A program made the position numbers and the translations under genes. The notes under the pieces were generated by a model. That model was given only the letters and a program-made list of their open reading frames with translations. It had not been told where the DNA came from and searched no databases. DNA of 64,000 bases, from positions 1-64,000 of the forward strand of contig CBCOSG010000001.1 in assembly GCA_965112735.1 (NCBI GenBank), in the 5' to 3' direction. The first letter of the stretch is position 1. Every line of letters starts with the position of its first letter. This document shows positions 1 to 64,000 of this stretch, one piece after another. Source of the stretch: Phaeosaccion multiseriatum (lineage: Eukaryota; Protista; Ochrophyta, other classes).

Positions 1-205
1 GACCGGTAACTCCCCCGATTATCGGCGAGGGAAAACTTTTCTTTCCCTTTAAAAAGTTTAGTAAGGATCCCACTTCAAGAAGGGATGATAATACTGCCAT
101 CGTAAATAGAATACAAGTGAAATAAGCAAAAAGGAATAGGTCCACCTTTTCTAAGAAGCTTCTATTCTTAAAGAAGGGTCTAATAAATTTTTTTTTAGTG
201 CCCAT
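1..205 (-). CDS. orf176, 5' part (wrap-around copy of 55735..56265); hypothetical membrane protein
   Basis: Positions 1-205 are identical to 56061-56265. Confidence 0.7.
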   Translation of the reverse strand, partial: MGTKKKFIRPFFKNRSFLEKVDLFLFAYFTCILFTMAVLSSLLEVGSLLNFLKGKKSFPSPIIGGVTG

Positions 206-340
206 AGGACGTATAAATTTTCTCTATTTTGACTCGGGAGGTATTCTTTTTCTTTTTGCTTACTTTCCCTATTTACTTTCGTAATTGAATGATTTGAACA
301 GTACGCTAAATCGCGTAAAGGTTCTCATTATTAATTTAAC

Positions 341-436
341 CTATCTTAGATTTTTATCAAGCAGTTGATTTTGCAAGTAAGAACTTAAACCGAAACCTAG
401 CAGAACTACCACAAAGTAAGCAATTAGTAAAAAAGG
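341..436 (-). pseudogene. 3' fragment of cob carried by the inverted-repeat edge
   Basis: Reverse complement of 25477-25572 (last 32 codons of cob). Confidence 0.85.
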
Positions 437-465
437 TAACAAAAATGAATAAAACAAAATACTTC

Positions 466-2187
466 TTAATAAAAGTGGTGTAGACTGCATTGAATGCTAA
501 ATTCCATAGGACTAAGAAACCAAGAGGGCTGAACACCCATCATTAGACTACATAGAATAAGACTACACAGTATTACAAAATCCAGAGGACTCAAATCATG
601 AAATTCAGTCATATGATGAGTATTCAAATTCCCATAACACATACGATTGGCTAACCAAAGAGCATAGATAGCACTGAACACCATACCACTGCCTCCTAGT
701 AAACAGCCAAGAGTATTTACGTGAAAAATACCAATTAAGAGAAGGAACTCCCCTACGAAACTACTGGTTCCTGGTAAACCCATGTTTGCCAAGCTAAAAA
801 AAAGGAAACAGATTACAAAAAGAGGCATCACTTGAACCAAACCTCCATAATAAGGTAGAAGGCGGTTGTGATAACGATCATAAACCACTCCAACACAAAG
901 GAATAGGCCTGAAGATACTAAACCATGACTCAAACTTTGTAATAAAGCTCCTTGAATACCGGAGGTTGTAAAACTAAACATTCCTAATACTACCAAGTTC
1001 ATATGAGCTACAGAGGTATAAGCAATAATACGCTTTAGATCTACCTGTCGAATGGCTGTAAGAGAAGTATACACAACCCCTACAATTGCTAAACTGGATA
1101 AAAAGGGGCTAAAGTATAAGCTGGCCCATGGGAAAAGACCCAGAGAAAAACGTAAGAACCCGTAAGTTCCCAACTTTAATAAAATTCCTGCCAAAAGTAC
1201 TGAAGCCGTAGTAGGGGCTTCTACATGAGCCTCAGGTAGCCAAACGTGGAAAGGTAACATCGGCAATTTGGAAGCAAAAGATAAAAAGAAACCTAACCAA
1301 AGGTAGTATTCCTCTGTTTTAGTCCAATTCAGATTCATAAGACTGATGTAATCTGTACTTCCGCATTCTACATACATGTAGAAAATGCTTAAAAGCATTG
1401 CCAACGAACCTCCGAGGGTATAAAAAAAGAACAACGTGGACGCGTAAATCCGTCTTTTACTTGATCCCCAGGACCCCATAACAAAGTACATGGGAATAAG
1501 AATTCCCTCAAAACAGATGTAAAAAACCATTAAATCAAGTGTGCAAAACACAGCTAAAAGAAGAATTTCCATAATTAAGAAACAAATAAGGTATGATCTT
1601 ATATTTCGATTTATACTTCCCCAAGCTGAAAGAGTACATAAAAAGAAAAGAAAAGTGGTTAAAAGAAAAAGGAAAACAGATAAACCATCTACACCCCAAT
1701 CTTGAGTTAAACCCAAACTATAGAACCAAGACCATTGATAGCCCCATTGAAAATGTTGAGTAAAAGAAGAGAAGTAAGTCCAAAGGTAAAAAGAATACAC
1801 AAAAGCTCCGCTTGCGATACTTAAGCATATCTGCTTGCATAAAGATTCCTGACAAGAAGGCAAGACACAAAGAAGTGACACACCACCGATCACCCCTAAG
1901 AAAAGGTTTTCTAAGCCGGGAGAAGAACACAAAAGAAGAAAAATAAAACTTATAAGACCGAGCAAGCTGGGTTTAGGAAGATAAAAACTAAGAAGCGTTC
2001 CAAGACTACAAATTCCAAGAAAGTAACCGTATTCTCCTCCATAAAACCAAGTTAGCCCAACAATATGTAAACTACCCAAAAGGACTTGAACATAAACTTT
2101 TGACTGATTCAAAAAATAAGGCAAAGAAATCTGGAGAAAGACAGGATGCAAAAGAAAAACACTAGCGTAAGATAAAATAAAGCTCAT
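466..2187 (-). CDS. nad4: NADH dehydrogenase subunit 4 with ~90-aa hydrophobic N-terminal extension (ATG 2187; in-frame TTG 2199)
   Basis: Motifs HVWLPEAHVEAPT, LLKLGTYG, IIAYTSVAHM, PGTSSFVGE. Confidence 0.97.
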   Translation of the reverse strand: MSFILSYASVFLLHPVFLQISLPYFLNQSKVYVQVLLGSLHIVGLTWFYGGEYGYFLGICSLGTLLSFYLPKPSLLGLISFIFLLLCSSPGLENLFLGVIGGVSLLCVLPSCQESLCKQICLSIASGAFVYSFYLWTYFSSFTQHFQWGYQWSWFYSLGLTQDWGVDGLSVFLFLLTTFLFFLCTLSAWGSINRNIRSYLICFLIMEILLLAVFCTLDLMVFYICFEGILIPMYFVMGSWGSSKRRIYASTLFFFYTLGGSLAMLLSIFYMYVECGSTDYISLMNLNWTKTEEYYLWLGFFLSFASKLPMLPFHVWLPEAHVEAPTTASVLLAGILLKLGTYGFLRFSLGLFPWASLYFSPFLSSLAIVGVVYTSLTAIRQVDLKRIIAYTSVAHMNLVVLGMFSFTTSGIQGALLQSLSHGLVSSGLFLCVGVVYDRYHNRLLPYYGGLVQVMPLFVICFLFFSLANMGLPGTSSFVGEFLLLIGIFHVNTLGCLLGGSGMVFSAIYALWLANRMCYGNLNTHHMTEFHDLSPLDFVILCSLILCSLMMGVQPSWFLSPMEFSIQCSLHHFY

Positions 2188-2292
2188 GGCCTTTTTCAAA
2201 ACTTCGTATGTCCAATTATACTTATTTGTATGATTTTATAAATTCGAATCTTTTCCTTTTTTAAGTCTAGTTTATAAAAATTAATAAAAGCT

Positions 2293-2364
2293 CTCCCCAA
2301 ACTGGATTCGAACCAATGACCTAATGGTTAACAGCCATTCGCTCTACCTCTGAGCTACTGAGGA
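2293..2364 (-). tRNA. trnN: tRNA-Asn(GUU)
   Basis: Cloverleaf, anticodon loop CTGTTAA. Confidence 0.95.
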
Positions 2365-2416
2365 CGAGGACGAAGTCCTTAGTTATAACCTGAAGGTTTA
2401 ATCTTGCTATATAAAT

Positions 2417-2701
<285 letters not shown>

Positions 2702-2744
2702 TTATATGAGCCCCTCTTAACAAATGTAAAAGTCCATAGGGGTC

Positions 2745-3317
2745 TTATTCTTTTCTTTTGCGTGGAGGGTCAAGGTATAACCAGAGAATGAACAATCCCA
2801 ATATACCCAAAGACCCAAGATAGGGTTCATATGGGTACGTCTCCGAGATTGGTATGAGGTGGTAGTGCTGACAAGAGTATTTGTACGCATAATAGGCACA
2901 AGTCCCTCCAAATATGCACACTAAAATATAGTGTGCGAACCAAAACAGGGTAAACTTTATCTTGGAAAGGGGGCTTAATCCCTGAAACTTCCCAAAGTTT
3001 TCTGTTACTCCGGGATCTTCTTTGACCTCCCATTCAAGAATATAGAATGCAAAACCGAAAAGTATGAGAATAGCGATAACCCCTGGGGTTATCCCCGAGG
3101 TAAAACGTGTGTCCCCATGTAAAAATAAATCCAACATTAATACCTCAAGAAGGGAGGATAATCCTACCAGCCCAAATAGAACAATGTTGAAAAGTCTGAA
3201 AAAGAACAGGTCGACCTTCTCCAAGAAGGTACGATTTTCATATCGGGGAAAAATGTAAACTGTTTTTTTTTTTATATTTTCAGGACCTCTGATTTTTTTT
3301 CTTAATTTTTGTTCCAT
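2745..3317 (-). CDS. orf190, hypothetical ~4-TM protein, paralog of orf176
   Basis: Shares NRxFLEKVDLF, NFGKFQGLSPLSK, YHLIPISExYPYEPYLG and DPPRxRKE with 25708..26238. Confidence 0.8.
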   Translation of the reverse strand: MEQKLRKKIRGPENIKKKTVYIFPRYENRTFLEKVDLFFFRLFNIVLFGLVGLSSLLEVLMLDLFLHGDTRFTSGITPGVIAILILFGFAFYILEWEVKEDPGVTENFGKFQGLSPLSKIKFTLFWFAHYILVCIFGGTCAYYAYKYSCQHYHLIPISETYPYEPYLGSLGILGLFILWLYLDPPRKRKE

Positions 3318-3327
3318 AGTAGTTCAA

Positions 3328-3612
3328 TTACCATGACGATTTAGTCATACCAAAAAGTAAGCCAGCCTTATAAAACCTCCGAAAACTTAAACGAGACAAA
3401 CGGTGGGAGCGCAGCACACTTCTACTGCGTCCTGTATCCAAACACCGTCGATTTAGACGTACCAAACTGCCAGAAAATTTTTTTTCCTGTAGCCACCAAG
3501 TCCGGTGACTTTTTAACAAGGTCTTTGTTAACTTAAATTGAACTCTTCGGTTTATTTGACTTTCTGCTTCCTTTCGATGCTTTTGATCTCTGCGTACCCA
3601 AGCTTTTACCAT
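3328..3612 (-). CDS. rps14: ribosomal protein S14
   Basis: RRCLDTGRSRSV, LSRLSFR, C-terminal KSSW; ATG overlaps the end of nad3. Confidence 0.93.
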   Translation of the reverse strand: MVKAWVRRDQKHRKEAESQINRRVQFKLTKTLLKSHRTWWLQEKKFSGSLVRLNRRCLDTGRSRSVLRSHRLSRLSFRRFYKAGLLFGMTKSSW

Positions 3613-3968
3613 TCTAAACTTCCGATTTTCCAAGCGTACACAAAACCTAAGCAAAGTTCAAGAATAAAATCAATACCGGCCCAAAATCCTACATAAGTCA
3701 TTTGACTTAAACTTACCCCCCAAGGAAATAAAAAGATAGCTTCCACATCAAAAATTAAAAAGAGGATGGCTACCAGATAGAAACGAACATCAAAAGCGTT
3801 ACGAGCATCTTCGTAAGGATCAAACCCACACTCGTAAGTGGAAAGTTTTTCAGTATCACCGGCACTGGTGCTTAAAAGGTAAGATAAACCAAAAATTAAA
3901 CTAGACACGCCAAAACTTAACAACAAGAGTATAAGAATACCATAATAATCTTGAAAAAATAAGGACAT
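3606..3968 (-). CDS. nad3: NADH dehydrogenase subunit 3
   Basis: EKLSTYECGFDP, FYLVAILFLIFDVE. Confidence 0.98.
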   Translation of the reverse strand: MSLFFQDYYGILILLLLSFGVSSLIFGLSYLLSTSAGDTEKLSTYECGFDPYEDARNAFDVRFYLVAILFLIFDVEAIFLFPWGVSLSQMTYVGFWAGIDFILELCLGFVYAWKIGSLEW

Positions 3969-4222
3969 CTTTAATTAAATTTTTTAAAAAATACTTGTTC
4001 TACTTTGTATACTAACACAATGTTAAATTTAGAAAGCAAAAGTTTTGATTTTAATTCTCTTTATAAAGTCTGTTAGTCTTATCTTCGTTAGATAGTGTTT
4101 TTGTTGGAGTAATAAAGCTTTGGTCCAATTATTACTAACACAATTTTCAAATTTTAACTTTTTTTAAATGAAACTCAGTCGATTAATAATTTTAAATAAG
4201 TTCTTGCCTAAATACCTAAGTC

Positions 4223-4295
4223 TGAGTAAATTGGGACTTGAACCCAAAACTCCCGGATTAAAAGTCCGACACTCTACCCATTGAGTTATTTACTC
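4223..4295 (-). tRNA. trnK: tRNA-Lys(UUU)
   Basis: Cloverleaf, anticodon TTT. Confidence 0.95.
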
Positions 4296-4355
4296 TTTGA
4301 ATCTTCTTTTAGAGCTTACACGTATAAAATATAGGAAAAGAACGTTTTTTTGATA

Positions 4356-5357
4356 TTAAGCACAAAAAGCCGGAAATCCTTGAAGACCTAAAAGAACACC
4401 TACTGATAAAATTACCCAAGCTAGAGAGAAGGGGAGAAAAACTTTCCAACCTAAATTCATGAGTTGGTCGTAACGAAAGCGAGGTAGTATTGCTCGACAC
4501 AAGATAAACAGGCAGACAAAAAAGCAAATTTTTAAGCCGAACCAGGGAAGTTGACTCCACAAAGGAAGTTTACTTCCTACCATAGGCCACCATCCGCCAA
4601 GAAAGAGAAGGCTGCAAAGAGCACTCATAAAAAGCATGTTCAAATATTCCCCTAAAAAAAACAAAGCAAAACCCATGGCGGAATACTCTACATTGTATCC
4701 CGAAACTAATTCTGCTTCTGCTTCGGACAAGTCAAAAGGATGACGATTGGTTTCAGCGAGAATACAGACAAAAAACATCACACTAAGAGGACCTAAAGGC
4801 AGACAAAACCATACCTCTTCTTGAGCAAAAATCATTTGGTTAAAATTGTAGCTGCCTACGCAGCACAAAAGACTTACCAAAATAAAGCCCATAGAAACCT
4901 CGTAGGATACCATTTGAGCAGCCGATCGCAGTCCACCTAAAAAAGCATATTTTGAATTACTGGCCCAGCCTGCAATAATAATGGCACACACTCCAAGAGC
5001 AGAAATGGCAAAAACGTATAAGAGTCCAAGGTCGATGTCCGCAAGAATTCCTCCTTCTTTTAGAGGCATTACACCCCAGTTTAAAATGCTAAAAGCAAAA
5101 CAACATATAGGAGCAAAAGCAAACAACACTGTGTTAGCGTTGCTGGGAGCAATACTTTCTTTAACAAAAAGTTTTAGTCCATCGGCAAGTGGTTGTAGAA
5201 TACCCATATACCCGACTACATTTGGTCCTCTACGACGTTGTATAGAACCCATAAGCTTACGTTCTAATAAAGTAAAATAGGCTACACACAAAAGAGAAGG
5301 CACAAGAATAATAAGAATCTTTATTAAGCTCACGAGATTGAGTTGAATTAAGCTCAT
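4356..5357 (-). CDS. nad1: NADH dehydrogenase subunit 1
   Basis: [37 protein letters not shown]. Confidence 0.98.
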
Positions 5358-5411
5358 GTAAGTTTGATTTTATAAGATAAGTAAATTAAGAAAGTGTGCT
5401 CATTTACAATT

Positions 5412-5494
5412 TACTCGCTACCGGACTTGAACCGATATTTCTTCAAGAAAATAGATTTTAAGTCTACCGTGTCTACCAATTCCACCAAGCGAGC
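5412..5494 (-). tRNA. trnL: tRNA-Leu(UAA)
   Basis: Cloverleaf with long variable arm, anticodon TAA. Confidence 0.95.
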
Positions 5495-5629
5495 ATCTTG
5501 TCAAGTAAAGGCTTTAATTTGTTTTCTATAACGTCTTATAATTTATAATTGCTTATAATACGGTTCGGTTATTTGGCTGAGTACTTTAAGCTCTGCAATT
5601 TAGAAGTACTTGTCTGAACCTAAACAAAT

Positions 5630-6388
5630 TTAGTTGGACAAAGTATATTCTGCATAATCGGCCAGATCAACAGCTTTGACAACGATAGGCATGAAACCGT
5701 GGCTTTTACCACAAATTTCACTGCACTGACCGTAAAGTACTCCAGATCGCTTTAGGTAGATGCATACCTGATTTAAACGACCGGGGCAAGCGTCTACTTT
5801 TACACCCAGTGAAGGTACTGCCCAAGAATGAAGGACATCGGCCGAAGTTACTAATAGACGAATATGAGTGTTGGTGGGTAAAACCAGACGATGATCCACC
5901 TCCAGTAATCGAAAATCTCCTTTTTGTAAGTCGCTATCTGCTTTCATATACGAATCAAAAGAAAGACTTTCTTGATCTGCTCTCTGATTATAATCAGAGC
6001 ATTCGTAACTCCAATACCACTGATGGCCAATAGCTTTTACGCTTAAACTAGGATCTAAGACCTCTTCTAAGGAATACAAAAGAGCAAAAGAAGGCAATCC
6101 GATAAAAATTAGAATTACTGCCGGAAACAAAGTCCAAATAATTTCTAAATTGGTAGAGTGAGACCAAGGCCCATCTTTGCCTATTTCCAATTTAGTTTTT
6201 GAAAAGTCCATTTCAAAACTGCAAGGATAAGAAAAGTTTGTCGCGATAATTTGACCCTGGTAATGATCAAAAGAGCGATATAACATCCACAGAACTAAAG
6301 TACCCACTAGAATAAGATAAAACATGGTCAGATTGTGAAAATTAATCATTCCTTCCATGATTGGGGTGACCGGGTCTTGAAAAGTCAT
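5630..6388 (-). CDS. cox2: cytochrome c oxidase subunit 2
   Basis: [15 protein letters not shown], CuA motif [12 protein letters not shown]. Confidence 0.98.
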
Positions 6389-6460
6389 AGAGCAAAAAAA
6401 CTTTAAAACACTTGTACAAAATAAAAATGTGTCGGTCTTAAACTATTTAATACAAAGGAC

Positions 6461-6826
6461 TTATTTAGTACCAGTTTTTAATTTTGTATCTTTGTTGCAA
6501 AGACAGAACTGAAACTTAAATTGTACTTGATCATCAAAAGAAGTTTGTAACCAATTTAGATAACGTAGTATTGGATAAAGCTTCATGTGTGAAAAATATA
6601 AACAAGCCTTGTAAGTACGGCGTTCGTAAGTATTTCGAGACTTGGAATGCACATGGGAAGAGCGTAGCAAAGTCCAAGTTTTTTTTTGATAAGGGGTATT
6701 TTCTATTCTGTAGGTATGCCGTGCTGGAATTTCTTGTAAAACTAAAGCAAGAAGTCCTTTAGAATAGGTTCTAATGTTTATTTTTACGCTCGCAAGAGAA
6801 GTTGAATGGGGTGTAGCTAATTTCAT
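6461..6826 (-). CDS. rps10: ribosomal protein S10
   Basis: WTLLRSSHVHSKSRNTYE matches the S10 TVLRSPHVxKKSREQF motif. Confidence 0.88.
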   Translation of the reverse strand: MKLATPHSTSLASVKINIRTYSKGLLALVLQEIPARHTYRIENTPYQKKTWTLLRSSHVHSKSRNTYERRTYKACLYFSHMKLYPILRYLNWLQTSFDDQVQFKFQFCLCNKDTKLKTGTK

Positions 6827-6881
6827 ATATATATTTTGGTTTTTATACTAAATCCCAGAAAATCAGGAAAGGGGATGTTGT

Positions 6882-6955
6882 AATCAAAGGTAGAATCTAG
6901 ATTTACGACTTTTGGATCATGAGCCTAACAAGCTGACCAAGTGTTTTAGTCCACC
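6882..6955 (-). pseudogene. degenerate initiator tRNA-Met(CAU)
   Basis: Homologous to 37941..38014, but T-arm and acceptor stem are disrupted. Confidence 0.8.
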
Positions 6956-6986
6956 AGTATATGAAAAAACTACGTGAATTTTAGAT

Positions 6987-7349
6987 TTAAAAAACTTCAC
7001 AAATCAAACTACCTCCACTGCCTAAGCTTCGCGCAGTAGACTCACTTATAATTCCATAAGGCGTACTTAAGATAACTAAGGAGGTTTGGCTACGTCGTGT
7101 CCATCGGTGGCAAGAAGTGGGGCGAGAGGAAAAAAAGATAGAGCCGATTACACTTCTGCCTTGTACGTACTTTAGTAAAATTTTGACTCGAGAACAGGTT
7201 TCTTGAGTATAACCCCGCAAAAATCCGTATTGCCACAGTACGTCTAGGACTCGAAGACCGGCTTTAGTGGGTACGCAAACAACGCTAGATTTTTTATTTC
7301 GATAAGATTGATCTAAAATCTGTAGCATGGGTTGAATTCCTGCTTTCAT
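6987..7349 (-). CDS. rps8: ribosomal protein S8
   Basis: VLWQYGFLRGY, ILLKY, ILSTPYGII, GSGGSLICEV. Confidence 0.92.
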   Translation of the reverse strand: MKAGIQPMLQILDQSYRNKKSSVVCVPTKAGLRVLDVLWQYGFLRGYTQETCSRVKILLKYVQGRSVIGSIFFSSRPTSCHRWTRRSQTSLVILSTPYGIISESTARSLGSGGSLICEVF

Positions 7350-7370
7350 AAGGGTTTAGTAAACAAAATT

Positions 7371-8096
7371 TTAAGACAAAATAGAATTCTTAAAACTTCG
7401 ACTCAGTTGTTCGCACAAAAACTGATTGGCTTGAACATCCTCTTTGGACCGTCCAAGACTTAAAAGAATTGCTCCCATCATACTTACAAGTAGCAACATT
7501 CCTGTAACTAACAAGTCCTCTATGTGATCCGTATATAAGCTAAGCCCTATATTTTGAGGACTCGTTATAGAATCAGATAAGCCAAACTTCTTCTAAACTG
7601 AAAATCTCCTACTAAAAGTTCCTAGACTTGTGAAAACTAACCTCTATGTGATATATAAGCTAAGCCCTAGAGGACTCGTTATAGAATCTCCCTTTAGATA
7701 AGTGGAAAATATTTGAGTATACCAAACTTCTTCTAAACTCCAAAGAAAATCTCCTACTAAAAGTCCAAGTCCTAGAAGGCCTAAAATTAACAGAGTATTG
7801 GATGGATTGCTTTCATACTTAGACACTTTTAAATCAAGCATCATAACTACAAATAGAAATAAAATAGAGATCGCCCCTACATAGACAATAAGACTAACGT
7901 AGGTAAGAAAGTCTGCATGAAAAAGTAAGCACAAACCTCCTACATTAAGAAACACTCCAATTAACAGCAGTACAGCATATACCGGATTTTTCCCACTTAC
8001 TAGGAAGTACGCCGAATTTAGGGCATTGAAAGAAAAGCCTAGTATCATAAGACTAGACCACATTTGAGTTCCTCCTAATATCCAGGATAATTTCAT
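7371..8096 (-). CDS. nad6: NADH dehydrogenase subunit 6; this copy is interrupted by a 114-bp noisy duplication (7575-7688) absent from the wrap-around copy
   Basis: NPVYAVLLLI, IVYVGAISILFLFVVMM; uninterrupted frame at 63431-64000. Confidence 0.93.
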
Positions 8097-8194
8097 TGTT
8101 GGACAAGTACCACTTAATAAGATTTAGTTTAATAAGAAGCTAAGTACAAATTGTGAAACCTGATCTTTGACCTACTTGTCAAAAAGAAAAAACT

Positions 8195-8277
8195 TACCAA
8201 AGAAGGGACTCGAACCCTTATTCTTTAAAAGAACCGGAACCTAAACCCGGCGTGTCTACCAATTTCACCACTTTGGC
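8195..8277 (-). tRNA. trnL: tRNA-Leu(UAG)
   Basis: Cloverleaf, long variable arm, anticodon TAG. Confidence 0.95.
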
Positions 8278-8290
8278 TTTGCAAGTTTAC

Positions 8291-9043
8291 TTAATGAGCT
8301 TCATTTAAGACATCTCCTAAATAAATACAAGTTAAGATCGTAAAAACGTAAGTCTGAATCAGACTTACTCCCAATTCTAGTCCCATAAGTGCTACAAGCA
8401 CAAATAAAGGAATGAAATGAGCCACAAACAAAGCTTTTCCTTTCCCCAACATAGCCCAAGCAAAACCAGCAATTACCTTTAACAAGGTGTGTCCTGCCAT
8501 CATATTGGCAAATAGCCGTACTCCCAGACTAATAGGCTTAAAAATGTAAGAAACAATTTCTATAGGCACCAAAAGCAAGCTTAAGCCTAAACTGGTTCCT
8601 CCGGGTAAAAATAAAGAAAACATTTCGCTCCCTTTTTTTAAAATCCCAATGATATTGATTCCAATGAATAGAGTTAAGCTTAAATTTAGAGTAACGATAA
8701 GATGGCTGGTCATGGTAAAGCTATAAGGCACCAAACCAATAAGATTGGTGATTAAGATAAAGCAAAATAAGCTGAAGAGAAGTGGAAAATACACCTGGCC
8801 ATTTTTTCCTAGTGTGTCTTGAATTAATTCTCCGATCATGACGTAAAATGTGTCTAACACATTATTCCAGGCAGTAGGAATAAGACTTTGTCTCCCTCTC
8901 AACACACAATTCAACATGAAAAAAAAACTTCCTAAACCAATGCTAAGAATACAAAGCGGTTTAGTAAGGGTTAAAGAAAAGCCTGCAAAGGAAAAACTAA
9001 AACAGGGAAGAATAGCGAACTGCTCTAACGGACTGTATACCAT
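8291..9043 (-). CDS. atp6: ATP synthase subunit 6 (a)
   Basis: SPLEQF, PYSFTMTSH, SLGVRLFANMMAGH. Confidence 0.98.
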   Translation of the reverse strand: MVYSPLEQFAILPCFSFSFAGFSLTLTKPLCILSIGLGSFFFMLNCVLRGRQSLIPTAWNNVLDTFYVMIGELIQDTLGKNGQVYFPLLFSLFCFILITNLIGLVPYSFTMTSHLIVTLNLSLTLFIGINIIGILKKGSEMFSLFLPGGTSLGLSLLLVPIEIVSYIFKPISLGVRLFANMMAGHTLLKVIAGFAWAMLGKGKALFVAHFIPLFVLVALMGLELGVSLIQTYVFTILTCIYLGDVLNEAH

Positions 9044-9219
9044 GGGTCATAAAAAATACGCACTTTTATTTAGGCCTATATCTGTGTTGGAAAAATTTTA
9101 GTCTCTGCCTATAGAAAATAGGAGGGAAAAGTTTTCGGCTTCTTTTTAATGGACCAGCCTATTTTGGATACTATCTCTTCTTTTCAGGAGCGCCTTTGAT
9201 GCAAAATAGCATCTAAATT

Positions 9220-9292
9220 AGGGTCTAAGTAGACTTGAACTACTGACCTTACCCTTATCAGGGGTACGCTCTACCACCTGAGCTATAGACCC
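9220..9292 (-). tRNA. trnI: tRNA-Ile(GAU)
   Basis: Cloverleaf, anticodon GAT. Confidence 0.95.
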
Positions 9293-9372
9293 AGTTCTTG
9301 TGAAAGGCGAGTTTTTTATCTTTTCTAATGAAAAAAATAAAGCTTGTAGTTCATAAAGAGCTAAACTTAGGT

Positions 9373-9444
9373 CGAGAAAGAAAGGACTTGAACCTTTAAC
9401 CTTTGGCTTTGGAGACCAATACTCTACCATTGAGTTACCCTCTC
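9373..9444 (-). tRNA. trnW: tRNA-Trp(CCA)
   Basis: Cloverleaf, anticodon CCA. Confidence 0.95.
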
Positions 9445-9460
9445 AAAGACTTAAATTTAT

Positions 9461-11451
9461 TTATGAAAAGGACCTTCGGGGTTCTAAACTCAGGTTTAAA
9501 ACCGATAGAACTCCAGCTAAGATTCCTTCCCAACCCCACATGGGTAAAAAAAATCCCCATACACAACCTCCAAGAATAAGCAAACCTGCATGATACACTA
9601 AACCTGACTGATTTTGCTGAAGTTCGGTACTTAGGTGCTGGGTAAATTGAGCTATTCCCTTAGGTCCGAGAATTTGAAACAATCCCCGGTCCAAAGCTTT
9701 ATAAGTCAACTTATAAGCCCACTCCATTCCGCCTTGGCTCAGACTTTGATTATAAAGCTTGTCAAAGAACCATTTTCGGTTTAGAAAGGTATAGACGAAA
9801 ATGTTTTTCATCTTCTGCTTATAGAGCATTGGACTGCAGTAAGCGTACAAATAAAAAGACAGACCAAAGCCGCTGAGGCTAAGGATTACCGGGAGAAGTT
9901 TGGGAAAAATGGGTAAAAATTCCCCGTCAATAACCGAGTAATTTTGAGGAAGATAAAATAGAGCATTACCAAAGAAGTCACTACCAATTCCAATTACACA
10001 ATCCTTTGCGACAAAGCCTAGGAAAAGACTTGGAATAGCTAAAACTCCTAAAGGAAGGCTCATTTTCCAACCGGGCTCATGAGCTCCCATAAGAACTACT
10101 TTGGACCCCATAGGCTCTGCCAAAAAAGTTAAAAAAAGCAAGCGCATTGAGTAAAAAGCCGTACAAAAAGCGGCTCCACAGCCCAGTATGTAAGCAAAAT
10201 ATCCTTGAGCGTCACATCTGGCGTAAGCTACTTCTAAGATAACATCTTTAGAATAGAAACCCGTCAGATAAGGAAAACCCATTAGGGACAGTGACCCGAT
10301 CAACATCATGGCGTAAGTGAAAGGCAGAAGGCGCCGAAGACCTCCCATCTTTCGCATATCCTGCTCATTATTAATACCATGAATAACGGAACCAGCCCCT
10401 AAAAAAGTAAAGCTTTAAAAAAGCCGTGATTAACCAAATGAAAAACGCCTACTCCGTAATTAGAAAGACCGCAAGCAAAAATCATATAGCCTAACTGGCT
10501 ACAGGTGGAGTAAGCAATCACCCTCTTCATGTCATTTTGCACTAGAGCAGTGGTGGCGGCAAAAAAACTGGTGCTCGCTCCTGCAAAACTTATTAAACTT
10601 AAGGCTTGAGGAGCGTACTCTAATAAGCCAGAGCACCTGCTTAAAAGAAAAACTCCCGCCGTTACCATAGTAGCGGCGTGAATTAAGGCGGACACCGGAG
10701 TAGGTCCCTCCATGGCATCGGGCAACCAGGTATGGAGGCCTAATTGAGCCGATTTTCCCATAGCTCCTATAAAGAGAAGGACACCAATAAGATTGGTCTT
10801 TTGCACAGAAAATCCTAAAAACAAGGCAGTCTCTTCCCATTGGTAAGGTACGCTAGCAAAAAAGCTCGTATACTCCATTGTTTGAAAGTATAAGAAAGTT
10901 GCAAAGATTCCTAATCCTAAACCTAAGTCTCCAATGCGGTTAAGAACCATAGCTTTTATGGCGGCTTTATTAGCCTGAATTCTGGTATACCAGAAGTTGA
11001 TTAGAAGATAAGAACAAAGCCCTACCCCCTCCCAACCCACGAACATCTGTAAGAAATTGTCTCCGGTAATTAAGATTACCATAAAAAAGGTAAACAGACT
11101 AAGATAGGCCATAAAACGAGAGAGATGAGGGTCGTTTTCCATATACTCTGTAGAATACAAATGTACCAAGAAAGATACAAAACTTACCAATACTACCATA
11201 AGACAACTAAGGCTGTCAAAAGTTACGCACCAGTTGGCATGGAAAAGATCCGTGTGTACCCAAGATGCAACTTGAAGCACCAAAGGACTTCCTCCCATAC
11301 CAACTTCATAAAAACATAATAAACTGAGAGCCATACTACCTCCCATGCAGACAGTGGTAATCCAGGAAGCACCTTTACCTCCTATAAAGTTTCCCAAACT
11401 TGAGCTGCTTAAGAAACCGAACCAAGGAAGACCGACTATATTTAGATACAC
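9461..11451 (-). CDS. nad5: NADH dehydrogenase subunit 5; probable GTG start; one-base frameshift at the T6 run (10401-10406)
   Basis: [36 protein letters not shown]; HGFFKALLF continues as LGAGSVIH...MRKMGGL only after adding one T. Confidence 0.96.
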
Positions 11452-11473
11452 GACTAAAGATTTTTCCTTAATT

Positions 11474-11556
11474 AGGATAAGGTGGGATTCGAACCCACGG
11501 TACCTCGGTACTTCAGCTTTCAAAACTGACATCTTCAACCCCTCGATCACTTATCC
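11474..11556 (-). tRNA. trnS: tRNA-Ser(UGA)
   Basis: Cloverleaf, long variable arm, anticodon TGA. Confidence 0.94.
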
Positions 11557-11558
11557 AG

Positions 11559-11633
11559 GGCGAAGAACGGGACTTGAACCCGCGACATTCAGAACCACAA
11601 ACTGATACTCTAACCAACTGAGCTATCCTCGCC
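11559..11633 (-). tRNA. trnH: tRNA-His(GUG)
   Basis: Cloverleaf, anticodon GTG, encoded G-1. Confidence 0.94.
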
Positions 11634-11636
11634 TTA

Positions 11637-11708
11637 TGGAGATAGAGGGATTCGAACCCACAGCCTTATGCTTGCAAAGCATACTGTCTACCATTGACAT
11701 ATACCCCC
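11637..11708 (-). tRNA. trnA: tRNA-Ala(UGC)
   Basis: Cloverleaf, anticodon TGC, G3-U70 pair. Confidence 0.94.
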
Positions 11709-11710
11709 TT

Positions 11711-11782
11711 CGAGAAAGACGGGATTTGAACCCGCGACTTTCGGCGTGACAGGCTGACACTCTACCACTGAGTTACTTCCTC
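11711..11782 (-). tRNA. trnD: tRNA-Asp(GUC)
   Basis: Cloverleaf, anticodon GTC. Confidence 0.94.
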
Positions 11783-11794
11783 GATTTTTGAGCT

Positions 11795-11866
11795 TACCCT
11801 CTATGAGAATTGAACTCATATCTTCATCGTGAAAGGATGACGTCCTAACCATTAGACGAAGAGGGC
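11795..11866 (-). tRNA. trnE: tRNA-Glu(UUC)
   Basis: Cloverleaf, anticodon TTC. Confidence 0.94.
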
Positions 11867-11867
11867 T

Positions 11868-11939
11868 TGTCCAAAGATGGATTTGAACCACCGACACAAG
11901 GATTTTCAGTCCTATGCTCTACCCCTGAGCTATTTAGAC
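11868..11939 (-). tRNA. trnF: tRNA-Phe(GAA)
   Basis: Cloverleaf, anticodon GAA. Confidence 0.94.
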
Positions 11940-11940
11940 T

Positions 11941-12013
11941 TAGCGGAGAAGGGATTTGAACCCCTGATCTGTGGATTATGAGTCCAATATTCTCACCCCT
12001 GAACTACTCCGCT
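11941..12013 (-). tRNA. tRNA with CAU anticodon (elongator Met or lysidine-modified Ile)
   Basis: Cloverleaf, anticodon CAT; identity not resolvable by eye. Confidence 0.88.
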
Positions 12014-12016
12014 TTA

Positions 12017-12105
12017 TGAAGAGGATGGGATTCGAACCCATGATATAAAAATATCTACATATTGATTTAGCAAACCAACGCTTTCAGCCCCTCAGCCACC
12101 TCTTC
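12017..12105 (-). tRNA. trnS: tRNA-Ser(GCU)
   Basis: Cloverleaf, long variable arm, anticodon GCT. Confidence 0.94.
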
Positions 12106-12110
12106 TGGAA

Positions 12111-12182
12111 TGAGTAATGACGGATTCGAACCGCCAACCTCTTAGGTGTAAGCTAAGCAGTCTACCATTGACATAATCACTC
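12111..12182 (-). tRNA. trnV: tRNA-Val(UAC)
   Basis: Cloverleaf, anticodon TAC. Confidence 0.94.
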
Positions 12183-12197
12183 TTGATTTGATATATT

Positions 12198-12269
12198 TAG
12201 CGAAAAAGGGATTTGAACCCTTGGCCTTCGGATTATGAGTCCAACATTCTACCCCTGAACTATCTCGCC
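12198..12269 (-). tRNA. tRNA with CAU anticodon (elongator Met or lysidine-modified Ile)
   Basis: Cloverleaf, anticodon CAT; closely similar to 11941..12013. Confidence 0.88.
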
Positions 12270-12281
12270 TTCAAAATAGAA

Positions 12282-13736
12282 CTATGCAGAAAACCAGTAA
12301 GTGGTCAACTTATAGGTAGCTAGCAAGCCTAAATTTGGCCGGAGGAAGAAAAAGACCAAAAGACTAAGACTGAGACTGAACACCCAAGCCTCCGCCTGAT
12401 TTACATCTAAACAGCAAGATCGACTCTTTACTGCAAAACGGTTTTGGGTATCCAGAACCAAAAGTTTAATCATTCGTAAGTAGTAAAAGGCACTGGCAAG
12501 AGAAACAAAAACCAAACAAAGTGCGAAAATTACCATTTGTTGGTCGACTACTGCCTTTAGAACTAAAAATTTGGCAAAAAATCCTGCAAAAGGTGGAATG
12601 CCTGCTAAAGAAAACCATACTAGACTCAATCCTAAACCGAACAAGGGTTTTCCGAGACTAAGATCTACCATAGAAGATAGATCAAGTTGACGGTTTTCTT
12701 TTCGACTTCCCCACAGCATAAGACCTCCCCACATTAAAAGACTGCTTAGGATGTAAACTCCTAAATAAAATAGGCAGACGTAAGCGTTCTGTAATTCTAA
12801 ACCTCCAAGAATACCTAAAAAAAGATAACCCCCATGCCCAATGCCACTAAATACTAGCAAGCGTTTTAGGGACTTTTGCTTGTATCCACCAAAACCGCCA
12901 ATGATGACGGACATTAAGGCGACCCAAGTTAAGAGAATGCCCCATTCGAAGCTCATAGAATAAAAACTGGCGTAAAGTAGCTTAATAAGAAAAAGAAGAA
13001 CTCCAAATTTTGGGACCGTAACGAAAAAAAGACTTACGCTTGCCGGACTTCCTTCATATACGTCCAAAGCCCACATATGAAAAGGAGCTACTCCTAATTT
13101 GAACAGGAGACCAAACAATACAAAATATAACCCCATTTGGCTAAAATTGGAAGCCCCAGCACTCAGACTCTGACCCAAATCTGCAAAGCACAAACTGCCA
13201 GCGGATCCATATAAGATACAGATTCCTAGAGCCAATAATCCAGAAGCAATTCCTCCCAAGATAAAATATTTTAAACCCGCTTCTGTGGAAAACACAGATT
13301 TTCGTCGAAAGCTTGCTAAAGCGTATAAACTCAAGCTCTGTAACTCAATTCCCAAGTAGAAGCTCAGGAAGTTTTCGGAAACAAGGATTAGGCACAGACC
13401 TAAGCAAGCAAGCAAACACAATAAATTGTATTCAAAAGCATGTATTTGACGTGCGTGTAGGTAAGTAGGAGCTAAAATGAAACATAGTGCACAGCAAAGA
13501 ATTAAACCCATTTTAAGTAGGGATAAAGACTCTAAATCTACACTCGGACATAAGCTGTCTCCATGATTAAAACTAAGTTTTGCAGCCCAAGCCAAAACCA
13601 GTATACTTAAGTGTCGAAATTCCCACACCAGAGTATGAGAGGAACAAAGACCACCACTAATTAATTGGTGACACCCGTAAATACTTAGGTACAGGACACA
13701 ATTAGCCAAATAAATCTCAGTTATCCAAAAATGCAT
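12282..13736 (-). CDS. nad2: NADH dehydrogenase subunit 2
   Basis: STEAGLKYFILG, FKLGVAPFHMWALDVYEG, SLAGIPPFAGFFAK. Confidence 0.97.
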   Translation of the reverse strand: MHFWITEIYLANCVLYLSIYGCHQLISGGLCSSHTLVWEFRHLSILVLAWAAKLSFNHGDSLCPSVDLESLSLLKMGLILCCALCFILAPTYLHARQIHAFEYNLLCLLACLGLCLILVSENFLSFYLGIELQSLSLYALASFRRKSVFSTEAGLKYFILGGIASGLLALGICILYGSAGSLCFADLGQSLSAGASNFSQMGLYFVLFGLLFKLGVAPFHMWALDVYEGSPASVSLFFVTVPKFGVLLFLIKLLYASFYSMSFEWGILLTWVALMSVIIGGFGGYKQKSLKRLLVFSGIGHGGYLFLGILGGLELQNAYVCLFYLGVYILSSLLMWGGLMLWGSRKENRQLDLSSMVDLSLGKPLFGLGLSLVWFSLAGIPPFAGFFAKFLVLKAVVDQQMVIFALCLVFVSLASAFYYLRMIKLLVLDTQNRFAVKSRSCCLDVNQAEAWVFSLSLSLLVFFFLRPNLGLLATYKLTTYWFSA

Positions 13737-13777
13737 AGAGTTTTTCTACCTGTTTTATCTACTGAAGAACTTCTTAA

Positions 13778-15316
<1,539 letters not shown>

Positions 15317-15368
15317 ATTTTTGGTCTAGGTCGTGCTAATAAAAAATGAATTTTTTAATATCCGGGAC

Positions 15369-16163
15369 TCAGGAACCCCACCAGTATACACAGACAAATA
15401 GAAATAACCACACTACATCTACAAAATGCCAATACCAACTGGCAGCTTCAAAACCTAAGTGATGCTGGCGGCTAAAATGCCCCATGGCAAAGCGGAACAG
15501 GCAGATTGTAAGAAAAATACTCCCTATAATAACATGGAATCCATGGAAGCCTGTGCTTAAATAAAATACAGATCCAAAAATTCCATCGGACATAGCAAAG
15601 CCTAAATTCATATACTCAAAGGCTTGCAAGGCCGTAAAGATTACAGCCAATCCGATACATGTACTTAATCCCCATAAGGCTGATCTTTGGCCTCCAAGAA
15701 GAAGACTATGGTGAGACCAAGTTAAAAAAAAACCAGAGGTTAAAAGAATAGCTGTGTTTAGCAAGGGTACCCCCCAAGGATTTATAACTTCTACACCTAC
15801 AGGAGGCCAAACCCCGCCGATCTCCACTACTGGAGATAAACTCGAATGAAAGAAAGCCCAAAAAAAGGCTACGAAAAACATAAGCTCAGAAACAATAAAG
15901 AGTACAACACCCATTCGCAGATTTGCTTGAACTGCGGTGGTATGTCGGCCTTCTAAGCTTCCTTCCCGAACTACGTCTCCCCACCAAGCAAACACACAAA
16001 GAAGAAGGCTAAGAACTCCCACTTCAATTAAAAACCATCCACTTTCATACTGGTGCATGTACATTACCAGCCCAAAAGTCAAATTTAGGCTTCCAAAGGC
16101 TGTGGTTAGCGGCCAGGGACTCGGGTCAACTAAATGGAAAGGATGTCGATGATTTTGTATCAT
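15369..16163 (-). CDS. cox3: cytochrome c oxidase subunit 3
   Basis: HPFHLVDPSPWP, TGFHGFHV, WYWHFVDVVW. Confidence 0.99.
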   Translation of the reverse strand: MIQNHRHPFHLVDPSPWPLTTAFGSLNLTFGLVMYMHQYESGWFLIEVGVLSLLLCVFAWWGDVVREGSLEGRHTTAVQANLRMGVVLFIVSELMFFVAFFWAFFHSSLSPVVEIGGVWPPVGVEVINPWGVPLLNTAILLTSGFFLTWSHHSLLLGGQRSALWGLSTCIGLAVIFTALQAFEYMNLGFAMSDGIFGSVFYLSTGFHGFHVIIGSIFLTICLFRFAMGHFSRQHHLGFEAASWYWHFVDVVWLFLFVCVYWWGS

Positions 16164-16288
16164 AGATTAAAAAACAGGTAAAAAAGTTTACATAGAATAA
16201 AATAAGTTTTAAACTTATAAAAAAATTGTATACAATTTTCAATACAAACTTATTAGGTTTTTGGCTATTTTCTTCGAAAGTTTTAGGT

Positions 16289-16696
16289 CTAAAGATCACG
16301 TCGACGCCTCTTACGGCGAATTTGCTTTTTAGTTCGGCAACCATTATGAGGATAATTAGTTTTTTCCCAGCCCACCTCAAAGGTTTTAGTCTTTTTTCCT
16401 TTTCGCAAAAGTTGTAACACTTTCTTACGACTTTTATTAAAACCCTCTACATGAAGACGTAGTTTACAAACCTTTCTTTGTTGTAAGATTTGTAAAAAAT
16501 GTTTGGTATGTATTTCACTGGCATATGAAGTCCTTCGGGTAGCTTTGGTAAAGCCTACACATCCATTGGAGGTGGCACAAACAAGAGATTTTGATTTGTT
16601 ATAAAAGGTGAATAGAGTATTACGACGACCTAAGCTGAGGTGAAGGATACCTGCTTCAGTAAAGATTTTTGTAGGAGTTTGCATCAAAAGGCTCAA
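16289..16696 (-). CDS. rps11: ribosomal protein S11
   Basis: NT, GCVGFTKATRRT, PHNGCRTKKQIRR. Confidence 0.92.
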   Translation of the reverse strand: MSLLMQTPTKIFTEAGILHLSLGRRNTLFTFYNKSKSLVCATSNGCVGFTKATRRTSYASEIHTKHFLQILQQRKVCKLRLHVEGFNKSRKKVLQLLRKGKKTKTFEVGWEKTNYPHNGCRTKKQIRRKRRRRDL

Positions 16697-17049
16697 GTCT
16701 TCGATTTATGACTTTTTGCTGTTCTAGCGTTGGCGTGAGTTCTTTGACCTCGTGTTGGCAGAGACTGCCCGTGACGTATTCCTCTATAGCAACGAATTTC
16801 TTTTAAACTTGTAAGTTTCTCAAATCTTTGCTGACGTAAAAAACTATTAGTTTTCCAAAATACAATCTTCATCATATGTTGAAGTTTGGTTTGATGTAGC
16901 GGACTAAGAAAAGTGCAAAAGGTAGTAGGCTTCATACCTAAATATTTACCTATTAAGTCCGCTCTAAATTTTCCCAAACCGTAAACCTGAGTGAGAGCCT
17001 GGCGAAAATTGAGAGAAGGTTCGGCGTAGATTCCCCATAGGTAAAGCAT
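16693..17049 (-). CDS. rps13: ribosomal protein S13
   Basis: ALTQVYGLG, YRGIRHGQSLPTRGQRTHANART. Confidence 0.95.
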   Translation of the reverse strand: MLYLWGIYAEPSLNFRQALTQVYGLGKFRADLIGKYLGMKPTTFCTFLSPLHQTKLQHMMKIVFWKTNSFLRQQRFEKLTSLKEIRCYRGIRHGQSLPTRGQRTHANARTAKSHKSKT

Positions 17050-17097
17050 AAAGAATTAATTTTTACTATTTTGACTTTGTCTTTGTATAAAAGTTCT

Positions 17098-17481
17098 ATG
17101 TATTCTACCAAATTTCTTAAACCCCACAAGCCTAAACTTCCTTCTCTTTCTATCTTTCGAGGGCAAAAAGGAAGATTTGCACTACAATCTTTAAGCACGG
17201 GAACAATTAGTACCAGACAGATGGAAGCTTGCAGACAAAATATAAATCGGCGCTTGAGACGTAAAGGGCAAATTGTGATTCATGGTTTCGCCGATCGTGG
17301 GCGAAGCCAAAAACCTTGTGAAGTTCGTATGGGTAAGGGTAAAGGAAAAATAGATCATTATGAAATGATGGTGTCTCCCGGAAAACTTATCCTTGAAATT
17401 GTGGGAATTTCTGAAAATTTAAGCCGGTATGCTCTTCAAGGAGGAGCTACTAAGCTTGGGGTTGCCACCAAAATTGTTTAA
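17098..17481 (+). CDS. rpl16: ribosomal protein L16
   Basis: QMEACRQ, KPCEVRMGKGKG, PGKLILE. Confidence 0.95.
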   Translation: MYSTKFLKPHKPKLPSLSIFRGQKGRFALQSLSTGTISTRQMEACRQNINRRLRRKGQIVIHGFADRGRSQKPCEVRMGKGKGKIDHYEMMVSPGKLILEIVGISENLSRYALQGGATKLGVATKIV

Positions 17482-17484
17482 TCC

Positions 17485-17973
17485 ATGAAAAAACATTCTA
17501 CCTATTTTGATTTCTCTCAGATGAAAGAAAACCATCAGTGCGGCCAATCTTTGATTTTTTATCCTCTTCCTAGTAAAAATTTGGATCTTGGATGGGTAAA
17601 CAAAGTTTTGTTCGGTGCGAAATTCTTAGGACGTGGAAAATTTTGGGTGTACACTTTTCTTTCTAATCCATTATTTTATTTTGGACATACTTCTTGTGTC
17701 AGTCTATCTGAAATTTGTAAGGATAGCCGCCAAAATACAAATTTTTTTGGGTATAGATCAAAAGTAAAAAGTGAAAAAGATTTCTCTTGGGACTATTATA
17801 TTTACCAAGGACGACTTCTTTATTTTTGTACTATGAAAAAAAAGAAAAAATATTATTTTCAGCCTGATTTAGAAGTGAGATTATGCTCCTCTATTTTTCG
17901 AAAAGAAAAACTTTGGAGGTATGGAGCCATCAATACAAATTTACATGTTTTAGGTGTAAAAAAGGAAGTCTAA
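17485..17973 (+). CDS. orf162, hypothetical basic protein; possible divergent rpl10 paralog
   Basis: Tightly packed after rpl16; size and composition resemble orf158; no unambiguous motif. Confidence 0.55.
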   Translation: MKKHSTYFDFSQMKENHQCGQSLIFYPLPSKNLDLGWVNKVLFGAKFLGRGKFWVYTFLSNPLFYFGHTSCVSLSEICKDSRQNTNFFGYRSKVKSEKDFSWDYYIYQGRLLYFCTMKKKKKYYFQPDLEVRLCSSIFRKEKLWRYGAINTNLHVLGVKKEV

Positions 17974-18212
17974 GACCAAGCTTAGTATGTTTACCAAAGT
18001 CAAAGTTCGGGGAATTCACAACAATTATCGATTTTTGCCTGGTAATTCGAGGTTCAAAGTTGTATTGGGTTTAAAACAATTTTCGAAGCTATAAATAGTA
18101 CTAAAACTTAAATAGGGTTAGTACGGAAGAAACTTAGGTCTTTTTAACTTTATATGCAGTAACGAAAGTCGACTTTTCAAAGTTTTTTATTGATATAGTT
18201 TACTATTTTAAT

Positions 18213-18689
18213 ATGAAAAAAGAATCGATGGAATTAGTTCTTCGTATCCACAAAATATTGCAACAACAAAATTCCTTCGCTTTTTATCAACCTTGGGTAG
18301 GGGTACAAAGACATTGTTTAGTCGAACTAAAAAATCGGGGCTTAGAGTATTATCGCACTAAGGACGAGTTAGATCTGAAAATTCCTGGACTGAATCTAGT
18401 TATCTATGGAAAAAAGGAGCAAAGTTTCGAAGTGTTTTTAACCAAACTTCAAAGCCTTTCAACTGCGAAGGGCTTTGTCCTTCTCGGAATTCACCAAAAA
18501 GGAAATATTTACTCCCCTCATATACTGAAATACCTTCCGGTAGAAAAGAGGATTTTTTTCAAAGACTTACAAAAGCTTAATTTAATAATAGGACGAAATT
18601 TTCGGCTTTTTGAAGTGAAACCTTTTTTTTATTTTTCTCATTCGTGGAGATCTTCAATCAATCTTTTTTTATTGAGTAAAGCTTGTTAG
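18213..18689 (+). CDS. orf158, probable divergent ribosomal protein L10
   Basis: Pattern IHKILQQQNSFAFYQ...LKNRGLEYY...PGLNLVIY...FVLLGIHQKGNIYS resembles mitochondrial L10-like ORFs of ochrophytes. Confidence 0.6.
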   Translation: MKKESMELVLRIHKILQQQNSFAFYQPWVGVQRHCLVELKNRGLEYYRTKDELDLKIPGLNLVIYGKKEQSFEVFLTKLQSLSTAKGFVLLGIHQKGNIYSPHILKYLPVEKRIFFKDLQKLNLIIGRNFRLFEVKPFFYFSHSWRSSINLFLLSKAC

Positions 18690-18757
18690 GCTCACGACTC
18701 GATCAAATAAGCTTTTGCGCCTGAAATTAAAACTTTAACAAATTTTAGCTGTTCAAA

Positions 18758-19060
18758 CTAACCCCGTAGAAGATAAGCTTTTCGAATGCTAATGTGGCCC
18801 CGAACACGGTAATAGGCCACGAGAATTCCTAGACCAAGGGCTGATTCCCCTGTGGAAACCGCAATGATAAAAAGAGAGAAAACTTGACCTAGGCTATCAT
18901 CAAGACTGGCGGAGAATAAAATAAAATTAAGATTTACACAAAGTAAAATCATCTCAATACACATAAGAAGAATAAGAATGTTAGTGCGATTCACTAAAAT
19001 TCCCAAAAGACCCAAACTAAAGAGTAAAGTACTTAAAACAAATACGGGGGAAATCCACAC
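18758..19060 (-). CDS. nad4L: NADH dehydrogenase subunit 4L (GTG start)
   Basis: [32 protein letters not shown]. Confidence 0.96.
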
Positions 19061-19112
19061 GTTAACTAATAAAATACAAAAGTCTTATAAAAAACTCGAT
19101 TTCCAAAAAAGT

Positions 19113-20309
19113 ATGAATTTAAAAAAAAGTGAGCTAGGACGTAAAGTAATGAACTTTAGCATTAATTTTGGGCCCCAGCACCCGGCTGCCCACGGAGTAC
19201 TTCGTTTAGTTTTAGAGCTGAAAGGAGAAAGCCTTCAGCACGCTGATCCTCATATTGGGCTCCTTCACCGAGGCACAGAAAAGCTTATTGAGTATAAAAC
19301 TTATCTGCAAGCTTTGCCTTATTTGGATCGTCTGGATTATGTTTCGATGATGTGCCAAGAGCATACCTATTCTTTAGCCGTAGAAAACTTATTTCATACG
19401 CAGGTTCCTTCTAGGGCTCAGTATATCCGAGTTCTATTTGGAGAAATTACCCGTATTCTTAATCATCTTTTGGCCGTAGGCTGTCACGCAATGGATGTAG
19501 GGGCAATGACCCCTTTTCTTTGGGGATTCGAAGAACGAGAAAAACTTATGGAATTTTATGATCGGGTTTGCGGAGCCCGTATGCATGCAGCTTACGTTCG
19601 GCCCGGAGGCGTAAGCCAAGACCTACCTCAAGGACTTTTAGATGACATCTATGTTTTTGCTCAGCAGTTCAGTCTTCGTATCGATGAGATGGAGGAAATG
19701 TTGACCACGAACCGGATTTGGAAACAACGTTTAGTGAACGTAGGACGAATCTCCGCTCAAGAAGCGGAAACTTGGGGATACTCGGGAGTTATGCTTCGAG
19801 GATGTGGGGTCGATTGGGATTTACGTAAGACTCAACCTTATGAGGTTTACAATGACTTAAGTTTTGAAGTTCCGCTAGGAAAAAACGGTGACTGTTATGA
19901 CCGGTACCTTTTACGTATGGAAGAAATGCGTCAGAGCTTAAGTCTTATTTATCAGTGCTTAAATAGATTGCCTGCTGGACCGGTAAAGACCCAAGATGGA
20001 AAAATGAATCTTCCTAGCCGTGCTGATTTAAAGCATTCTATGGAGGCGGTTATTCACCATTTTAAACTATGTACAGAGGGTTTTGAAGTGCCTTTAGGTC
20101 AAACTTATACGGCTACTGAAGCCCCTAAAGGCGAATTTGGTGTCTATTTGATTTCAGATGGAAGTAGTAAGCCTTACCGCTGCAAAATCAAGGCACCAGG
20201 GTTTGCTCATCTGCAAAGTTTGGATTTTATGTGCAAAAATCATATGATTGCAGACGTGGTTACAGTAATCGGTACTCAGGATATTGTATTTGGTGAGATT
20301 GATCGATAA
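19113..20309 (+). CDS. nad7: NADH dehydrogenase subunit 7
   Basis: [41 protein letters not shown]. Confidence 0.99.
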
Positions 20310-20324
20310 AAAACTAGAATTCCT

Positions 20325-21170
20325 ATGATAAAATCGAAGTGGAACACATCTGGTGGAAGACAATGGCGACCTGCGCATGTCCTTCCCTTGTCAAAACAAA
20401 AAAGTATTAAAGGCTTGTCTAAAGGTGTTCACGCTTCAACAGGACGAAATCATCAAGGAAGAGTCTGTAATTGGCACCGAGGAGGAGGACATAAAAGGAA
20501 GCTCCGATCTTTAAGTTTCATAAGTCGAGGTATAGGCTTATGTTTGGATCGGGAGCATCTACCGAGACATTCTTCTTTTGGGCATCGGGTTTTTATACCG
20601 GACTTGAATGAAGGCCACACCAAGATAAGTAAAGGGTGCTCTCATACCTATATCCTCGGAGTAGAAGGTCTATCTCAGGGACACTCTATCTATGGGCCAA
20701 ATTTAGGAGAAACTCAAATGGGGAATCATTTTCCCCTTTATCAAATTCCTCAGGGATTTAGTATACACAATTTGTGTGTCCGTACTGGTAAACCAAGTCA
20801 ATATCTTAAGGCAGCTGGAGCTTACGGACTGTTGATACAGAAAAACGCAAAACAAACCCTAGTGAAACTCAAATCTGGAAAATATGAAGTATTTTCTTCG
20901 GTTAAAGCTTCTGCCTCCTTAGGAAAAGTAGGAAATCAGACCTGGTTTTTGAGAGTGTTAGGGAAAGCAGGACGAAACCGGTATGTAGGCATACGTCCTA
21001 CGGTGCGGGGTGTAGCTATGAATCCTGTAGATCATCCCCATGGGGGTGGAGAAGGAAAGACTTCAGGAGGGCGACCCTCTGTAACTCCTTGGGGGAAACC
21101 TACCAAAGGTCAGCCTACCCTAAGCCGACAAAAAAAGCGTAATAGGAAGTTACATATTTACAATGAGTAA
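20325..21170 (+). CDS. rpl2: ribosomal protein L2
   Basis: GRNHQG, RGGGHKRK, RPTVRGVAMNPVDHPHGGGEG. Confidence 0.97.
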   Translation: MIKSKWNTSGGRQWRPAHVLPLSKQKSIKGLSKGVHASTGRNHQGRVCNWHRGGGHKRKLRSLSFISRGIGLCLDREHLPRHSSFGHRVFIPDLNEGHTKISKGCSHTYILGVEGLSQGHSIYGPNLGETQMGNHFPLYQIPQGFSIHNLCVRTGKPSQYLKAAGAYGLLIQKNAKQTLVKLKSGKYEVFSSVKASASLGKVGNQTWFLRVLGKAGRNRYVGIRPTVRGVAMNPVDHPHGGGEGKTSGGRPSVTPWGKPTKGQPTLSRQKKRNRKLHIYNE

Positions 21171-21435
21171 GAGATCAAAATGGAAATTACCTTACGTAGA
21201 CTTTAATATTTTGCGGCGTTTACCCTTATATAAAACCCAAGAAAAAATTTCTACTACTTCACGCTCATCCACAGTTCTTCCTAATTTCGTACATAAAATG
21301 TTTCTTATATATAACGGGAAAAAGTTTCAACGTCTTAAGATCGAGGCAAAAATGATTGGCCATAAGCTAGGGGAATTTTCGGTAACTCGGGCAAAGTATG
21401 AGTTTAAAAAAAAAAGAAAGAAGTCTAAAAAGTAA
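21163..21435 (+). CDS. rps19: ribosomal protein S19
   Basis: RSKWKLPY, IYNGKKF, MIGHKLGEFSVTR. Confidence 0.96.
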   Translation: MSKRSKWKLPYVDFNILRRLPLYKTQEKISTTSRSSTVLPNFVHKMFLIYNGKKFQRLKIEAKMIGHKLGEFSVTRAKYEFKKKRKKSKK

Positions 21436-21490
21436 AAAAAACTGTCTGTGCATGTTTAAAAACCCATATCTGTAAAAAATCAAGTTTTTT

Positions 21491-22612
21491 ATGTTATCTA
21501 CGATGTCATCTTCGCGGCCTCCCTGTACCTGGAGTTCAGCCTCCTCATCTTTAGCTTACGAAGATACTCAAATTCAAACTGCACTTCAGGCTCTGATAGC
21601 GGACCGGCATTTTTGTCTTCAAACTTCAGATCTTCGTCGACAGGGAAATCAACTTTATTGGAAAGCCCACGTTATCATATGGTTTACTAGAGCAAATTGG
21701 CAAAAAAAACGAGTGAAGACTTGGGTCTTCAATTCCGGTCGAAGACGAGTCCTGAAGGATACTTTTTCTGACAACAAATATTTTCGATTCCCGCCAATGG
21801 CTGGACTTAGTAAAATTGATTACACTCAGTGGGTCAGCCCTCAGTGCAAATCTATTACCCAGTATTGGCGTTTAATTCGTCGACGGGCGATGTATACCTC
21901 ATCTTATGTGTATAGACGAACGGTCAATGTTCAGCAGGGGATTCTTCCTGCTTTCGGTGCTAATCTTTTGCCTCTTTTAGCAGAGTATGCTAAAACAAAA
22001 TACGTAACTTTACGTCTTTCTTATTCCTGTTTGCCTCTCCGAAGGGGTGGTCAAGGGGGGCGGAAACGCTTTCCCTACTACAAACGTGCCTCTTTTTTTC
22101 GATCCAGTATTCAAGTTTTTTCTTTTTTGTTTCGTGCGCCGGGGAAGCCTTCGCTTCTTTCTCATTTTATTAAGCATCAAGTTCAGACGAACTATCGAGA
22201 CCGCAGAAAAATGAAATGGTTTCTAAATTTCCTTACAGAAATTCTAAATTTTTATTGGGAAAAGTCTTCTCGATTGGTAGCGGGTTTATGTATACAGATC
22301 AACGGACGTTTAAATCGACGTGATCGTAAGTTTAACTTAAAAAGGGTTTATTCAGTGGGCAAGTTGGGACTTACAAGTACTCGAGCTAATATACTTTATG
22401 ACAATAGTATAGCCTTTACCAAAAATGGTCAAGTAGAAGTGAGAGTATGGATTAACTACGTCTCTCGGACAACGCCGCGTTTTTCTTTCTCAGGTTTTGA
22501 AAAATCAGTTTGGAAACCTAAGAAGGATACTACTCGTATGCATAAGTATTCCCAGTGGAGAGAAAAAATGCCAAAGTCGAGAAGTCAAAATAGGTGGGTA
22601 TCCCGAAAATAG
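21491..22612 (+). CDS. rps3: ribosomal protein S3 (divergent)
   Basis: C-terminal GLCIQINGRLN...FTKNGQVEVRVWI; follows rps19. Confidence 0.9.
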   Translation: MLSTMSSSRPPCTWSSASSSLAYEDTQIQTALQALIADRHFCLQTSDLRRQGNQLYWKAHVIIWFTRANWQKKRVKTWVFNSGRRRVLKDTFSDNKYFRFPPMAGLSKIDYTQWVSPQCKSITQYWRLIRRRAMYTSSYVYRRTVNVQQGILPAFGANLLPLLAEYAKTKYVTLRLSYSCLPLRRGGQGGRKRFPYYKRASFFRSSIQVFSFLFRAPGKPSLLSHFIKHQVQTNYRDRRKMKWFLNFLTEILNFYWEKSSRLVAGLCIQINGRLNRRDRKFNLKRVYSVGKLGLTSTRANILYDNSIAFTKNGQVEVRVWINYVSRTTPRFSFSGFEKSVWKPKKDTTRMHKYSQWREKMPKSRSQNRWVSRK

Positions 22613-22630
22613 AGAAAATCTTTTACTTTG

Positions 22631-23365
22631 ATGCGACTAGCAGACACCTCGGTAAAAAATATGGAAGTATGTAGAGCTTTCCTTCATTGGAAAATGTATC
22701 TTAGTTTTTATGCGTCCAAAGGAAATTGGGCAAAAACCTTCTTATACGGTCGTCGAAATGCTTTATGGGTGCTAAATTTAAAACATAGTTTAGATCGACT
22801 CTCTCATCATTTTAGCTTCATAGACCATATTCTTCGAGCAAGAGGCCGCATCCTTTTTGTAGAATGCCCTTCAGGCTTTGAAAATTATTGGGAACGTTTA
22901 GTATCCTTATACGGCCACGACTACGTAGACAAAGATACTTGGTTACATGGAAGCATTAATGCTCATTTTTCGGCCCGTTCCCATACTTATTCTTTAGTAG
23001 TTCTGCATGACGCCGACCCGGATTTAGGCATTCTTCAAGAATGTTTGAAAGCAGATATCCCTTTACTCCAATTTATGGATATTCGACAGGAAAGTTTAGG
23101 TGTTGATTATTCAATCCCTTATACTTTTAGCACAGGTCCTCAAGTTTGCTGGTACATTGAAGCTTGGCGGTCTTTACTTATACGAAAGAAAAGAGAAAAA
23201 AATTGGCGAAGATCTGCCATTTATTCTTTCTTTCAGTGGAAAACAAATACCCCCCAAAGAAGAGGGGCCCGAAAACTTCTTTCCCCAAGAGCTTATCCTT
23301 CTTTATCTAGTGCTAAAATAAAACTAGTAAAAATACTAATCAGGAGAGAAAAAAAAAATAAGTGA
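22631..23365 (+). CDS. rps2: ribosomal protein S2 (divergent)
   Basis: FLYGRRNALWVLNL, GRILFV, WLHG, LQECLKADIP, VDYSIP. Confidence 0.88.
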   Translation: MRLADTSVKNMEVCRAFLHWKMYLSFYASKGNWAKTFLYGRRNALWVLNLKHSLDRLSHHFSFIDHILRARGRILFVECPSGFENYWERLVSLYGHDYVDKDTWLHGSINAHFSARSHTYSLVVLHDADPDLGILQECLKADIPLLQFMDIRQESLGVDYSIPYTFSTGPQVCWYIEAWRSLLIRKKREKNWRRSAIYSFFQWKTNTPQRRGARKLLSPRAYPSLSSAKIKLVKILIRREKKNK

Positions 23366-23513
23366 AGATAAAACAAAAATTGATGAAGACTCCGAAAAAG
23401 GGACTGAAGACCAAAAACTTTTCCTGCCTTTGGCTTAAACTAAATACCTTCACAATTTTTCTTCCTATTCCTACTATTAATCTTTTGAATTCGCAAAACT
23501 TTTTTTAACCTTT

Positions 23514-24248
23514 ATGAAATACCAATCTCGACCTTTATACAAGCAAATGTTACGCTTACGTACTCTTTTTGGTTCAGATACCAAAATTCTACAAAAAAAA
23601 ACTTGGAGAGATTGGCGCCAACCCTGGAAACCCCGAAAACCAAGACATCGATTTTTTCAGTGTGCCTCTTTAAAATTGTCTTTCTCTGCCTACAAATTTA
23701 AAAAGGCACAGTATCGAGAAAGATTACATCTCAAACAAAATTTAGGTTTTTTTTATGGAGGTCTGTCTCATGCTTGGATGAAAAAAGCCATGAGTTCCTT
23801 GAAAATTTATGGTTTAGAAAATGCCACTCAAGCTTGTTTGTACCGTTGGGGTTTAGGCCGCCAATGCCGGAGCATTCAAGGATGGATTCGTCACAAGAAA
23901 GTGACCAATCTGGGATTTGACTTTCCTGTCTATTATGCTCGGAAGGCAACTCATAAAACTTCTACAGCATTAGGGCAGGTCATACAAATTGAGGGAAGAG
24001 CTTATCAAGTCTACTTGTGTACCTCTAAAGAAGCAAAGCACATAGAAATTTTAACCTGGTTGATGCCGTCAAAAACTTATCCTTTGGCTTATCGATTGGG
24101 GAATAGTAAACAAAATGAAGAAATTACCAAACCTCAGTTTTCTCTCTATTACCGACATCTCCATTTGTGTGATGATCGTCTTCATGTAGTCTATCCCTTT
24201 CCTGTAGATTTTCACAAGTTAAAGAAATTCTATCGACACTTACACTAG
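23514..24248 (+). CDS. rps4: ribosomal protein S4 (divergent)
   Basis: RPLYKQMLRLR, LHLKQNLGFFYGGL, S4-like core, C-terminal YPFPVD. Confidence 0.85.
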   Translation: MKYQSRPLYKQMLRLRTLFGSDTKILQKKTWRDWRQPWKPRKPRHRFFQCASLKLSFSAYKFKKAQYRERLHLKQNLGFFYGGLSHAWMKKAMSSLKIYGLENATQACLYRWGLGRQCRSIQGWIRHKKVTNLGFDFPVYYARKATHKTSTALGQVIQIEGRAYQVYLCTSKEAKHIEILTWLMPSKTYPLAYRLGNSKQNEEITKPQFSLYYRHLHLCDDRLHVVYPFPVDFHKLKKFYRHLH

Positions 24249-24281
24249 ATAAAATTTATAATAGAATTTGCCTGCCACTAA

Positions 24282-24352
24282 GCGGCTATAGATTAATGGT
24301 AAATCCTCTGCCTTCCAAGCAGGAGCTAGGAGTTCAAATCTCCTTGGCCGCA
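24282..24352 (+). tRNA. trnG: tRNA-Gly(UCC)
   Basis: Cloverleaf, anticodon TCC. Confidence 0.93.
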
Positions 24353-24399
24353 ATGAAAATAAGCTAGTCTTGGTGTTAAAAACTATAAAAAATTAAAAC

Positions 24400-25572
24400 G
24401 TGAATCTAATTAGACAATGGAGTGTTGCCTGGAGACGGCAAAATATAGTACAAATAATAAATTCTCATATCGTGGATTATCCTACTCCGGTTAATCTAAC
24501 CTATGCCTGGAGTTTTGGTGTAAGTGCAGGAATTTGCCTTGGAATTCAAATGATTACAGGTATTTTTCTGGCCATGCATTATACTCCTAATGTAGATTTG
24601 GCCTTTTCTAGCATTGAATTCTTCATGAGAAGTATCTCCAATGGGTGGTTGGTGCGTTATATGCACGCTAATGGCGCATCTTTTTTCTTTATTGTAGTAT
24701 ACCTCCACATTTTTCGAGGTCTATATTATACTTCATATACTCGACCTCGAAAAGCCTTATGGTTTTCAGGTTTGGCCATCTTTATTTTAATGATGGCCAC
24801 TGCATTCATGGGTTATGTATTACCTTGGGGTCAGATGAGCTTTTGGGGAGTAACTGTGATTACAAGTATGTTTTCCGCCGTACCTTTTTTTGGAAAGACT
24901 ATTGTAAAGTGGCTGTGGGGAGGCTACTCTATTGGTAATGCCACCCTTGTGCGTTTTTTTAGTCTGCACTTTGTGCTGCCTTTTTTAATTGCCGCAGCAG
25001 TATTCGTACATTTAAGCTTTCTACATCAAAATGGGTCAAATAATCCTTTGGGAGTATCTAGTAAGGTAGACGGTATCCGTTTTTATCCTTACTTTTACAC
25101 CAAAGATCTATTCAGTATTTCTGTGTTTTTGTTTGTTTTTGCCCTTTTCGTGTTTTTTTTTCCCAATCTTCTAGGCCATCCTGATAATTATATTATGGCG
25201 GATTCTATCAAAACTCCTCTCCATCTTGTACCGGAATGGTACTTTTTGCCCTTTTATGCAGTTCTTCGCTCTATTCCTCATAAAGTAGGTGGAATTTTAG
25301 CAATGGGTGCAAGTATTGGTGTTTTGTTTCTTCTTCCTTCTTTTCACCAGGGACGAATTCGAAGTGGGAGTTTTCAGCCCCTGCATCAACTTGTATTCTT
25401 CTGGACGGTAATTCTTTTTCTTCTTTTAGGTTGGGAAGGACAGGAAACCTTAGACGATATTTCTAAATACGTAGGTCCTTTTTTACTAATTGCTTACTTT
25501 GTGGTAGTTCTGCTAGGTTTCGGTTTAAGTTCTTACTTGCAAAATCAACTGCTTGATAAAAATCTAAGATAG
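24400..25572 (+). CDS. cob: apocytochrome b (GTG start)
   Basis: RYMHANGASFFF, GYVLPWGQMSFWG, PEWYFLP. Confidence 0.99.
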   Translation: MNLIRQWSVAWRRQNIVQIINSHIVDYPTPVNLTYAWSFGVSAGICLGIQMITGIFLAMHYTPNVDLAFSSIEFFMRSISNGWLVRYMHANGASFFFIVVYLHIFRGLYYTSYTRPRKALWFSGLAIFILMMATAFMGYVLPWGQMSFWGVTVITSMFSAVPFFGKTIVKWLWGGYSIGNATLVRFFSLHFVLPFLIAAAVFVHLSFLHQNGSNNPLGVSSKVDGIRFYPYFYTKDLFSISVFLFVFALFVFFFPNLLGHPDNYIMADSIKTPLHLVPEWYFLPFYAVLRSIPHKVGGILAMGASIGVLFLLPSFHQGRIRSGSFQPLHQLVFFWTVILFLLLGWEGQETLDDISKYVGPFLLIAYFVVVLLGFGLSSYLQNQLLDKNLR

Positions 25573-25707
25573 GTTAAATTAATAATGAGAACCTTTACGC
25601 GATTTAGCGTACTGTTCAAATCATTCAATTACGAAAGTAAATAGGGAAAGTAAGCAAAAAGAAAAAGAATACCTCCCGAGTCAAAATAGAGAAAATTTAT
25701 ACGTCCT

Positions 25708-26238
25708 ATGGGCACTAAAAAAAAATTTATTAGACCCTTCTTTAAGAATAGAAGCTTCTTAGAAAAGGTGGACCTATTCCTTTTTGCTTATTTCACTTGT
25801 ATTCTATTTACGATGGCAGTATTATCATCCCTTCTTGAAGTGGGATCCTTACTAAACTTTTTAAAGGGAAAGAAAAGTTTTCCCTCGCCGATAATCGGGG
25901 GAGTTACCGGTCTTATCGTGCTTTGCGCTATAGGACTCTTCTTTTTTGACCACAGGGTCAAACAAGATTCCGGGGTAACAGTAAACTTTGGAAAGTTTCA
26001 GGGATTAAGCCCCCTTTCCAAAGTAACATTTTCCCTCTTTTGGTTCACACACTATATTTTAGTGTACTTATTTGGAGAGGTTTGCGCCTATTATGGATGC
26101 AAGCAATTTTCTCATGTCTACCACCTCATACCAATCTCGGAGATGTACCCCTATGAACCCTATCTTGGGGCTTTGGGTATCTTGGGATTGTTGGCTGTAT
26201 GCTTCTACATTGACCCTCCACGGGAGAGGAAAGAGTAA
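25708..26238 (+). CDS. orf176, hypothetical ~4-TM protein, paralog of orf190; leader and start shared with nad11
   Basis: Paralogy with 2745..3317; 25644-25728 is nearly identical to 33201-33285. Confidence 0.8.
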   Translation: MGTKKKFIRPFFKNRSFLEKVDLFLFAYFTCILFTMAVLSSLLEVGSLLNFLKGKKSFPSPIIGGVTGLIVLCAIGLFFFDHRVKQDSGVTVNFGKFQGLSPLSKVTFSLFWFTHYILVYLFGEVCAYYGCKQFSHVYHLIPISEMYPYEPYLGALGILGLLAVCFYIDPPRERKE

Positions 26239-26336
26239 GAGTCCTGTAGACTTTTTATAAATTTTACTAAAGAAGAAGGACTAGTAAGAGCTTATGTTTC
26301 CCAATCTGCCTACTGCTTAAATAAAACAAAAACCTT

Positions 26337-26717
26337 ATGATTCAAACCCAAACCATGTTTCGCCTCGGAGATAATTCCGGGGTCCAAAGGCTTCGAAGTA
26401 TCAAAATAAAACCTTATCCACGAGGAGGTCAAGCTAAATTCGGTCAAGATCTTCTTGTGTCAATTCGCCGACTCAAGTCAAAGGCTACTCAGCGTTATGG
26501 CTTACGGAAGGGAGATAAACTTCGAGGATTTATTTTACACACTCGTGCTATTCAAAGACGTAAAAATGGATTGAACCTGCGTTTTGGTCACAATCGGGTA
26601 CTGTGCTTTACCAAAAATCAGAAAGTACTAGGTAGTAGAGTGTTTTATCCACTTCCAATAGAACTAAGAAAGCGTAAATTTATGAAGGTGGCCAGTATGG
26701 CTCCTATATGGGTGTAA
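26337..26717 (+). CDS. rpl14: ribosomal protein L14
   Basis: MIQTQT...DNSG, RFGHN, GSRVFYPLPIELR. Confidence 0.94.
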   Translation: MIQTQTMFRLGDNSGVQRLRSIKIKPYPRGGQAKFGQDLLVSIRRLKSKATQRYGLRKGDKLRGFILHTRAIQRRKNGLNLRFGHNRVLCFTKNQKVLGSRVFYPLPIELRKRKFMKVASMAPIWV

Positions 26718-27154
26718 TGCAATTGATTTCTTTAAGAAAAGACGTTCACTGCCAATTATTGACCCAGAGTATTGACCTAGCTAGTGTAAATAAGAAAAAC
26801 ACTCACCTTCCTTTACCTAGGCTTGTAGGAGGGAGCCCTTGCGGAGAAAACTCGCCTAGCCTTTGTTCATTGGTATTTATGGATGTGGTGCATGGAACTA
26901 AGCCGAAGATTTTGGGTCCTAGATCCGTTAATCCAGGTAGATGTCATTTAGGAGGTTGGGTTAACAAAAAGGAGGGCTACGGATTTTGGGTACTTATGCA
27001 GGTGGATATTCTTCCTCAGGTGGAAACTAAAATTGAATCTCGTTTAAGTCTACCTTCTGAGAAAAGCCTTTTGAATTTTGCGTCATTGTATTCCATGGTC
27101 TATAACCAACCTAAAATTCACATCTGGTGGCAATTCAAAAGTAGTTTTTGGTAG
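26717..27154 (+). CDS. rpl5: ribosomal protein L5 (highly divergent, short)
   Basis: Directly follows rpl14; LPLPRL, GTKPKI and ILPQ resemble L5 landmarks. Confidence 0.65.
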   Translation: MQLISLRKDVHCQLLTQSIDLASVNKKNTHLPLPRLVGGSPCGENSPSLCSLVFMDVVHGTKPKILGPRSVNPGRCHLGGWVNKKEGYGFWVLMQVDILPQVETKIESRLSLPSEKSLLNFASLYSMVYNQPKIHIWWQFKSSFW

Positions 27155-27305
27155 TTCATAACATCTTAGTAAGTTGGTAGTCCTGATTTTAGAGATAAAC
27201 TTAGTTCTACGGCTCTTCATGTGGCCATTTTCATAGTTTTCATAGGTAGATGACTAATTGTAAATATTATAAGTAAGACTTTATAAAAGCCATGTTGTTC
27301 TGTAT

Positions 27306-27420
27306 TGGCCCCTTTATAGGGGCCACAAAACAGGTGATGCCTGCCTGAAAAGAGTCCGTGGCATTTAGGAGGAAACTACAATACACTATGTTGTGTTGTG
27401 ATTTCCACCTAGAGGCCCCC
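27306..27420 (+). ncRNA. structured element A (hairpin - GGTGATGCC-N14-CCGTGGCATT - hairpin), upstream of trnR(ucg)
   Basis: 19-nt scaffold identical to element B; hairpins TGGCCCCT/AGGGGCCA and TAGG-GGAAA-TACAATACA/TGTGTTGTG-TTTCC-CCTA; RNA status is inferred. Confidence 0.5.
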
Positions 27421-27421
27421 C

Positions 27422-27495
27422 AGATTTGTAGCTCAATTGGATAGAGTGTCGGATTTCGGTCCCGAGGGATGTAAGTTCAAGTCTTACCAAATCTA
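27422..27495 (+). tRNA. trnR: tRNA-Arg(UCG)
   Basis: Cloverleaf, anticodon TCG. Confidence 0.92.
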
Positions 27496-27503
27496 AGTTT
27501 AAA

Positions 27504-27585
27504 GGAGAGGTGACCGAGTGGTTAATGGTGTCAGACTGTAAATCTGATGGAACTTCCTTCATAGGTTCGAATCCTATCCCCTCCT
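27504..27585 (+). tRNA. trnY: tRNA-Tyr(GUA)
   Basis: Cloverleaf, long variable arm, anticodon GTA. Confidence 0.95.
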
Positions 27586-27659
27586 GTGTGTAGGTTTTTT
27601 TCTGTCTTTTTGTCATTGTTGCATGGGTATTTTTGGATTTCAGTTCTCGTCTTTCCTTT

Positions 27660-29125
27660 GGTGACAACCCAGTTTTTGCTTTTGAACAAAGAAAAAAAAA
27701 GTTTTGGCGGGAAACTAAAACAAAAGTTCTGAGAAAAGTCTTTGATCTAAAAAATTAAAGAAAGTTTTGGTTGTCCGTTGATAATAAAAAAAATGAATAC
27801 CACAAAAAAAATCTATTCTAGAATTCCCTTGTCTGGGTGGCTAAAACGCTTTAAATATAAGACAAAACATATCGATTAGAAAGATTCTTCCCACTACAAG
27901 CACAAAGGCAGATATTTGGCTTCAGAAGGCTTGTCCACAGCCAAGAAGAAAATTCTATTTAAGCTTTCTATATAAAATCAAAAGATGAATTAAAATGTCT
28001 TTGTCAGTTTCGTCGATTTACAGGCTAAATTTAAGGAGAAAAGACAGGAGAGCTTTTGATCAACAAACTGTTCCCATAGAAACCAAAAGTCGACTTCGAT
28101 GCAAAATAGACACCGAAAGTACAAAAGCTTCAAAACTTTAATTCTTTACTAAAAAACCTAATTTTTTGATCTACACGATCCTAAAAAAAAATAAAAACTA
28201 TGTTTGTTAGTCTTGCCAAAGTTTAAGTATATTGGTGTACTTCTTGATTCCTACTGACCTATTGTATTATCACCCAGAAGCCTAATGCAAGGATAGGAAG
28301 GACTTATTTGATCAAAATGCCTCACTTATTAAGTTTTAGCATTAATCTACTCTAACTCAAGTTTTGACCCCTTATTTAAGCTTTTTACAGCCCTTAAAAC
28401 CGTCACTCAAATGCGGATAAATAAAGCTTTACCAATAGACAAGCTAAAGTTCTTTTAAGTTTTCATCAAATACAGGAAAATAAACAAAGTATTTCATCAA
28501 CACAGTTTAGAACTATTTGGTCTGTTCTTTTTTTGTAAGCTCAAGTCTTTTCTTAGTTAGTCAGCTTCTGGCCGAAGCTTAGCTTAATTTAACCCCTAAA
28601 GATACTTGAGAAATAATAATTTTCCCTAAATTAGTAGAATAAGATTGCCTGCAAGACTTAGACCACACCATAGAATCAAGTCAGACTTGGAGTGAAGTCT
28701 AGTTAAGAAAGAGGGGACTCTTAAGATAGCAGACTTGGTCGAAATTGAGATAAATAGAAGTGTGGAAGACCAAAGATTGAGAAAGAAAACTATGTCTTTC
28801 GTCAATTAGAAACCGATTGTTTAAAAAATCCTTTGCAGTGTTTGATTTTCATTGAGCCTTAACCCCATTTTACGCCTAGAGACTAAATATTTTTTAAAAG
28901 GCACCGAAGAGAAGGTTAGATTGACAGTGAAACATTTAGTGGACGGAAGGTTTATTCTCTGGACCAAAGATATAAGAGAACCTTTTCTATCGGTTCCATA
29001 AAATAAAGTTTATTAGTTCTAAAAGTATAAAGCACTTTACTTCATCTCAAATGGAGGCTATAATGTTGGTTATTAGGCAGCTGAGACTTTGGTAACTAGA
29101 CTCAGCATCCCAATCATGCGCTAGT
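27660..29125 (+). pseudogene. decayed C-terminal half of nad11 (nad11b)
   Basis: Colinear peptide remnants across stops and frameshifts: NPVFAFEQR..W, FDL..ESFGCPLI..KIY..P..GWL, FLIPTDLLYYHP....RK, TEEKVRLTVK, ETLVTRLSIPIM. Confidence 0.65.
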
Positions 29126-29411
29126 TAAAGTATAAAATTTCCTTGATTTGGTTATGATCTCTTAGTTAAATATGAGGAAAAATTGCTCTTTCCGTCTAAT
29201 AGAAATGAGTTAACAAACTCATTGATGGACATCTTTAATCAATCTTTTCTTTTTGATTAAGTTTTTAGGGAACAGACCCGAACAAAAAAGAGGAAAAAAA
29301 GAGGTACACTTAAAAAAGCCAAAAGTCTGCTCTCGTAATTAAACCAATCCTTTGTACTGAACCAAAACTCTGTAAGTGCTCGAAAAAACCTGTTCCTTAC
29401 ATTAGATTGTG

Positions 29412-29537
29412 TTTTCTCATATGAGAGGGCTACCAAATGCGAGTCCCATCTTTAGCACGAAACCCCAACCCTGTAGGATCTGGAGTGTAATTTGCAAATG
29501 GGCCCTACATACTGGCTGGTCCGGGAACCGGGGAAAT
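29412..29537 (+). rRNA. candidate divergent 5S rRNA
   Basis: Loop C-like CCCATCTTTAGC, TACTG...CGGGA domain-gamma-like motif, closing TTTCTC/GGGAAA; just upstream of rns. Confidence 0.3.
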
Positions 29538-29629
29538 TTATTTATCCACAAGAATCTAAATCATAAAATTAAAATAAAGCTTTATAGACCACATCCCCCT
29601 TGTTTATTTCTTGGAAATAAAAAAGATCA

Positions 29630-30939
29630 AAGACTTGAGTTTGATCCTGGCTCAGGATGAAGGCTAGGAGTATGCCTAACACATGCGAGTGTTGCCTTCT
29701 CTTAGAAGAAGAAAGCGCGAACGGGTGAGTAATACTTGGAAATCTGCCCTTTCTGAAGAAAGTAAGTAGGGAGTCTTCCCCACTTTTGCCTAATTTAGAC
29801 AAAAAAGAAAGGAAGAATCCTCGAAGGATTAAGGAAGTAGGAAGGATGACAGCCTTCCTATTCAAAGATCCTTAGTTGGTCTGTGAGGTCGACCAGCCAC
29901 ATTGGAACTGAGACAAGGTCCAAGCCCCTGTAAGGGGCCAGCAGTGAGGAATCTTGGACAATGAGCGGAAGCTTGATCCAGCAATATTCCAAGGGGGAAG
30001 AAGGCTAAACTGGTTGTAAACCCCTCTCCCGTGGAAAGATTCAGACGCCATTCACAGGGGTAGTCCCGGCCAATTCTCGTGCCAGCAGTCGCGGTAATAC
30101 GAGGGGGGCAAGCCTTATCCAGAATGATTGGGCATAAAGGGTTCGTAGAGGGCATTTTCCTAGATCGTAAGATAAATTCTACCCCCCAAGGGTATGACTT
30201 TTGACAAAACCGGGATGCTAGAGTCGAAGAGAAGATAACAGAATCACTTATTTAGGGATAAAATCCGTAGACATAAGTGGGAATACCAGAGGCGAAGGCG
30301 GTTATCTAGATTCGCACTGACCTTCAGGGACTAAAGTGTGGGGAGCAAACAGGACTTGACCCCCTGGTAGTCCACACCCTAAAATATCAGCCTAGCTGTT
30401 TAGACTGAGAAGTTTAAGCATCTTCCCTGCTAAGGCTAAGGCTGCGCCTGAGAAGTACAGCATTCAGATCTGAAATTCAAAGGAATTGGCGGGGGCTTAT
30501 ACAAGTGGTGGAGCATGTGGTTTAATGCGATGCTACGCGCCAAACCTTACCAGTTCTGGAATACTTCTTTCCCTTTTCGGCCTCGGAGATAAGACCAAAG
30601 ACAGGAAGTACAGGTATTGCATGGCTGTCGTCAGTCCGTGTCTTAGGATGTTAAGTTCACTCTTATAACGGACGCAACCCTCTTGTGGCAGATAAAGCTC
30701 TTACCAAAGTTTTAATTGGTGAGTCCAACTTTGTCCATACTCCACATACTGCTTAGACTACGGTTTAAGAGGAAGGCGAGGATGAAGACAAGTCCTTATG
30801 GTCCTTATGAACTGGGCTACACACGTGCTACAATGGAAAGGACAATGAGTAGGAAAGATAAAATCAGTCTTTGCCAAACTTGAACACTTTCTTTGGTTCA
30901 GACTGAGGCCTGCAACTCGGCTTCACGAAGGCGGAATCA

Positions 30940-30972
<33 letters not shown>

Positions 30973-31140
30973 CTGTACCTAGGCTCTGTACAAACCGCCC
31001 GTCACATGTTGGAAGCCGGGCTTGCTCGAAGAATGTCAATGAAATGCTTTGTCTATTCTCTTGGATTTGAAAGTAGGCTTGGTAACTGAGATGAAGTCGT
31101 AACAAGGTAGTCGTAGAGGAATCTGCGGCTGAATTCAAAG
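29630..31140 (+). rRNA. rns: small subunit rRNA (ends approximate)
   Basis: GAGTTTGATCCTGGCTCAG, GTGCCAGCAGTCGCGGTAATAC, AAGTCGTAACAAGG; no anti-SD tail. Confidence 0.98.
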
Positions 31141-31382
31141 AAATAAGGTCTTGAACCTCAGGCGGTATAGAATTTAAGAATGAAAGTTTTCTTTATAAAG
31201 GTGAAACATAAGCTTCTGGAACCTATGTCAGTCTTAAAACACAATATAGGGTTTTGGTATTTTTTAGGCATCAGCATCACTGAGATTTTGAAGCTCTTGG
31301 TGAGTATGCTTATTTTTTTTTGGTTTTGTGTACTAATGAACTTCTTTAATTTGATAAAAAATTAAACTAATGAGCTCTCTAC

Positions 31383-32225
31383 TTGTACTTGCAGTTTTTA
31401 GTCAATTCTCCTGCAAAATCTTGGTTTAAAATTTTAAGCCCTGCTTTCATTTTGACTTTAGGAATTCAAACTCTTTTACTGCCGCTACCGTATATGTACC
31501 CAAATTCGGCCTCGTTCATTTTTAAAGCGAGTCTTTGTGTGGTTTGGGTGTTTCAATATCAAAAATGGTCGATGATACTAAAATTTGAAAATGCCAAAAC
31601 TCGGTCTAAAGAGGGCCTTTATGTAGTCTCTCTTTACGCGGACAGTCTTACCCATCCAATCTTTGGCAAACTTCAGACATATCTGTATTGGTCTTTTGTA
31701 TTGGGGATTCTTCTGCCGCGGCAGTATTCAAATATGGCCTACTTTGTAGGTGTAATTTTCGTATTAATGTCCATTTACTTCTTGCCAGGATATCTGCGGG
31801 CAACGCGGCGGCTTTTTAATGAATGTTTTTTGGACCCCCGTGTACTCTATGAGAGAGGGTTCACGAAAAAGAGGTTAGTGTGGGAGCTAACTGTGGAACA
31901 CTTAAAGAGGGCCGGAATTTTCATTATAGGGGGCCTACTTGTCGACGTGGGGATCGGAAAGTACCTTTATGGCCCAGACGGGAGGTCGTCGATGCAAAAC
32001 TTATTTTCTTCGACGTTTGCTAACTTCACTGCGGACACTCACGAAAGTGTCACAAAATTCCGATTCCTCGAGAGAAGAGGAGTCCCCTCAGAGCTATTGA
32101 AGACGGCGTCCGGGAAAGTAGATGTAGGGGCAGTAAATTGGTTCCTTCAGGACTATAATACCGTTCTTGATTATGTAGGAGAAGAGTATAGAGCCCAACT
32201 AGAGGATACAATCGAAAAACCTTAA
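31383..32225 (+). CDS. orf280, hypothetical multi-TM protein with conserved soluble C-terminal domain (TTG start)
   Basis: Full-length paralogy with 36902..37761 (EGxYVxSLYxDSLxH, GFTKKRxVWE, DGRSSxQN, NFTADT, KTASGK, AQLED..EKP). Confidence 0.8.
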   Translation: MYLQFLVNSPAKSWFKILSPAFILTLGIQTLLLPLPYMYPNSASFIFKASLCVVWVFQYQKWSMILKFENAKTRSKEGLYVVSLYADSLTHPIFGKLQTYLYWSFVLGILLPRQYSNMAYFVGVIFVLMSIYFLPGYLRATRRLFNECFLDPRVLYERGFTKKRLVWELTVEHLKRAGIFIIGGLLVDVGIGKYLYGPDGRSSMQNLFSSTFANFTADTHESVTKFRFLERRGVPSELLKTASGKVDVGAVNWFLQDYNTVLDYVGEEYRAQLEDTIEKP

Positions 32226-32269
32226 TGGGTAGATTACAATACTAGAAAAGTAGAATAATCCTAAGTAAA

Positions 32270-32575
32270 TTATCTTGTGTTCTACGCTATTAAGCTATAG
32301 AATTATAAGTGAGTCTACTGCGCGAAGCTTAGGCAGTGGAGGTAGTTTGATTTGTGAAGTTTTTTAAATCTAAGATTCACGTAGTTTTTTCATATACTGG
32401 TGGACTAAAGCACTTGGCCAGCTTGTTAGGCTCATGATCTAAAAGTCGTAGGTATAAGTTCTACCTTTGCCCGCAATATCCTGTTTCCTGACTTTCTGGG
32501 ATTTAAGATGAAGACCAAAAAATATATATTAAATTAGCTACACCCCACTCCACTTCTCTTGTGAGGGAAAAAATA
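32270..32575 (+). repeat. dispersed duplicate of rps8 3' end + pseudo-trnfM (32399-32473) + rps10 5' end
   Basis: Homologous to the reverse complement of about 6775-7080. Confidence 0.88.
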
Positions 32576-32661
32576 AGGAAAAAAGAAGCAAACAGTAATT
32601 TATAGAACCTAGATTTGTTTCAGAGGAGCAAATACGGACTTCGTGATATTTAGGAAGAACC

Positions 32662-32814
32662 ATGCCACAATTTGATCAAATCACCTTTTTTACTCAAATT
32701 CTTAATTTGGGTTTGTGTTTTTTTGGATTTTATTTTTTCTTTGTTTTCTACTACCTGCCCAGTCTTAGTGCCTCTTTAAAATTACGCAAGATTTTTAAGG
32801 ATCTTCCCCGTTAA
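32662..32814 (+). CDS. atp8: ATP synthase subunit 8 (50 aa)
   Basis: MPQFDQITFFTQ, hydrophobic helix, LP...LKLR; below the ORF-track size cutoff. Confidence 0.95.
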   Translation: MPQFDQITFFTQILNLGLCFFGFYFFFVFYYLPSLSASLKLRKIFKDLPR

Positions 32815-32837
32815 GTATCTGATGTTCGAAGCCCAGT

Positions 32838-32911
32838 CGGGAAATGGCGCAGCTTGGTAGCGCATCTGTTTTGGGAACAGAAGGTCATGTGTTCAAATCA
32901 CATTTTCCCGA
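32838..32911 (+). tRNA. trnP: tRNA-Pro(UGG)
   Basis: Cloverleaf, anticodon TGG. Confidence 0.95.
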
Positions 32912-33010
32912 ATACTTAGGTATTTGCCTACGAACTTCAGGAGCCTAATAGAAAACCTCAAGGTATCTCTTGCATCACATATTTTGGTAATTTTAGTGAA
33001 TGCGATGGGA

Positions 33011-33081
33011 GACCGGATAGCATAAGGGCAATGCCTTGGATTGCAAATCCAATTATGGGAATTCGACTTTCCCTCCGGTCT
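33011..33081 (+). tRNA. trnC: tRNA-Cys(GCA)
   Basis: Cloverleaf, anticodon GCA. Confidence 0.92.
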
Positions 33082-33103
33082 AATACTTGTAAAAAAGTAG
33101 AAA

Positions 33104-33198
33104 CCAAGATCGTACTGATATTTGTATGAAATTATACCATAGGTATTTATAACCTAATATGGAAGCCATTCGTCTGAATCAGGTAGGGGTAAAAAACC
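33104..33198 (+). pseudogene. 5' fragment of nad9 with in-frame stop
   Basis: Homologous to 39248-39342; CAA changed to TAA. Confidence 0.85.
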
Positions 33199-33264
33199 TT
33201 GGGAAAGTAAGCAAAAAGAGAAAGAATACCTCCCAAGTCAAAATAGAGAAAATTTATACTTCCT

Positions 33265-34161
33265 ATGACCACTAAAAAAATATTTATCAACCATCAGCTT
33301 GTTTTTGTTGAAGAATTTTCCTCAGTATTACAAGCATGTAGTAGTTTAGGCATAGAACTTCCTCGATTTTGTTATCATCCCTTATTAAATATCGCGGGAA
33401 ATTGTCGTTCCTGTCTAGTAGAAGTTAGCCAAGGTCCAAAACCTCAGATGAGTTGTGCCTTCCCTATTTTAGGAGGCGGACGATTTTTTCTTCATAGTCC
33501 TTTGGTACGAAAAGCCCGAGAAACAGTTTTAGAGTTCAATCTAGTAAACCACCCTCTAGATTGCCCTATTTGTGACCAAGGAGGGGAATGCGATCTCCAA
33601 AATCAAAGCTTTCACTTCGGCAGTGACAAAACACGGTACGCTGAAGTAAAGCGTACGGTCAAAGAGACTTTTCTAGGTCTAGGTATAAAAAGTTTGATGA
33701 CTCGTTGCATACATTGCACTCGCTGTGTGCGGTATTCTAAGGAATGGTTGGGAGACAGTAATTTGACTGCCAATGGCAGAGGCTCTCACATGATAGTCGA
33801 AGCTTACTCCTCAACTCCCTTAACCACTTTAGCCTCAGGCAACGTAATAGATCTATGCCCCGTAGGGGCAGGTCTAAAAAAGGTGGTTAAAATTCTTGGG
33901 GAGAGTTGGGATTTTGTCGTCCGCTTGTGGCGAGACCTTCCTTTGGTATTGGCTTATCTTTCACTTATAATCTTATACACCTGCATTGGACTCCTCGGAG
34001 TCCGCCATATGTATGTGTATCTTGGCTGGGTCTATGCTACTTTTTTAGTAGTGTGGGGACTGTCACTTTACAAACTATGGCGGTGGGAGCCGTATAAAAT
34101 AATAGGACCATATTTGGTCCTTGTTTTGTACGTCACTTTTAAGATTTGGGTTTCCTCTTAG
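33265..34161 (+). CDS. nad11: NADH dehydrogenase subunit 11, N-terminal Fe-S half, fused to a ~96-aa unrelated hydrophobic tail
   Basis: PRFCYH, AGNCRSCLVE, HPLDCPICDQGGECDLQ, RCIHCTRCVR, DLCPVGA; homology stops after CPVGA. Confidence 0.95.
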   Translation: MTTKKIFINHQLVFVEEFSSVLQACSSLGIELPRFCYHPLLNIAGNCRSCLVEVSQGPKPQMSCAFPILGGGRFFLHSPLVRKARETVLEFNLVNHPLDCPICDQGGECDLQNQSFHFGSDKTRYAEVKRTVKETFLGLGIKSLMTRCIHCTRCVRYSKEWLGDSNLTANGRGSHMIVEAYSSTPLTTLASGNVIDLCPVGAGLKKVVKILGESWDFVVRLWRDLPLVLAYLSLIILYTCIGLLGVRHMYVYLGWVYATFLVVWGLSLYKLWRWEPYKIIGPYLVLVLYVTFKIWVSS

Positions 34162-34219
34162 GAGCTGACAAGATTTTTCTTCCATTTGTGAAGTTTGTGA
34201 CAAGCTTCAAGCAAAATAA

Positions 34220-35893
34220 AGAAAATCTTCACAAAGGGCATGGAGGGAATGCCTAGGGGCCCAGCCTCTGTAGACGTAGACAACAACGAAAGCTCGGAGG
34301 AAGGTCTTCGACCTGTGCACTTCGACCTTCTACCTTGGAAAACCATTCCGTTTGAGGAAAAACAGGCCAGTAAAGCCTGCAAAGAAGAGGGCAGACAAAC
34401 TGAAACATCTAAGTAATCTGCTTAAGAGAAATCAACCGAGATACCGTAAGTAGCGGTGAGCGAAAACGGTGTAGGCTCTCTCCTAGACGACCTTGAAAGA
34501 TCCAAATTAAAAAACGACTCCAGCTCAATAAAACATTGGATGGAGAAGAAAACCATAGAAGGTACAAGTCCCGTAGGGGAAGAAAAGGAGAGGATTCAAG
34601 TACTTTTCTGGCGATAGACAAGGAATATTGGGGAGCCATCCTCAAAGCCTAAATAGACTGGGCCACCCATAGTGAACAAGTATCGTGAGAGAAAGGTGAA
34701 ACAGAGATTTCTGCTGTGAAATGTCCTGAAACTCCCTGCCTTTTAGGTGTTGAAGCTTTGTGGAAGTGACAGCCTACCTTTTGTATAATGGGTCAGTGAG
34801 TAAAAGATTAGGGGCAAGCTTAAGTTTAGGAAGGCAAAGGTCAATCGAGGAGTAAAACTTCGTGGAGTCCCAATTTTTTTTACCCGAAACCGACTGAGCT
34901 AAGATTGAACAGGTTGAAAAAGACAAGGCAACTTTCTTTGGAGGACCGAACCCGTGTATGTGGCAAAATACTGGGATGATTTGATCTTAGGGGTGAAAGG
35001 CCAATCAAAGTCGGAGATAGCTGGTTTTCTGCGAAATCTATTGAAGTAGAGCGTCTTAATGGGAAATCCGGGGTAGAGCACTGTCGTAGGAAAGGGGAGG
35101 CAAAATCTTACTGACTTATGGCAAACTGCGAATACAGGATACGTCTTCAATCAAGGCAGACAGACCATGGGTGCGAAGGTCCTTGGTCAAAAGGGAAACA
35201 GCCCAGATTGATGGTTAAGGTCCCCAAAGGAAAGGAAGTGAAGAAGGAGGTGACGAGCTAAAGACAGCCAGGAGGTAGGCTTGGTAGCAGTCATCCTTTA
35301 AAGAATGCGTAACAGCTCACTGGTCGAAGTTTTTTGCGCCCACAATGTTTGGGACTAATCTTTCCTACCGAAGCCTCAAACCCTACAGGGTGGTAGCAGA
35401 ACCTTCCGTAGGTCGAGGAAGATGAGGGGCAACCTTCATTGGAGATATCGGAATCGAGAATACTGACATGAGTAGCAACAAACCAGGAGGATCCTGGTGG
35501 CCTTAAATTCAAGGGTTTCCACGACAGATTTCTTCTTCGTGGGGGCTTGAGCTAATCTCAAGCCATAAAGACGGTCCCTAAGACTGCTGACGAAAGCCAG
35601 GGTTGATGGGAGATCTTAGACAGGACGAAGCTGGCAGAGGAAGTAGAGGAGTATAGCTGGTCTCCTCTGCTTTAGCTCAGCTTCCAGGAAATACTTCTAG
35701 GAGCGGCACCGTATCGTAAACCGACACAGGTGAATGGGTGGAGTACACTCAGGCCTTTTGAGAGAACCGTGTTGAAGGAACTCGGCAAAATGACTCCGTG
35801 GCTTCGGTAGAAGGAGGAAGCCTTTGTAGGCTTGGCACTAAAGTGGGAGCGGCGACTGTTTAGTAAAAACACAGGACTCTGCGAAGTTGTAAA

Positions 35894-35931
<38 letters not shown>

Positions 35932-36017
35932 CGGAAGACCCGAAAGTGGAAGCTTTTAGGGAGAATGCCCAGTAAACGGCGGCTGTAACTCTGACGGTCC
36001 TAAGGTAGCAAAACTGA

Positions 36018-36048
<31 letters not shown>

Positions 36049-36124
36049 TGTAACGACTGCTCCGCTGTCTCCAACACGGACTCAGTGAAATTCCCATGGT
36101 CGTGAAGAGGCGACCTCGCTGCAG

Positions 36125-36158
<34 letters not shown>

Positions 36159-36463
36159 TTTGAGCTGGGAAGCATGACATAGGTTGCGTAGTAGTAGGTG
36201 GGAGGTTATGCCGCAGATGAAAGACCACCCTCCTTCAGTCTAGCTTTCTTCACCTGACTTGGGACAGGCTCAGACGGGTAGTTTGGCTGGGACGGCAGCC
36301 TCCTAAAGAGTAACGGGGGTACGCAAAGGTACACCCTTCCATGAAGGAAGAAAAGGCGGAATGGCTTGATGTGTGCCTGACTGTAAGACTCACAAGTCGA
36401 ACAGAGACGAAAGTCGGCCATACAGATCCGGTGGATGTGCATATGGGCACTTCACCGCTCATA

Positions 36464-36499
<36 letters not shown>

Positions 36500-36900
36500 T
36501 CTCGAGAGCTCCTATCGACGGAAGGGTTTGGCACCTCGATGTCGACTCATCACATCCTGGAGGAGAAAAAGCTTCCAAGGGTTGGGCTGTTCGCCCATGA
36601 AAGTGGTACGTGAGTTGGGTTTAGAACGTCGTGAGACAGTTTGGTCCCTATCTACTGTGGACAACAATCTAAGGGAAGAAATTCTAGTACGAGAGGACCG
36701 AATTTCGGGGATCCATGGTGTACCGGTTGTGTGAGCACATGCAGTGTCGGGTAGCTACATCTCTAGAAGAGAATGGCTGAAAGCATCTAAGCCAGAAACT
36801 TGTCCTCAAGCATTGTCTAGGCCTCGTTTTAGACGAAAACGTGAATAGGAGGGTAGTGAAAGTCGTGTAAGCGGTGTAGCTGATCCTTACTAATTAGGCT
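34220..36900 (+). rRNA. rnl: large subunit rRNA (ends approximate, no introns)
   Basis: GAAACATCTAAGTA, GACGGAAAGACCCCG, GGGATAACAGGCT, sarcin-ricin loop AGTACGAGAGGAC. Confidence 0.98.
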
Positions 36901-36901
36901 T

Positions 36902-37761
36902 ATGATGTTTAAATACATGCTGCGTCGTATGTGGAAACGAATAACAGATTTGGATACAGAGGTTTGGTTTGTAATACTGTTTGTAGCCTACTTTTTAACC
37001 TTTGTCATTTCCTCCCTTGGACTGTTTGAGGGTAGGTTTGATATCGTGTGTTCACTAGTGCAATTCAGCGTCCATCTGGGGTGGATTTTTTACTACCATA
37101 AAGAGGTAATTTTACCCAAGTTTAGAAAGGATAAAACCCGGTGTAGAGAGGGCAGTTATGTCGCATCTCTTTACCAGGATAGTCTGGGACACGAAGGTTT
37201 GGCAAAAGTACAAACTCTCTTGTATTCGTCATTTATCCTCGGAATCGGTCTACCACCAAAATACTCTATTTTGTTTTATCTCATAGGTTTACTCTCCTTA
37301 TTGGCCTGTCTCTATTTACTGCCGGCGTATGTGCGATCAACCACACGACTGTTTCAGGAGTGTTTTTTGAATCCTGGAGTACTCCACGCTAAAGGGTTTA
37401 CAAAAAAAAGAATAGTGTGGGAAGTGGCTGTAGAACACGGCAAAAGAATTCAAATAATTGTAGCGGGGGGCTAGTGGCAGATGTGTGGGTCGGAAAGTTC
37501 TTTTACGGTCTAGATGGAAGGTCGTCGCTGCAAAATTTCTATTCTTCGACGTTCGATAACTTCACTGCGGACACTCAAGAGAGTGTCACGAAATTCCGGG
37601 CCCTCGAAAGCAGGAGAGTCCCCTCAGACCTGATGAAGACGGCGTCGGGGAAACTGGATATAGGAGCAATAGATTGGCTTCTTCAAGAGTATAACGCGGC
37701 TCTTGATCATTACGGAGAACTATATAAGGCTCAACTTGAAGATCGAGTCGAAAAACCTTAA
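36902..37761 (+). CDS. orf286, paralog of orf280, split by a one-base frameshift in the G6 run (37465-37470)
   Basis: Adding one G yields KRIQIIVAGGLVADVWVGK, colinear with orf280 KRAGIFIIGGLLVDVGIGK. Confidence 0.78.
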
Positions 37762-37802
37762 TAGTGTAGAGATAGGTAAGTTGCTAAAGGGGTATAATAC
37801 CC

Positions 37803-37940
37803 CTAAGTAAATTATTTTGTCTTCTATGCTATTAAGCTATGGAATTATAAGTGAGTCTACTGCGCGAAGCTTAGGCAGTGGAGGTAGTTTGATTGGTAAA
37901 GTTTTTTAGACCTAGGACTCACATAGTCTTTTCATACCAT
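37803..37940 (+). repeat. dispersed duplicate of rps8 3' end
   Basis: GGAATTATAAGTGAGTCTACTGCGCGAAGCTTAGGCAGTGGAGGTAGTTTGATT is shared with rps8 and with about 32300-32352. Confidence 0.88.
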
Positions 37941-38014
37941 GGTGGAGTAGAGCAGTTGGCCAGCTTGTTAGGCTCATGATCTAAAAGTCGTAGGTTCGAA
38001 TCCTACCTCCGCCC
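37941..38014 (+). tRNA. trnM: initiator tRNA-fMet(CAU), intact copy
   Basis: Complete cloverleaf, anticodon CAT, initiator-type A11-U24 D-stem (GAGC/GCTT). Confidence 0.88.
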
Positions 38015-38201
38015 GTATGCATGAACGAATAAATCCCCAGTCTAACGAGGAAATCCTCGGTTTAAAGTCTTACATCTGCTACATTAGTCCCAGGTCCGGA
38101 TCTGGGCCATCTACCTATATTCCCATTATAGCCAATATTGGCCATATAGGCCGATACTAGCTAAAATAAAGAGGATAGATAAATGGGTTTCTCTTGCAAG
38201 C

Positions 38202-38342
38202 TTCCGCCGAAGATACCTCTTTCGAGGAAGGGGTTAGAAGGCGGAAAAGGGTGATGCCAACCCCCAAGGAAGCCGTGGCATTCAGTAAGCAACCTTGGCA
38301 TTTAAGCATCAGTCTGATCCATTGGTGCTTAGAAAGGTTCCT
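38202..38342 (+). ncRNA. structured element B (hairpin - GGTGATGCC-N14-CCGTGGCATT - hairpin)
   Basis: Scaffold identical to element A; hairpins TTCCGCC/GGCGGAA and AACCTT..TAAGCATCAGT/ATTGGTGCTTA..AAGGTT; RNA status is inferred. Confidence 0.5.
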
Positions 38343-38409
38343 GGATTTGTATGGATAGGCCGTCAGATTTCTGTCCCGGCGGTGGTAAGTTCAAATCTTA
38401 CCAAATCCA
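38343..38409 (+). ncRNA. tRNA-like (t-)element derived from trnR(ucg)
   Basis: Perfect acceptor stem GGATTTG/CAAATCC and T-arm GTAAG-TTCAAAT-CTTAC; D-arm and anticodon arm degenerate. Confidence 0.8.
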
Positions 38410-38410
38410 A

Positions 38411-38779
38411 ATTTGCGGCTTACATCAGCTTGTTCGTTATCCCCGTATACCTCAGTCCTCTCGTAGCAAATCTCCCGCTTTAAAGTCTTGCCCTCAAAAA
38501 AAGGGCCTTTGTTTAAAAATTTACTTACGAAAACCCAAAAAGCCTAACTCTGCCCTACGAAAGTTATGCCGAGTACGCCTAAGTACAGGCCGTCGAATCA
38601 GCGCCTACATTCCTGGCGAGGGCCACAACCTTCAGGAATTTAATTCTGTTTTGATTCGAGGAGGTCGAGCTAAAGATCTTCCTGGTGTCCGTTACCACGT
38701 CATTCGGGGCAAGTATGACTGTTTGGGTTTAATAAAGCGTACCACTTCTCGGTCCAAATATGGGGCCAGAAAACCATAA
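38411..38779 (+). CDS. rps12: ribosomal protein S12 (probable ATT start; upstream in-frame ATG at 38351 lies inside the t-element)
   Basis: [35 protein letters not shown]. Confidence 0.97.
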
Positions 38780-38782
38780 AAA

Positions 38783-39217
38783 ATGAGATTGAGCCAAAGT
38801 TCTGAAGGAAGTATTTTTTGTAAGCATCTCATTCGCCGCGGGGGTCGACTTCGAGCTCACAGCCTCGTAGGTAGCAGTCTGCGCTACCTCTACGAGCATC
38901 AACCGAAAAAGGCGGCTTATGTGTTTTTTCATGCTCTTCAACAGACTGAACCTATGGCTCAGGGAAAAACTTTTCCTGGCCGAAGAAAAAAGCAAGCCAA
39001 AGTACGATGGATTTCTTTCCCTCTCTGGAAAAAACGTCGTCAATACCTTAGTCTCCACTGGATTCTTCGTACGACTCCGAAGGGTCCACTATCTAAAAAT
39101 CTAGGTTCTTCCTTGTGTAAAGCCAGTCAGTCGACTGGCGAAGCCACTTTTCTAAAGCAGGCTTATCATCAACAAAGTTTAGAAGGTCGGCCTTATGCCA
39201 ACTATCGCTGGCACTAA
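38783..39217 (+). CDS. rps7: ribosomal protein S7 (divergent)
   Basis: Follows rps12; RRQYLSLHWI, C-terminal RPYANYRW. Confidence 0.88.
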   Translation: MRLSQSSEGSIFCKHLIRRGGRLRAHSLVGSSLRYLYEHQPKKAAYVFFHALQQTEPMAQGKTFPGRRKKQAKVRWISFPLWKKRRQYLSLHWILRTTPKGPLSKNLGSSLCKASQSTGEATFLKQAYHQQSLEGRPYANYRWH

Positions 39218-39269
39218 AAACTGAATCGGCTTTTGTGTATTAGAGGGCCAAGATCGTACTGATATTTGT

Positions 39270-39797
39270 ATGAAATTGTACCATAGGTATTTACAACCTA
39301 ATATGGAAATTATTCCTCTGAGCCAGGTGCGGGTAAAAAACCAGGAGGTGTGCGCTTATCTGCCTTTTCCTCCTCAGTGTTTTTCAACTTTGGTTTATCT
39401 AAAGTATCATACAAACACTGGGTATAAAATTTTATCTTGTATCTCCGGAGTGGATTACCCTTGCCGACAAAGTCGGTTGGAAGTGGTCTACGAAGTATTA
39501 AGTATCAAGTATAACCAACGCCTCCGTTTGCGAACTCTGTTTCAACCTAAAACCTTTAGATTTTTAGGTCTAGATTCAGTAACTAATATTTATATGGGCG
39601 CCAATTGGTGGGAAAGAGAAGTTTGGGATATGTTTGGTATCCTTTTTGAAAATCACCCCAGTTTACGGCGAATCTTAACGGATTACGGCTTTCAAGGCCA
39701 TCCTTTACGAAAAGATTTCCCATTGACAGGCTACGAAGAACTTAGGTACGACGATAGTGTGAAGAGAGTGGTAGGTAATCTTATCCAAAATTTATAG
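39270..39797 (+). CDS. nad9: NADH dehydrogenase subunit 9
   Basis: GVDYP, WEREVWDMFG, RRILTDYGFQGHPLRKDFPLTG. Confidence 0.98.
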   Translation: MKLYHRYLQPNMEIIPLSQVRVKNQEVCAYLPFPPQCFSTLVYLKYHTNTGYKILSCISGVDYPCRQSRLEVVYEVLSIKYNQRLRLRTLFQPKTFRFLGLDSVTNIYMGANWWEREVWDMFGILFENHPSLRRILTDYGFQGHPLRKDFPLTGYEELRYDDSVKRVVGNLIQNL

Positions 39798-39864
39798 AGG
39801 GAAAATATATTGGTTGTTGTGGACATTAGTGGGCCTGTATCATAAAGTTAAGCCAAACTTTGGT

Positions 39865-39935
39865 TGGAGTATAGCCAAGTGGAAAGGCAGCCGTTTTTGG
39901 CGCGGCCATCCAAGGTTCAAATCCTTGTACTCCAT
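39865..39935 (+). tRNA. trnQ: tRNA-Gln(UUG)
   Basis: Cloverleaf, anticodon TTG. Confidence 0.93.
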
Positions 39936-39950
39936 AAAAGAATGCACAAT

Positions 39951-40018
39951 TGAATACTATAGAGTCAATGCCTTGGATTGCAAATTCTATCAGGAGGATT
40001 TTATTTGGTTTCCAGCCT
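39951..40018 (+). pseudogene. degenerate tRNA-Cys
   Basis: CAATGCCTTGGATTGCAAAT is identical to trnC at 33029-33048; the rest cannot fold. Confidence 0.7.
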
Positions 40019-40033
40019 AGTTAGTAGATAAAT

Positions 40034-40105
40034 GCAGAAGTAACTCAAAGGTAGAGTGCAAGCTTGCCAAGTTTGAAGCTGAGGGTTCAAATCCCTTCTT
40101 TTGCT
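40034..40105 (+). tRNA. trnG: tRNA-Gly(GCC)
   Basis: Cloverleaf, anticodon GCC. Confidence 0.93.
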
Positions 40106-40178
40106 GGGTCCATAGCTCAGTTGGAAGAGCATTGGCCTTCTAAGCCAAACGTCATAGGTTCGAGTCCTATTGGACCCT
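40106..40178 (+). tRNA. trnR: tRNA-Arg(UCU)
   Basis: Cloverleaf, anticodon TCT. Confidence 0.94.
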
Positions 40179-40408
40179 GATCAGCCACTCCCGGAGGTTT
40201 GTCTTCATCATAGGCTGACAAGCCTTTTCTAAATAGGGAAAACTAACTCCAATAAAATTAGTTGGATTATTTTCCTCCTTGATCTCAGTATTTCTAATTA
40301 TCATTCTACTTATGTGTACAGGGGCTCAAATTTATATTCTTCTTATAGAGTTGAAGATTGAAGAGATATTTTTAGAAAGACCCAGCTGAATGTATTGTAT
40401 CAAATCTT

Positions 40409-40924
40409 ATGCGCAAAAGACGACTTTATATATCCGACAAAGTTTGTTGTGTTATTGAAAACCAAATTTTACGAATCGAAGGACCTTTGGGGGAAAAATC
40501 CTTAGTTCTTCCTCGTGGTTTAGGCCTCCGTTGGAGTCAAGGCCGTTTAGATTATCTACCAAATTGGCGACTGCGAAAACTAGAAGCTAGTTTCTACGAC
40601 GTTTTAAAAAAAACCATCCAAGGAGTGCATCAAGGTTTTGTCTTACATTTAGATATTTTAGGTGTGGGATATAAAGCGGAGGTCCAAGATAAGGATTTAC
40701 GCCTAAAATTGGGCAAAAGCAAAATAGATGTCATGGATTTAGGCTATGGTATTGATGTTAAATGCCTAAAACCTCGACATATGTTTTTGCAAGCCGCAGA
40801 AGGAAATTTTCTCCGTCAAACTGCTGCTAATATCCGTAGTCTTCACCCTCCGGAAGTTTATAAGCAAAAGGGCATTTTTTATCGAGGAGAAAAATCTGTG
40901 ACCAAACAAGGGAAAGTAAATTAA
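40409..40924 (+). CDS. rpl6: ribosomal protein L6
   Basis: IEGPLG, GVGYKA, PPEVYKQKGI. Confidence 0.95.
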   Translation: MRKRRLYISDKVCCVIENQILRIEGPLGEKSLVLPRGLGLRWSQGRLDYLPNWRLRKLEASFYDVLKKTIQGVHQGFVLHLDILGVGYKAEVQDKDLRLKLGKSKIDVMDLGYGIDVKCLKPRHMFLQAAEGNFLRQTAANIRSLHPPEVYKQKGIFYRGEKSVTKQGKVN

Positions 40925-40968
40925 AGAATTACGCCTCTACATATGCTAAAGAAAAAAGATAGGGGGTC

Positions 40969-41004
40969 TAGGCTCTAGTAGTAGTACCGTACTACTTAAT
41001 CCTT
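40969..41004. other. 36-bp spacer between the IR arms forming an imperfect hairpin (candidate telomere loop or concatemer junction)
   Basis: AGTAGTAC-C-GTACTACT at 40980-40996, plus AGG/CCT pairing with mismatches and bulges. Confidence 0.85.
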
Positions 41005-41048
41005 GACCCCCTATCTTTTTTCTTTAGCATATGTAGAGGCGTAATTCT

Positions 41049-41564
41049 TTAATTTACTTTCCCTTGTTTGGTCACAGATTTTTCTCCTCGATAAAAAATG
41101 CCCTTTTGCTTATAAACTTCCGGAGGGTGAAGACTACGGATATTAGCAGCAGTTTGACGGAGAAAATTTCCTTCTGCGGCTTGCAAAAACATATGTCGAG
41201 GTTTTAGGCATTTAACATCAATACCATAGCCTAAATCCATGACATCTATTTTGCTTTTGCCCAATTTTAGGCGTAAATCCTTATCTTGGACCTCCGCTTT
41301 ATATCCCACACCTAAAATATCTAAATGTAAGACAAAACCTTGATGCACTCCTTGGATGGTTTTTTTTAAAACGTCGTAGAAACTAGCTTCTAGTTTTCGC
41401 AGTCGCCAATTTGGTAGATAATCTAAACGGCCTTGACTCCAACGGAGGCCTAAACCACGAGGAAGAACTAAGGATTTTTCCCCCAAAGGTCCTTCGATTC
41501 GTAAAATTTGGTTTTCAATAACACAACAAACTTTGTCGGATATATAAAGTCGTCTTTTGCGCAT
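41049..41564 (-). CDS. rpl6: ribosomal protein L6 (IR copy)
   Basis: Mirror of 40409..40924. Confidence 0.95.
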   Translation of the reverse strand: MRKRRLYISDKVCCVIENQILRIEGPLGEKSLVLPRGLGLRWSQGRLDYLPNWRLRKLEASFYDVLKKTIQGVHQGFVLHLDILGVGYKAEVQDKDLRLKLGKSKIDVMDLGYGIDVKCLKPRHMFLQAAEGNFLRQTAANIRSLHPPEVYKQKGIFYRGEKSVTKQGKVN

Positions 41565-41794
41565 AAGATTTGATACAATACATTCAGCTGGGTCTTTCTA
41601 AAAATATCTCTTCAATCTTCAACTCTATAAGAAGAATATAAATTTGAGCCCCTGTACACATAAGTAGAATGATAATTAGAAATACTGAGATCAAGGAGGA
41701 AAATAATCCAACTAATTTTATTGGAGTTAGTTTTCCCTATTTAGAAAAGGCTTGTCAGCCTATGATGAAGACAAACCTCCGGGAGTGGCTGATC

Positions 41795-41867
41795 AGGGTC
41801 CAATAGGACTCGAACCTATGACGTTTGGCTTAGAAGGCCAATGCTCTTCCAACTGAGCTATGGACCC
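41795..41867 (-). tRNA. trnR: tRNA-Arg(UCU) (IR copy)
   Basis: Mirror of 40106..40178. Confidence 0.94.
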
Positions 41868-41939
41868 AGCAAAAGAAGGGATTTGAACCCTCAGCTTCAA
41901 ACTTGGCAAGCTTGCACTCTACCTTTGAGTTACTTCTGC
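41868..41939 (-). tRNA. trnG: tRNA-Gly(GCC) (IR copy)
   Basis: Mirror of 40034..40105. Confidence 0.93.
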
Positions 41940-42037
41940 ATTTATCTACTAACTAGGCTGGAAACCAAATAAAATCCTCCTGATAGAATTTGCAATCCAA
42001 GGCATTGACTCTATAGTATTCAATTGTGCATTCTTTT

Positions 42038-42108
42038 ATGGAGTACAAGGATTTGAACCTTGGATGGCCGCGCCAAAAACGGCTGCCTTTCCACTTGGCT
42101 ATACTCCA
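42038..42108 (-). tRNA. trnQ: tRNA-Gln(UUG) (IR copy)
   Basis: Mirror of 39865..39935. Confidence 0.93.
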
Positions 42109-42175
42109 ACCAAAGTTTGGCTTAACTTTATGATACAGGCCCACTAATGTCCACAACAACCAATATATTTTCCCT

Positions 42176-42703
42176 CTATAAATTTTGGATAAGATTACCT
42201 ACCACTCTCTTCACACTATCGTCGTACCTAAGTTCTTCGTAGCCTGTCAATGGGAAATCTTTTCGTAAAGGATGGCCTTGAAAGCCGTAATCCGTTAAGA
42301 TTCGCCGTAAACTGGGGTGATTTTCAAAAAGGATACCAAACATATCCCAAACTTCTCTTTCCCACCAATTGGCGCCCATATAAATATTAGTTACTGAATC
42401 TAGACCTAAAAATCTAAAGGTTTTAGGTTGAAACAGAGTTCGCAAACGGAGGCGTTGGTTATACTTGATACTTAATACTTCGTAGACCACTTCCAACCGA
42501 CTTTGTCGGCAAGGGTAATCCACTCCGGAGATACAAGATAAAATTTTATACCCAGTGTTTGTATGATACTTTAGATAAACCAAAGTTGAAAAACACTGAG
42601 GAGGAAAAGGCAGATAAGCGCACACCTCCTGGTTTTTTACCCGCACCTGGCTCAGAGGAATAATTTCCATATTAGGTTGTAAATACCTATGGTACAATTT
42701 CAT
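42176..42703 (-). CDS. nad9: NADH dehydrogenase subunit 9 (IR copy)
   Basis: Mirror of 39270..39797. Confidence 0.98.
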   Translation of the reverse strand: MKLYHRYLQPNMEIIPLSQVRVKNQEVCAYLPFPPQCFSTLVYLKYHTNTGYKILSCISGVDYPCRQSRLEVVYEVLSIKYNQRLRLRTLFQPKTFRFLGLDSVTNIYMGANWWEREVWDMFGILFENHPSLRRILTDYGFQGHPLRKDFPLTGYEELRYDDSVKRVVGNLIQNL

Positions 42704-42755
42704 ACAAATATCAGTACGATCTTGGCCCTCTAATACACAAAAGCCGATTCAGTTT

Positions 42756-43190
42756 TTAGTGCCAGCGATAGTTGGCATAAGGCCGACCTTCTAAACTTTG
42801 TTGATGATAAGCCTGCTTTAGAAAAGTGGCTTCGCCAGTCGACTGACTGGCTTTACACAAGGAAGAACCTAGATTTTTAGATAGTGGACCCTTCGGAGTC
42901 GTACGAAGAATCCAGTGGAGACTAAGGTATTGACGACGTTTTTTCCAGAGAGGGAAAGAAATCCATCGTACTTTGGCTTGCTTTTTTCTTCGGCCAGGAA
43001 AAGTTTTTCCCTGAGCCATAGGTTCAGTCTGTTGAAGAGCATGAAAAAACACATAAGCCGCCTTTTTCGGTTGATGCTCGTAGAGGTAGCGCAGACTGCT
43101 ACCTACGAGGCTGTGAGCTCGAAGTCGACCCCCGCGGCGAATGAGATGCTTACAAAAAATACTTCCTTCAGAACTTTGGCTCAATCTCAT
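42756..43190 (-). CDS. rps7: ribosomal protein S7 (IR copy)
   Basis: Mirror of 38783..39217. Confidence 0.88.
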   Translation of the reverse strand: MRLSQSSEGSIFCKHLIRRGGRLRAHSLVGSSLRYLYEHQPKKAAYVFFHALQQTEPMAQGKTFPGRRKKQAKVRWISFPLWKKRRQYLSLHWILRTTPKGPLSKNLGSSLCKASQSTGEATFLKQAYHQQSLEGRPYANYRWH

Positions 43191-43193
43191 TTT

Positions 43194-43562
43194 TTATGGT
43201 TTTCTGGCCCCATATTTGGACCGAGAAGTGGTACGCTTTATTAAACCCAAACAGTCATACTTGCCCCGAATGACGTGGTAACGGACACCAGGAAGATCTT
43301 TAGCTCGACCTCCTCGAATCAAAACAGAATTAAATTCCTGAAGGTTGTGGCCCTCGCCAGGAATGTAGGCGCTGATTCGACGGCCTGTACTTAGGCGTAC
43401 TCGGCATAACTTTCGTAGGGCAGAGTTAGGCTTTTTGGGTTTTCGTAAGTAAATTTTTAAACAAAGGCCCTTTTTTTGAGGGCAAGACTTTAAAGCGGGA
43501 GATTTGCTACGAGAGGACTGAGGTATACGGGGATAACGAACAAGCTGATGTAAGCCGCAAAT
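43194..43562 (-). CDS. rps12: ribosomal protein S12 (IR copy)
   Basis: Mirror of 38411..38779. Confidence 0.97.
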
Positions 43563-43563
43563 T

Positions 43564-43630
43564 TGGATTTGGTAAGATTTGAACTTACCACCGCCGGGAC
43601 AGAAATCTGACGGCCTATCCATACAAATCC
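43564..43630 (-). ncRNA. tRNA-like element (IR copy)
   Basis: Mirror of 38343..38409. Confidence 0.8.
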
Positions 43631-43771
43631 AGGAACCTTTCTAAGCACCAATGGATCAGACTGATGCTTAAATGCCAAGGTTGCTTACTGAATGCCACGG
43701 CTTCCTTGGGGGTTGGCATCACCCTTTTCCGCCTTCTAACCCCTTCCTCGAAAGAGGTATCTTCGGCGGAA
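43631..43771 (-). ncRNA. structured element B (IR copy)
   Basis: Mirror of 38202..38342. Confidence 0.5.
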
Positions 43772-43958
43772 GCTTGCAAGAGAAACCCATTTATCTATCC
43801 TCTTTATTTTAGCTAGTATCGGCCTATATGGCCAATATTGGCTATAATGGGAATATAGGTAGATGGCCCAGATCCGGACCTGGGACTAATGTAGCAGATG
43901 TAAGACTTTAAACCGAGGATTTCCTCGTTAGACTGGGGATTTATTCGTTCATGCATAC

Positions 43959-44032
43959 GGGCGGAGGTAGGATTCGAACCTACGACTTTTAGATCATGAG
44001 CCTAACAAGCTGGCCAACTGCTCTACTCCACC
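43959..44032 (-). tRNA. trnM: tRNA-fMet(CAU) (IR copy)
   Basis: Mirror of 37941..38014. Confidence 0.88.
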
Positions 44033-44211
44033 ATGGTATGAAAAGACTATGTGAGTCCTAGGTCTAAAAAACTTTACCAATCAAACTACCTCCACTGCCT
44101 AAGCTTCGCGCAGTAGACTCACTTATAATTCCATAGCTTAATAGCATAGAAGACAAAATAATTTACTTAGGGGTATTATACCCCTTTAGCAACTTACCTA
44201 TCTCTACACTA

Positions 44212-45071
44212 TTAAGGTTTTTCGACTCGATCTTCAAGTTGAGCCTTATATAGTTCTCCGTAATGATCAAGAGCCGCGTTATACTCTTGAAGAAGCCAAT
44301 CTATTGCTCCTATATCCAGTTTCCCCGACGCCGTCTTCATCAGGTCTGAGGGGACTCTCCTGCTTTCGAGGGCCCGGAATTTCGTGACACTCTCTTGAGT
44401 GTCCGCAGTGAAGTTATCGAACGTCGAAGAATAGAAATTTTGCAGCGACGACCTTCCATCTAGACCGTAAAAGAACTTTCCGACCCACACATCTGCCACT
44501 AGCCCCCCGCTACAATTATTTGAATTCTTTTGCCGTGTTCTACAGCCACTTCCCACACTATTCTTTTTTTTGTAAACCCTTTAGCGTGGAGTACTCCAGG
44601 ATTCAAAAAACACTCCTGAAACAGTCGTGTGGTTGATCGCACATACGCCGGCAGTAAATAGAGACAGGCCAATAAGGAGAGTAAACCTATGAGATAAAAC
44701 AAAATAGAGTATTTTGGTGGTAGACCGATTCCGAGGATAAATGACGAATACAAGAGAGTTTGTACTTTTGCCAAACCTTCGTGTCCCAGACTATCCTGGT
44801 AAAGAGATGCGACATAACTGCCCTCTCTACACCGGGTTTTATCCTTTCTAAACTTGGGTAAAATTACCTCTTTATGGTAGTAAAAAATCCACCCCAGATG
44901 GACGCTGAATTGCACTAGTGAACACACGATATCAAACCTACCCTCAAACAGTCCAAGGGAGGAAATGACAAAGGTTAAAAAGTAGGCTACAAACAGTATT
45001 ACAAACCAAACCTCTGTATCCAAATCTGTTATTCGTTTCCACATACGACGCAGCATGTATTTAAACATCAT
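44212..45071 (-). CDS. orf286 (IR copy, same frameshift)
   Basis: Mirror of 36902..37761. Confidence 0.78.
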
Positions 45072-45072
45072 A

Positions 45073-45473
45073 AGCCTAATTAGTAAGGATCAGCTACACC
45101 GCTTACACGACTTTCACTACCCTCCTATTCACGTTTTCGTCTAAAACGAGGCCTAGACAATGCTTGAGGACAAGTTTCTGGCTTAGATGCTTTCAGCCAT
45201 TCTCTTCTAGAGATGTAGCTACCCGACACTGCATGTGCTCACACAACCGGTACACCATGGATCCCCGAAATTCGGTCCTCTCGTACTAGAATTTCTTCCC
45301 TTAGATTGTTGTCCACAGTAGATAGGGACCAAACTGTCTCACGACGTTCTAAACCCAACTCACGTACCACTTTCATGGGCGAACAGCCCAACCCTTGGAA
45401 GCTTTTTCTCCTCCAGGATGTGATGAGTCGACATCGAGGTGCCAAACCCTTCCGTCGATAGGAGCTCTCGAGA

Positions 45474-45509
<36 letters not shown>

Positions 45510-45814
45510 TATGAGCGGTGAAGTGCCCATATGCACATCCACCGGATCTGTATGGCCGACTTTCGTCTCTGTTCGACTTGTGAGTCTTACAGTCAGGCAC
45601 ACATCAAGCCATTCCGCCTTTTCTTCCTTCATGGAAGGGTGTACCTTTGCGTACCCCCGTTACTCTTTAGGAGGCTGCCGTCCCAGCCAAACTACCCGTC
45701 TGAGCCTGTCCCAAGTCAGGTGAAGAAAGCTAGACTGAAGGAGGGTGGTCTTTCATCTGCGGCATAACCTCCCACCTACTACTACGCAACCTATGTCATG
45801 CTTCCCAGCTCAAA

Positions 45815-45848
<34 letters not shown>

Positions 45849-45924
45849 CTGCAGCGAGGTCGCCTCTTCACGACCATGGGAATTTCACTGAGTCCGTGTT
45901 GGAGACAGCGGAGCAGTCGTTACA

Positions 45925-45955
<31 letters not shown>

Positions 45956-46041
45956 TCAGTTTTGCTACCTTAGGACCGTCAGAGTTACAGCCGCCGTTTA
46001 CTGGGCATTCTCCCTAAAAGCTTCCACTTTCGGGTCTTCCG

Positions 46042-46079
<38 letters not shown>

Positions 46080-47753
46080 TTTACAACTTCGCAGAGTCCT
46101 GTGTTTTTACTAAACAGTCGCCGCTCCCACTTTAGTGCCAAGCCTACAAAGGCTTCCTCCTTCTACCGAAGCCACGGAGTCATTTTGCCGAGTTCCTTCA
46201 ACACGGTTCTCTCAAAAGGCCTGAGTGTACTCCACCCATTCACCTGTGTCGGTTTACGATACGGTGCCGCTCCTAGAAGTATTTCCTGGAAGCTGAGCTA
46301 AAGCAGAGGAGACCAGCTATACTCCTCTACTTCCTCTGCCAGCTTCGTCCTGTCTAAGATCTCCCATCAACCCTGGCTTTCGTCAGCAGTCTTAGGGACC
46401 GTCTTTATGGCTTGAGATTAGCTCAAGCCCCCACGAAGAAGAAATCTGTCGTGGAAACCCTTGAATTTAAGGCCACCAGGATCCTCCTGGTTTGTTGCTA
46501 CTCATGTCAGTATTCTCGATTCCGATATCTCCAATGAAGGTTGCCCCTCATCTTCCTCGACCTACGGAAGGTTCTGCTACCACCCTGTAGGGTTTGAGGC
46601 TTCGGTAGGAAAGATTAGTCCCAAACATTGTGGGCGCAAAAAACTTCGACCAGTGAGCTGTTACGCATTCTTTAAAGGATGACTGCTACCAAGCCTACCT
46701 CCTGGCTGTCTTTAGCTCGTCACCTCCTTCTTCACTTCCTTTCCTTTGGGGACCTTAACCATCAATCTGGGCTGTTTCCCTTTTGACCAAGGACCTTCGC
46801 ACCCATGGTCTGTCTGCCTTGATTGAAGACGTATCCTGTATTCGCAGTTTGCCATAAGTCAGTAAGATTTTGCCTCCCCTTTCCTACGACAGTGCTCTAC
46901 CCCGGATTTCCCATTAAGACGCTCTACTTCAATAGATTTCGCAGAAAACCAGCTATCTCCGACTTTGATTGGCCTTTCACCCCTAAGATCAAATCATCCC
47001 AGTATTTTGCCACATACACGGGTTCGGTCCTCCAAAGAAAGTTGCCTTGTCTTTTTCAACCTGTTCAATCTTAGCTCAGTCGGTTTCGGGTAAAAAAAAT
47101 TGGGACTCCACGAAGTTTTACTCCTCGATTGACCTTTGCCTTCCTAAACTTAAGCTTGCCCCTAATCTTTTACTCACTGACCCATTATACAAAAGGTAGG
47201 CTGTCACTTCCACAAAGCTTCAACACCTAAAAGGCAGGGAGTTTCAGGACATTTCACAGCAGAAATCTCTGTTTCACCTTTCTCTCACGATACTTGTTCA
47301 CTATGGGTGGCCCAGTCTATTTAGGCTTTGAGGATGGCTCCCCAATATTCCTTGTCTATCGCCAGAAAAGTACTTGAATCCTCTCCTTTTCTTCCCCTAC
47401 GGGACTTGTACCTTCTATGGTTTTCTTCTCCATCCAATGTTTTATTGAGCTGGAGTCGTTTTTTAATTTGGATCTTTCAAGGTCGTCTAGGAGAGAGCCT
47501 ACACCGTTTTCGCTCACCGCTACTTACGGTATCTCGGTTGATTTCTCTTAAGCAGATTACTTAGATGTTTCAGTTTGTCTGCCCTCTTCTTTGCAGGCTT
47601 TACTGGCCTGTTTTTCCTCAAACGGAATGGTTTTCCAAGGTAGAAGGTCGAAGTGCACAGGTCGAAGACCTTCCTCCGAGCTTTCGTTGTTGTCTACGTC
47701 TACAGAGGCTGGGCCCCTAGGCATTCCCTCCATGCCCTTTGTGAAGATTTTCT
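45073..47753 (-). rRNA. rnl: large subunit rRNA (IR copy)
   Basis: Mirror of 34220..36900. Confidence 0.98.
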
Positions 47754-47811
47754 TTATTTTGCTTGAAGCTTGTCACAAACTTCACAAATGGAAGAAAAAT
47801 CTTGTCAGCTC

Positions 47812-48708
47812 CTAAGAGGAAACCCAAATCTTAAAAGTGACGTACAAAACAAGGACCAAATATGGTCCTATTATTTTATACGGCTCCCACCGCCATAGTT
47901 TGTAAAGTGACAGTCCCCACACTACTAAAAAAGTAGCATAGACCCAGCCAAGATACACATACATATGGCGGACTCCGAGGAGTCCAATGCAGGTGTATAA
48001 GATTATAAGTGAAAGATAAGCCAATACCAAAGGAAGGTCTCGCCACAAGCGGACGACAAAATCCCAACTCTCCCCAAGAATTTTAACCACCTTTTTTAGA
48101 CCTGCCCCTACGGGGCATAGATCTATTACGTTGCCTGAGGCTAAAGTGGTTAAGGGAGTTGAGGAGTAAGCTTCGACTATCATGTGAGAGCCTCTGCCAT
48201 TGGCAGTCAAATTACTGTCTCCCAACCATTCCTTAGAATACCGCACACAGCGAGTGCAATGTATGCAACGAGTCATCAAACTTTTTATACCTAGACCTAG
48301 AAAAGTCTCTTTGACCGTACGCTTTACTTCAGCGTACCGTGTTTTGTCACTGCCGAAGTGAAAGCTTTGATTTTGGAGATCGCATTCCCCTCCTTGGTCA
48401 CAAATAGGGCAATCTAGAGGGTGGTTTACTAGATTGAACTCTAAAACTGTTTCTCGGGCTTTTCGTACCAAAGGACTATGAAGAAAAAATCGTCCGCCTC
48501 CTAAAATAGGGAAGGCACAACTCATCTGAGGTTTTGGACCTTGGCTAACTTCTACTAGACAGGAACGACAATTTCCCGCGATATTTAATAAGGGATGATA
48601 ACAAAATCGAGGAAGTTCTATGCCTAAACTACTACATGCTTGTAATACTGAGGAAAATTCTTCAACAAAAACAAGCTGATGGTTGATAAATATTTTTTTA
48701 GTGGTCAT
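47812..48708 (-). CDS. nad11: nad11 N-terminal half with hydrophobic tail (IR copy)
   Basis: Mirror of 33265..34161. Confidence 0.95.
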   Translation of the reverse strand: MTTKKIFINHQLVFVEEFSSVLQACSSLGIELPRFCYHPLLNIAGNCRSCLVEVSQGPKPQMSCAFPILGGGRFFLHSPLVRKARETVLEFNLVNHPLDCPICDQGGECDLQNQSFHFGSDKTRYAEVKRTVKETFLGLGIKSLMTRCIHCTRCVRYSKEWLGDSNLTANGRGSHMIVEAYSSTPLTTLASGNVIDLCPVGAGLKKVVKILGESWDFVVRLWRDLPLVLAYLSLIILYTCIGLLGVRHMYVYLGWVYATFLVVWGLSLYKLWRWEPYKIIGPYLVLVLYVTFKIWVSS

Positions 48709-48891
48709 AGGAAGTATAAATTTTCTCTATTTTGACTTGGGAGGTATTCTTTCTCTTTTTGCTTACTTTCCCAAGGTTTTTTACCCCTACCTGATTCAGA
48801 CGAATGGCTTCCATATTAGGTTATAAATACCTATGGTATAATTTCATACAAATATCAGTACGATCTTGGTTTCTACTTTTTTACAAGTATT

Positions 48892-48962
48892 AGACCGGAG
48901 GGAAAGTCGAATTCCCATAATTGGATTTGCAATCCAAGGCATTGCCCTTATGCTATCCGGTC
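48892..48962 (-). tRNA. trnC: tRNA-Cys(GCA) (IR copy)
   Basis: Mirror of 33011..33081. Confidence 0.92.
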
Positions 48963-49061
48963 TCCCATCGCATTCACTAAAATTACCAAAATATGTGATG
49001 CAAGAGATACCTTGAGGTTTTCTATTAGGCTCCTGAAGTTCGTAGGCAAATACCTAAGTAT

Positions 49062-49135
49062 TCGGGAAAATGTGATTTGAACACATGACCTTCTGTTCCC
49101 AAAACAGATGCGCTACCAAGCTGCGCCATTTCCCG
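49062..49135 (-). tRNA. trnP: tRNA-Pro(UGG) (IR copy)
   Basis: Mirror of 32838..32911. Confidence 0.95.
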
Positions 49136-49158
49136 ACTGGGCTTCGAACATCAGATAC

Positions 49159-49311
49159 TTAACGGGGAAGATCCTTAAAAATCTTGCGTAATTTTAAAGA
49201 GGCACTAAGACTGGGCAGGTAGTAGAAAACAAAGAAAAAATAAAATCCAAAAAAACACAAACCCAAATTAAGAATTTGAGTAAAAAAGGTGATTTGATCA
49301 AATTGTGGCAT
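49159..49311 (-). CDS. atp8: ATP synthase subunit 8 (IR copy)
   Basis: Mirror of 32662..32814. Confidence 0.95.
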   Translation of the reverse strand: MPQFDQITFFTQILNLGLCFFGFYFFFVFYYLPSLSASLKLRKIFKDLPR

Positions 49312-49747
49312 GGTTCTTCCTAAATATCACGAAGTCCGTATTTGCTCCTCTGAAACAAATCTAGGTTCTATAAATTACTGTTTGCTTCTTTTTTCCTTAT
49401 TTTTTCCCTCACAAGAGAAGTGGAGTGGGGTGTAGCTAATTTAATATATATTTTTTGGTCTTCATCTTAAATCCCAGAAAGTCAGGAAACAGGATATTGC
49501 GGGCAAAGGTAGAACTTATACCTACGACTTTTAGATCATGAGCCTAACAAGCTGGCCAAGTGCTTTAGTCCACCAGTATATGAAAAAACTACGTGAATCT
49601 TAGATTTAAAAAACTTCACAAATCAAACTACCTCCACTGCCTAAGCTTCGCGCAGTAGACTCACTTATAATTCTATAGCTTAATAGCGTAGAACACAAGA
49701 TAATTTACTTAGGATTATTCTACTTTTCTAGTATTGTAATCTACCCA

Positions 49748-50590
49748 TTAAGGTTTTTCGATTGTATCCTCTAGTTGGGCTCTATACTCTTCTCCTACAT
49801 AATCAAGAACGGTATTATAGTCCTGAAGGAACCAATTTACTGCCCCTACATCTACTTTCCCGGACGCCGTCTTCAATAGCTCTGAGGGGACTCCTCTTCT
49901 CTCGAGGAATCGGAATTTTGTGACACTTTCGTGAGTGTCCGCAGTGAAGTTAGCAAACGTCGAAGAAAATAAGTTTTGCATCGACGACCTCCCGTCTGGG
50001 CCATAAAGGTACTTTCCGATCCCCACGTCGACAAGTAGGCCCCCTATAATGAAAATTCCGGCCCTCTTTAAGTGTTCCACAGTTAGCTCCCACACTAACC
50101 TCTTTTTCGTGAACCCTCTCTCATAGAGTACACGGGGGTCCAAAAAACATTCATTAAAAAGCCGCCGCGTTGCCCGCAGATATCCTGGCAAGAAGTAAAT
50201 GGACATTAATACGAAAATTACACCTACAAAGTAGGCCATATTTGAATACTGCCGCGGCAGAAGAATCCCCAATACAAAAGACCAATACAGATATGTCTGA
50301 AGTTTGCCAAAGATTGGATGGGTAAGACTGTCCGCGTAAAGAGAGACTACATAAAGGCCCTCTTTAGACCGAGTTTTGGCATTTTCAAATTTTAGTATCA
50401 TCGACCATTTTTGATATTGAAACACCCAAACCACACAAAGACTCGCTTTAAAAATGAACGAGGCCGAATTTGGGTACATATACGGTAGCGGCAGTAAAAG
50501 AGTTTGAATTCCTAAAGTCAAAATGAAAGCAGGGCTTAAAATTTTAAACCAAGATTTTGCAGGAGAATTGACTAAAAACTGCAAGTACAA
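49748..50590 (-). CDS. orf280 (IR copy)
   Basis: Mirror of 31383..32225. Confidence 0.8.
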   Translation of the reverse strand: MYLQFLVNSPAKSWFKILSPAFILTLGIQTLLLPLPYMYPNSASFIFKASLCVVWVFQYQKWSMILKFENAKTRSKEGLYVVSLYADSLTHPIFGKLQTYLYWSFVLGILLPRQYSNMAYFVGVIFVLMSIYFLPGYLRATRRLFNECFLDPRVLYERGFTKKRLVWELTVEHLKRAGIFIIGGLLVDVGIGKYLYGPDGRSSMQNLFSSTFANFTADTHESVTKFRFLERRGVPSELLKTASGKVDVGAVNWFLQDYNTVLDYVGEEYRAQLEDTIEKP

Positions 50591-50832
50591 GTAGAGAGCT
50601 CATTAGTTTAATTTTTTATCAAATTAAAGAAGTTCATTAGTACACAAAACCAAAAAAAAATAAGCATACTCACCAAGAGCTTCAAAATCTCAGTGATGCT
50701 GATGCCTAAAAAATACCAAAACCCTATATTGTGTTTTAAGACTGACATAGGTTCCAGAAGCTTATGTTTCACCTTTATAAAGAAAACTTTCATTCTTAAA
50801 TTCTATACCGCCTGAGGTTCAAGACCTTATTT

Positions 50833-51000
50833 CTTTGAATTCAGCCGCAGATTCCTCTACGACTACCTTGTTACGACTTCATCTCAGTTACCAAGCCTAC
50901 TTTCAAATCCAAGAGAATAGACAAAGCATTTCATTGACATTCTTCGAGCAAGCCCGGCTTCCAACATGTGACGGGCGGTTTGTACAGAGCCTAGGTACAG

Positions 51001-51033
<33 letters not shown>

Positions 51034-52343
51034 TGATTCCGCCTTCGTGAAGCCGAGTTGCAGGCCTCAGTCTGAACCAAAGAAAGTGTTCAAGTTTGGC
51101 AAAGACTGATTTTATCTTTCCTACTCATTGTCCTTTCCATTGTAGCACGTGTGTAGCCCAGTTCATAAGGACCATAAGGACTTGTCTTCATCCTCGCCTT
51201 CCTCTTAAACCGTAGTCTAAGCAGTATGTGGAGTATGGACAAAGTTGGACTCACCAATTAAAACTTTGGTAAGAGCTTTATCTGCCACAAGAGGGTTGCG
51301 TCCGTTATAAGAGTGAACTTAACATCCTAAGACACGGACTGACGACAGCCATGCAATACCTGTACTTCCTGTCTTTGGTCTTATCTCCGAGGCCGAAAAG
51401 GGAAAGAAGTATTCCAGAACTGGTAAGGTTTGGCGCGTAGCATCGCATTAAACCACATGCTCCACCACTTGTATAAGCCCCCGCCAATTCCTTTGAATTT
51501 CAGATCTGAATGCTGTACTTCTCAGGCGCAGCCTTAGCCTTAGCAGGGAAGATGCTTAAACTTCTCAGTCTAAACAGCTAGGCTGATATTTTAGGGTGTG
51601 GACTACCAGGGGGTCAAGTCCTGTTTGCTCCCCACACTTTAGTCCCTGAAGGTCAGTGCGAATCTAGATAACCGCCTTCGCCTCTGGTATTCCCACTTAT
51701 GTCTACGGATTTTATCCCTAAATAAGTGATTCTGTTATCTTCTCTTCGACTCTAGCATCCCGGTTTTGTCAAAAGTCATACCCTTGGGGGGTAGAATTTA
51801 TCTTACGATCTAGGAAAATGCCCTCTACGAACCCTTTATGCCCAATCATTCTGGATAAGGCTTGCCCCCCTCGTATTACCGCGACTGCTGGCACGAGAAT
51901 TGGCCGGGACTACCCCTGTGAATGGCGTCTGAATCTTTCCACGGGAGAGGGGTTTACAACCAGTTTAGCCTTCTTCCCCCTTGGAATATTGCTGGATCAA
52001 GCTTCCGCTCATTGTCCAAGATTCCTCACTGCTGGCCCCTTACAGGGGCTTGGACCTTGTCTCAGTTCCAATGTGGCTGGTCGACCTCACAGACCAACTA
52101 AGGATCTTTGAATAGGAAGGCTGTCATCCTTCCTACTTCCTTAATCCTTCGAGGATTCTTCCTTTCTTTTTTGTCTAAATTAGGCAAAAGTGGGGAAGAC
52201 TCCCTACTTACTTTCTTCAGAAAGGGCAGATTTCCAAGTATTACTCACCCGTTCGCGCTTTCTTCTTCTAAGAGAAGGCAACACTCGCATGTGTTAGGCA
52301 TACTCCTAGCCTTCATCCTGAGCCAGGATCAAACTCAAGTCTT
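50833..52343 (-). rRNA. rns: small subunit rRNA (IR copy)
   Basis: Mirror of 29630..31140. Confidence 0.98.
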
Positions 52344-52847
52344 TGATCTTTTTTATTTCCAAGAAATAAACAAGGGGGATGTGGTCTATAAAGCTTTATT
52401 TTAATTTTATGATTTAGATTCTTGTGGATAAATAAATTTCCCCGGTTCCCGGACCAGCCAGTATGTAGGGCCCATTTGCAAATTACACTCCAGATCCTAC
52501 AGGGTTGGGGTTTCGTGCTAAAGATGGGACTCGCATTTGGTAGCCCTCTCATATGAGAAAACACAATCTAATGTAAGGAACAGGTTTTTTCGAGCACTTA
52601 CAGAGTTTTGGTTCAGTACAAAGGATTGGTTTAATTACGAGAGCAGACTTTTGGCTTTTTTAAGTGTACCTCTTTTTTTCCTCTTTTTTGTTCGGGTCTG
52701 TTCCCTAAAAACTTAATCAAAAAGAAAAGATTGATTAAAGATGTCCATCAATGAGTTTGTTAACTCATTTCTATTAGACGGAAAGAGCAATTTTTCCTCA
52801 TATTTAACTAAGAGATCATAACCAAATCAAGGAAATTTTATACTTTA

Positions 52848-54313
52848 ACTAGCGCATGATTGGGATGCTGAGTCTAGTTACCAAAGTCTCAGCTGCCTAA
52901 TAACCAACATTATAGCCTCCATTTGAGATGAAGTAAAGTGCTTTATACTTTTAGAACTAATAAACTTTATTTTATGGAACCGATAGAAAAGGTTCTCTTA
53001 TATCTTTGGTCCAGAGAATAAACCTTCCGTCCACTAAATGTTTCACTGTCAATCTAACCTTCTCTTCGGTGCCTTTTAAAAAATATTTAGTCTCTAGGCG
53101 TAAAATGGGGTTAAGGCTCAATGAAAATCAAACACTGCAAAGGATTTTTTAAACAATCGGTTTCTAATTGACGAAAGACATAGTTTTCTTTCTCAATCTT
53201 TGGTCTTCCACACTTCTATTTATCTCAATTTCGACCAAGTCTGCTATCTTAAGAGTCCCCTCTTTCTTAACTAGACTTCACTCCAAGTCTGACTTGATTC
53301 TATGGTGTGGTCTAAGTCTTGCAGGCAATCTTATTCTACTAATTTAGGGAAAATTATTATTTCTCAAGTATCTTTAGGGGTTAAATTAAGCTAAGCTTCG
53401 GCCAGAAGCTGACTAACTAAGAAAAGACTTGAGCTTACAAAAAAAGAACAGACCAAATAGTTCTAAACTGTGTTGATGAAATACTTTGTTTATTTTCCTG
53501 TATTTGATGAAAACTTAAAAGAACTTTAGCTTGTCTATTGGTAAAGCTTTATTTATCCGCATTTGAGTGACGGTTTTAAGGGCTGTAAAAAGCTTAAATA
53601 AGGGGTCAAAACTTGAGTTAGAGTAGATTAATGCTAAAACTTAATAAGTGAGGCATTTTGATCAAATAAGTCCTTCCTATCCTTGCATTAGGCTTCTGGG
53701 TGATAATACAATAGGTCAGTAGGAATCAAGAAGTACACCAATATACTTAAACTTTGGCAAGACTAACAAACATAGTTTTTATTTTTTTTTAGGATCGTGT
53801 AGATCAAAAAATTAGGTTTTTTAGTAAAGAATTAAAGTTTTGAAGCTTTTGTACTTTCGGTGTCTATTTTGCATCGAAGTCGACTTTTGGTTTCTATGGG
53901 AACAGTTTGTTGATCAAAAGCTCTCCTGTCTTTTCTCCTTAAATTTAGCCTGTAAATCGACGAAACTGACAAAGACATTTTAATTCATCTTTTGATTTTA
54001 TATAGAAAGCTTAAATAGAATTTTCTTCTTGGCTGTGGACAAGCCTTCTGAAGCCAAATATCTGCCTTTGTGCTTGTAGTGGGAAGAATCTTTCTAATCG
54101 ATATGTTTTGTCTTATATTTAAAGCGTTTTAGCCACCCAGACAAGGGAATTCTAGAATAGATTTTTTTTGTGGTATTCATTTTTTTTATTATCAACGGAC
54201 AACCAAAACTTTCTTTAATTTTTTAGATCAAAGACTTTTCTCAGAACTTTTGTTTTAGTTTCCCGCCAAAACTTTTTTTTTCTTTGTTCAAAAGCAAAAA
54301 CTGGGTTGTCACC
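52848..54313 (-). pseudogene. decayed nad11b (IR copy)
   Basis: Mirror of 27660..29125. Confidence 0.65.
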
Positions 54314-54387
54314 AAAGGAAAGACGAGAACTGAAATCCAAAAATACCCATGCAACAATGACAAAAAGACAGAAAAAAACCTACACAC

Positions 54388-54469
54388 AGGAGGGGATAGG
54401 ATTCGAACCTATGAAGGAAGTTCCATCAGATTTACAGTCTGACACCATTAACCACTCGGTCACCTCTCC
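54388..54469 (-). tRNA. trnY: tRNA-Tyr(GUA) (IR copy)
   Basis: Mirror of 27504..27585. Confidence 0.95.
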
Positions 54470-54477
54470 TTTAAACT

Positions 54478-54551
54478 TAGATTTGGTAAGACTTGAACTT
54501 ACATCCCTCGGGACCGAAATCCGACACTCTATCCAATTGAGCTACAAATCT
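54478..54551 (-). tRNA. trnR: tRNA-Arg(UCG) (IR copy)
   Basis: Mirror of 27422..27495. Confidence 0.92.
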
Positions 54552-54552
54552 G

Positions 54553-54667
54553 GGGGGCCTCTAGGTGGAAATCACAACACAACATAGTGTATTGTAGTTT
54601 CCTCCTAAATGCCACGGACTCTTTTCAGGCAGGCATCACCTGTTTTGTGGCCCCTATAAAGGGGCCA
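54553..54667 (-). ncRNA. structured element A (IR copy)
   Basis: Mirror of 27306..27420. Confidence 0.5.
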
Positions 54668-54818
54668 ATACAGAACAACATGGCTTTTATAAAGTCTTAC
54701 TTATAATATTTACAATTAGTCATCTACCTATGAAAACTATGAAAATGGCCACATGAAGAGCCGTAGAACTAAGTTTATCTCTAAAATCAGGACTACCAAC
54801 TTACTAAGATGTTATGAA

Positions 54819-55256
54819 CTACCAAAAACTACTTTTGAATTGCCACCAGATGTGAATTTTAGGTTGGTTATAGACCATGGAATACAATGACGCAAAATTC
54901 AAAAGGCTTTTCTCAGAAGGTAGACTTAAACGAGATTCAATTTTAGTTTCCACCTGAGGAAGAATATCCACCTGCATAAGTACCCAAAATCCGTAGCCCT
55001 CCTTTTTGTTAACCCAACCTCCTAAATGACATCTACCTGGATTAACGGATCTAGGACCCAAAATCTTCGGCTTAGTTCCATGCACCACATCCATAAATAC
55101 CAATGAACAAAGGCTAGGCGAGTTTTCTCCGCAAGGGCTCCCTCCTACAAGCCTAGGTAAAGGAAGGTGAGTGTTTTTCTTATTTACACTAGCTAGGTCA
55201 ATACTCTGGGTCAATAATTGGCAGTGAACGTCTTTTCTTAAAGAAATCAATTGCAT
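54819..55256 (-). CDS. rpl5: ribosomal protein L5 (IR copy)
   Basis: Mirror of 26717..27154. Confidence 0.65.
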   Translation of the reverse strand: MQLISLRKDVHCQLLTQSIDLASVNKKNTHLPLPRLVGGSPCGENSPSLCSLVFMDVVHGTKPKILGPRSVNPGRCHLGGWVNKKEGYGFWVLMQVDILPQVETKIESRLSLPSEKSLLNFASLYSMVYNQPKIHIWWQFKSSFW

Positions 55257-55636
55257 TACACCCATATAGGAGCCATACTGGCCACCTTCATAAATTTACG
55301 CTTTCTTAGTTCTATTGGAAGTGGATAAAACACTCTACTACCTAGTACTTTCTGATTTTTGGTAAAGCACAGTACCCGATTGTGACCAAAACGCAGGTTC
55401 AATCCATTTTTACGTCTTTGAATAGCACGAGTGTGTAAAATAAATCCTCGAAGTTTATCTCCCTTCCGTAAGCCATAACGCTGAGTAGCCTTTGACTTGA
55501 GTCGGCGAATTGACACAAGAAGATCTTGACCGAATTTAGCTTGACCTCCTCGTGGATAAGGTTTTATTTTGATACTTCGAAGCCTTTGGACCCCGGAATT
55601 ATCTCCGAGGCGAAACATGGTTTGGGTTTGAATCAT
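55256..55636 (-). CDS. rpl14: ribosomal protein L14 (IR copy)
   Basis: Mirror of 26337..26717. Confidence 0.94.
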   Translation of the reverse strand: MIQTQTMFRLGDNSGVQRLRSIKIKPYPRGGQAKFGQDLLVSIRRLKSKATQRYGLRKGDKLRGFILHTRAIQRRKNGLNLRFGHNRVLCFTKNQKVLGSRVFYPLPIELRKRKFMKVASMAPIWV

Positions 55637-55734
55637 AAGGTTTTTGTTTTATTTAAGCAGTAGGCAGATTGGGAAACATAAGCTCTTACTAGTCCTTCTT
55701 CTTTAGTAAAATTTATAAAAAGTCTACAGGACTC

Positions 55735-56265
55735 TTACTCTTTCCTCTCCCGTGGAGGGTCAATGTAGAAGCATACAGCCAACAATCCCAAGATACCCAA
55801 AGCCCCAAGATAGGGTTCATAGGGGTACATCTCCGAGATTGGTATGAGGTGGTAGACATGAGAAAATTGCTTGCATCCATAATAGGCGCAAACCTCTCCA
55901 AATAAGTACACTAAAATATAGTGTGTGAACCAAAAGAGGGAAAATGTTACTTTGGAAAGGGGGCTTAATCCCTGAAACTTTCCAAAGTTTACTGTTACCC
56001 CGGAATCTTGTTTGACCCTGTGGTCAAAAAAGAAGAGTCCTATAGCGCAAAGCACGATAAGACCGGTAACTCCCCCGATTATCGGCGAGGGAAAACTTTT
56101 CTTTCCCTTTAAAAAGTTTAGTAAGGATCCCACTTCAAGAAGGGATGATAATACTGCCATCGTAAATAGAATACAAGTGAAATAAGCAAAAAGGAATAGG
56201 TCCACCTTTTCTAAGAAGCTTCTATTCTTAAAGAAGGGTCTAATAAATTTTTTTTTAGTGCCCAT
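55735..56265 (-). CDS. orf176 (IR copy)
   Basis: Mirror of 25708..26238. Confidence 0.8.
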   Translation of the reverse strand: MGTKKKFIRPFFKNRSFLEKVDLFLFAYFTCILFTMAVLSSLLEVGSLLNFLKGKKSFPSPIIGGVTGLIVLCAIGLFFFDHRVKQDSGVTVNFGKFQGLSPLSKVTFSLFWFTHYILVYLFGEVCAYYGCKQFSHVYHLIPISEMYPYEPYLGALGILGLLAVCFYIDPPRERKE

Positions 56266-56525
56266 AGGACGTATAAATTTTCTCTATTTTGACTCGGGAG
56301 GTATTCTTTTTCTTTTTGCTTACTTTCCCTATTTACTTTCGTAATTGAATGATTTGAACAGTACGCTAAATCGCGTAAAGGTTCTCATTATTAATTTAAC
56401 CTATCTTAGATTTTTATCAAGCAGTTGATTTTGCAAGTAAGAACTTAAACCGAAACCTAGCAGAACTACCACAAAGTAAGCAATTAGTAAAAAAGGTAAC
56501 AAAAATGAATAAAACAAAATACTTC

Positions 56526-58247
56526 TTAATAAAAGTGGTGTAGACTGCATTGAATGCTAAATTCCATAGGACTAAGAAACCAAGAGGGCTGAACACCCAT
56601 CATTAGACTACATAGAATAAGACTACACAGTATTACAAAATCCAGAGGACTCAAATCATGAAATTCAGTCATATGATGAGTATTCAAATTCCCATAACAC
56701 ATACGATTGGCTAACCAAAGAGCATAGATAGCACTGAACACCATACCACTGCCTCCTAGTAAACAGCCAAGAGTATTTACGTGAAAAATACCAATTAAGA
56801 GAAGGAACTCCCCTACGAAACTACTGGTTCCTGGTAAACCCATGTTTGCCAAGCTAAAAAAAAGGAAACAGATTACAAAAAGAGGCATCACTTGAACCAA
56901 ACCTCCATAATAAGGTAGAAGGCGGTTGTGATAACGATCATAAACCACTCCAACACAAAGGAATAGGCCTGAAGATACTAAACCATGACTCAAACTTTGT
57001 AATAAAGCTCCTTGAATACCGGAGGTTGTAAAACTAAACATTCCTAATACTACCAAGTTCATATGAGCTACAGAGGTATAAGCAATAATACGCTTTAGAT
57101 CTACCTGTCGAATGGCTGTAAGAGAAGTATACACAACCCCTACAATTGCTAAACTGGATAAAAAGGGGCTAAAGTATAAGCTGGCCCATGGGAAAAGACC
57201 CAGAGAAAAACGTAAGAACCCGTAAGTTCCCAACTTTAATAAAATTCCTGCCAAAAGTACTGAAGCCGTAGTAGGGGCTTCTACATGAGCCTCAGGTAGC
57301 CAAACGTGGAAAGGTAACATCGGCAATTTGGAAGCAAAAGATAAAAAGAAACCTAACCAAAGGTAGTATTCCTCTGTTTTAGTCCAATTCAGATTCATAA
57401 GACTGATGTAATCTGTACTTCCGCATTCTACATACATGTAGAAAATGCTTAAAAGCATTGCCAACGAACCTCCGAGGGTATAAAAAAAGAACAACGTGGA
57501 CGCGTAAATCCGTCTTTTACTTGATCCCCAGGACCCCATAACAAAGTACATGGGAATAAGAATTCCCTCAAAACAGATGTAAAAAACCATTAAATCAAGT
57601 GTGCAAAACACAGCTAAAAGAAGAATTTCCATAATTAAGAAACAAATAAGGTATGATCTTATATTTCGATTTATACTTCCCCAAGCTGAAAGAGTACATA
57701 AAAAGAAAAGAAAAGTGGTTAAAAGAAAAAGGAAAACAGATAAACCATCTACACCCCAATCTTGAGTTAAACCCAAACTATAGAACCAAGACCATTGATA
57801 GCCCCATTGAAAATGTTGAGTAAAAGAAGAGAAGTAAGTCCAAAGGTAAAAAGAATACACAAAAGCTCCGCTTGCGATACTTAAGCATATCTGCTTGCAT
57901 AAAGATTCCTGACAAGAAGGCAAGACACAAAGAAGTGACACACCACCGATCACCCCTAAGAAAAGGTTTTCTAAGCCGGGAGAAGAACACAAAAGAAGAA
58001 AAATAAAACTTATAAGACCGAGCAAGCTGGGTTTAGGAAGATAAAAACTAAGAAGCGTTCCAAGACTACAAATTCCAAGAAAGTAACCGTATTCTCCTCC
58101 ATAAAACCAAGTTAGCCCAACAATATGTAAACTACCCAAAAGGACTTGAACATAAACTTTTGACTGATTCAAAAAATAAGGCAAAGAAATCTGGAGAAAG
58201 ACAGGATGCAAAAGAAAAACACTAGCGTAAGATAAAATAAAGCTCAT
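56526..58247 (-). CDS. nad4: NADH dehydrogenase subunit 4 (wrap-around copy)
   Basis: Identical to 466..2187. Confidence 0.97.
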   Translation of the reverse strand: MSFILSYASVFLLHPVFLQISLPYFLNQSKVYVQVLLGSLHIVGLTWFYGGEYGYFLGICSLGTLLSFYLPKPSLLGLISFIFLLLCSSPGLENLFLGVIGGVSLLCVLPSCQESLCKQICLSIASGAFVYSFYLWTYFSSFTQHFQWGYQWSWFYSLGLTQDWGVDGLSVFLFLLTTFLFFLCTLSAWGSINRNIRSYLICFLIMEILLLAVFCTLDLMVFYICFEGILIPMYFVMGSWGSSKRRIYASTLFFFYTLGGSLAMLLSIFYMYVECGSTDYISLMNLNWTKTEEYYLWLGFFLSFASKLPMLPFHVWLPEAHVEAPTTASVLLAGILLKLGTYGFLRFSLGLFPWASLYFSPFLSSLAIVGVVYTSLTAIRQVDLKRIIAYTSVAHMNLVVLGMFSFTTSGIQGALLQSLSHGLVSSGLFLCVGVVYDRYHNRLLPYYGGLVQVMPLFVICFLFFSLANMGLPGTSSFVGEFLLLIGIFHVNTLGCLLGGSGMVFSAIYALWLANRMCYGNLNTHHMTEFHDLSPLDFVILCSLILCSLMMGVQPSWFLSPMEFSIQCSLHHFY

Positions 58248-58352
58248 GGCCTTTTTCAAAACTTCGTATGTCCAATTATACTTATTTGTATGATTTTATA
58301 AATTCGAATCTTTTCCTTTTTTAAGTCTAGTTTATAAAAATTAATAAAAGCT

Positions 58353-58424
58353 CTCCCCAAACTGGATTCGAACCAATGACCTAATGGTTAACAGCCATTC
58401 GCTCTACCTCTGAGCTACTGAGGA
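58353..58424 (-). tRNA. trnN: tRNA-Asn(GUU) (wrap-around copy)
   Basis: Identical to 2293..2364. Confidence 0.95.
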
Positions 58425-58476
58425 CGAGGACGAAGTCCTTAGTTATAACCTGAAGGTTTAATCTTGCTATATAAAT

Positions 58477-58761
<285 letters not shown>

Positions 58762-58804
58762 TTATATGAGCCCCTCTTAACAAATGTAAAAGTCCATAGG
58801 GGTC

Positions 58805-59377
58805 TTATTCTTTTCTTTTGCGTGGAGGGTCAAGGTATAACCAGAGAATGAACAATCCCAATATACCCAAAGACCCAAGATAGGGTTCATATGGGTACGT
58901 CTCCGAGATTGGTATGAGGTGGTAGTGCTGACAAGAGTATTTGTACGCATAATAGGCACAAGTCCCTCCAAATATGCACACTAAAATATAGTGTGCGAAC
59001 CAAAACAGGGTAAACTTTATCTTGGAAAGGGGGCTTAATCCCTGAAACTTCCCAAAGTTTTCTGTTACTCCGGGATCTTCTTTGACCTCCCATTCAAGAA
59101 TATAGAATGCAAAACCGAAAAGTATGAGAATAGCGATAACCCCTGGGGTTATCCCCGAGGTAAAACGTGTGTCCCCATGTAAAAATAAATCCAACATTAA
59201 TACCTCAAGAAGGGAGGATAATCCTACCAGCCCAAATAGAACAATGTTGAAAAGTCTGAAAAAGAACAGGTCGACCTTCTCCAAGAAGGTACGATTTTCA
59301 TATCGGGGAAAAATGTAAACTGTTTTTTTTTTTATATTTTCAGGACCTCTGATTTTTTTTCTTAATTTTTGTTCCAT
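58805..59377 (-). CDS. orf190 (wrap-around copy)
   Basis: Identical to 2745..3317. Confidence 0.8.
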   Translation of the reverse strand: MEQKLRKKIRGPENIKKKTVYIFPRYENRTFLEKVDLFFFRLFNIVLFGLVGLSSLLEVLMLDLFLHGDTRFTSGITPGVIAILILFGFAFYILEWEVKEDPGVTENFGKFQGLSPLSKIKFTLFWFAHYILVCIFGGTCAYYAYKYSCQHYHLIPISETYPYEPYLGSLGILGLFILWLYLDPPRKRKE

Positions 59378-59387
59378 AGTAGTTCAA

Positions 59388-59672
59388 TTACCATGACGAT
59401 TTAGTCATACCAAAAAGTAAGCCAGCCTTATAAAACCTCCGAAAACTTAAACGAGACAAACGGTGGGAGCGCAGCACACTTCTACTGCGTCCTGTATCCA
59501 AACACCGTCGATTTAGACGTACCAAACTGCCAGAAAATTTTTTTTCCTGTAGCCACCAAGTCCGGTGACTTTTTAACAAGGTCTTTGTTAACTTAAATTG
59601 AACTCTTCGGTTTATTTGACTTTCTGCTTCCTTTCGATGCTTTTGATCTCTGCGTACCCAAGCTTTTACCAT
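59388..59672 (-). CDS. rps14: ribosomal protein S14 (wrap-around copy)
   Basis: Identical to 3328..3612. Confidence 0.93.
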   Translation of the reverse strand: MVKAWVRRDQKHRKEAESQINRRVQFKLTKTLLKSHRTWWLQEKKFSGSLVRLNRRCLDTGRSRSVLRSHRLSRLSFRRFYKAGLLFGMTKSSW

Positions 59673-60028
59673 TCTAAACTTCCGATTTTCCAAGCGTACA
59701 CAAAACCTAAGCAAAGTTCAAGAATAAAATCAATACCGGCCCAAAATCCTACATAAGTCATTTGACTTAAACTTACCCCCCAAGGAAATAAAAAGATAGC
59801 TTCCACATCAAAAATTAAAAAGAGGATGGCTACCAGATAGAAACGAACATCAAAAGCGTTACGAGCATCTTCGTAAGGATCAAACCCACACTCGTAAGTG
59901 GAAAGTTTTTCAGTATCACCGGCACTGGTGCTTAAAAGGTAAGATAAACCAAAAATTAAACTAGACACGCCAAAACTTAACAACAAGAGTATAAGAATAC
60001 CATAATAATCTTGAAAAAATAAGGACAT
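59666..60028 (-). CDS. nad3: NADH dehydrogenase subunit 3 (wrap-around copy)
   Basis: Identical to 3606..3968. Confidence 0.98.
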   Translation of the reverse strand: MSLFFQDYYGILILLLLSFGVSSLIFGLSYLLSTSAGDTEKLSTYECGFDPYEDARNAFDVRFYLVAILFLIFDVEAIFLFPWGVSLSQMTYVGFWAGIDFILELCLGFVYAWKIGSLEW

Positions 60029-60282
60029 CTTTAATTAAATTTTTTAAAAAATACTTGTTCTACTTTGTATACTAACACAATGTTAAATTTAGAAAGCAAA
60101 AGTTTTGATTTTAATTCTCTTTATAAAGTCTGTTAGTCTTATCTTCGTTAGATAGTGTTTTTGTTGGAGTAATAAAGCTTTGGTCCAATTATTACTAACA
60201 CAATTTTCAAATTTTAACTTTTTTTAAATGAAACTCAGTCGATTAATAATTTTAAATAAGTTCTTGCCTAAATACCTAAGTC

Positions 60283-60355
60283 TGAGTAAATTGGGACTTG
60301 AACCCAAAACTCCCGGATTAAAAGTCCGACACTCTACCCATTGAGTTATTTACTC
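60283..60355 (-). tRNA. trnK: tRNA-Lys(UUU) (wrap-around copy)
   Basis: Identical to 4223..4295. Confidence 0.95.
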
Positions 60356-60415
60356 TTTGAATCTTCTTTTAGAGCTTACACGTATAAAATATAGGAAAAG
60401 AACGTTTTTTTGATA

Positions 60416-61417
60416 TTAAGCACAAAAAGCCGGAAATCCTTGAAGACCTAAAAGAACACCTACTGATAAAATTACCCAAGCTAGAGAGAAGGGGAGAAAA
60501 ACTTTCCAACCTAAATTCATGAGTTGGTCGTAACGAAAGCGAGGTAGTATTGCTCGACACAAGATAAACAGGCAGACAAAAAAGCAAATTTTTAAGCCGA
60601 ACCAGGGAAGTTGACTCCACAAAGGAAGTTTACTTCCTACCATAGGCCACCATCCGCCAAGAAAGAGAAGGCTGCAAAGAGCACTCATAAAAAGCATGTT
60701 CAAATATTCCCCTAAAAAAAACAAAGCAAAACCCATGGCGGAATACTCTACATTGTATCCCGAAACTAATTCTGCTTCTGCTTCGGACAAGTCAAAAGGA
60801 TGACGATTGGTTTCAGCGAGAATACAGACAAAAAACATCACACTAAGAGGACCTAAAGGCAGACAAAACCATACCTCTTCTTGAGCAAAAATCATTTGGT
60901 TAAAATTGTAGCTGCCTACGCAGCACAAAAGACTTACCAAAATAAAGCCCATAGAAACCTCGTAGGATACCATTTGAGCAGCCGATCGCAGTCCACCTAA
61001 AAAAGCATATTTTGAATTACTGGCCCAGCCTGCAATAATAATGGCACACACTCCAAGAGCAGAAATGGCAAAAACGTATAAGAGTCCAAGGTCGATGTCC
61101 GCAAGAATTCCTCCTTCTTTTAGAGGCATTACACCCCAGTTTAAAATGCTAAAAGCAAAACAACATATAGGAGCAAAAGCAAACAACACTGTGTTAGCGT
61201 TGCTGGGAGCAATACTTTCTTTAACAAAAAGTTTTAGTCCATCGGCAAGTGGTTGTAGAATACCCATATACCCGACTACATTTGGTCCTCTACGACGTTG
61301 TATAGAACCCATAAGCTTACGTTCTAATAAAGTAAAATAGGCTACACACAAAAGAGAAGGCACAAGAATAATAAGAATCTTTATTAAGCTCACGAGATTG
61401 AGTTGAATTAAGCTCAT
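60416..61417 (-). CDS. nad1: NADH dehydrogenase subunit 1 (wrap-around copy)
   Basis: Identical to 4356..5357. Confidence 0.98.
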
Positions 61418-61471
61418 GTAAGTTTGATTTTATAAGATAAGTAAATTAAGAAAGTGTGCTCATTTACAATT

Positions 61472-61554
61472 TACTCGCTACCGGACTTGAACCGATATTT
61501 CTTCAAGAAAATAGATTTTAAGTCTACCGTGTCTACCAATTCCACCAAGCGAGC
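61472..61554 (-). tRNA. trnL: tRNA-Leu(UAA) (wrap-around copy)
   Basis: Identical to 5412..5494. Confidence 0.95.
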
Positions 61555-61689
61555 ATCTTGTCAAGTAAAGGCTTTAATTTGTTTTCTATAACGTCTTATA
61601 ATTTATAATTGCTTATAATACGGTTCGGTTATTTGGCTGAGTACTTTAAGCTCTGCAATTTAGAAGTACTTGTCTGAACCTAAACAAAT

Positions 61690-62448
61690 TTAGTTGGACA
61701 AAGTATATTCTGCATAATCGGCCAGATCAACAGCTTTGACAACGATAGGCATGAAACCGTGGCTTTTACCACAAATTTCACTGCACTGACCGTAAAGTAC
61801 TCCAGATCGCTTTAGGTAGATGCATACCTGATTTAAACGACCGGGGCAAGCGTCTACTTTTACACCCAGTGAAGGTACTGCCCAAGAATGAAGGACATCG
61901 GCCGAAGTTACTAATAGACGAATATGAGTGTTGGTGGGTAAAACCAGACGATGATCCACCTCCAGTAATCGAAAATCTCCTTTTTGTAAGTCGCTATCTG
62001 CTTTCATATACGAATCAAAAGAAAGACTTTCTTGATCTGCTCTCTGATTATAATCAGAGCATTCGTAACTCCAATACCACTGATGGCCAATAGCTTTTAC
62101 GCTTAAACTAGGATCTAAGACCTCTTCTAAGGAATACAAAAGAGCAAAAGAAGGCAATCCGATAAAAATTAGAATTACTGCCGGAAACAAAGTCCAAATA
62201 ATTTCTAAATTGGTAGAGTGAGACCAAGGCCCATCTTTGCCTATTTCCAATTTAGTTTTTGAAAAGTCCATTTCAAAACTGCAAGGATAAGAAAAGTTTG
62301 TCGCGATAATTTGACCCTGGTAATGATCAAAAGAGCGATATAACATCCACAGAACTAAAGTACCCACTAGAATAAGATAAAACATGGTCAGATTGTGAAA
62401 ATTAATCATTCCTTCCATGATTGGGGTGACCGGGTCTTGAAAAGTCAT
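61690..62448 (-). CDS. cox2: cytochrome c oxidase subunit 2 (wrap-around copy)
   Basis: Identical to 5630..6388. Confidence 0.98.
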
Positions 62449-62520
62449 AGAGCAAAAAAACTTTAAAACACTTGTACAAAATAAAAATGTGTCGGTCTTA
62501 AACTATTTAATACAAAGGAC

Positions 62521-62886
62521 TTATTTAGTACCAGTTTTTAATTTTGTATCTTTGTTGCAAAGACAGAACTGAAACTTAAATTGTACTTGATCATCAAAAG
62601 AAGTTTGTAACCAATTTAGATAACGTAGTATTGGATAAAGCTTCATGTGTGAAAAATATAAACAAGCCTTGTAAGTACGGCGTTCGTAAGTATTTCGAGA
62701 CTTGGAATGCACATGGGAAGAGCGTAGCAAAGTCCAAGTTTTTTTTTGATAAGGGGTATTTTCTATTCTGTAGGTATGCCGTGCTGGAATTTCTTGTAAA
62801 ACTAAAGCAAGAAGTCCTTTAGAATAGGTTCTAATGTTTATTTTTACGCTCGCAAGAGAAGTTGAATGGGGTGTAGCTAATTTCAT
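62521..62886 (-). CDS. rps10: ribosomal protein S10 (wrap-around copy)
   Basis: Identical to 6461..6826. Confidence 0.88.
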   Translation of the reverse strand: MKLATPHSTSLASVKINIRTYSKGLLALVLQEIPARHTYRIENTPYQKKTWTLLRSSHVHSKSRNTYERRTYKACLYFSHMKLYPILRYLNWLQTSFDDQVQFKFQFCLCNKDTKLKTGTK

Positions 62887-62941
62887 ATATATATTTTGGT
62901 TTTTATACTAAATCCCAGAAAATCAGGAAAGGGGATGTTGT

Positions 62942-63015
62942 AATCAAAGGTAGAATCTAGATTTACGACTTTTGGATCATGAGCCTAACAAGCTGACCAA
63001 GTGTTTTAGTCCACC
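62942..63015 (-). pseudogene. degenerate trnfM (wrap-around copy)
   Basis: Identical to 6882..6955. Confidence 0.8.
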
Positions 63016-63046
63016 AGTATATGAAAAAACTACGTGAATTTTAGAT

Positions 63047-63409
63047 TTAAAAAACTTCACAAATCAAACTACCTCCACTGCCTAAGCTTCGCGCAGTAGA
63101 CTCACTTATAATTCCATAAGGCGTACTTAAGATAACTAAGGAGGTTTGGCTACGTCGTGTCCATCGGTGGCAAGAAGTGGGGCGAGAGGAAAAAAAGATA
63201 GAGCCGATTACACTTCTGCCTTGTACGTACTTTAGTAAAATTTTGACTCGAGAACAGGTTTCTTGAGTATAACCCCGCAAAAATCCGTATTGCCACAGTA
63301 CGTCTAGGACTCGAAGACCGGCTTTAGTGGGTACGCAAACAACGCTAGATTTTTTATTTCGATAAGATTGATCTAAAATCTGTAGCATGGGTTGAATTCC
63401 TGCTTTCAT
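63047..63409 (-). CDS. rps8: ribosomal protein S8 (wrap-around copy)
   Basis: Identical to 6987..7349. Confidence 0.92.
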   Translation of the reverse strand: MKAGIQPMLQILDQSYRNKKSSVVCVPTKAGLRVLDVLWQYGFLRGYTQETCSRVKILLKYVQGRSVIGSIFFSSRPTSCHRWTRRSQTSLVILSTPYGIISESTARSLGSGGSLICEVF

Positions 63410-63430
63410 AAGGGTTTAGTAAACAAAATT

Positions 63431-64000
63431 TTAAGACAAAATAGAATTCTTAAAACTTCGACTCAGTTGTTCGCACAAAAACTGATTGGCTTGAACATCC
63501 TCTTTGGACCGTCCAAGACTTAAAAGAATTGCTCCCATCATACTTACAAGTAGCAACATTCCTGTAACTAACAAGTCCTCTATGTGATCCGTATATAAGC
63601 TAAGCCCTATATTTTGAGGACTCGTTATAGAATCTCCCTTTAGATAAGTGGAAAATATTTGAGTATACCAAACTTCTTCTAAACTCCAAAGAAAATCTCC
63701 TACTAAAAGTCCAAGTCCTAGAAGGCCTAAAATTAACAGAGTATTGGATGGATTGCTTTCATACTTAGACACTTTTAAATCAAGCATCATAACTACAAAT
63801 AGAAATAAAATAGAGATCGCCCCTACATAGACAATAAGACTAACGTAGGTAAGAAAGTCTGCATGAAAAAGTAAGCACAAACCTCCTACATTAAGAAACA
63901 CTCCAATTAACAGCAGTACAGCATATACCGGATTTTTCCCACTTACTAGGAAGTACGCCGAATTTAGGGCATTGAAAGAAAAGCCTAGTATCATAAGACT
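63431..64000 (-). CDS. nad6: NADH dehydrogenase subunit 6, intact frame, 5' end cut by the window edge
   Basis: Continuous ORF including NIGLSLYT and LLLVSMMGAILL. Confidence 0.96.
   Translation of the reverse strand, partial: SLMILGFSFNALNSAYFLVSGKNPVYAVLLLIGVFLNVGGLCLLFHADFLTYVSLIVYVGAISILFLFVVMMLDLKVSKYESNPSNTLLILGLLGLGLLVGDFLWSLEEVWYTQIFSTYLKGDSITSPQNIGLSLYTDHIEDLLVTGMLLLVSMMGAILLSLGRSKEDVQANQFLCEQLSRSFKNSILS

Follow-up and report, generated by a model that had tools for sequence, protein, structure and literature searches.

The mitochondrial genome of Phaeosaccion multiseriatum carries a split nad11 gene, limited to the N-terminal Fe-S half, in which the reading frame continues past the Fe-S module for 96 residues of an orphan, hydrophobic sequence. 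We give about an even chance to the reading that this tail is a young overrun, produced by displacement of the stop codon, into a structured spacer between nad11 and rnl. The split itself was already known, and what is new is its 96-residue, membrane-like orphan extension; a literature search did not find such an extension described on a mitochondrial Fe-S half.

Location and structure of the nad11 open reading frame

The window, i.e., the whole 64,000-nucleotide stretch that was analysed, forms the beginning of contig C17, a mitochondrial concatemer of >216 kb with a unit of about 56 kb and direct repeats spaced 56,060 apart. The mitochondrial unit contains a perfect inverted repeat of 15,507 nt (arms 25477 to 40983 and 40990 to 56496) with rns, rnl, several tRNAs, and nad11 as its cargo. 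The 298-residue open reading frame (ORF) identified in the first-pass annotation was confirmed at 33265 to 34161 on the forward strand, with a TAG stop codon at 34159 to 34161, and a second whole copy, 100% identical, lies in the opposite arm (47812 to 48708, reverse strand). On its 5′ side, nad11 is flanked by trnP(ugg) (32837 to 32912, forward) and trnC(gca) (33010 to 33082, forward), both detected by ARAGORN and Rfam, and on its 3′ side by rnl (34222 to 36911, forward; Rfam RF02541, 1774 bits), the large-subunit rRNA gene, which begins 60 nt past the nad11 stop. Two parts can be distinguished in the ORF: a core with the N1b, N5, and N4 domains (residues 1 to 202; 33265 to 33870, forward), delimited by Pfam and ligand alignment and ending in DLCPVGA, and the orphan tail (residues 203 to 298 plus the TAG stop; 33871 to 34161, forward).

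By its domains and cluster ligands, the core is the N-terminal Fe-S module of Nad11/NuoG/NDUFS1. Pfam recognised, in order over residues 6 to 202, Fer2_4 (PF13510, E = 7.9e-9), NADH-G_4Fe-4S_3 (PF10588, E = 4.7e-15), and Fer4_Nqo3 (PF22117, E = 3.8e-22). The ligand set expected for this module consists of four Cys for N1b, one His plus three Cys for N5, and four Cys for N4; all 12 (C36, C47, C50, C64, H96, C100, C103, C109, C148, C151, C154, and C198) fall in invariant columns of a 40-sequence alignment. The three domains and the 12 invariant ligands bear out the earlier claim of an intact module. A 151-nt record in the public sequencing run X6, about 86% identical to the nad11 core, differs from it at 21 positions, and 11 of the 14 listed differences affect the third base of a codon, as purifying selection would lead one to expect; this record stops at 33842, just upstream of the tail, and no divergent record extended into the tail. 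A search of the nuclear genome for a second N-half returned none, only weak matches (E of at least 0.003) to another Fe-S protein on C6, and the mitochondrial nad11 therefore must work.

The other half of the gene is nuclear

PX-clade split nad11 was reportedly described by Oudot-Le Secq and Green in 2011. In P. multiseriatum, the domains of the C-terminal half (PF00384/PF22151) were found at a single locus of the 67-Mb genome (G000:C11, approximately 2598023 to 2601363), which was read exon by exon and comprises several exons. Its first exon encodes an Ala/Gly/Arg/Ser-rich, presequence-like leader followed by GALTSKPYAYTARPWELK. After the leader, the nuclear half opens with GALTSKPYAY, the exact point (CPVGA) at which the mitochondrial ORF departs from the family. 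The proposal made from the mitochondrial sequence, that the ORF breaks where split nad11 genes are known to divide, is thereby upheld. The mitochondrial genome itself showed no molybdopterin-domain similarity indicative of a C-half, either by tblastn (E of at least 0.26) or with Pfam. The segment 27594 to 29125, considered as a decaying nad11 C-half, was rejected since it gave no tblastn signal.

An N-half in the mitochondrion and a nuclear C-half with a transit peptide is the arrangement documented for the PX clade, i.e., Phaeophyceae, Xanthophyceae, and Phaeothamniophyceae (Sevcikova et al. 2016, PMC4824035). The best named matches of the P. multiseriatum cox1 are to Schizocladia, brown algae, and Phaeothamnion (76 to 80% pairwise identity). 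On these sequence data, nad11 is split here in the manner known from the PX clade, the mitochondrial gene encoding its N-terminal Fe-S half.

The tail is absent from relatives and has no detectable homologue

A search of 5.8 billion proteins identified P0002 as the closest relative (66% identity); it is 210 residues long and ends 9 residues past CPVG. It is encoded on a JGI contig with the order nad7, two tRNAs, nad11, and tRNA, the last tRNA lying 40 nt downstream of nad11. Among the best 120 matches, 23 N-halves of mitochondrial size (200 to 216 residues) all end 2 to 15 residues past CPVG, 17 of them exactly 13 residues past it (ALTSKPYAFxARx), and one group of 12 ends 32 residues past. The canonical ALTSKPY is absent from the P. 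multiseriatum ORF, where other sequence takes its place, in agreement with the earlier observation that the expected LTSKPY had been replaced.

No match to residues 203 to 298 was found in Pfam, a tail-only word search of proteins gave no homologue, tail peptides were not found in metagenome contigs, and a six-frame search against the mitochondrial and nuclear genomes of P. multiseriatum itself revealed no similarity at the DNA or protein level. In the ESM Atlas, the best score of the tail was 0.83 and its recognition value 1548, both in the range of shuffled sequences. An exhaustive phmmer search of 1.84 billion representatives returned no genuine homologue and two matches only, both to FAZ1 repeat proteins. 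These trypanosomatid proteins were discarded as spurious, the score arising from a short G-x-S-W...W-R-[DE]-L motif added up over 9 to 15 repeats. The description of the tail as new therefore holds for proteins, metagenome contigs, and the organism's own genome. The idea that the tail is what remains of the usual Nad11 sequence beyond this point was likewise rejected (hhalign probability, 0.3%), leaving only a likeness over its first 16 residues: MAFFT aligned residues 202 to 217 (AGLKKVVKILGESWDF; 33868 to 33915, forward) without gaps to the canonical linker ALTSKPYAFxARPWEL, with A, K, and W shared. It is only suggestive that this stretch may be a diverged vestige of that linker.

A displaced stop codon as the possible origin of the tail

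In the scenario to which we assign an even chance, the nad11 N-half would work with its nucleus-encoded, imported C-half, and the region now read as the tail would have been the 3′ flank of a short nad11, a structured leader before rnl. The usual stop, 2 to 15 codons past CPVG, would then have been displaced in this lineage by one of two routes. A point change of the stop near its customary position is favoured by the gapless MAFFT alignment of residues 202 to 217 to the linker, with no support from hhalign. The other route would be a one-base change within the A-run at 33876 to 33881; in the −1 frame after this run the sequence reads GGT GGT TAA, with the stop at 33888 to 33890, which would yield a product of 209 residues, much the same length as the proteins of the relatives. 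From there the frame would run for some 85 to 95 further codons through the spacer to the TAG at 34159, adding a lineage-specific, T/G-rich extension that would be hydrophobic because of this very composition. Constraint at the RNA level on the stem-loops described below would slow change and help a chance frame to persist. About 40 of the tail codons are one mutation away from a stop, so the frame should be either young or under selection.

As the frame contains no stop before the TAG, translation probably proceeds through the tail, and its hydrophobicity makes cotranslational insertion into a membrane likely. Established structures of complex I place the N4 region of the Nad11 subunit well up the matrix arm. 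Given this position, and the segment after CPVGA being supplied by the nuclear half, the tail would be expected to be trimmed or tolerated, and it is probably one or the other rather than a built-in part of complex I. How the stop was lost, how recent the tail is, whether it is translated, and what becomes of it are inferred from the sequence.

Hydrophobicity of the tail and a possible membrane tether

Kyte-Doolittle profiles (19-residue means, classical thresholds) confirmed the three hydrophobic stretches previously noticed in the tail, with peak means of 2.3, 1.5, and 1.8. The first (residues 225 to 246; 33937 to 34002, forward) and the second, borderline one (residues 249 to 270; 34009 to 34074, forward) are charge free, and the third (residues 279 to 297; 34099 to 34155, forward) contains one internal Lys. 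Given the composition of the tail, three hydrophobic windows arise in 13% of shuffles. The mean hydropathy of the tail, 0.92, is above that of all 52 chance open stretches of at least 60 codons in this genome (maximum, 0.68). Charges are restricted to the segments that separate charge-free runs of 22, 22, and 14 residues, and two charge-free runs of at least 22 residues occurred in 148 of 20,000 residue shuffles (P ≈ 0.007). Basic loops flank both 22-residue runs, and the charges in the loops are consistent with an N terminus in the matrix. The frame of the tail stays open in 30 of 5,000 dinucleotide shuffles, and 1.1% of the positions in the rRNA genes begin an open stretch of at least 96 codons; overall, the chance expectation of such a run is about 0.6 to 1.7%. 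The open frame, the hydrophobicity, and the charge-free runs of the tail thus all exceed chance. AlphaFold2 modelled the whole protein with low confidence (pTM, 0.40) and the tail as four helices of modest confidence (pLDDT, approximately 64 to 76).

Hydrophobicity and charge clustering together would give the tail the look of a real three-helix membrane segment and, like the length of the open frame, count against an overrun. They are, with the open frame and the predicted helices, the grounds for a second reading, in which selection maintains the tail as a working three-helix membrane segment with its N terminus in the matrix, which tethers the Fe-S half to the inner membrane while complex I is assembled. 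The tail is present in both copies of the gene, and neither genome holds a tail-less N-half, so the cell must tolerate it. Against a tether stand the missing homologues and the tail-less N-halves of mitochondrial size, that of the nearest relative included. The geometry is also unfavourable: from the height of the N4 region on the matrix arm, a 22-residue linker is hardly long enough to span the distance to the membrane, and the segment after CPVGA is already provided by the nuclear half. The tail sequence, moreover, also forms an array of stem-loops, and its codon usage and three-base periodicity differ from those of conserved genes. On balance, a working membrane anchor or assembly tether appears less likely than a neutral overrun, and we consider it unlikely. 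Variants of the tether can be envisaged, inserted cotranslationally and then permanent, released by a protease, or accommodated in a remodelled complex I.

Codon usage and RNA structure of the tail

Codon usage and RNA folding both speak against a long-standing coding region and in favour of an overrun. For synonymous codon usage, the mean ln RSCU of the tail (−0.014) equals the minimum of 93 conserved-gene windows (0.123 ± 0.054). Third-position G is 0.25 versus 0.17 ± 0.035, a value matched by 1 of the 93 windows, and frame discrimination is weak, the correct frame being barely separable from another. Similar codon figures were obtained for the other lineage-specific orphan ORFs of this genome and for an antisense ORF within rnl. 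The likeness to other lineage-specific ORFs counts against an overrun, as such ORFs may be real proteins.

The predicted RNA fold of the region was much more stable than that of shuffled sequences, with a z score of −4.76 for a stretch of 351 nt and of −3.96 for the 288 nt of coding sequence, compared with −0.80 ± 1.03 (minimum, −2.91) for 35 conserved-gene windows and values near 0 for most spacers. The source of the signal is a series of four back-to-back predicted stem-loops on the forward strand at 33975 to 34169, spanning the last 65 codons. They lie at 33975 to 34020 (−19.0 kcal/mol), 34023 to 34065 (−16.6 kcal/mol), 34091 to 34132 (−21.6 kcal/mol, holding a terminator-like hairpin at 34104 to 34121), and 34132 to 34169 (−14.3 kcal/mol, with the stop codon inside). 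A permissive-threshold Rfam search of 33800 to 34300 gave no match, indicating no intron and no known RNA family.

Such an array directly 5′ of rnl, with one terminator-like element and a z score of about −4, raises the prospect that the tail is not made, or is made only in part: a nad11-rnl precursor would be cut at the stem-loops, the mRNA would end before the TAG, and ribosomes would halt on the truncated message. Stem-loops act as mitochondrial RNA end or processing signals in other lineages, and mitochondrial mRNAs without a stop codon exist there too. However, a cut at the first hairpin would still leave about 35 tail codons, and the long-range pairing of an rRNA processing stem was not found, since the tail and spacer paired with the 3′ flank of rnl no better than shuffled sequences did. 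We hold cleavage of the precursor to be an unlikely explanation, on much the same footing as the tether.

Recombination, frameshifting, and the accuracy of the junction

Dispersed repeats are plentiful in this genome, as are orphan membrane ORFs, whose codon usage resembles that of the tail; both would suit a recombination event that joined nad11 to part of another ORF, whether as a chimera of the type associated with cytoplasmic male sterility (CMS) or by joining an accessory membrane ORF. Yet nothing similar to the tail, at the DNA or protein level, occurs elsewhere in the mitochondrial or nuclear genome, there is no repeat at the junction, and no intact nad11 persists alongside, making a recombinational origin improbable. 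In particular, the suggestion in the first-pass annotation that an accessory membrane ORF had been captured did not stand: orf190, orf176, and orf280 were rejected as kin of the tail (BLASTP E of at least 0.28).

The core-tail junction is also the site of an in-phase A_AAA_AAG heptamer (33876 to 33882), from which a −1 slip would add two Gly and terminate at the TAA at 33888, two codons on, so that nad11 would have two products, one of 209 residues and a nonslipping one of 298. The size of the shorter product fits the relatives, and the sole tRNA-Lys has the anticodon UUU. The same heptamer, however, occurs in phase seven more times in other ORFs, rpl2 included, and so is not avoided; there is no compact stimulatory hairpin 5 to 9 nt downstream; and the C terminus of the relatives is Lys rich anyway. 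Programmed frameshifting of this kind seems to us a distinctly remote prospect.

The junction, including its A6 run (33876 to 33881), is constant in seven of the eight concatemer copies. It is also reproduced by a 2,971-nt contig from run X1 (depth, 200), with no differences and A6 included, and by a 151-nt record from run X6, a different study, covering 33822 to 33972 with no differences and no gaps. In the eighth nad11 copy, tandem insertions of 5 nt and 7 nt, the former at the A-run, leave an open frame of 209 residues. That the fusion is an artefact of assembly or sequencing, with an indel in the A-run masking the true stop, can be virtually dismissed: homopolymer errors do occur in the assembly (in the window, nad5 has T6 and a broken frame, versus T7 in three other copies) in addition to the insertions in the eighth nad11 copy, but the agreement on A6 across the seven matching copies and runs X1 and X6 leads us to accept the junction sequence as correct. 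The possibility of a sequencing error at the junction, on which the fusion had earlier been made to depend, is thus excluded.

Significance and comparison with known systems

A split nad11 is a textbook case of a mitochondrial gene shared between two genomes, and in P. multiseriatum the sequences of the two halves are both legible and adjoin with residue precision. The orphan hydrophobic extension sits on a subunit destined for a position well away from the membrane. Were the tail mere junk, displacement of a stop would have turned a structured spacer into a membrane-like peptide, showing what an essential Fe-S subunit can tolerate. A tail that is retained and functional would represent a new mode of assembly of the complex I matrix arm; a tether, if true, would be the first membrane-anchored 75-kDa subunit, with a membrane domain arisen de novo from an rRNA leader or spacer.

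Four known systems offer parallels. With the tau/gamma frameshift of Escherichia coli dnaX, nad11 shares the A AAA AAG heptamer, its phase, a −1 stop within two codons, and a single tRNA-Lys(UUU); it differs in that a search for stimulatory elements gave none, that other genes of this genome often contain the heptamer, and that a pair of products is only postulated. Plant CMS-type chimeric ORFs similarly join part of a respiratory gene in frame to unknown sequence that encodes hydrophobic helices, whereas nad11 has no junction repeat, no donor, and no intact copy, the chimera being the only source of the Fe-S half.

A third parallel is the split Nad11 of eustigmatophytes, the nucleus-encoded N-half of which bears a “novel C-terminal extension” conserved within the class (PMC4824035). 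As exemplified by Trachydiscus minutus (P0020, 272 residues), the Fe-S half is there too followed by a lineage-specific, nonhomologous extension, of about 70 residues. In contrast to P. multiseriatum, however, eustigmatophytes encode the N-half in the nucleus and the C-half in the mitochondrion, the reverse arrangement, and the split was an independent event; the P0020 extension has no stretch that matches the tail, and its hydropathy peaks at 1.39, compared with 2.3 here.

The fourth parallel is the split nad11 of the PX clade, in line with the best named cox1 matches. In both, the break falls right after the last N4 ligand, the N-half resides in the mitochondrial DNA, and a leader-bearing nuclear C-half takes over from the linker on. 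The difference lies in the N-half itself, which in the others of mitochondrial size measures 200 to 216 residues and in P. multiseriatum 298, 96 of them orphan and hydrophobic.

Concatemer structure and the nad5 frame break

The mitochondrial contig C17 of the organism's own assembly (G000), over 216 kb in length, is a concatemer of about four mitochondrial units. Their lengths are unequal, the differences ranging from tens to hundreds of bases, with successive nad11 copies 55,947, 55,982, and 55,864 nt apart. The nad5 region is inverted in one of these units (C17 position 127539, + strand), and this inversion, together with the unit pattern, fits either flip-flop isomerization at the inverted repeat of 15.5 kb or a mixed-isomer assembly.

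In the window, nad5 is cut into two ORFs (10399 to 11550 and 9461 to 10357). Comparison of the concatemer copies revealed a T6 run in the window copy (10388 to 10416, − strand) and T7 in all three others (C17 positions 66333, 127539, and 178182), the frame being whole again with T7. The nad5 "frameshift", confined to the window copy, is an assembly or homopolymer error with no biological meaning, and a guide or recoding mechanism is unnecessary.

The eighth nad11 copy (L093), located near the contig end (C17:215833 to 216738, − strand), has 5 extra nucleotides directly past CPVG, and within its tail the 7-nt stretch GGGAGCC is duplicated in tandem; the open frame of this copy is 209 aa. These insertions are probably contig-end noise; alternatively, they may reflect heteroplasmy.

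Nuclear and mitochondrial matches to the Nad11 halves

The Nad11 C-terminal half is encoded by a multi-exon nuclear gene on contig C11 (approximately 2598023 to 2601363, + strand; loci L082 to L085 and L104 to L108) that covers the Fer4_NDSU1 and molybdopterin-like domains and encodes a leader followed by GALTSKPYAYTARPWELK. This gene is the sole PF00384 locus of the genome. The Fe-S half gave weak matches (E values of 0.003 and 0.13) to a nuclear gene on contig C6 (926553 to 927282, + strand), which may correspond to the N-terminal ferredoxin-like domains of an [FeFe]-hydrogenase.

A decaying nad11 C-terminal half in the 1.5-kb gene-free region of the window (27594 to 29125) was unsupported at the tblastn sensitivity used, as searches with Nad11 C-terminal halves found no similarity there (E ≥ 0.26 across the whole mitochondrial genome). 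The region had no excess of RNA structure either (fold z of −0.4 to +1.3 relative to shuffled sequence).

Spacers and other ORFs

The spacer at 37762 to 37940 (+ strand), adjoining trnM(cau) upstream, folded much more strongly than its shuffles (z = −4.6), compared to about −0.6 to +1.3 for the remaining spacers tested. It belongs to a repeat family shared with 32250 to 32473.

Directly 5′ of trnP-trnC-nad11, a 50-aa ORF beginning MPQFDQ (32662 to 32814, + strand), recognized by eye, looks like atp8. The 373-aa orphan ORF at 21491 to 22612 (+ strand) gave nothing in a Pfam search at E ≤ 1e−5; with a mean ln RSCU of 0.07, it resembles the conserved genes in codon usage more than the other orphan ORFs do.

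Nearest sampled lineage

The closest Nad11 relative is on an AT-rich metagenome contig of 1,785 nt (JGI Ga0485826_0155792; L001) with the gene order nad7, two tRNAs, nad11 (210 aa), and tRNA. Its Nad11 has unusual core motifs in common with that of P. multiseriatum (LGLGIKSLMTRCI and GSHM). The contig comes from the nearest lineage sampled and represents an unsampled relative that is worth tracking down.

What the first reader, a model, noticed from the sequence alone, without database searches (positions are those of the whole stretch)
40940..41033. A 31-kb palindrome closed by a 36-nt imperfect hairpin: probable covalently closed telomere
Seen: two 15,492-bp arms meet across 36 nt that still fold back. 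There is an 8-bp stem AGTAGTAC/GTACTACT around a single C, then bulged and mismatched bases (T.T at 40969/41004, AGG/CCT paired). All IR genes are transcribed toward this point. Established: incompletely paired terminal hairpins existing as flip and flop isomers are the telomeres of poxviruses, and hairpin-ended linear mtDNAs are known from some yeasts and oomycetes. Inference: the genome is a linear molecule with 15.5-kb terminal repeats and hairpin ends, or a circle that extrudes and resolves a cruciform here. A simple fold-back read artefact would not normally leave a defined asymmetric loop. No resolvase, protelomerase or DNA polymerase gene is recognisable, so the machinery would be nuclear or among the unknown ORFs.
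Basis: partly seen in the sequence, partly recalled or inferred. Interest (0 to 1): 0.75.

Follow-up and report, generated by a model that had tools for sequence, protein, structure and literature searches.

The report
Giant palindrome in algal mitochondrial genome
The fold-back is real: it is the centre of two identical 15.5-kb inverted repeats that nearly touch in a 56-kb algal mitochondrial genome, assembled four times over in every possible orientation, and nothing yet shows that this centre is ever a closed hairpin chromosome end.

Summary
Two 15,492-bp arms (25477-40968 and 41005-56496) are 100% complementary and 36 nt apart.

The DNA is a roughly 56.06-kb mitochondrial genome of a photosynthetic stramenopile. 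The arms are a gene-bearing inverted repeat whose small single-copy region has shrunk to 35-38 nt.

The contig (C17, 224,089 bp) is an exactly closed circular tetramer of this genome.
- The single-copy region runs +,+,-,+ and the spacer runs forward, forward, flipped, flipped.
- All four possible junction types therefore occur once each.
- The arms end at the same bases in all four units, although each unit carries its own indel errors. A random fold-back artefact is unlikely.

The fine structure that suggested a telomere is weak. The spacer reads differently in the units (36, 35, 35 and 38 nt). The 8-bp stem is found intact only in unit 1. No version folds better than shuffled sequence.

Two head-to-tail junctions do not fit a purely hairpin-ended linear genome. 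No telomere-resolvase family was found.

The best reading is a recombining, circular-mapping genome with flip-flop isomers. Partial resolution into hairpin-capped linear molecules, as in Candida viswanathii, remains possible but untested. The scan reached the same view at unit 2 (s1-354593).

The parts
1..436 (-). Outer 436 nt of the right-hand repeat arm of the fourth unit. The contig is circularly permuted and starts inside the repeat.
   Evidence: window 1-436 is the reverse complement of 25477-25912. The contig ends at repeat position 437 and begins at position 436, so the closure is exact.
437..25476 (.). Single-copy region of 25,040 bp. It carries nad, cox, atp6, cob, rps and rpl genes and 17 tRNA genes.
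   Evidence: It is present four times in C17, in orientations +,+,-,+.
24400..25572 (+). cob gene. Its last 96 nt lie inside the repeat, so a cob 3' fragment is duplicated at the other repeat boundary.
   Evidence: This is a boundary signature of a real, expanded inverted repeat.
25477..40968 (+). Left repeat arm of 15,492 bp. Gene order: orf176, rpl14, orf148, trnR, trnY, permuted 5S, rns, orf280, trnP, trnC, nad11 (Fe-S half), rnl, orf190/114, trnM, rps12, rps7, nad9, trnQ, trnG, trnR, rpl6. All are on the + strand.
40409..40924 (+). rpl6, the last gene before the centre. Its twin at 41049-41564 (-) converges on it.
   Evidence: PF00347, E = 2e-08. The 124-nt gap between the two copies folds at -56.1 kcal/mol as one strand.
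40969..41004 (.). Central spacer of 36 nt in unit 1, read as the vestigial small single-copy region. It contains the 8-bp stem 40980-40987/40989-40996.
   Evidence: The equivalent spacers are C17:96936-96970 (35 nt), 152808-152842 (35 nt, the exact reverse complement of the former) and 208759-208796 (38 nt, in an error-rich patch). Its folding is not above chance.
41005..56496 (-). Right repeat arm, the exact reverse complement of the left arm.
56497..64000 (.). Start of the second genome unit (single-copy region again, same orientation).

Best explanation
The site is the centre of a large, gene-bearing inverted repeat in a circular-mapping mitochondrial genome of about 56 kb. It is probably multimeric or concatemeric in vivo.

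The repeat has grown until the small single-copy region is only about 35 nt. The two arms therefore form a 31-kb near-perfect palindrome.

Homologous recombination and gene conversion between the arms keep them identical. They also invert whatever lies between two arms. This produces flip and flop orientations of both the spacer and the 25-kb single-copy region and, in multimers, head-to-head as well as head-to-tail junctions.

The short asymmetric spacer is simply what remains unpaired at the centre. It also marks where the two convergent rpl6 transcription units meet.

Shown: the palindrome, its reproducible boundaries, the tetramer with all four junction types, and the mitochondrial gene content. 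Inferred: the recombination mechanism, the in-vivo topology, and any role in transcript ends.
For: - The gene content is mitochondrial and stramenopile-like: rns, rnl, permuted mitochondrial 5S, 25 distinct tRNA genes, split nad11, and nad/cox/atp/rps/rpl genes.
- C17 is 224,089 bp. It begins at repeat position 436 and ends at position 437, so it is an exactly closed tetramer.
- The single-copy orientation is +,+,-,+. The spacer orientation is forward, forward, flipped, flipped. This gives the junction types R-F-L, R-F-R, L-F-L and L-F-R once each.
- The repeat/single-copy boundaries are exact in every unit, and cob is cut by the boundary.
- Differences between units are almost only unshared indels in patches, with 6 substitutions in about 108 kb. 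The units were therefore built from different reads, yet the arms end at identical bases.
- Unit 1 also carries a 114-nt segment that the others lack. This shows that the units are not copies of one consensus.
- Precedents exist. Circular-mapping mitochondrial genomes with gene-bearing repeats and stoichiometric flip-flop isomers are known in Candida (PMC3105423) and ancyromonads (PMC12086354).
Against: - No reads were available. The order and orientation of the units could be the assembler's walk through an unresolved repeat rather than real molecules.
- Reads that turn around a hairpin end look the same as reads across a duplex palindrome.
- Half of the tetramer (units 2-3: R-F-R then L-F-L) is exactly what a covalently closed linear duplex would give.
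- Repeat coverage (expected 2x) could not be checked.
- No relative was found, so conservation of the layout could not be tested.
Confidence: 0.6

Rival explanations
1. Hairpin telomere. A large or dominant share of the mitochondrial DNA is a linear 56-kb duplex: single-copy core, 15.5-kb terminal inverted repeats, and ends covalently closed by the roughly 35-nt loop. The duplex palindrome would then be the replicated telomere junction, resolved by a nuclear-encoded enzyme. This is how poxviruses, Pichia/Williopsis and, in part, Candida viswanathii work.
For: - The architecture matches the linear genomes of Proteromonas lacertae (15.6-kb terminal repeats, genes transcribed outward, ends undetermined; PMC2997541) and Palpitomonas bilix (hairpins suggested but not shown; PMC5174734).
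- In C. viswanathii a repeat palindrome in a circular-mapping genome is partly resolved into hairpin-ended linear molecules (PMC3105423).
- Head-to-head junctions R-F-R and L-F-L are present in the contig.
- Both loop orientations exist.
- The spacer varies between units far more than the arms do. That is expected if the centre is repeatedly cut and rejoined.
Against: - The contig also holds two head-to-tail junctions and closes as a circle.
- No ResT/TelK, Ydc2/Cce1, Pox_A22 or RuvC match was found in the 67-Mb assembly. These are six-frame searches and weak negatives.
- None of the unknown mitochondrial ORFs matches a resolvase or polymerase.
- The loop has no structure above chance.
- There is no physical evidence of ends.
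Confidence: 0.3
2. Assembly artefact. The real genome has one copy of the 15.5-kb region, or a longer small single-copy region. In this reading the palindrome was made by fold-back or chimeric long reads or by an untrimmed adapter.
For: - The contig is a noisy long-read multimer with unpolished patches.
- The spacer sequence is not reproducible between units.
- Only unit 1 has perfectly identical arms.
Against: - The same arm ends occur in four units that carry independent error patterns.
- The repeat/single-copy boundaries are exact, and a cob fragment is duplicated at the boundary.
- Both single-copy ends attach to the repeat, which a single-copy region could not do without a second inverted copy.
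- Random fold-backs give variable junctions.
- From memory only, the spacer does not look like the common sequencing adapters. This was not tested.
Confidence: 0.07

Closest known systems
Candida viswanathii mitochondrial genome (Valach et al. 2011, PMC3105423)
   Same: It is circular-mapping, and its large inverted repeats lie head to head as one large palindrome. Genome isomers exist. The palindrome is proposed as a resolution element.
   Different: The yeast has 4,162-bp arms and a 798-bp non-coding spacer. Here the arms are 15,492 bp, carry both rRNA genes and many protein genes, and are only 35-38 nt apart. In the yeast, half-size BAL-31-sensitive terminal fragments were shown. Nothing physical is known here.
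Linear mitochondrial genomes with large gene-bearing terminal inverted repeats: Proteromonas lacertae (PMC2997541), Palpitomonas bilix (PMC5174734), Acavomonas peruviana
   Same: They have a single-copy core flanked by repeats of 15-30 kb that carry many genes. In Proteromonas, also a stramenopile with 15.6-kb repeats, the genes are transcribed outward from the middle.
   Different: Those genomes were shown to be linear by PFGE or end-tailing, and their end structures are unknown or carry tandem repeats. Here long-read assembly runs straight through the place where such ends would be and closes a circle.
Circular-mapping organelle genomes with a quadripartite inverted-repeat layout and flip-flop isomers (plastids; Candida maltosa/sojae/neerlandica, PMC3105423; ancyromonads, PMC12086354)
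   Same: There are two identical inverted copies carrying rRNA and other genes. Both relative orientations of the single-copy regions are present. A gene is truncated at the repeat boundary.
   Different: The small single-copy region is reduced to about 35 nt with no gene, so the repeat pair is a true palindrome. I found no such case described for a photosynthetic stramenopile mitochondrion in the papers I searched.
Hairpin telomeres of poxviruses, of Pichia pijperi/Williopsis mrakii mtDNA, and the Paramecium mtDNA cross-link; isopod linear monomers plus circular head-to-head dimers (PMC4502366)
   Same: All have an inverted duplication meeting at a short, incompletely paired centre. Head-to-head junctions occur as duplex forms.
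   Different: Those systems have demonstrated covalently closed ends or monomer/dimer species. Their concatemers are head-to-head only. Here head-to-tail junctions are also assembled, and no ends are shown.

Membership tests
Organelle genome with large inverted repeat and flip-flop isomers | Two long, identical copies in inverted orientation that carry genes | tested here: met
   The arms are 15,492 bp and 100% complementary. They carry rns, rnl, 5S, 9 tRNA genes and at least 7 identified protein genes.
Organelle genome with large inverted repeat and flip-flop isomers | Copies separated by two single-copy regions | tested here: met
   The large single-copy region is 25,040 bp. The small one is vestigial at 35-38 nt.
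Organelle genome with large inverted repeat and flip-flop isomers | Both relative orientations of the single-copy regions coexist | tested here: met
   Within contig C17 the single-copy region runs +,+,-,+ and the spacer runs forward, forward, flipped, flipped. This is shown in the assembly, not in reads.
Organelle genome with large inverted repeat and flip-flop isomers | Repeat at twice the read depth of the single-copy regions | not testable with these tools
   No reads or coverage data are available.
Covalently closed hairpin telomere of a linear genome | Physical molecule ends at the centre of the inverted duplication | not testable with these tools
   This needs read-end pile-ups, PFGE or Southern blots.
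Covalently closed hairpin telomere of a linear genome | Strands joined at the end (snap-back, exonuclease resistance, symmetric fold-back reads) | not testable with these tools
   No reads and no DNA are available.
Covalently closed hairpin telomere of a linear genome | Duplex junctions only head-to-head or tail-to-tail | tested here: not met
   Units 1 and 4 are head-to-tail junctions, with different single-copy ends on the two sides. The caveat is that this could be the assembler's path.
Covalently closed hairpin telomere of a linear genome | Defined, incompletely paired loop present as flip and flop | tested here: inconclusive
   Both orientations exist, but the loop sequence differs between units and folds no better than shuffles.
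Covalently closed hairpin telomere of a linear genome | A telomere or junction resolvase is encoded | tested here: inconclusive
   PF16684, PF09159, PF04848 and PF02075 gave no match in G000. For two of them the controls rang nowhere. Introns and unknown enzymes are not excluded.
Fold-back or chimeric-read assembly artefact | Variable junction position, and no independent support for a second copy | tested here: not met
   The arm ends are identical in four units with independent errors. Both single-copy ends join the repeat at exact boundaries.

The most novel reading that the evidence does not exclude
The roughly 35-nt centre is the loop of a covalently closed hairpin telomere. A sizeable share of this alga's mitochondrial DNA would then be a 56-kb linear duplex with 15.5-kb terminal inverted repeats, and long reads simply turned the corner. 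That would give the first sequence of the missing end structure of the 'large terminal inverted repeat' class of linear mitochondrial genomes (Proteromonas, Palpitomonas). It would also imply an unidentified nuclear-encoded resolving activity in a photosynthetic stramenopile.
Probability: 0.25. Interest if true: 0.7.

Novelty: new member of a known kind. Interest (0 to 1): 0.45.

Why it matters
Gene-bearing inverted repeats are scattered across mitochondrial genomes. How circular-mapping and linear forms convert into each other is only partly understood.

This genome is an extreme case. Its repeat pair is a 31-kb palindrome that makes up 55% of the genome, in a lineage where I found no such layout described.

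The question can be tested from existing raw reads. One would classify reads that cross the centre as symmetric fold-backs or as reads joining different flanks.

The result also carries a practical warning. Long-read assemblers can emit organelle multimers whose units differ in orientation and polishing state, so fine structure read from a single unit can mislead.

Tried and rejected
- **Relatives.** A nad9-based scan of metagenome contigs gave only distant mitochondria (at most 59% identity; one 61-residue fragment at 82%). None reached a comparable centre and none carried inverted repeats.
- **Exact-sequence scans.** An exact 24-mer next to the centre is absent from genome contigs and viral contigs.
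- **Mosaic spacer.** I tested whether unit 1's spacer is a mosaic of the flip and flop forms seen in units 2 and 3. The support is weak: 6 segments against a null mean of 8.8, fraction about 0.05. I did not adopt it.
- **Which spacer version is true.** This is unresolved. Unit 1 lies in the only error-free unit, while units 2 and 3 agree exactly as reverse complements. Because the arms are identical, systematic read errors would also mirror exactly.
- **Adapter remnant.** I considered this only from memory and did not test it.
- **Repeated element.** The arm-end motif is not a repeated element in the genome.
- **Terminator and promoter scans.** The scan at the centre found no terminator-like site and one promoter-like match, fewer than the 4.0 expected from shuffles.
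- **Organism name.** The tools did not give one. Eustigmatophytes are excluded by gene orientation (PMC13060386). Plocamiomonas and CCMP2098 are excluded by genetic code, introns and size (PMC13582874).
- **Large protein searches.** I did not use them, because no claim here rests on them.

Full report
**What the DNA is.** The window is a mitochondrial genome.
- It carries bacterial-type rns and rnl and a match to the permuted mitochondrial 5S rRNA family.
- It has 25 distinct tRNA genes, including trnW(CCA).
- It has a standard protist set of protein genes. These are nad1, nad3, nad5, nad6, nad7, nad9, the Fe-S half of nad11 and two further antiporter-type nad subunits, cox1-3, cob, atp6, and many rps and rpl genes.
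- The host assembly G000 has 67 Mb in 22 contigs and also has plastid contigs with rbcL. The organism is therefore a photosynthetic stramenopile.

**The observation.** Window 25477-40968 and 41005-56496 are exact reverse complements of 15,492 bp, with 36 nt between them. Every rRNA, tRNA and identified protein gene in the left arm is on the + strand. The last one, rpl6, stops 44 nt before the spacer. The outer boundary of the repeat cuts cob 96 nt before its stop codon. A truncated gene at the boundary is typical of a real, expanded organelle inverted repeat.

**The larger context.** The window is the first 64 kb of contig C17, which is 224,089 bp long. I fetched the whole contig and aligned the parts of the unit to it.
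- C17 is four units of single-copy region (25,040 bp), arm, spacer and arm.
- It begins at repeat position 436 and ends at position 437, so the assembler closed it as a circle and cut it at an arbitrary place.
- The single-copy region lies in orientations +,+,-,+.
- The spacer lies forward, forward, flipped, flipped.

Call the two ends of the single-copy region L and R. The four junctions are then R-spacer-L, R-spacer-R, L-spacer-L and L-spacer-R, which is every possible duplex junction exactly once. This is the result expected for a multimeric population in which recombination between inverted arms flips each intervening segment independently. Two of the four junctions are head-to-tail. Hairpin-capped monomers and their head-to-head concatemers cannot produce those.

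**Is it an artefact?** I compared the eight arms base by base.
- Unit 1 is error-free.
- The other units differ from it by 5 to 264 alignment columns, almost all indels.
- The differences are clustered in patches and are almost never shared between arms or units.
- There are only 6 substitutions in about 108 kb.

The units were therefore built from different reads and polished unevenly. Even so, the arms end at the same nucleotides in all four, and the repeat/single-copy boundaries are exact. Unit 1 also contains a 114-nt segment at about 7556-7669 that units 2-4 lack, so the units are not copies of one consensus. A random fold-back chimera would not give the same junction four times. I put the artefact reading at about 7%.

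**How far the 'imperfect hairpin' can be trusted.** The spacer is 36 nt in unit 1 (window:40969-41004). It is 35 nt in unit 2 (L013:2936-2970) and 35 nt in unit 3 (L018:8808-8842), and unit 3 is the exact reverse complement of unit 2. It is 38 nt in unit 4 (L024:4759-4796), which lies in an error-rich patch.
- Units 1 and 2 both sit in clean surroundings, yet they differ at about seven positions. That is far more than the error rate of the arms predicts.
- The centre is therefore either truly heteroplasmic or systematically mis-called.
- Because the arms are identical, reads over a flipped spacer are the same strings as reads over an unflipped one. The agreement of units 2 and 3 therefore does not prove that their version is the true one.
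- The 8-bp stem around a single C is intact only in unit 1.
- None of the four versions folds better than shuffled sequence: z is -0.96, -1.09, -0.54 and -1.79.
- The 124-nt gap between the two rpl6 copies folds at -56 kcal/mol, but only because of the arms.

The robust feature is a short, asymmetric, essentially unstructured spacer at the tip of a 15.5-kb stem.

**Search for machinery.** Six-frame searches of G000 found no match to four families: ResT/TelK protelomerase (PF16684), Ydc2/Cce1 (PF09159), poxvirus A22 resolvase (PF04848) and RuvC (PF02075). For two of these the control genomes did not ring either, and introns can hide genes, so the negatives are weak. The unknown mitochondrial ORFs are all under 300 aa and match no resolvase or polymerase in Pfam or PHROGs.

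**Relatives.** A metagenome scan with nad9 returned only distant mitochondria, with no comparable centre and no inverted repeats. Conservation of the layout could therefore not be tested.

**What is known.**
- Valach et al. (PMC3105423) describe Candida mitochondrial genomes with large inverted repeats and stoichiometric flip-flop isomers.
- In the same paper, C. viswanathii has 4,162-bp repeats separated by 798 bp that form a large palindrome. This palindrome is partly resolved into linear molecules with presumed hairpin ends.
- They link this to Pichia/Williopsis, Paramecium and the isopod Armadillidium. Isopods have linear monomers plus circular dimers (PMC4502366).
- Proteromonas lacertae, a stramenopile, has a linear genome with 15.6-kb gene-rich terminal repeats and undetermined ends (PMC2997541).
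- Palpitomonas bilix is similar, and hairpins were suggested for it but not shown (PMC5174734).
- Ancyromonads have circular-mapping genomes with gene-bearing repeats (PMC12086354).

The present genome therefore belongs to a known kind. It stands out for the near-total loss of the small single-copy region, for the size of the palindrome (55% of the unit), and for its host lineage.

**Verdict.**
- Most likely (about 0.6), this is the vestigial small single-copy region of a recombining, circular-mapping or concatemeric mitochondrial genome.
- A hairpin-telomere form, dominant or partial, remains a live alternative (about 0.3). Half of the tetramer is exactly what such molecules would give, and reads that turn around a hairpin cannot be told from reads across a duplex palindrome unless they reach different flanks.
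- The decisive test is a classification of the existing long reads.

An earlier agent of this scan examined the same structure at unit 2 (s1-354593) and reached a similar view. I re-derived the tetramer and the palindrome independently. I added the junction-type analysis, the non-reproducibility of the spacer and the folding controls.

Noticed in passing
window 7556-7669: Unit 1 has a 114-nt segment between rps8 and nad6 that units 2-4 of the same contig lack. It looks like an imperfect local duplication. It is either length heteroplasmy or a second haplotype.
   Followed up: partly
window 9461-11550 (- strand): nad5 is split into two ORFs, 10399-11550 and 9461-10357, with three consecutive stop codons between them in that frame. 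This could be a frameshift, a sequencing error or a real split.
   Followed up: no
G000 contigs C18 (108,425 bp) and C21 (30,185 bp): rbcL occurs with identical score on two contigs. C21 may be a second plastid isomer or a redundant fragment. C19, C20 and C22 (69, 56 and 27 kb) were not identified. None of them matched the mitochondrial cox1, repeat-boundary or palindrome-centre probes.
   Followed up: no
C17 units 3 and 4 (C17:149000-152800 and 208800-216000): There are patches with dense indel errors: 97 and 264 differing columns per arm against 0 in unit 1. Polishing of the multimer is uneven, so fine-scale features should be read only from unit 1 or from reads.
   Followed up: yes
window 31929-32473 and 37465-38015 (and mirror copies): There are internal direct repeats of 79-88% identity inside each arm, about 5.5 kb apart, one behind each rRNA gene. 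A related segment at 6778-7104 has 71-90% identity to copies in the opposite arm.
   Followed up: no
G000:C3:1316632-1316674: A 43-nt stretch with 95% identity to mitochondrial cox1 lies on a nuclear contig. It may be a tiny nuclear insert of mitochondrial DNA.
   Followed up: no
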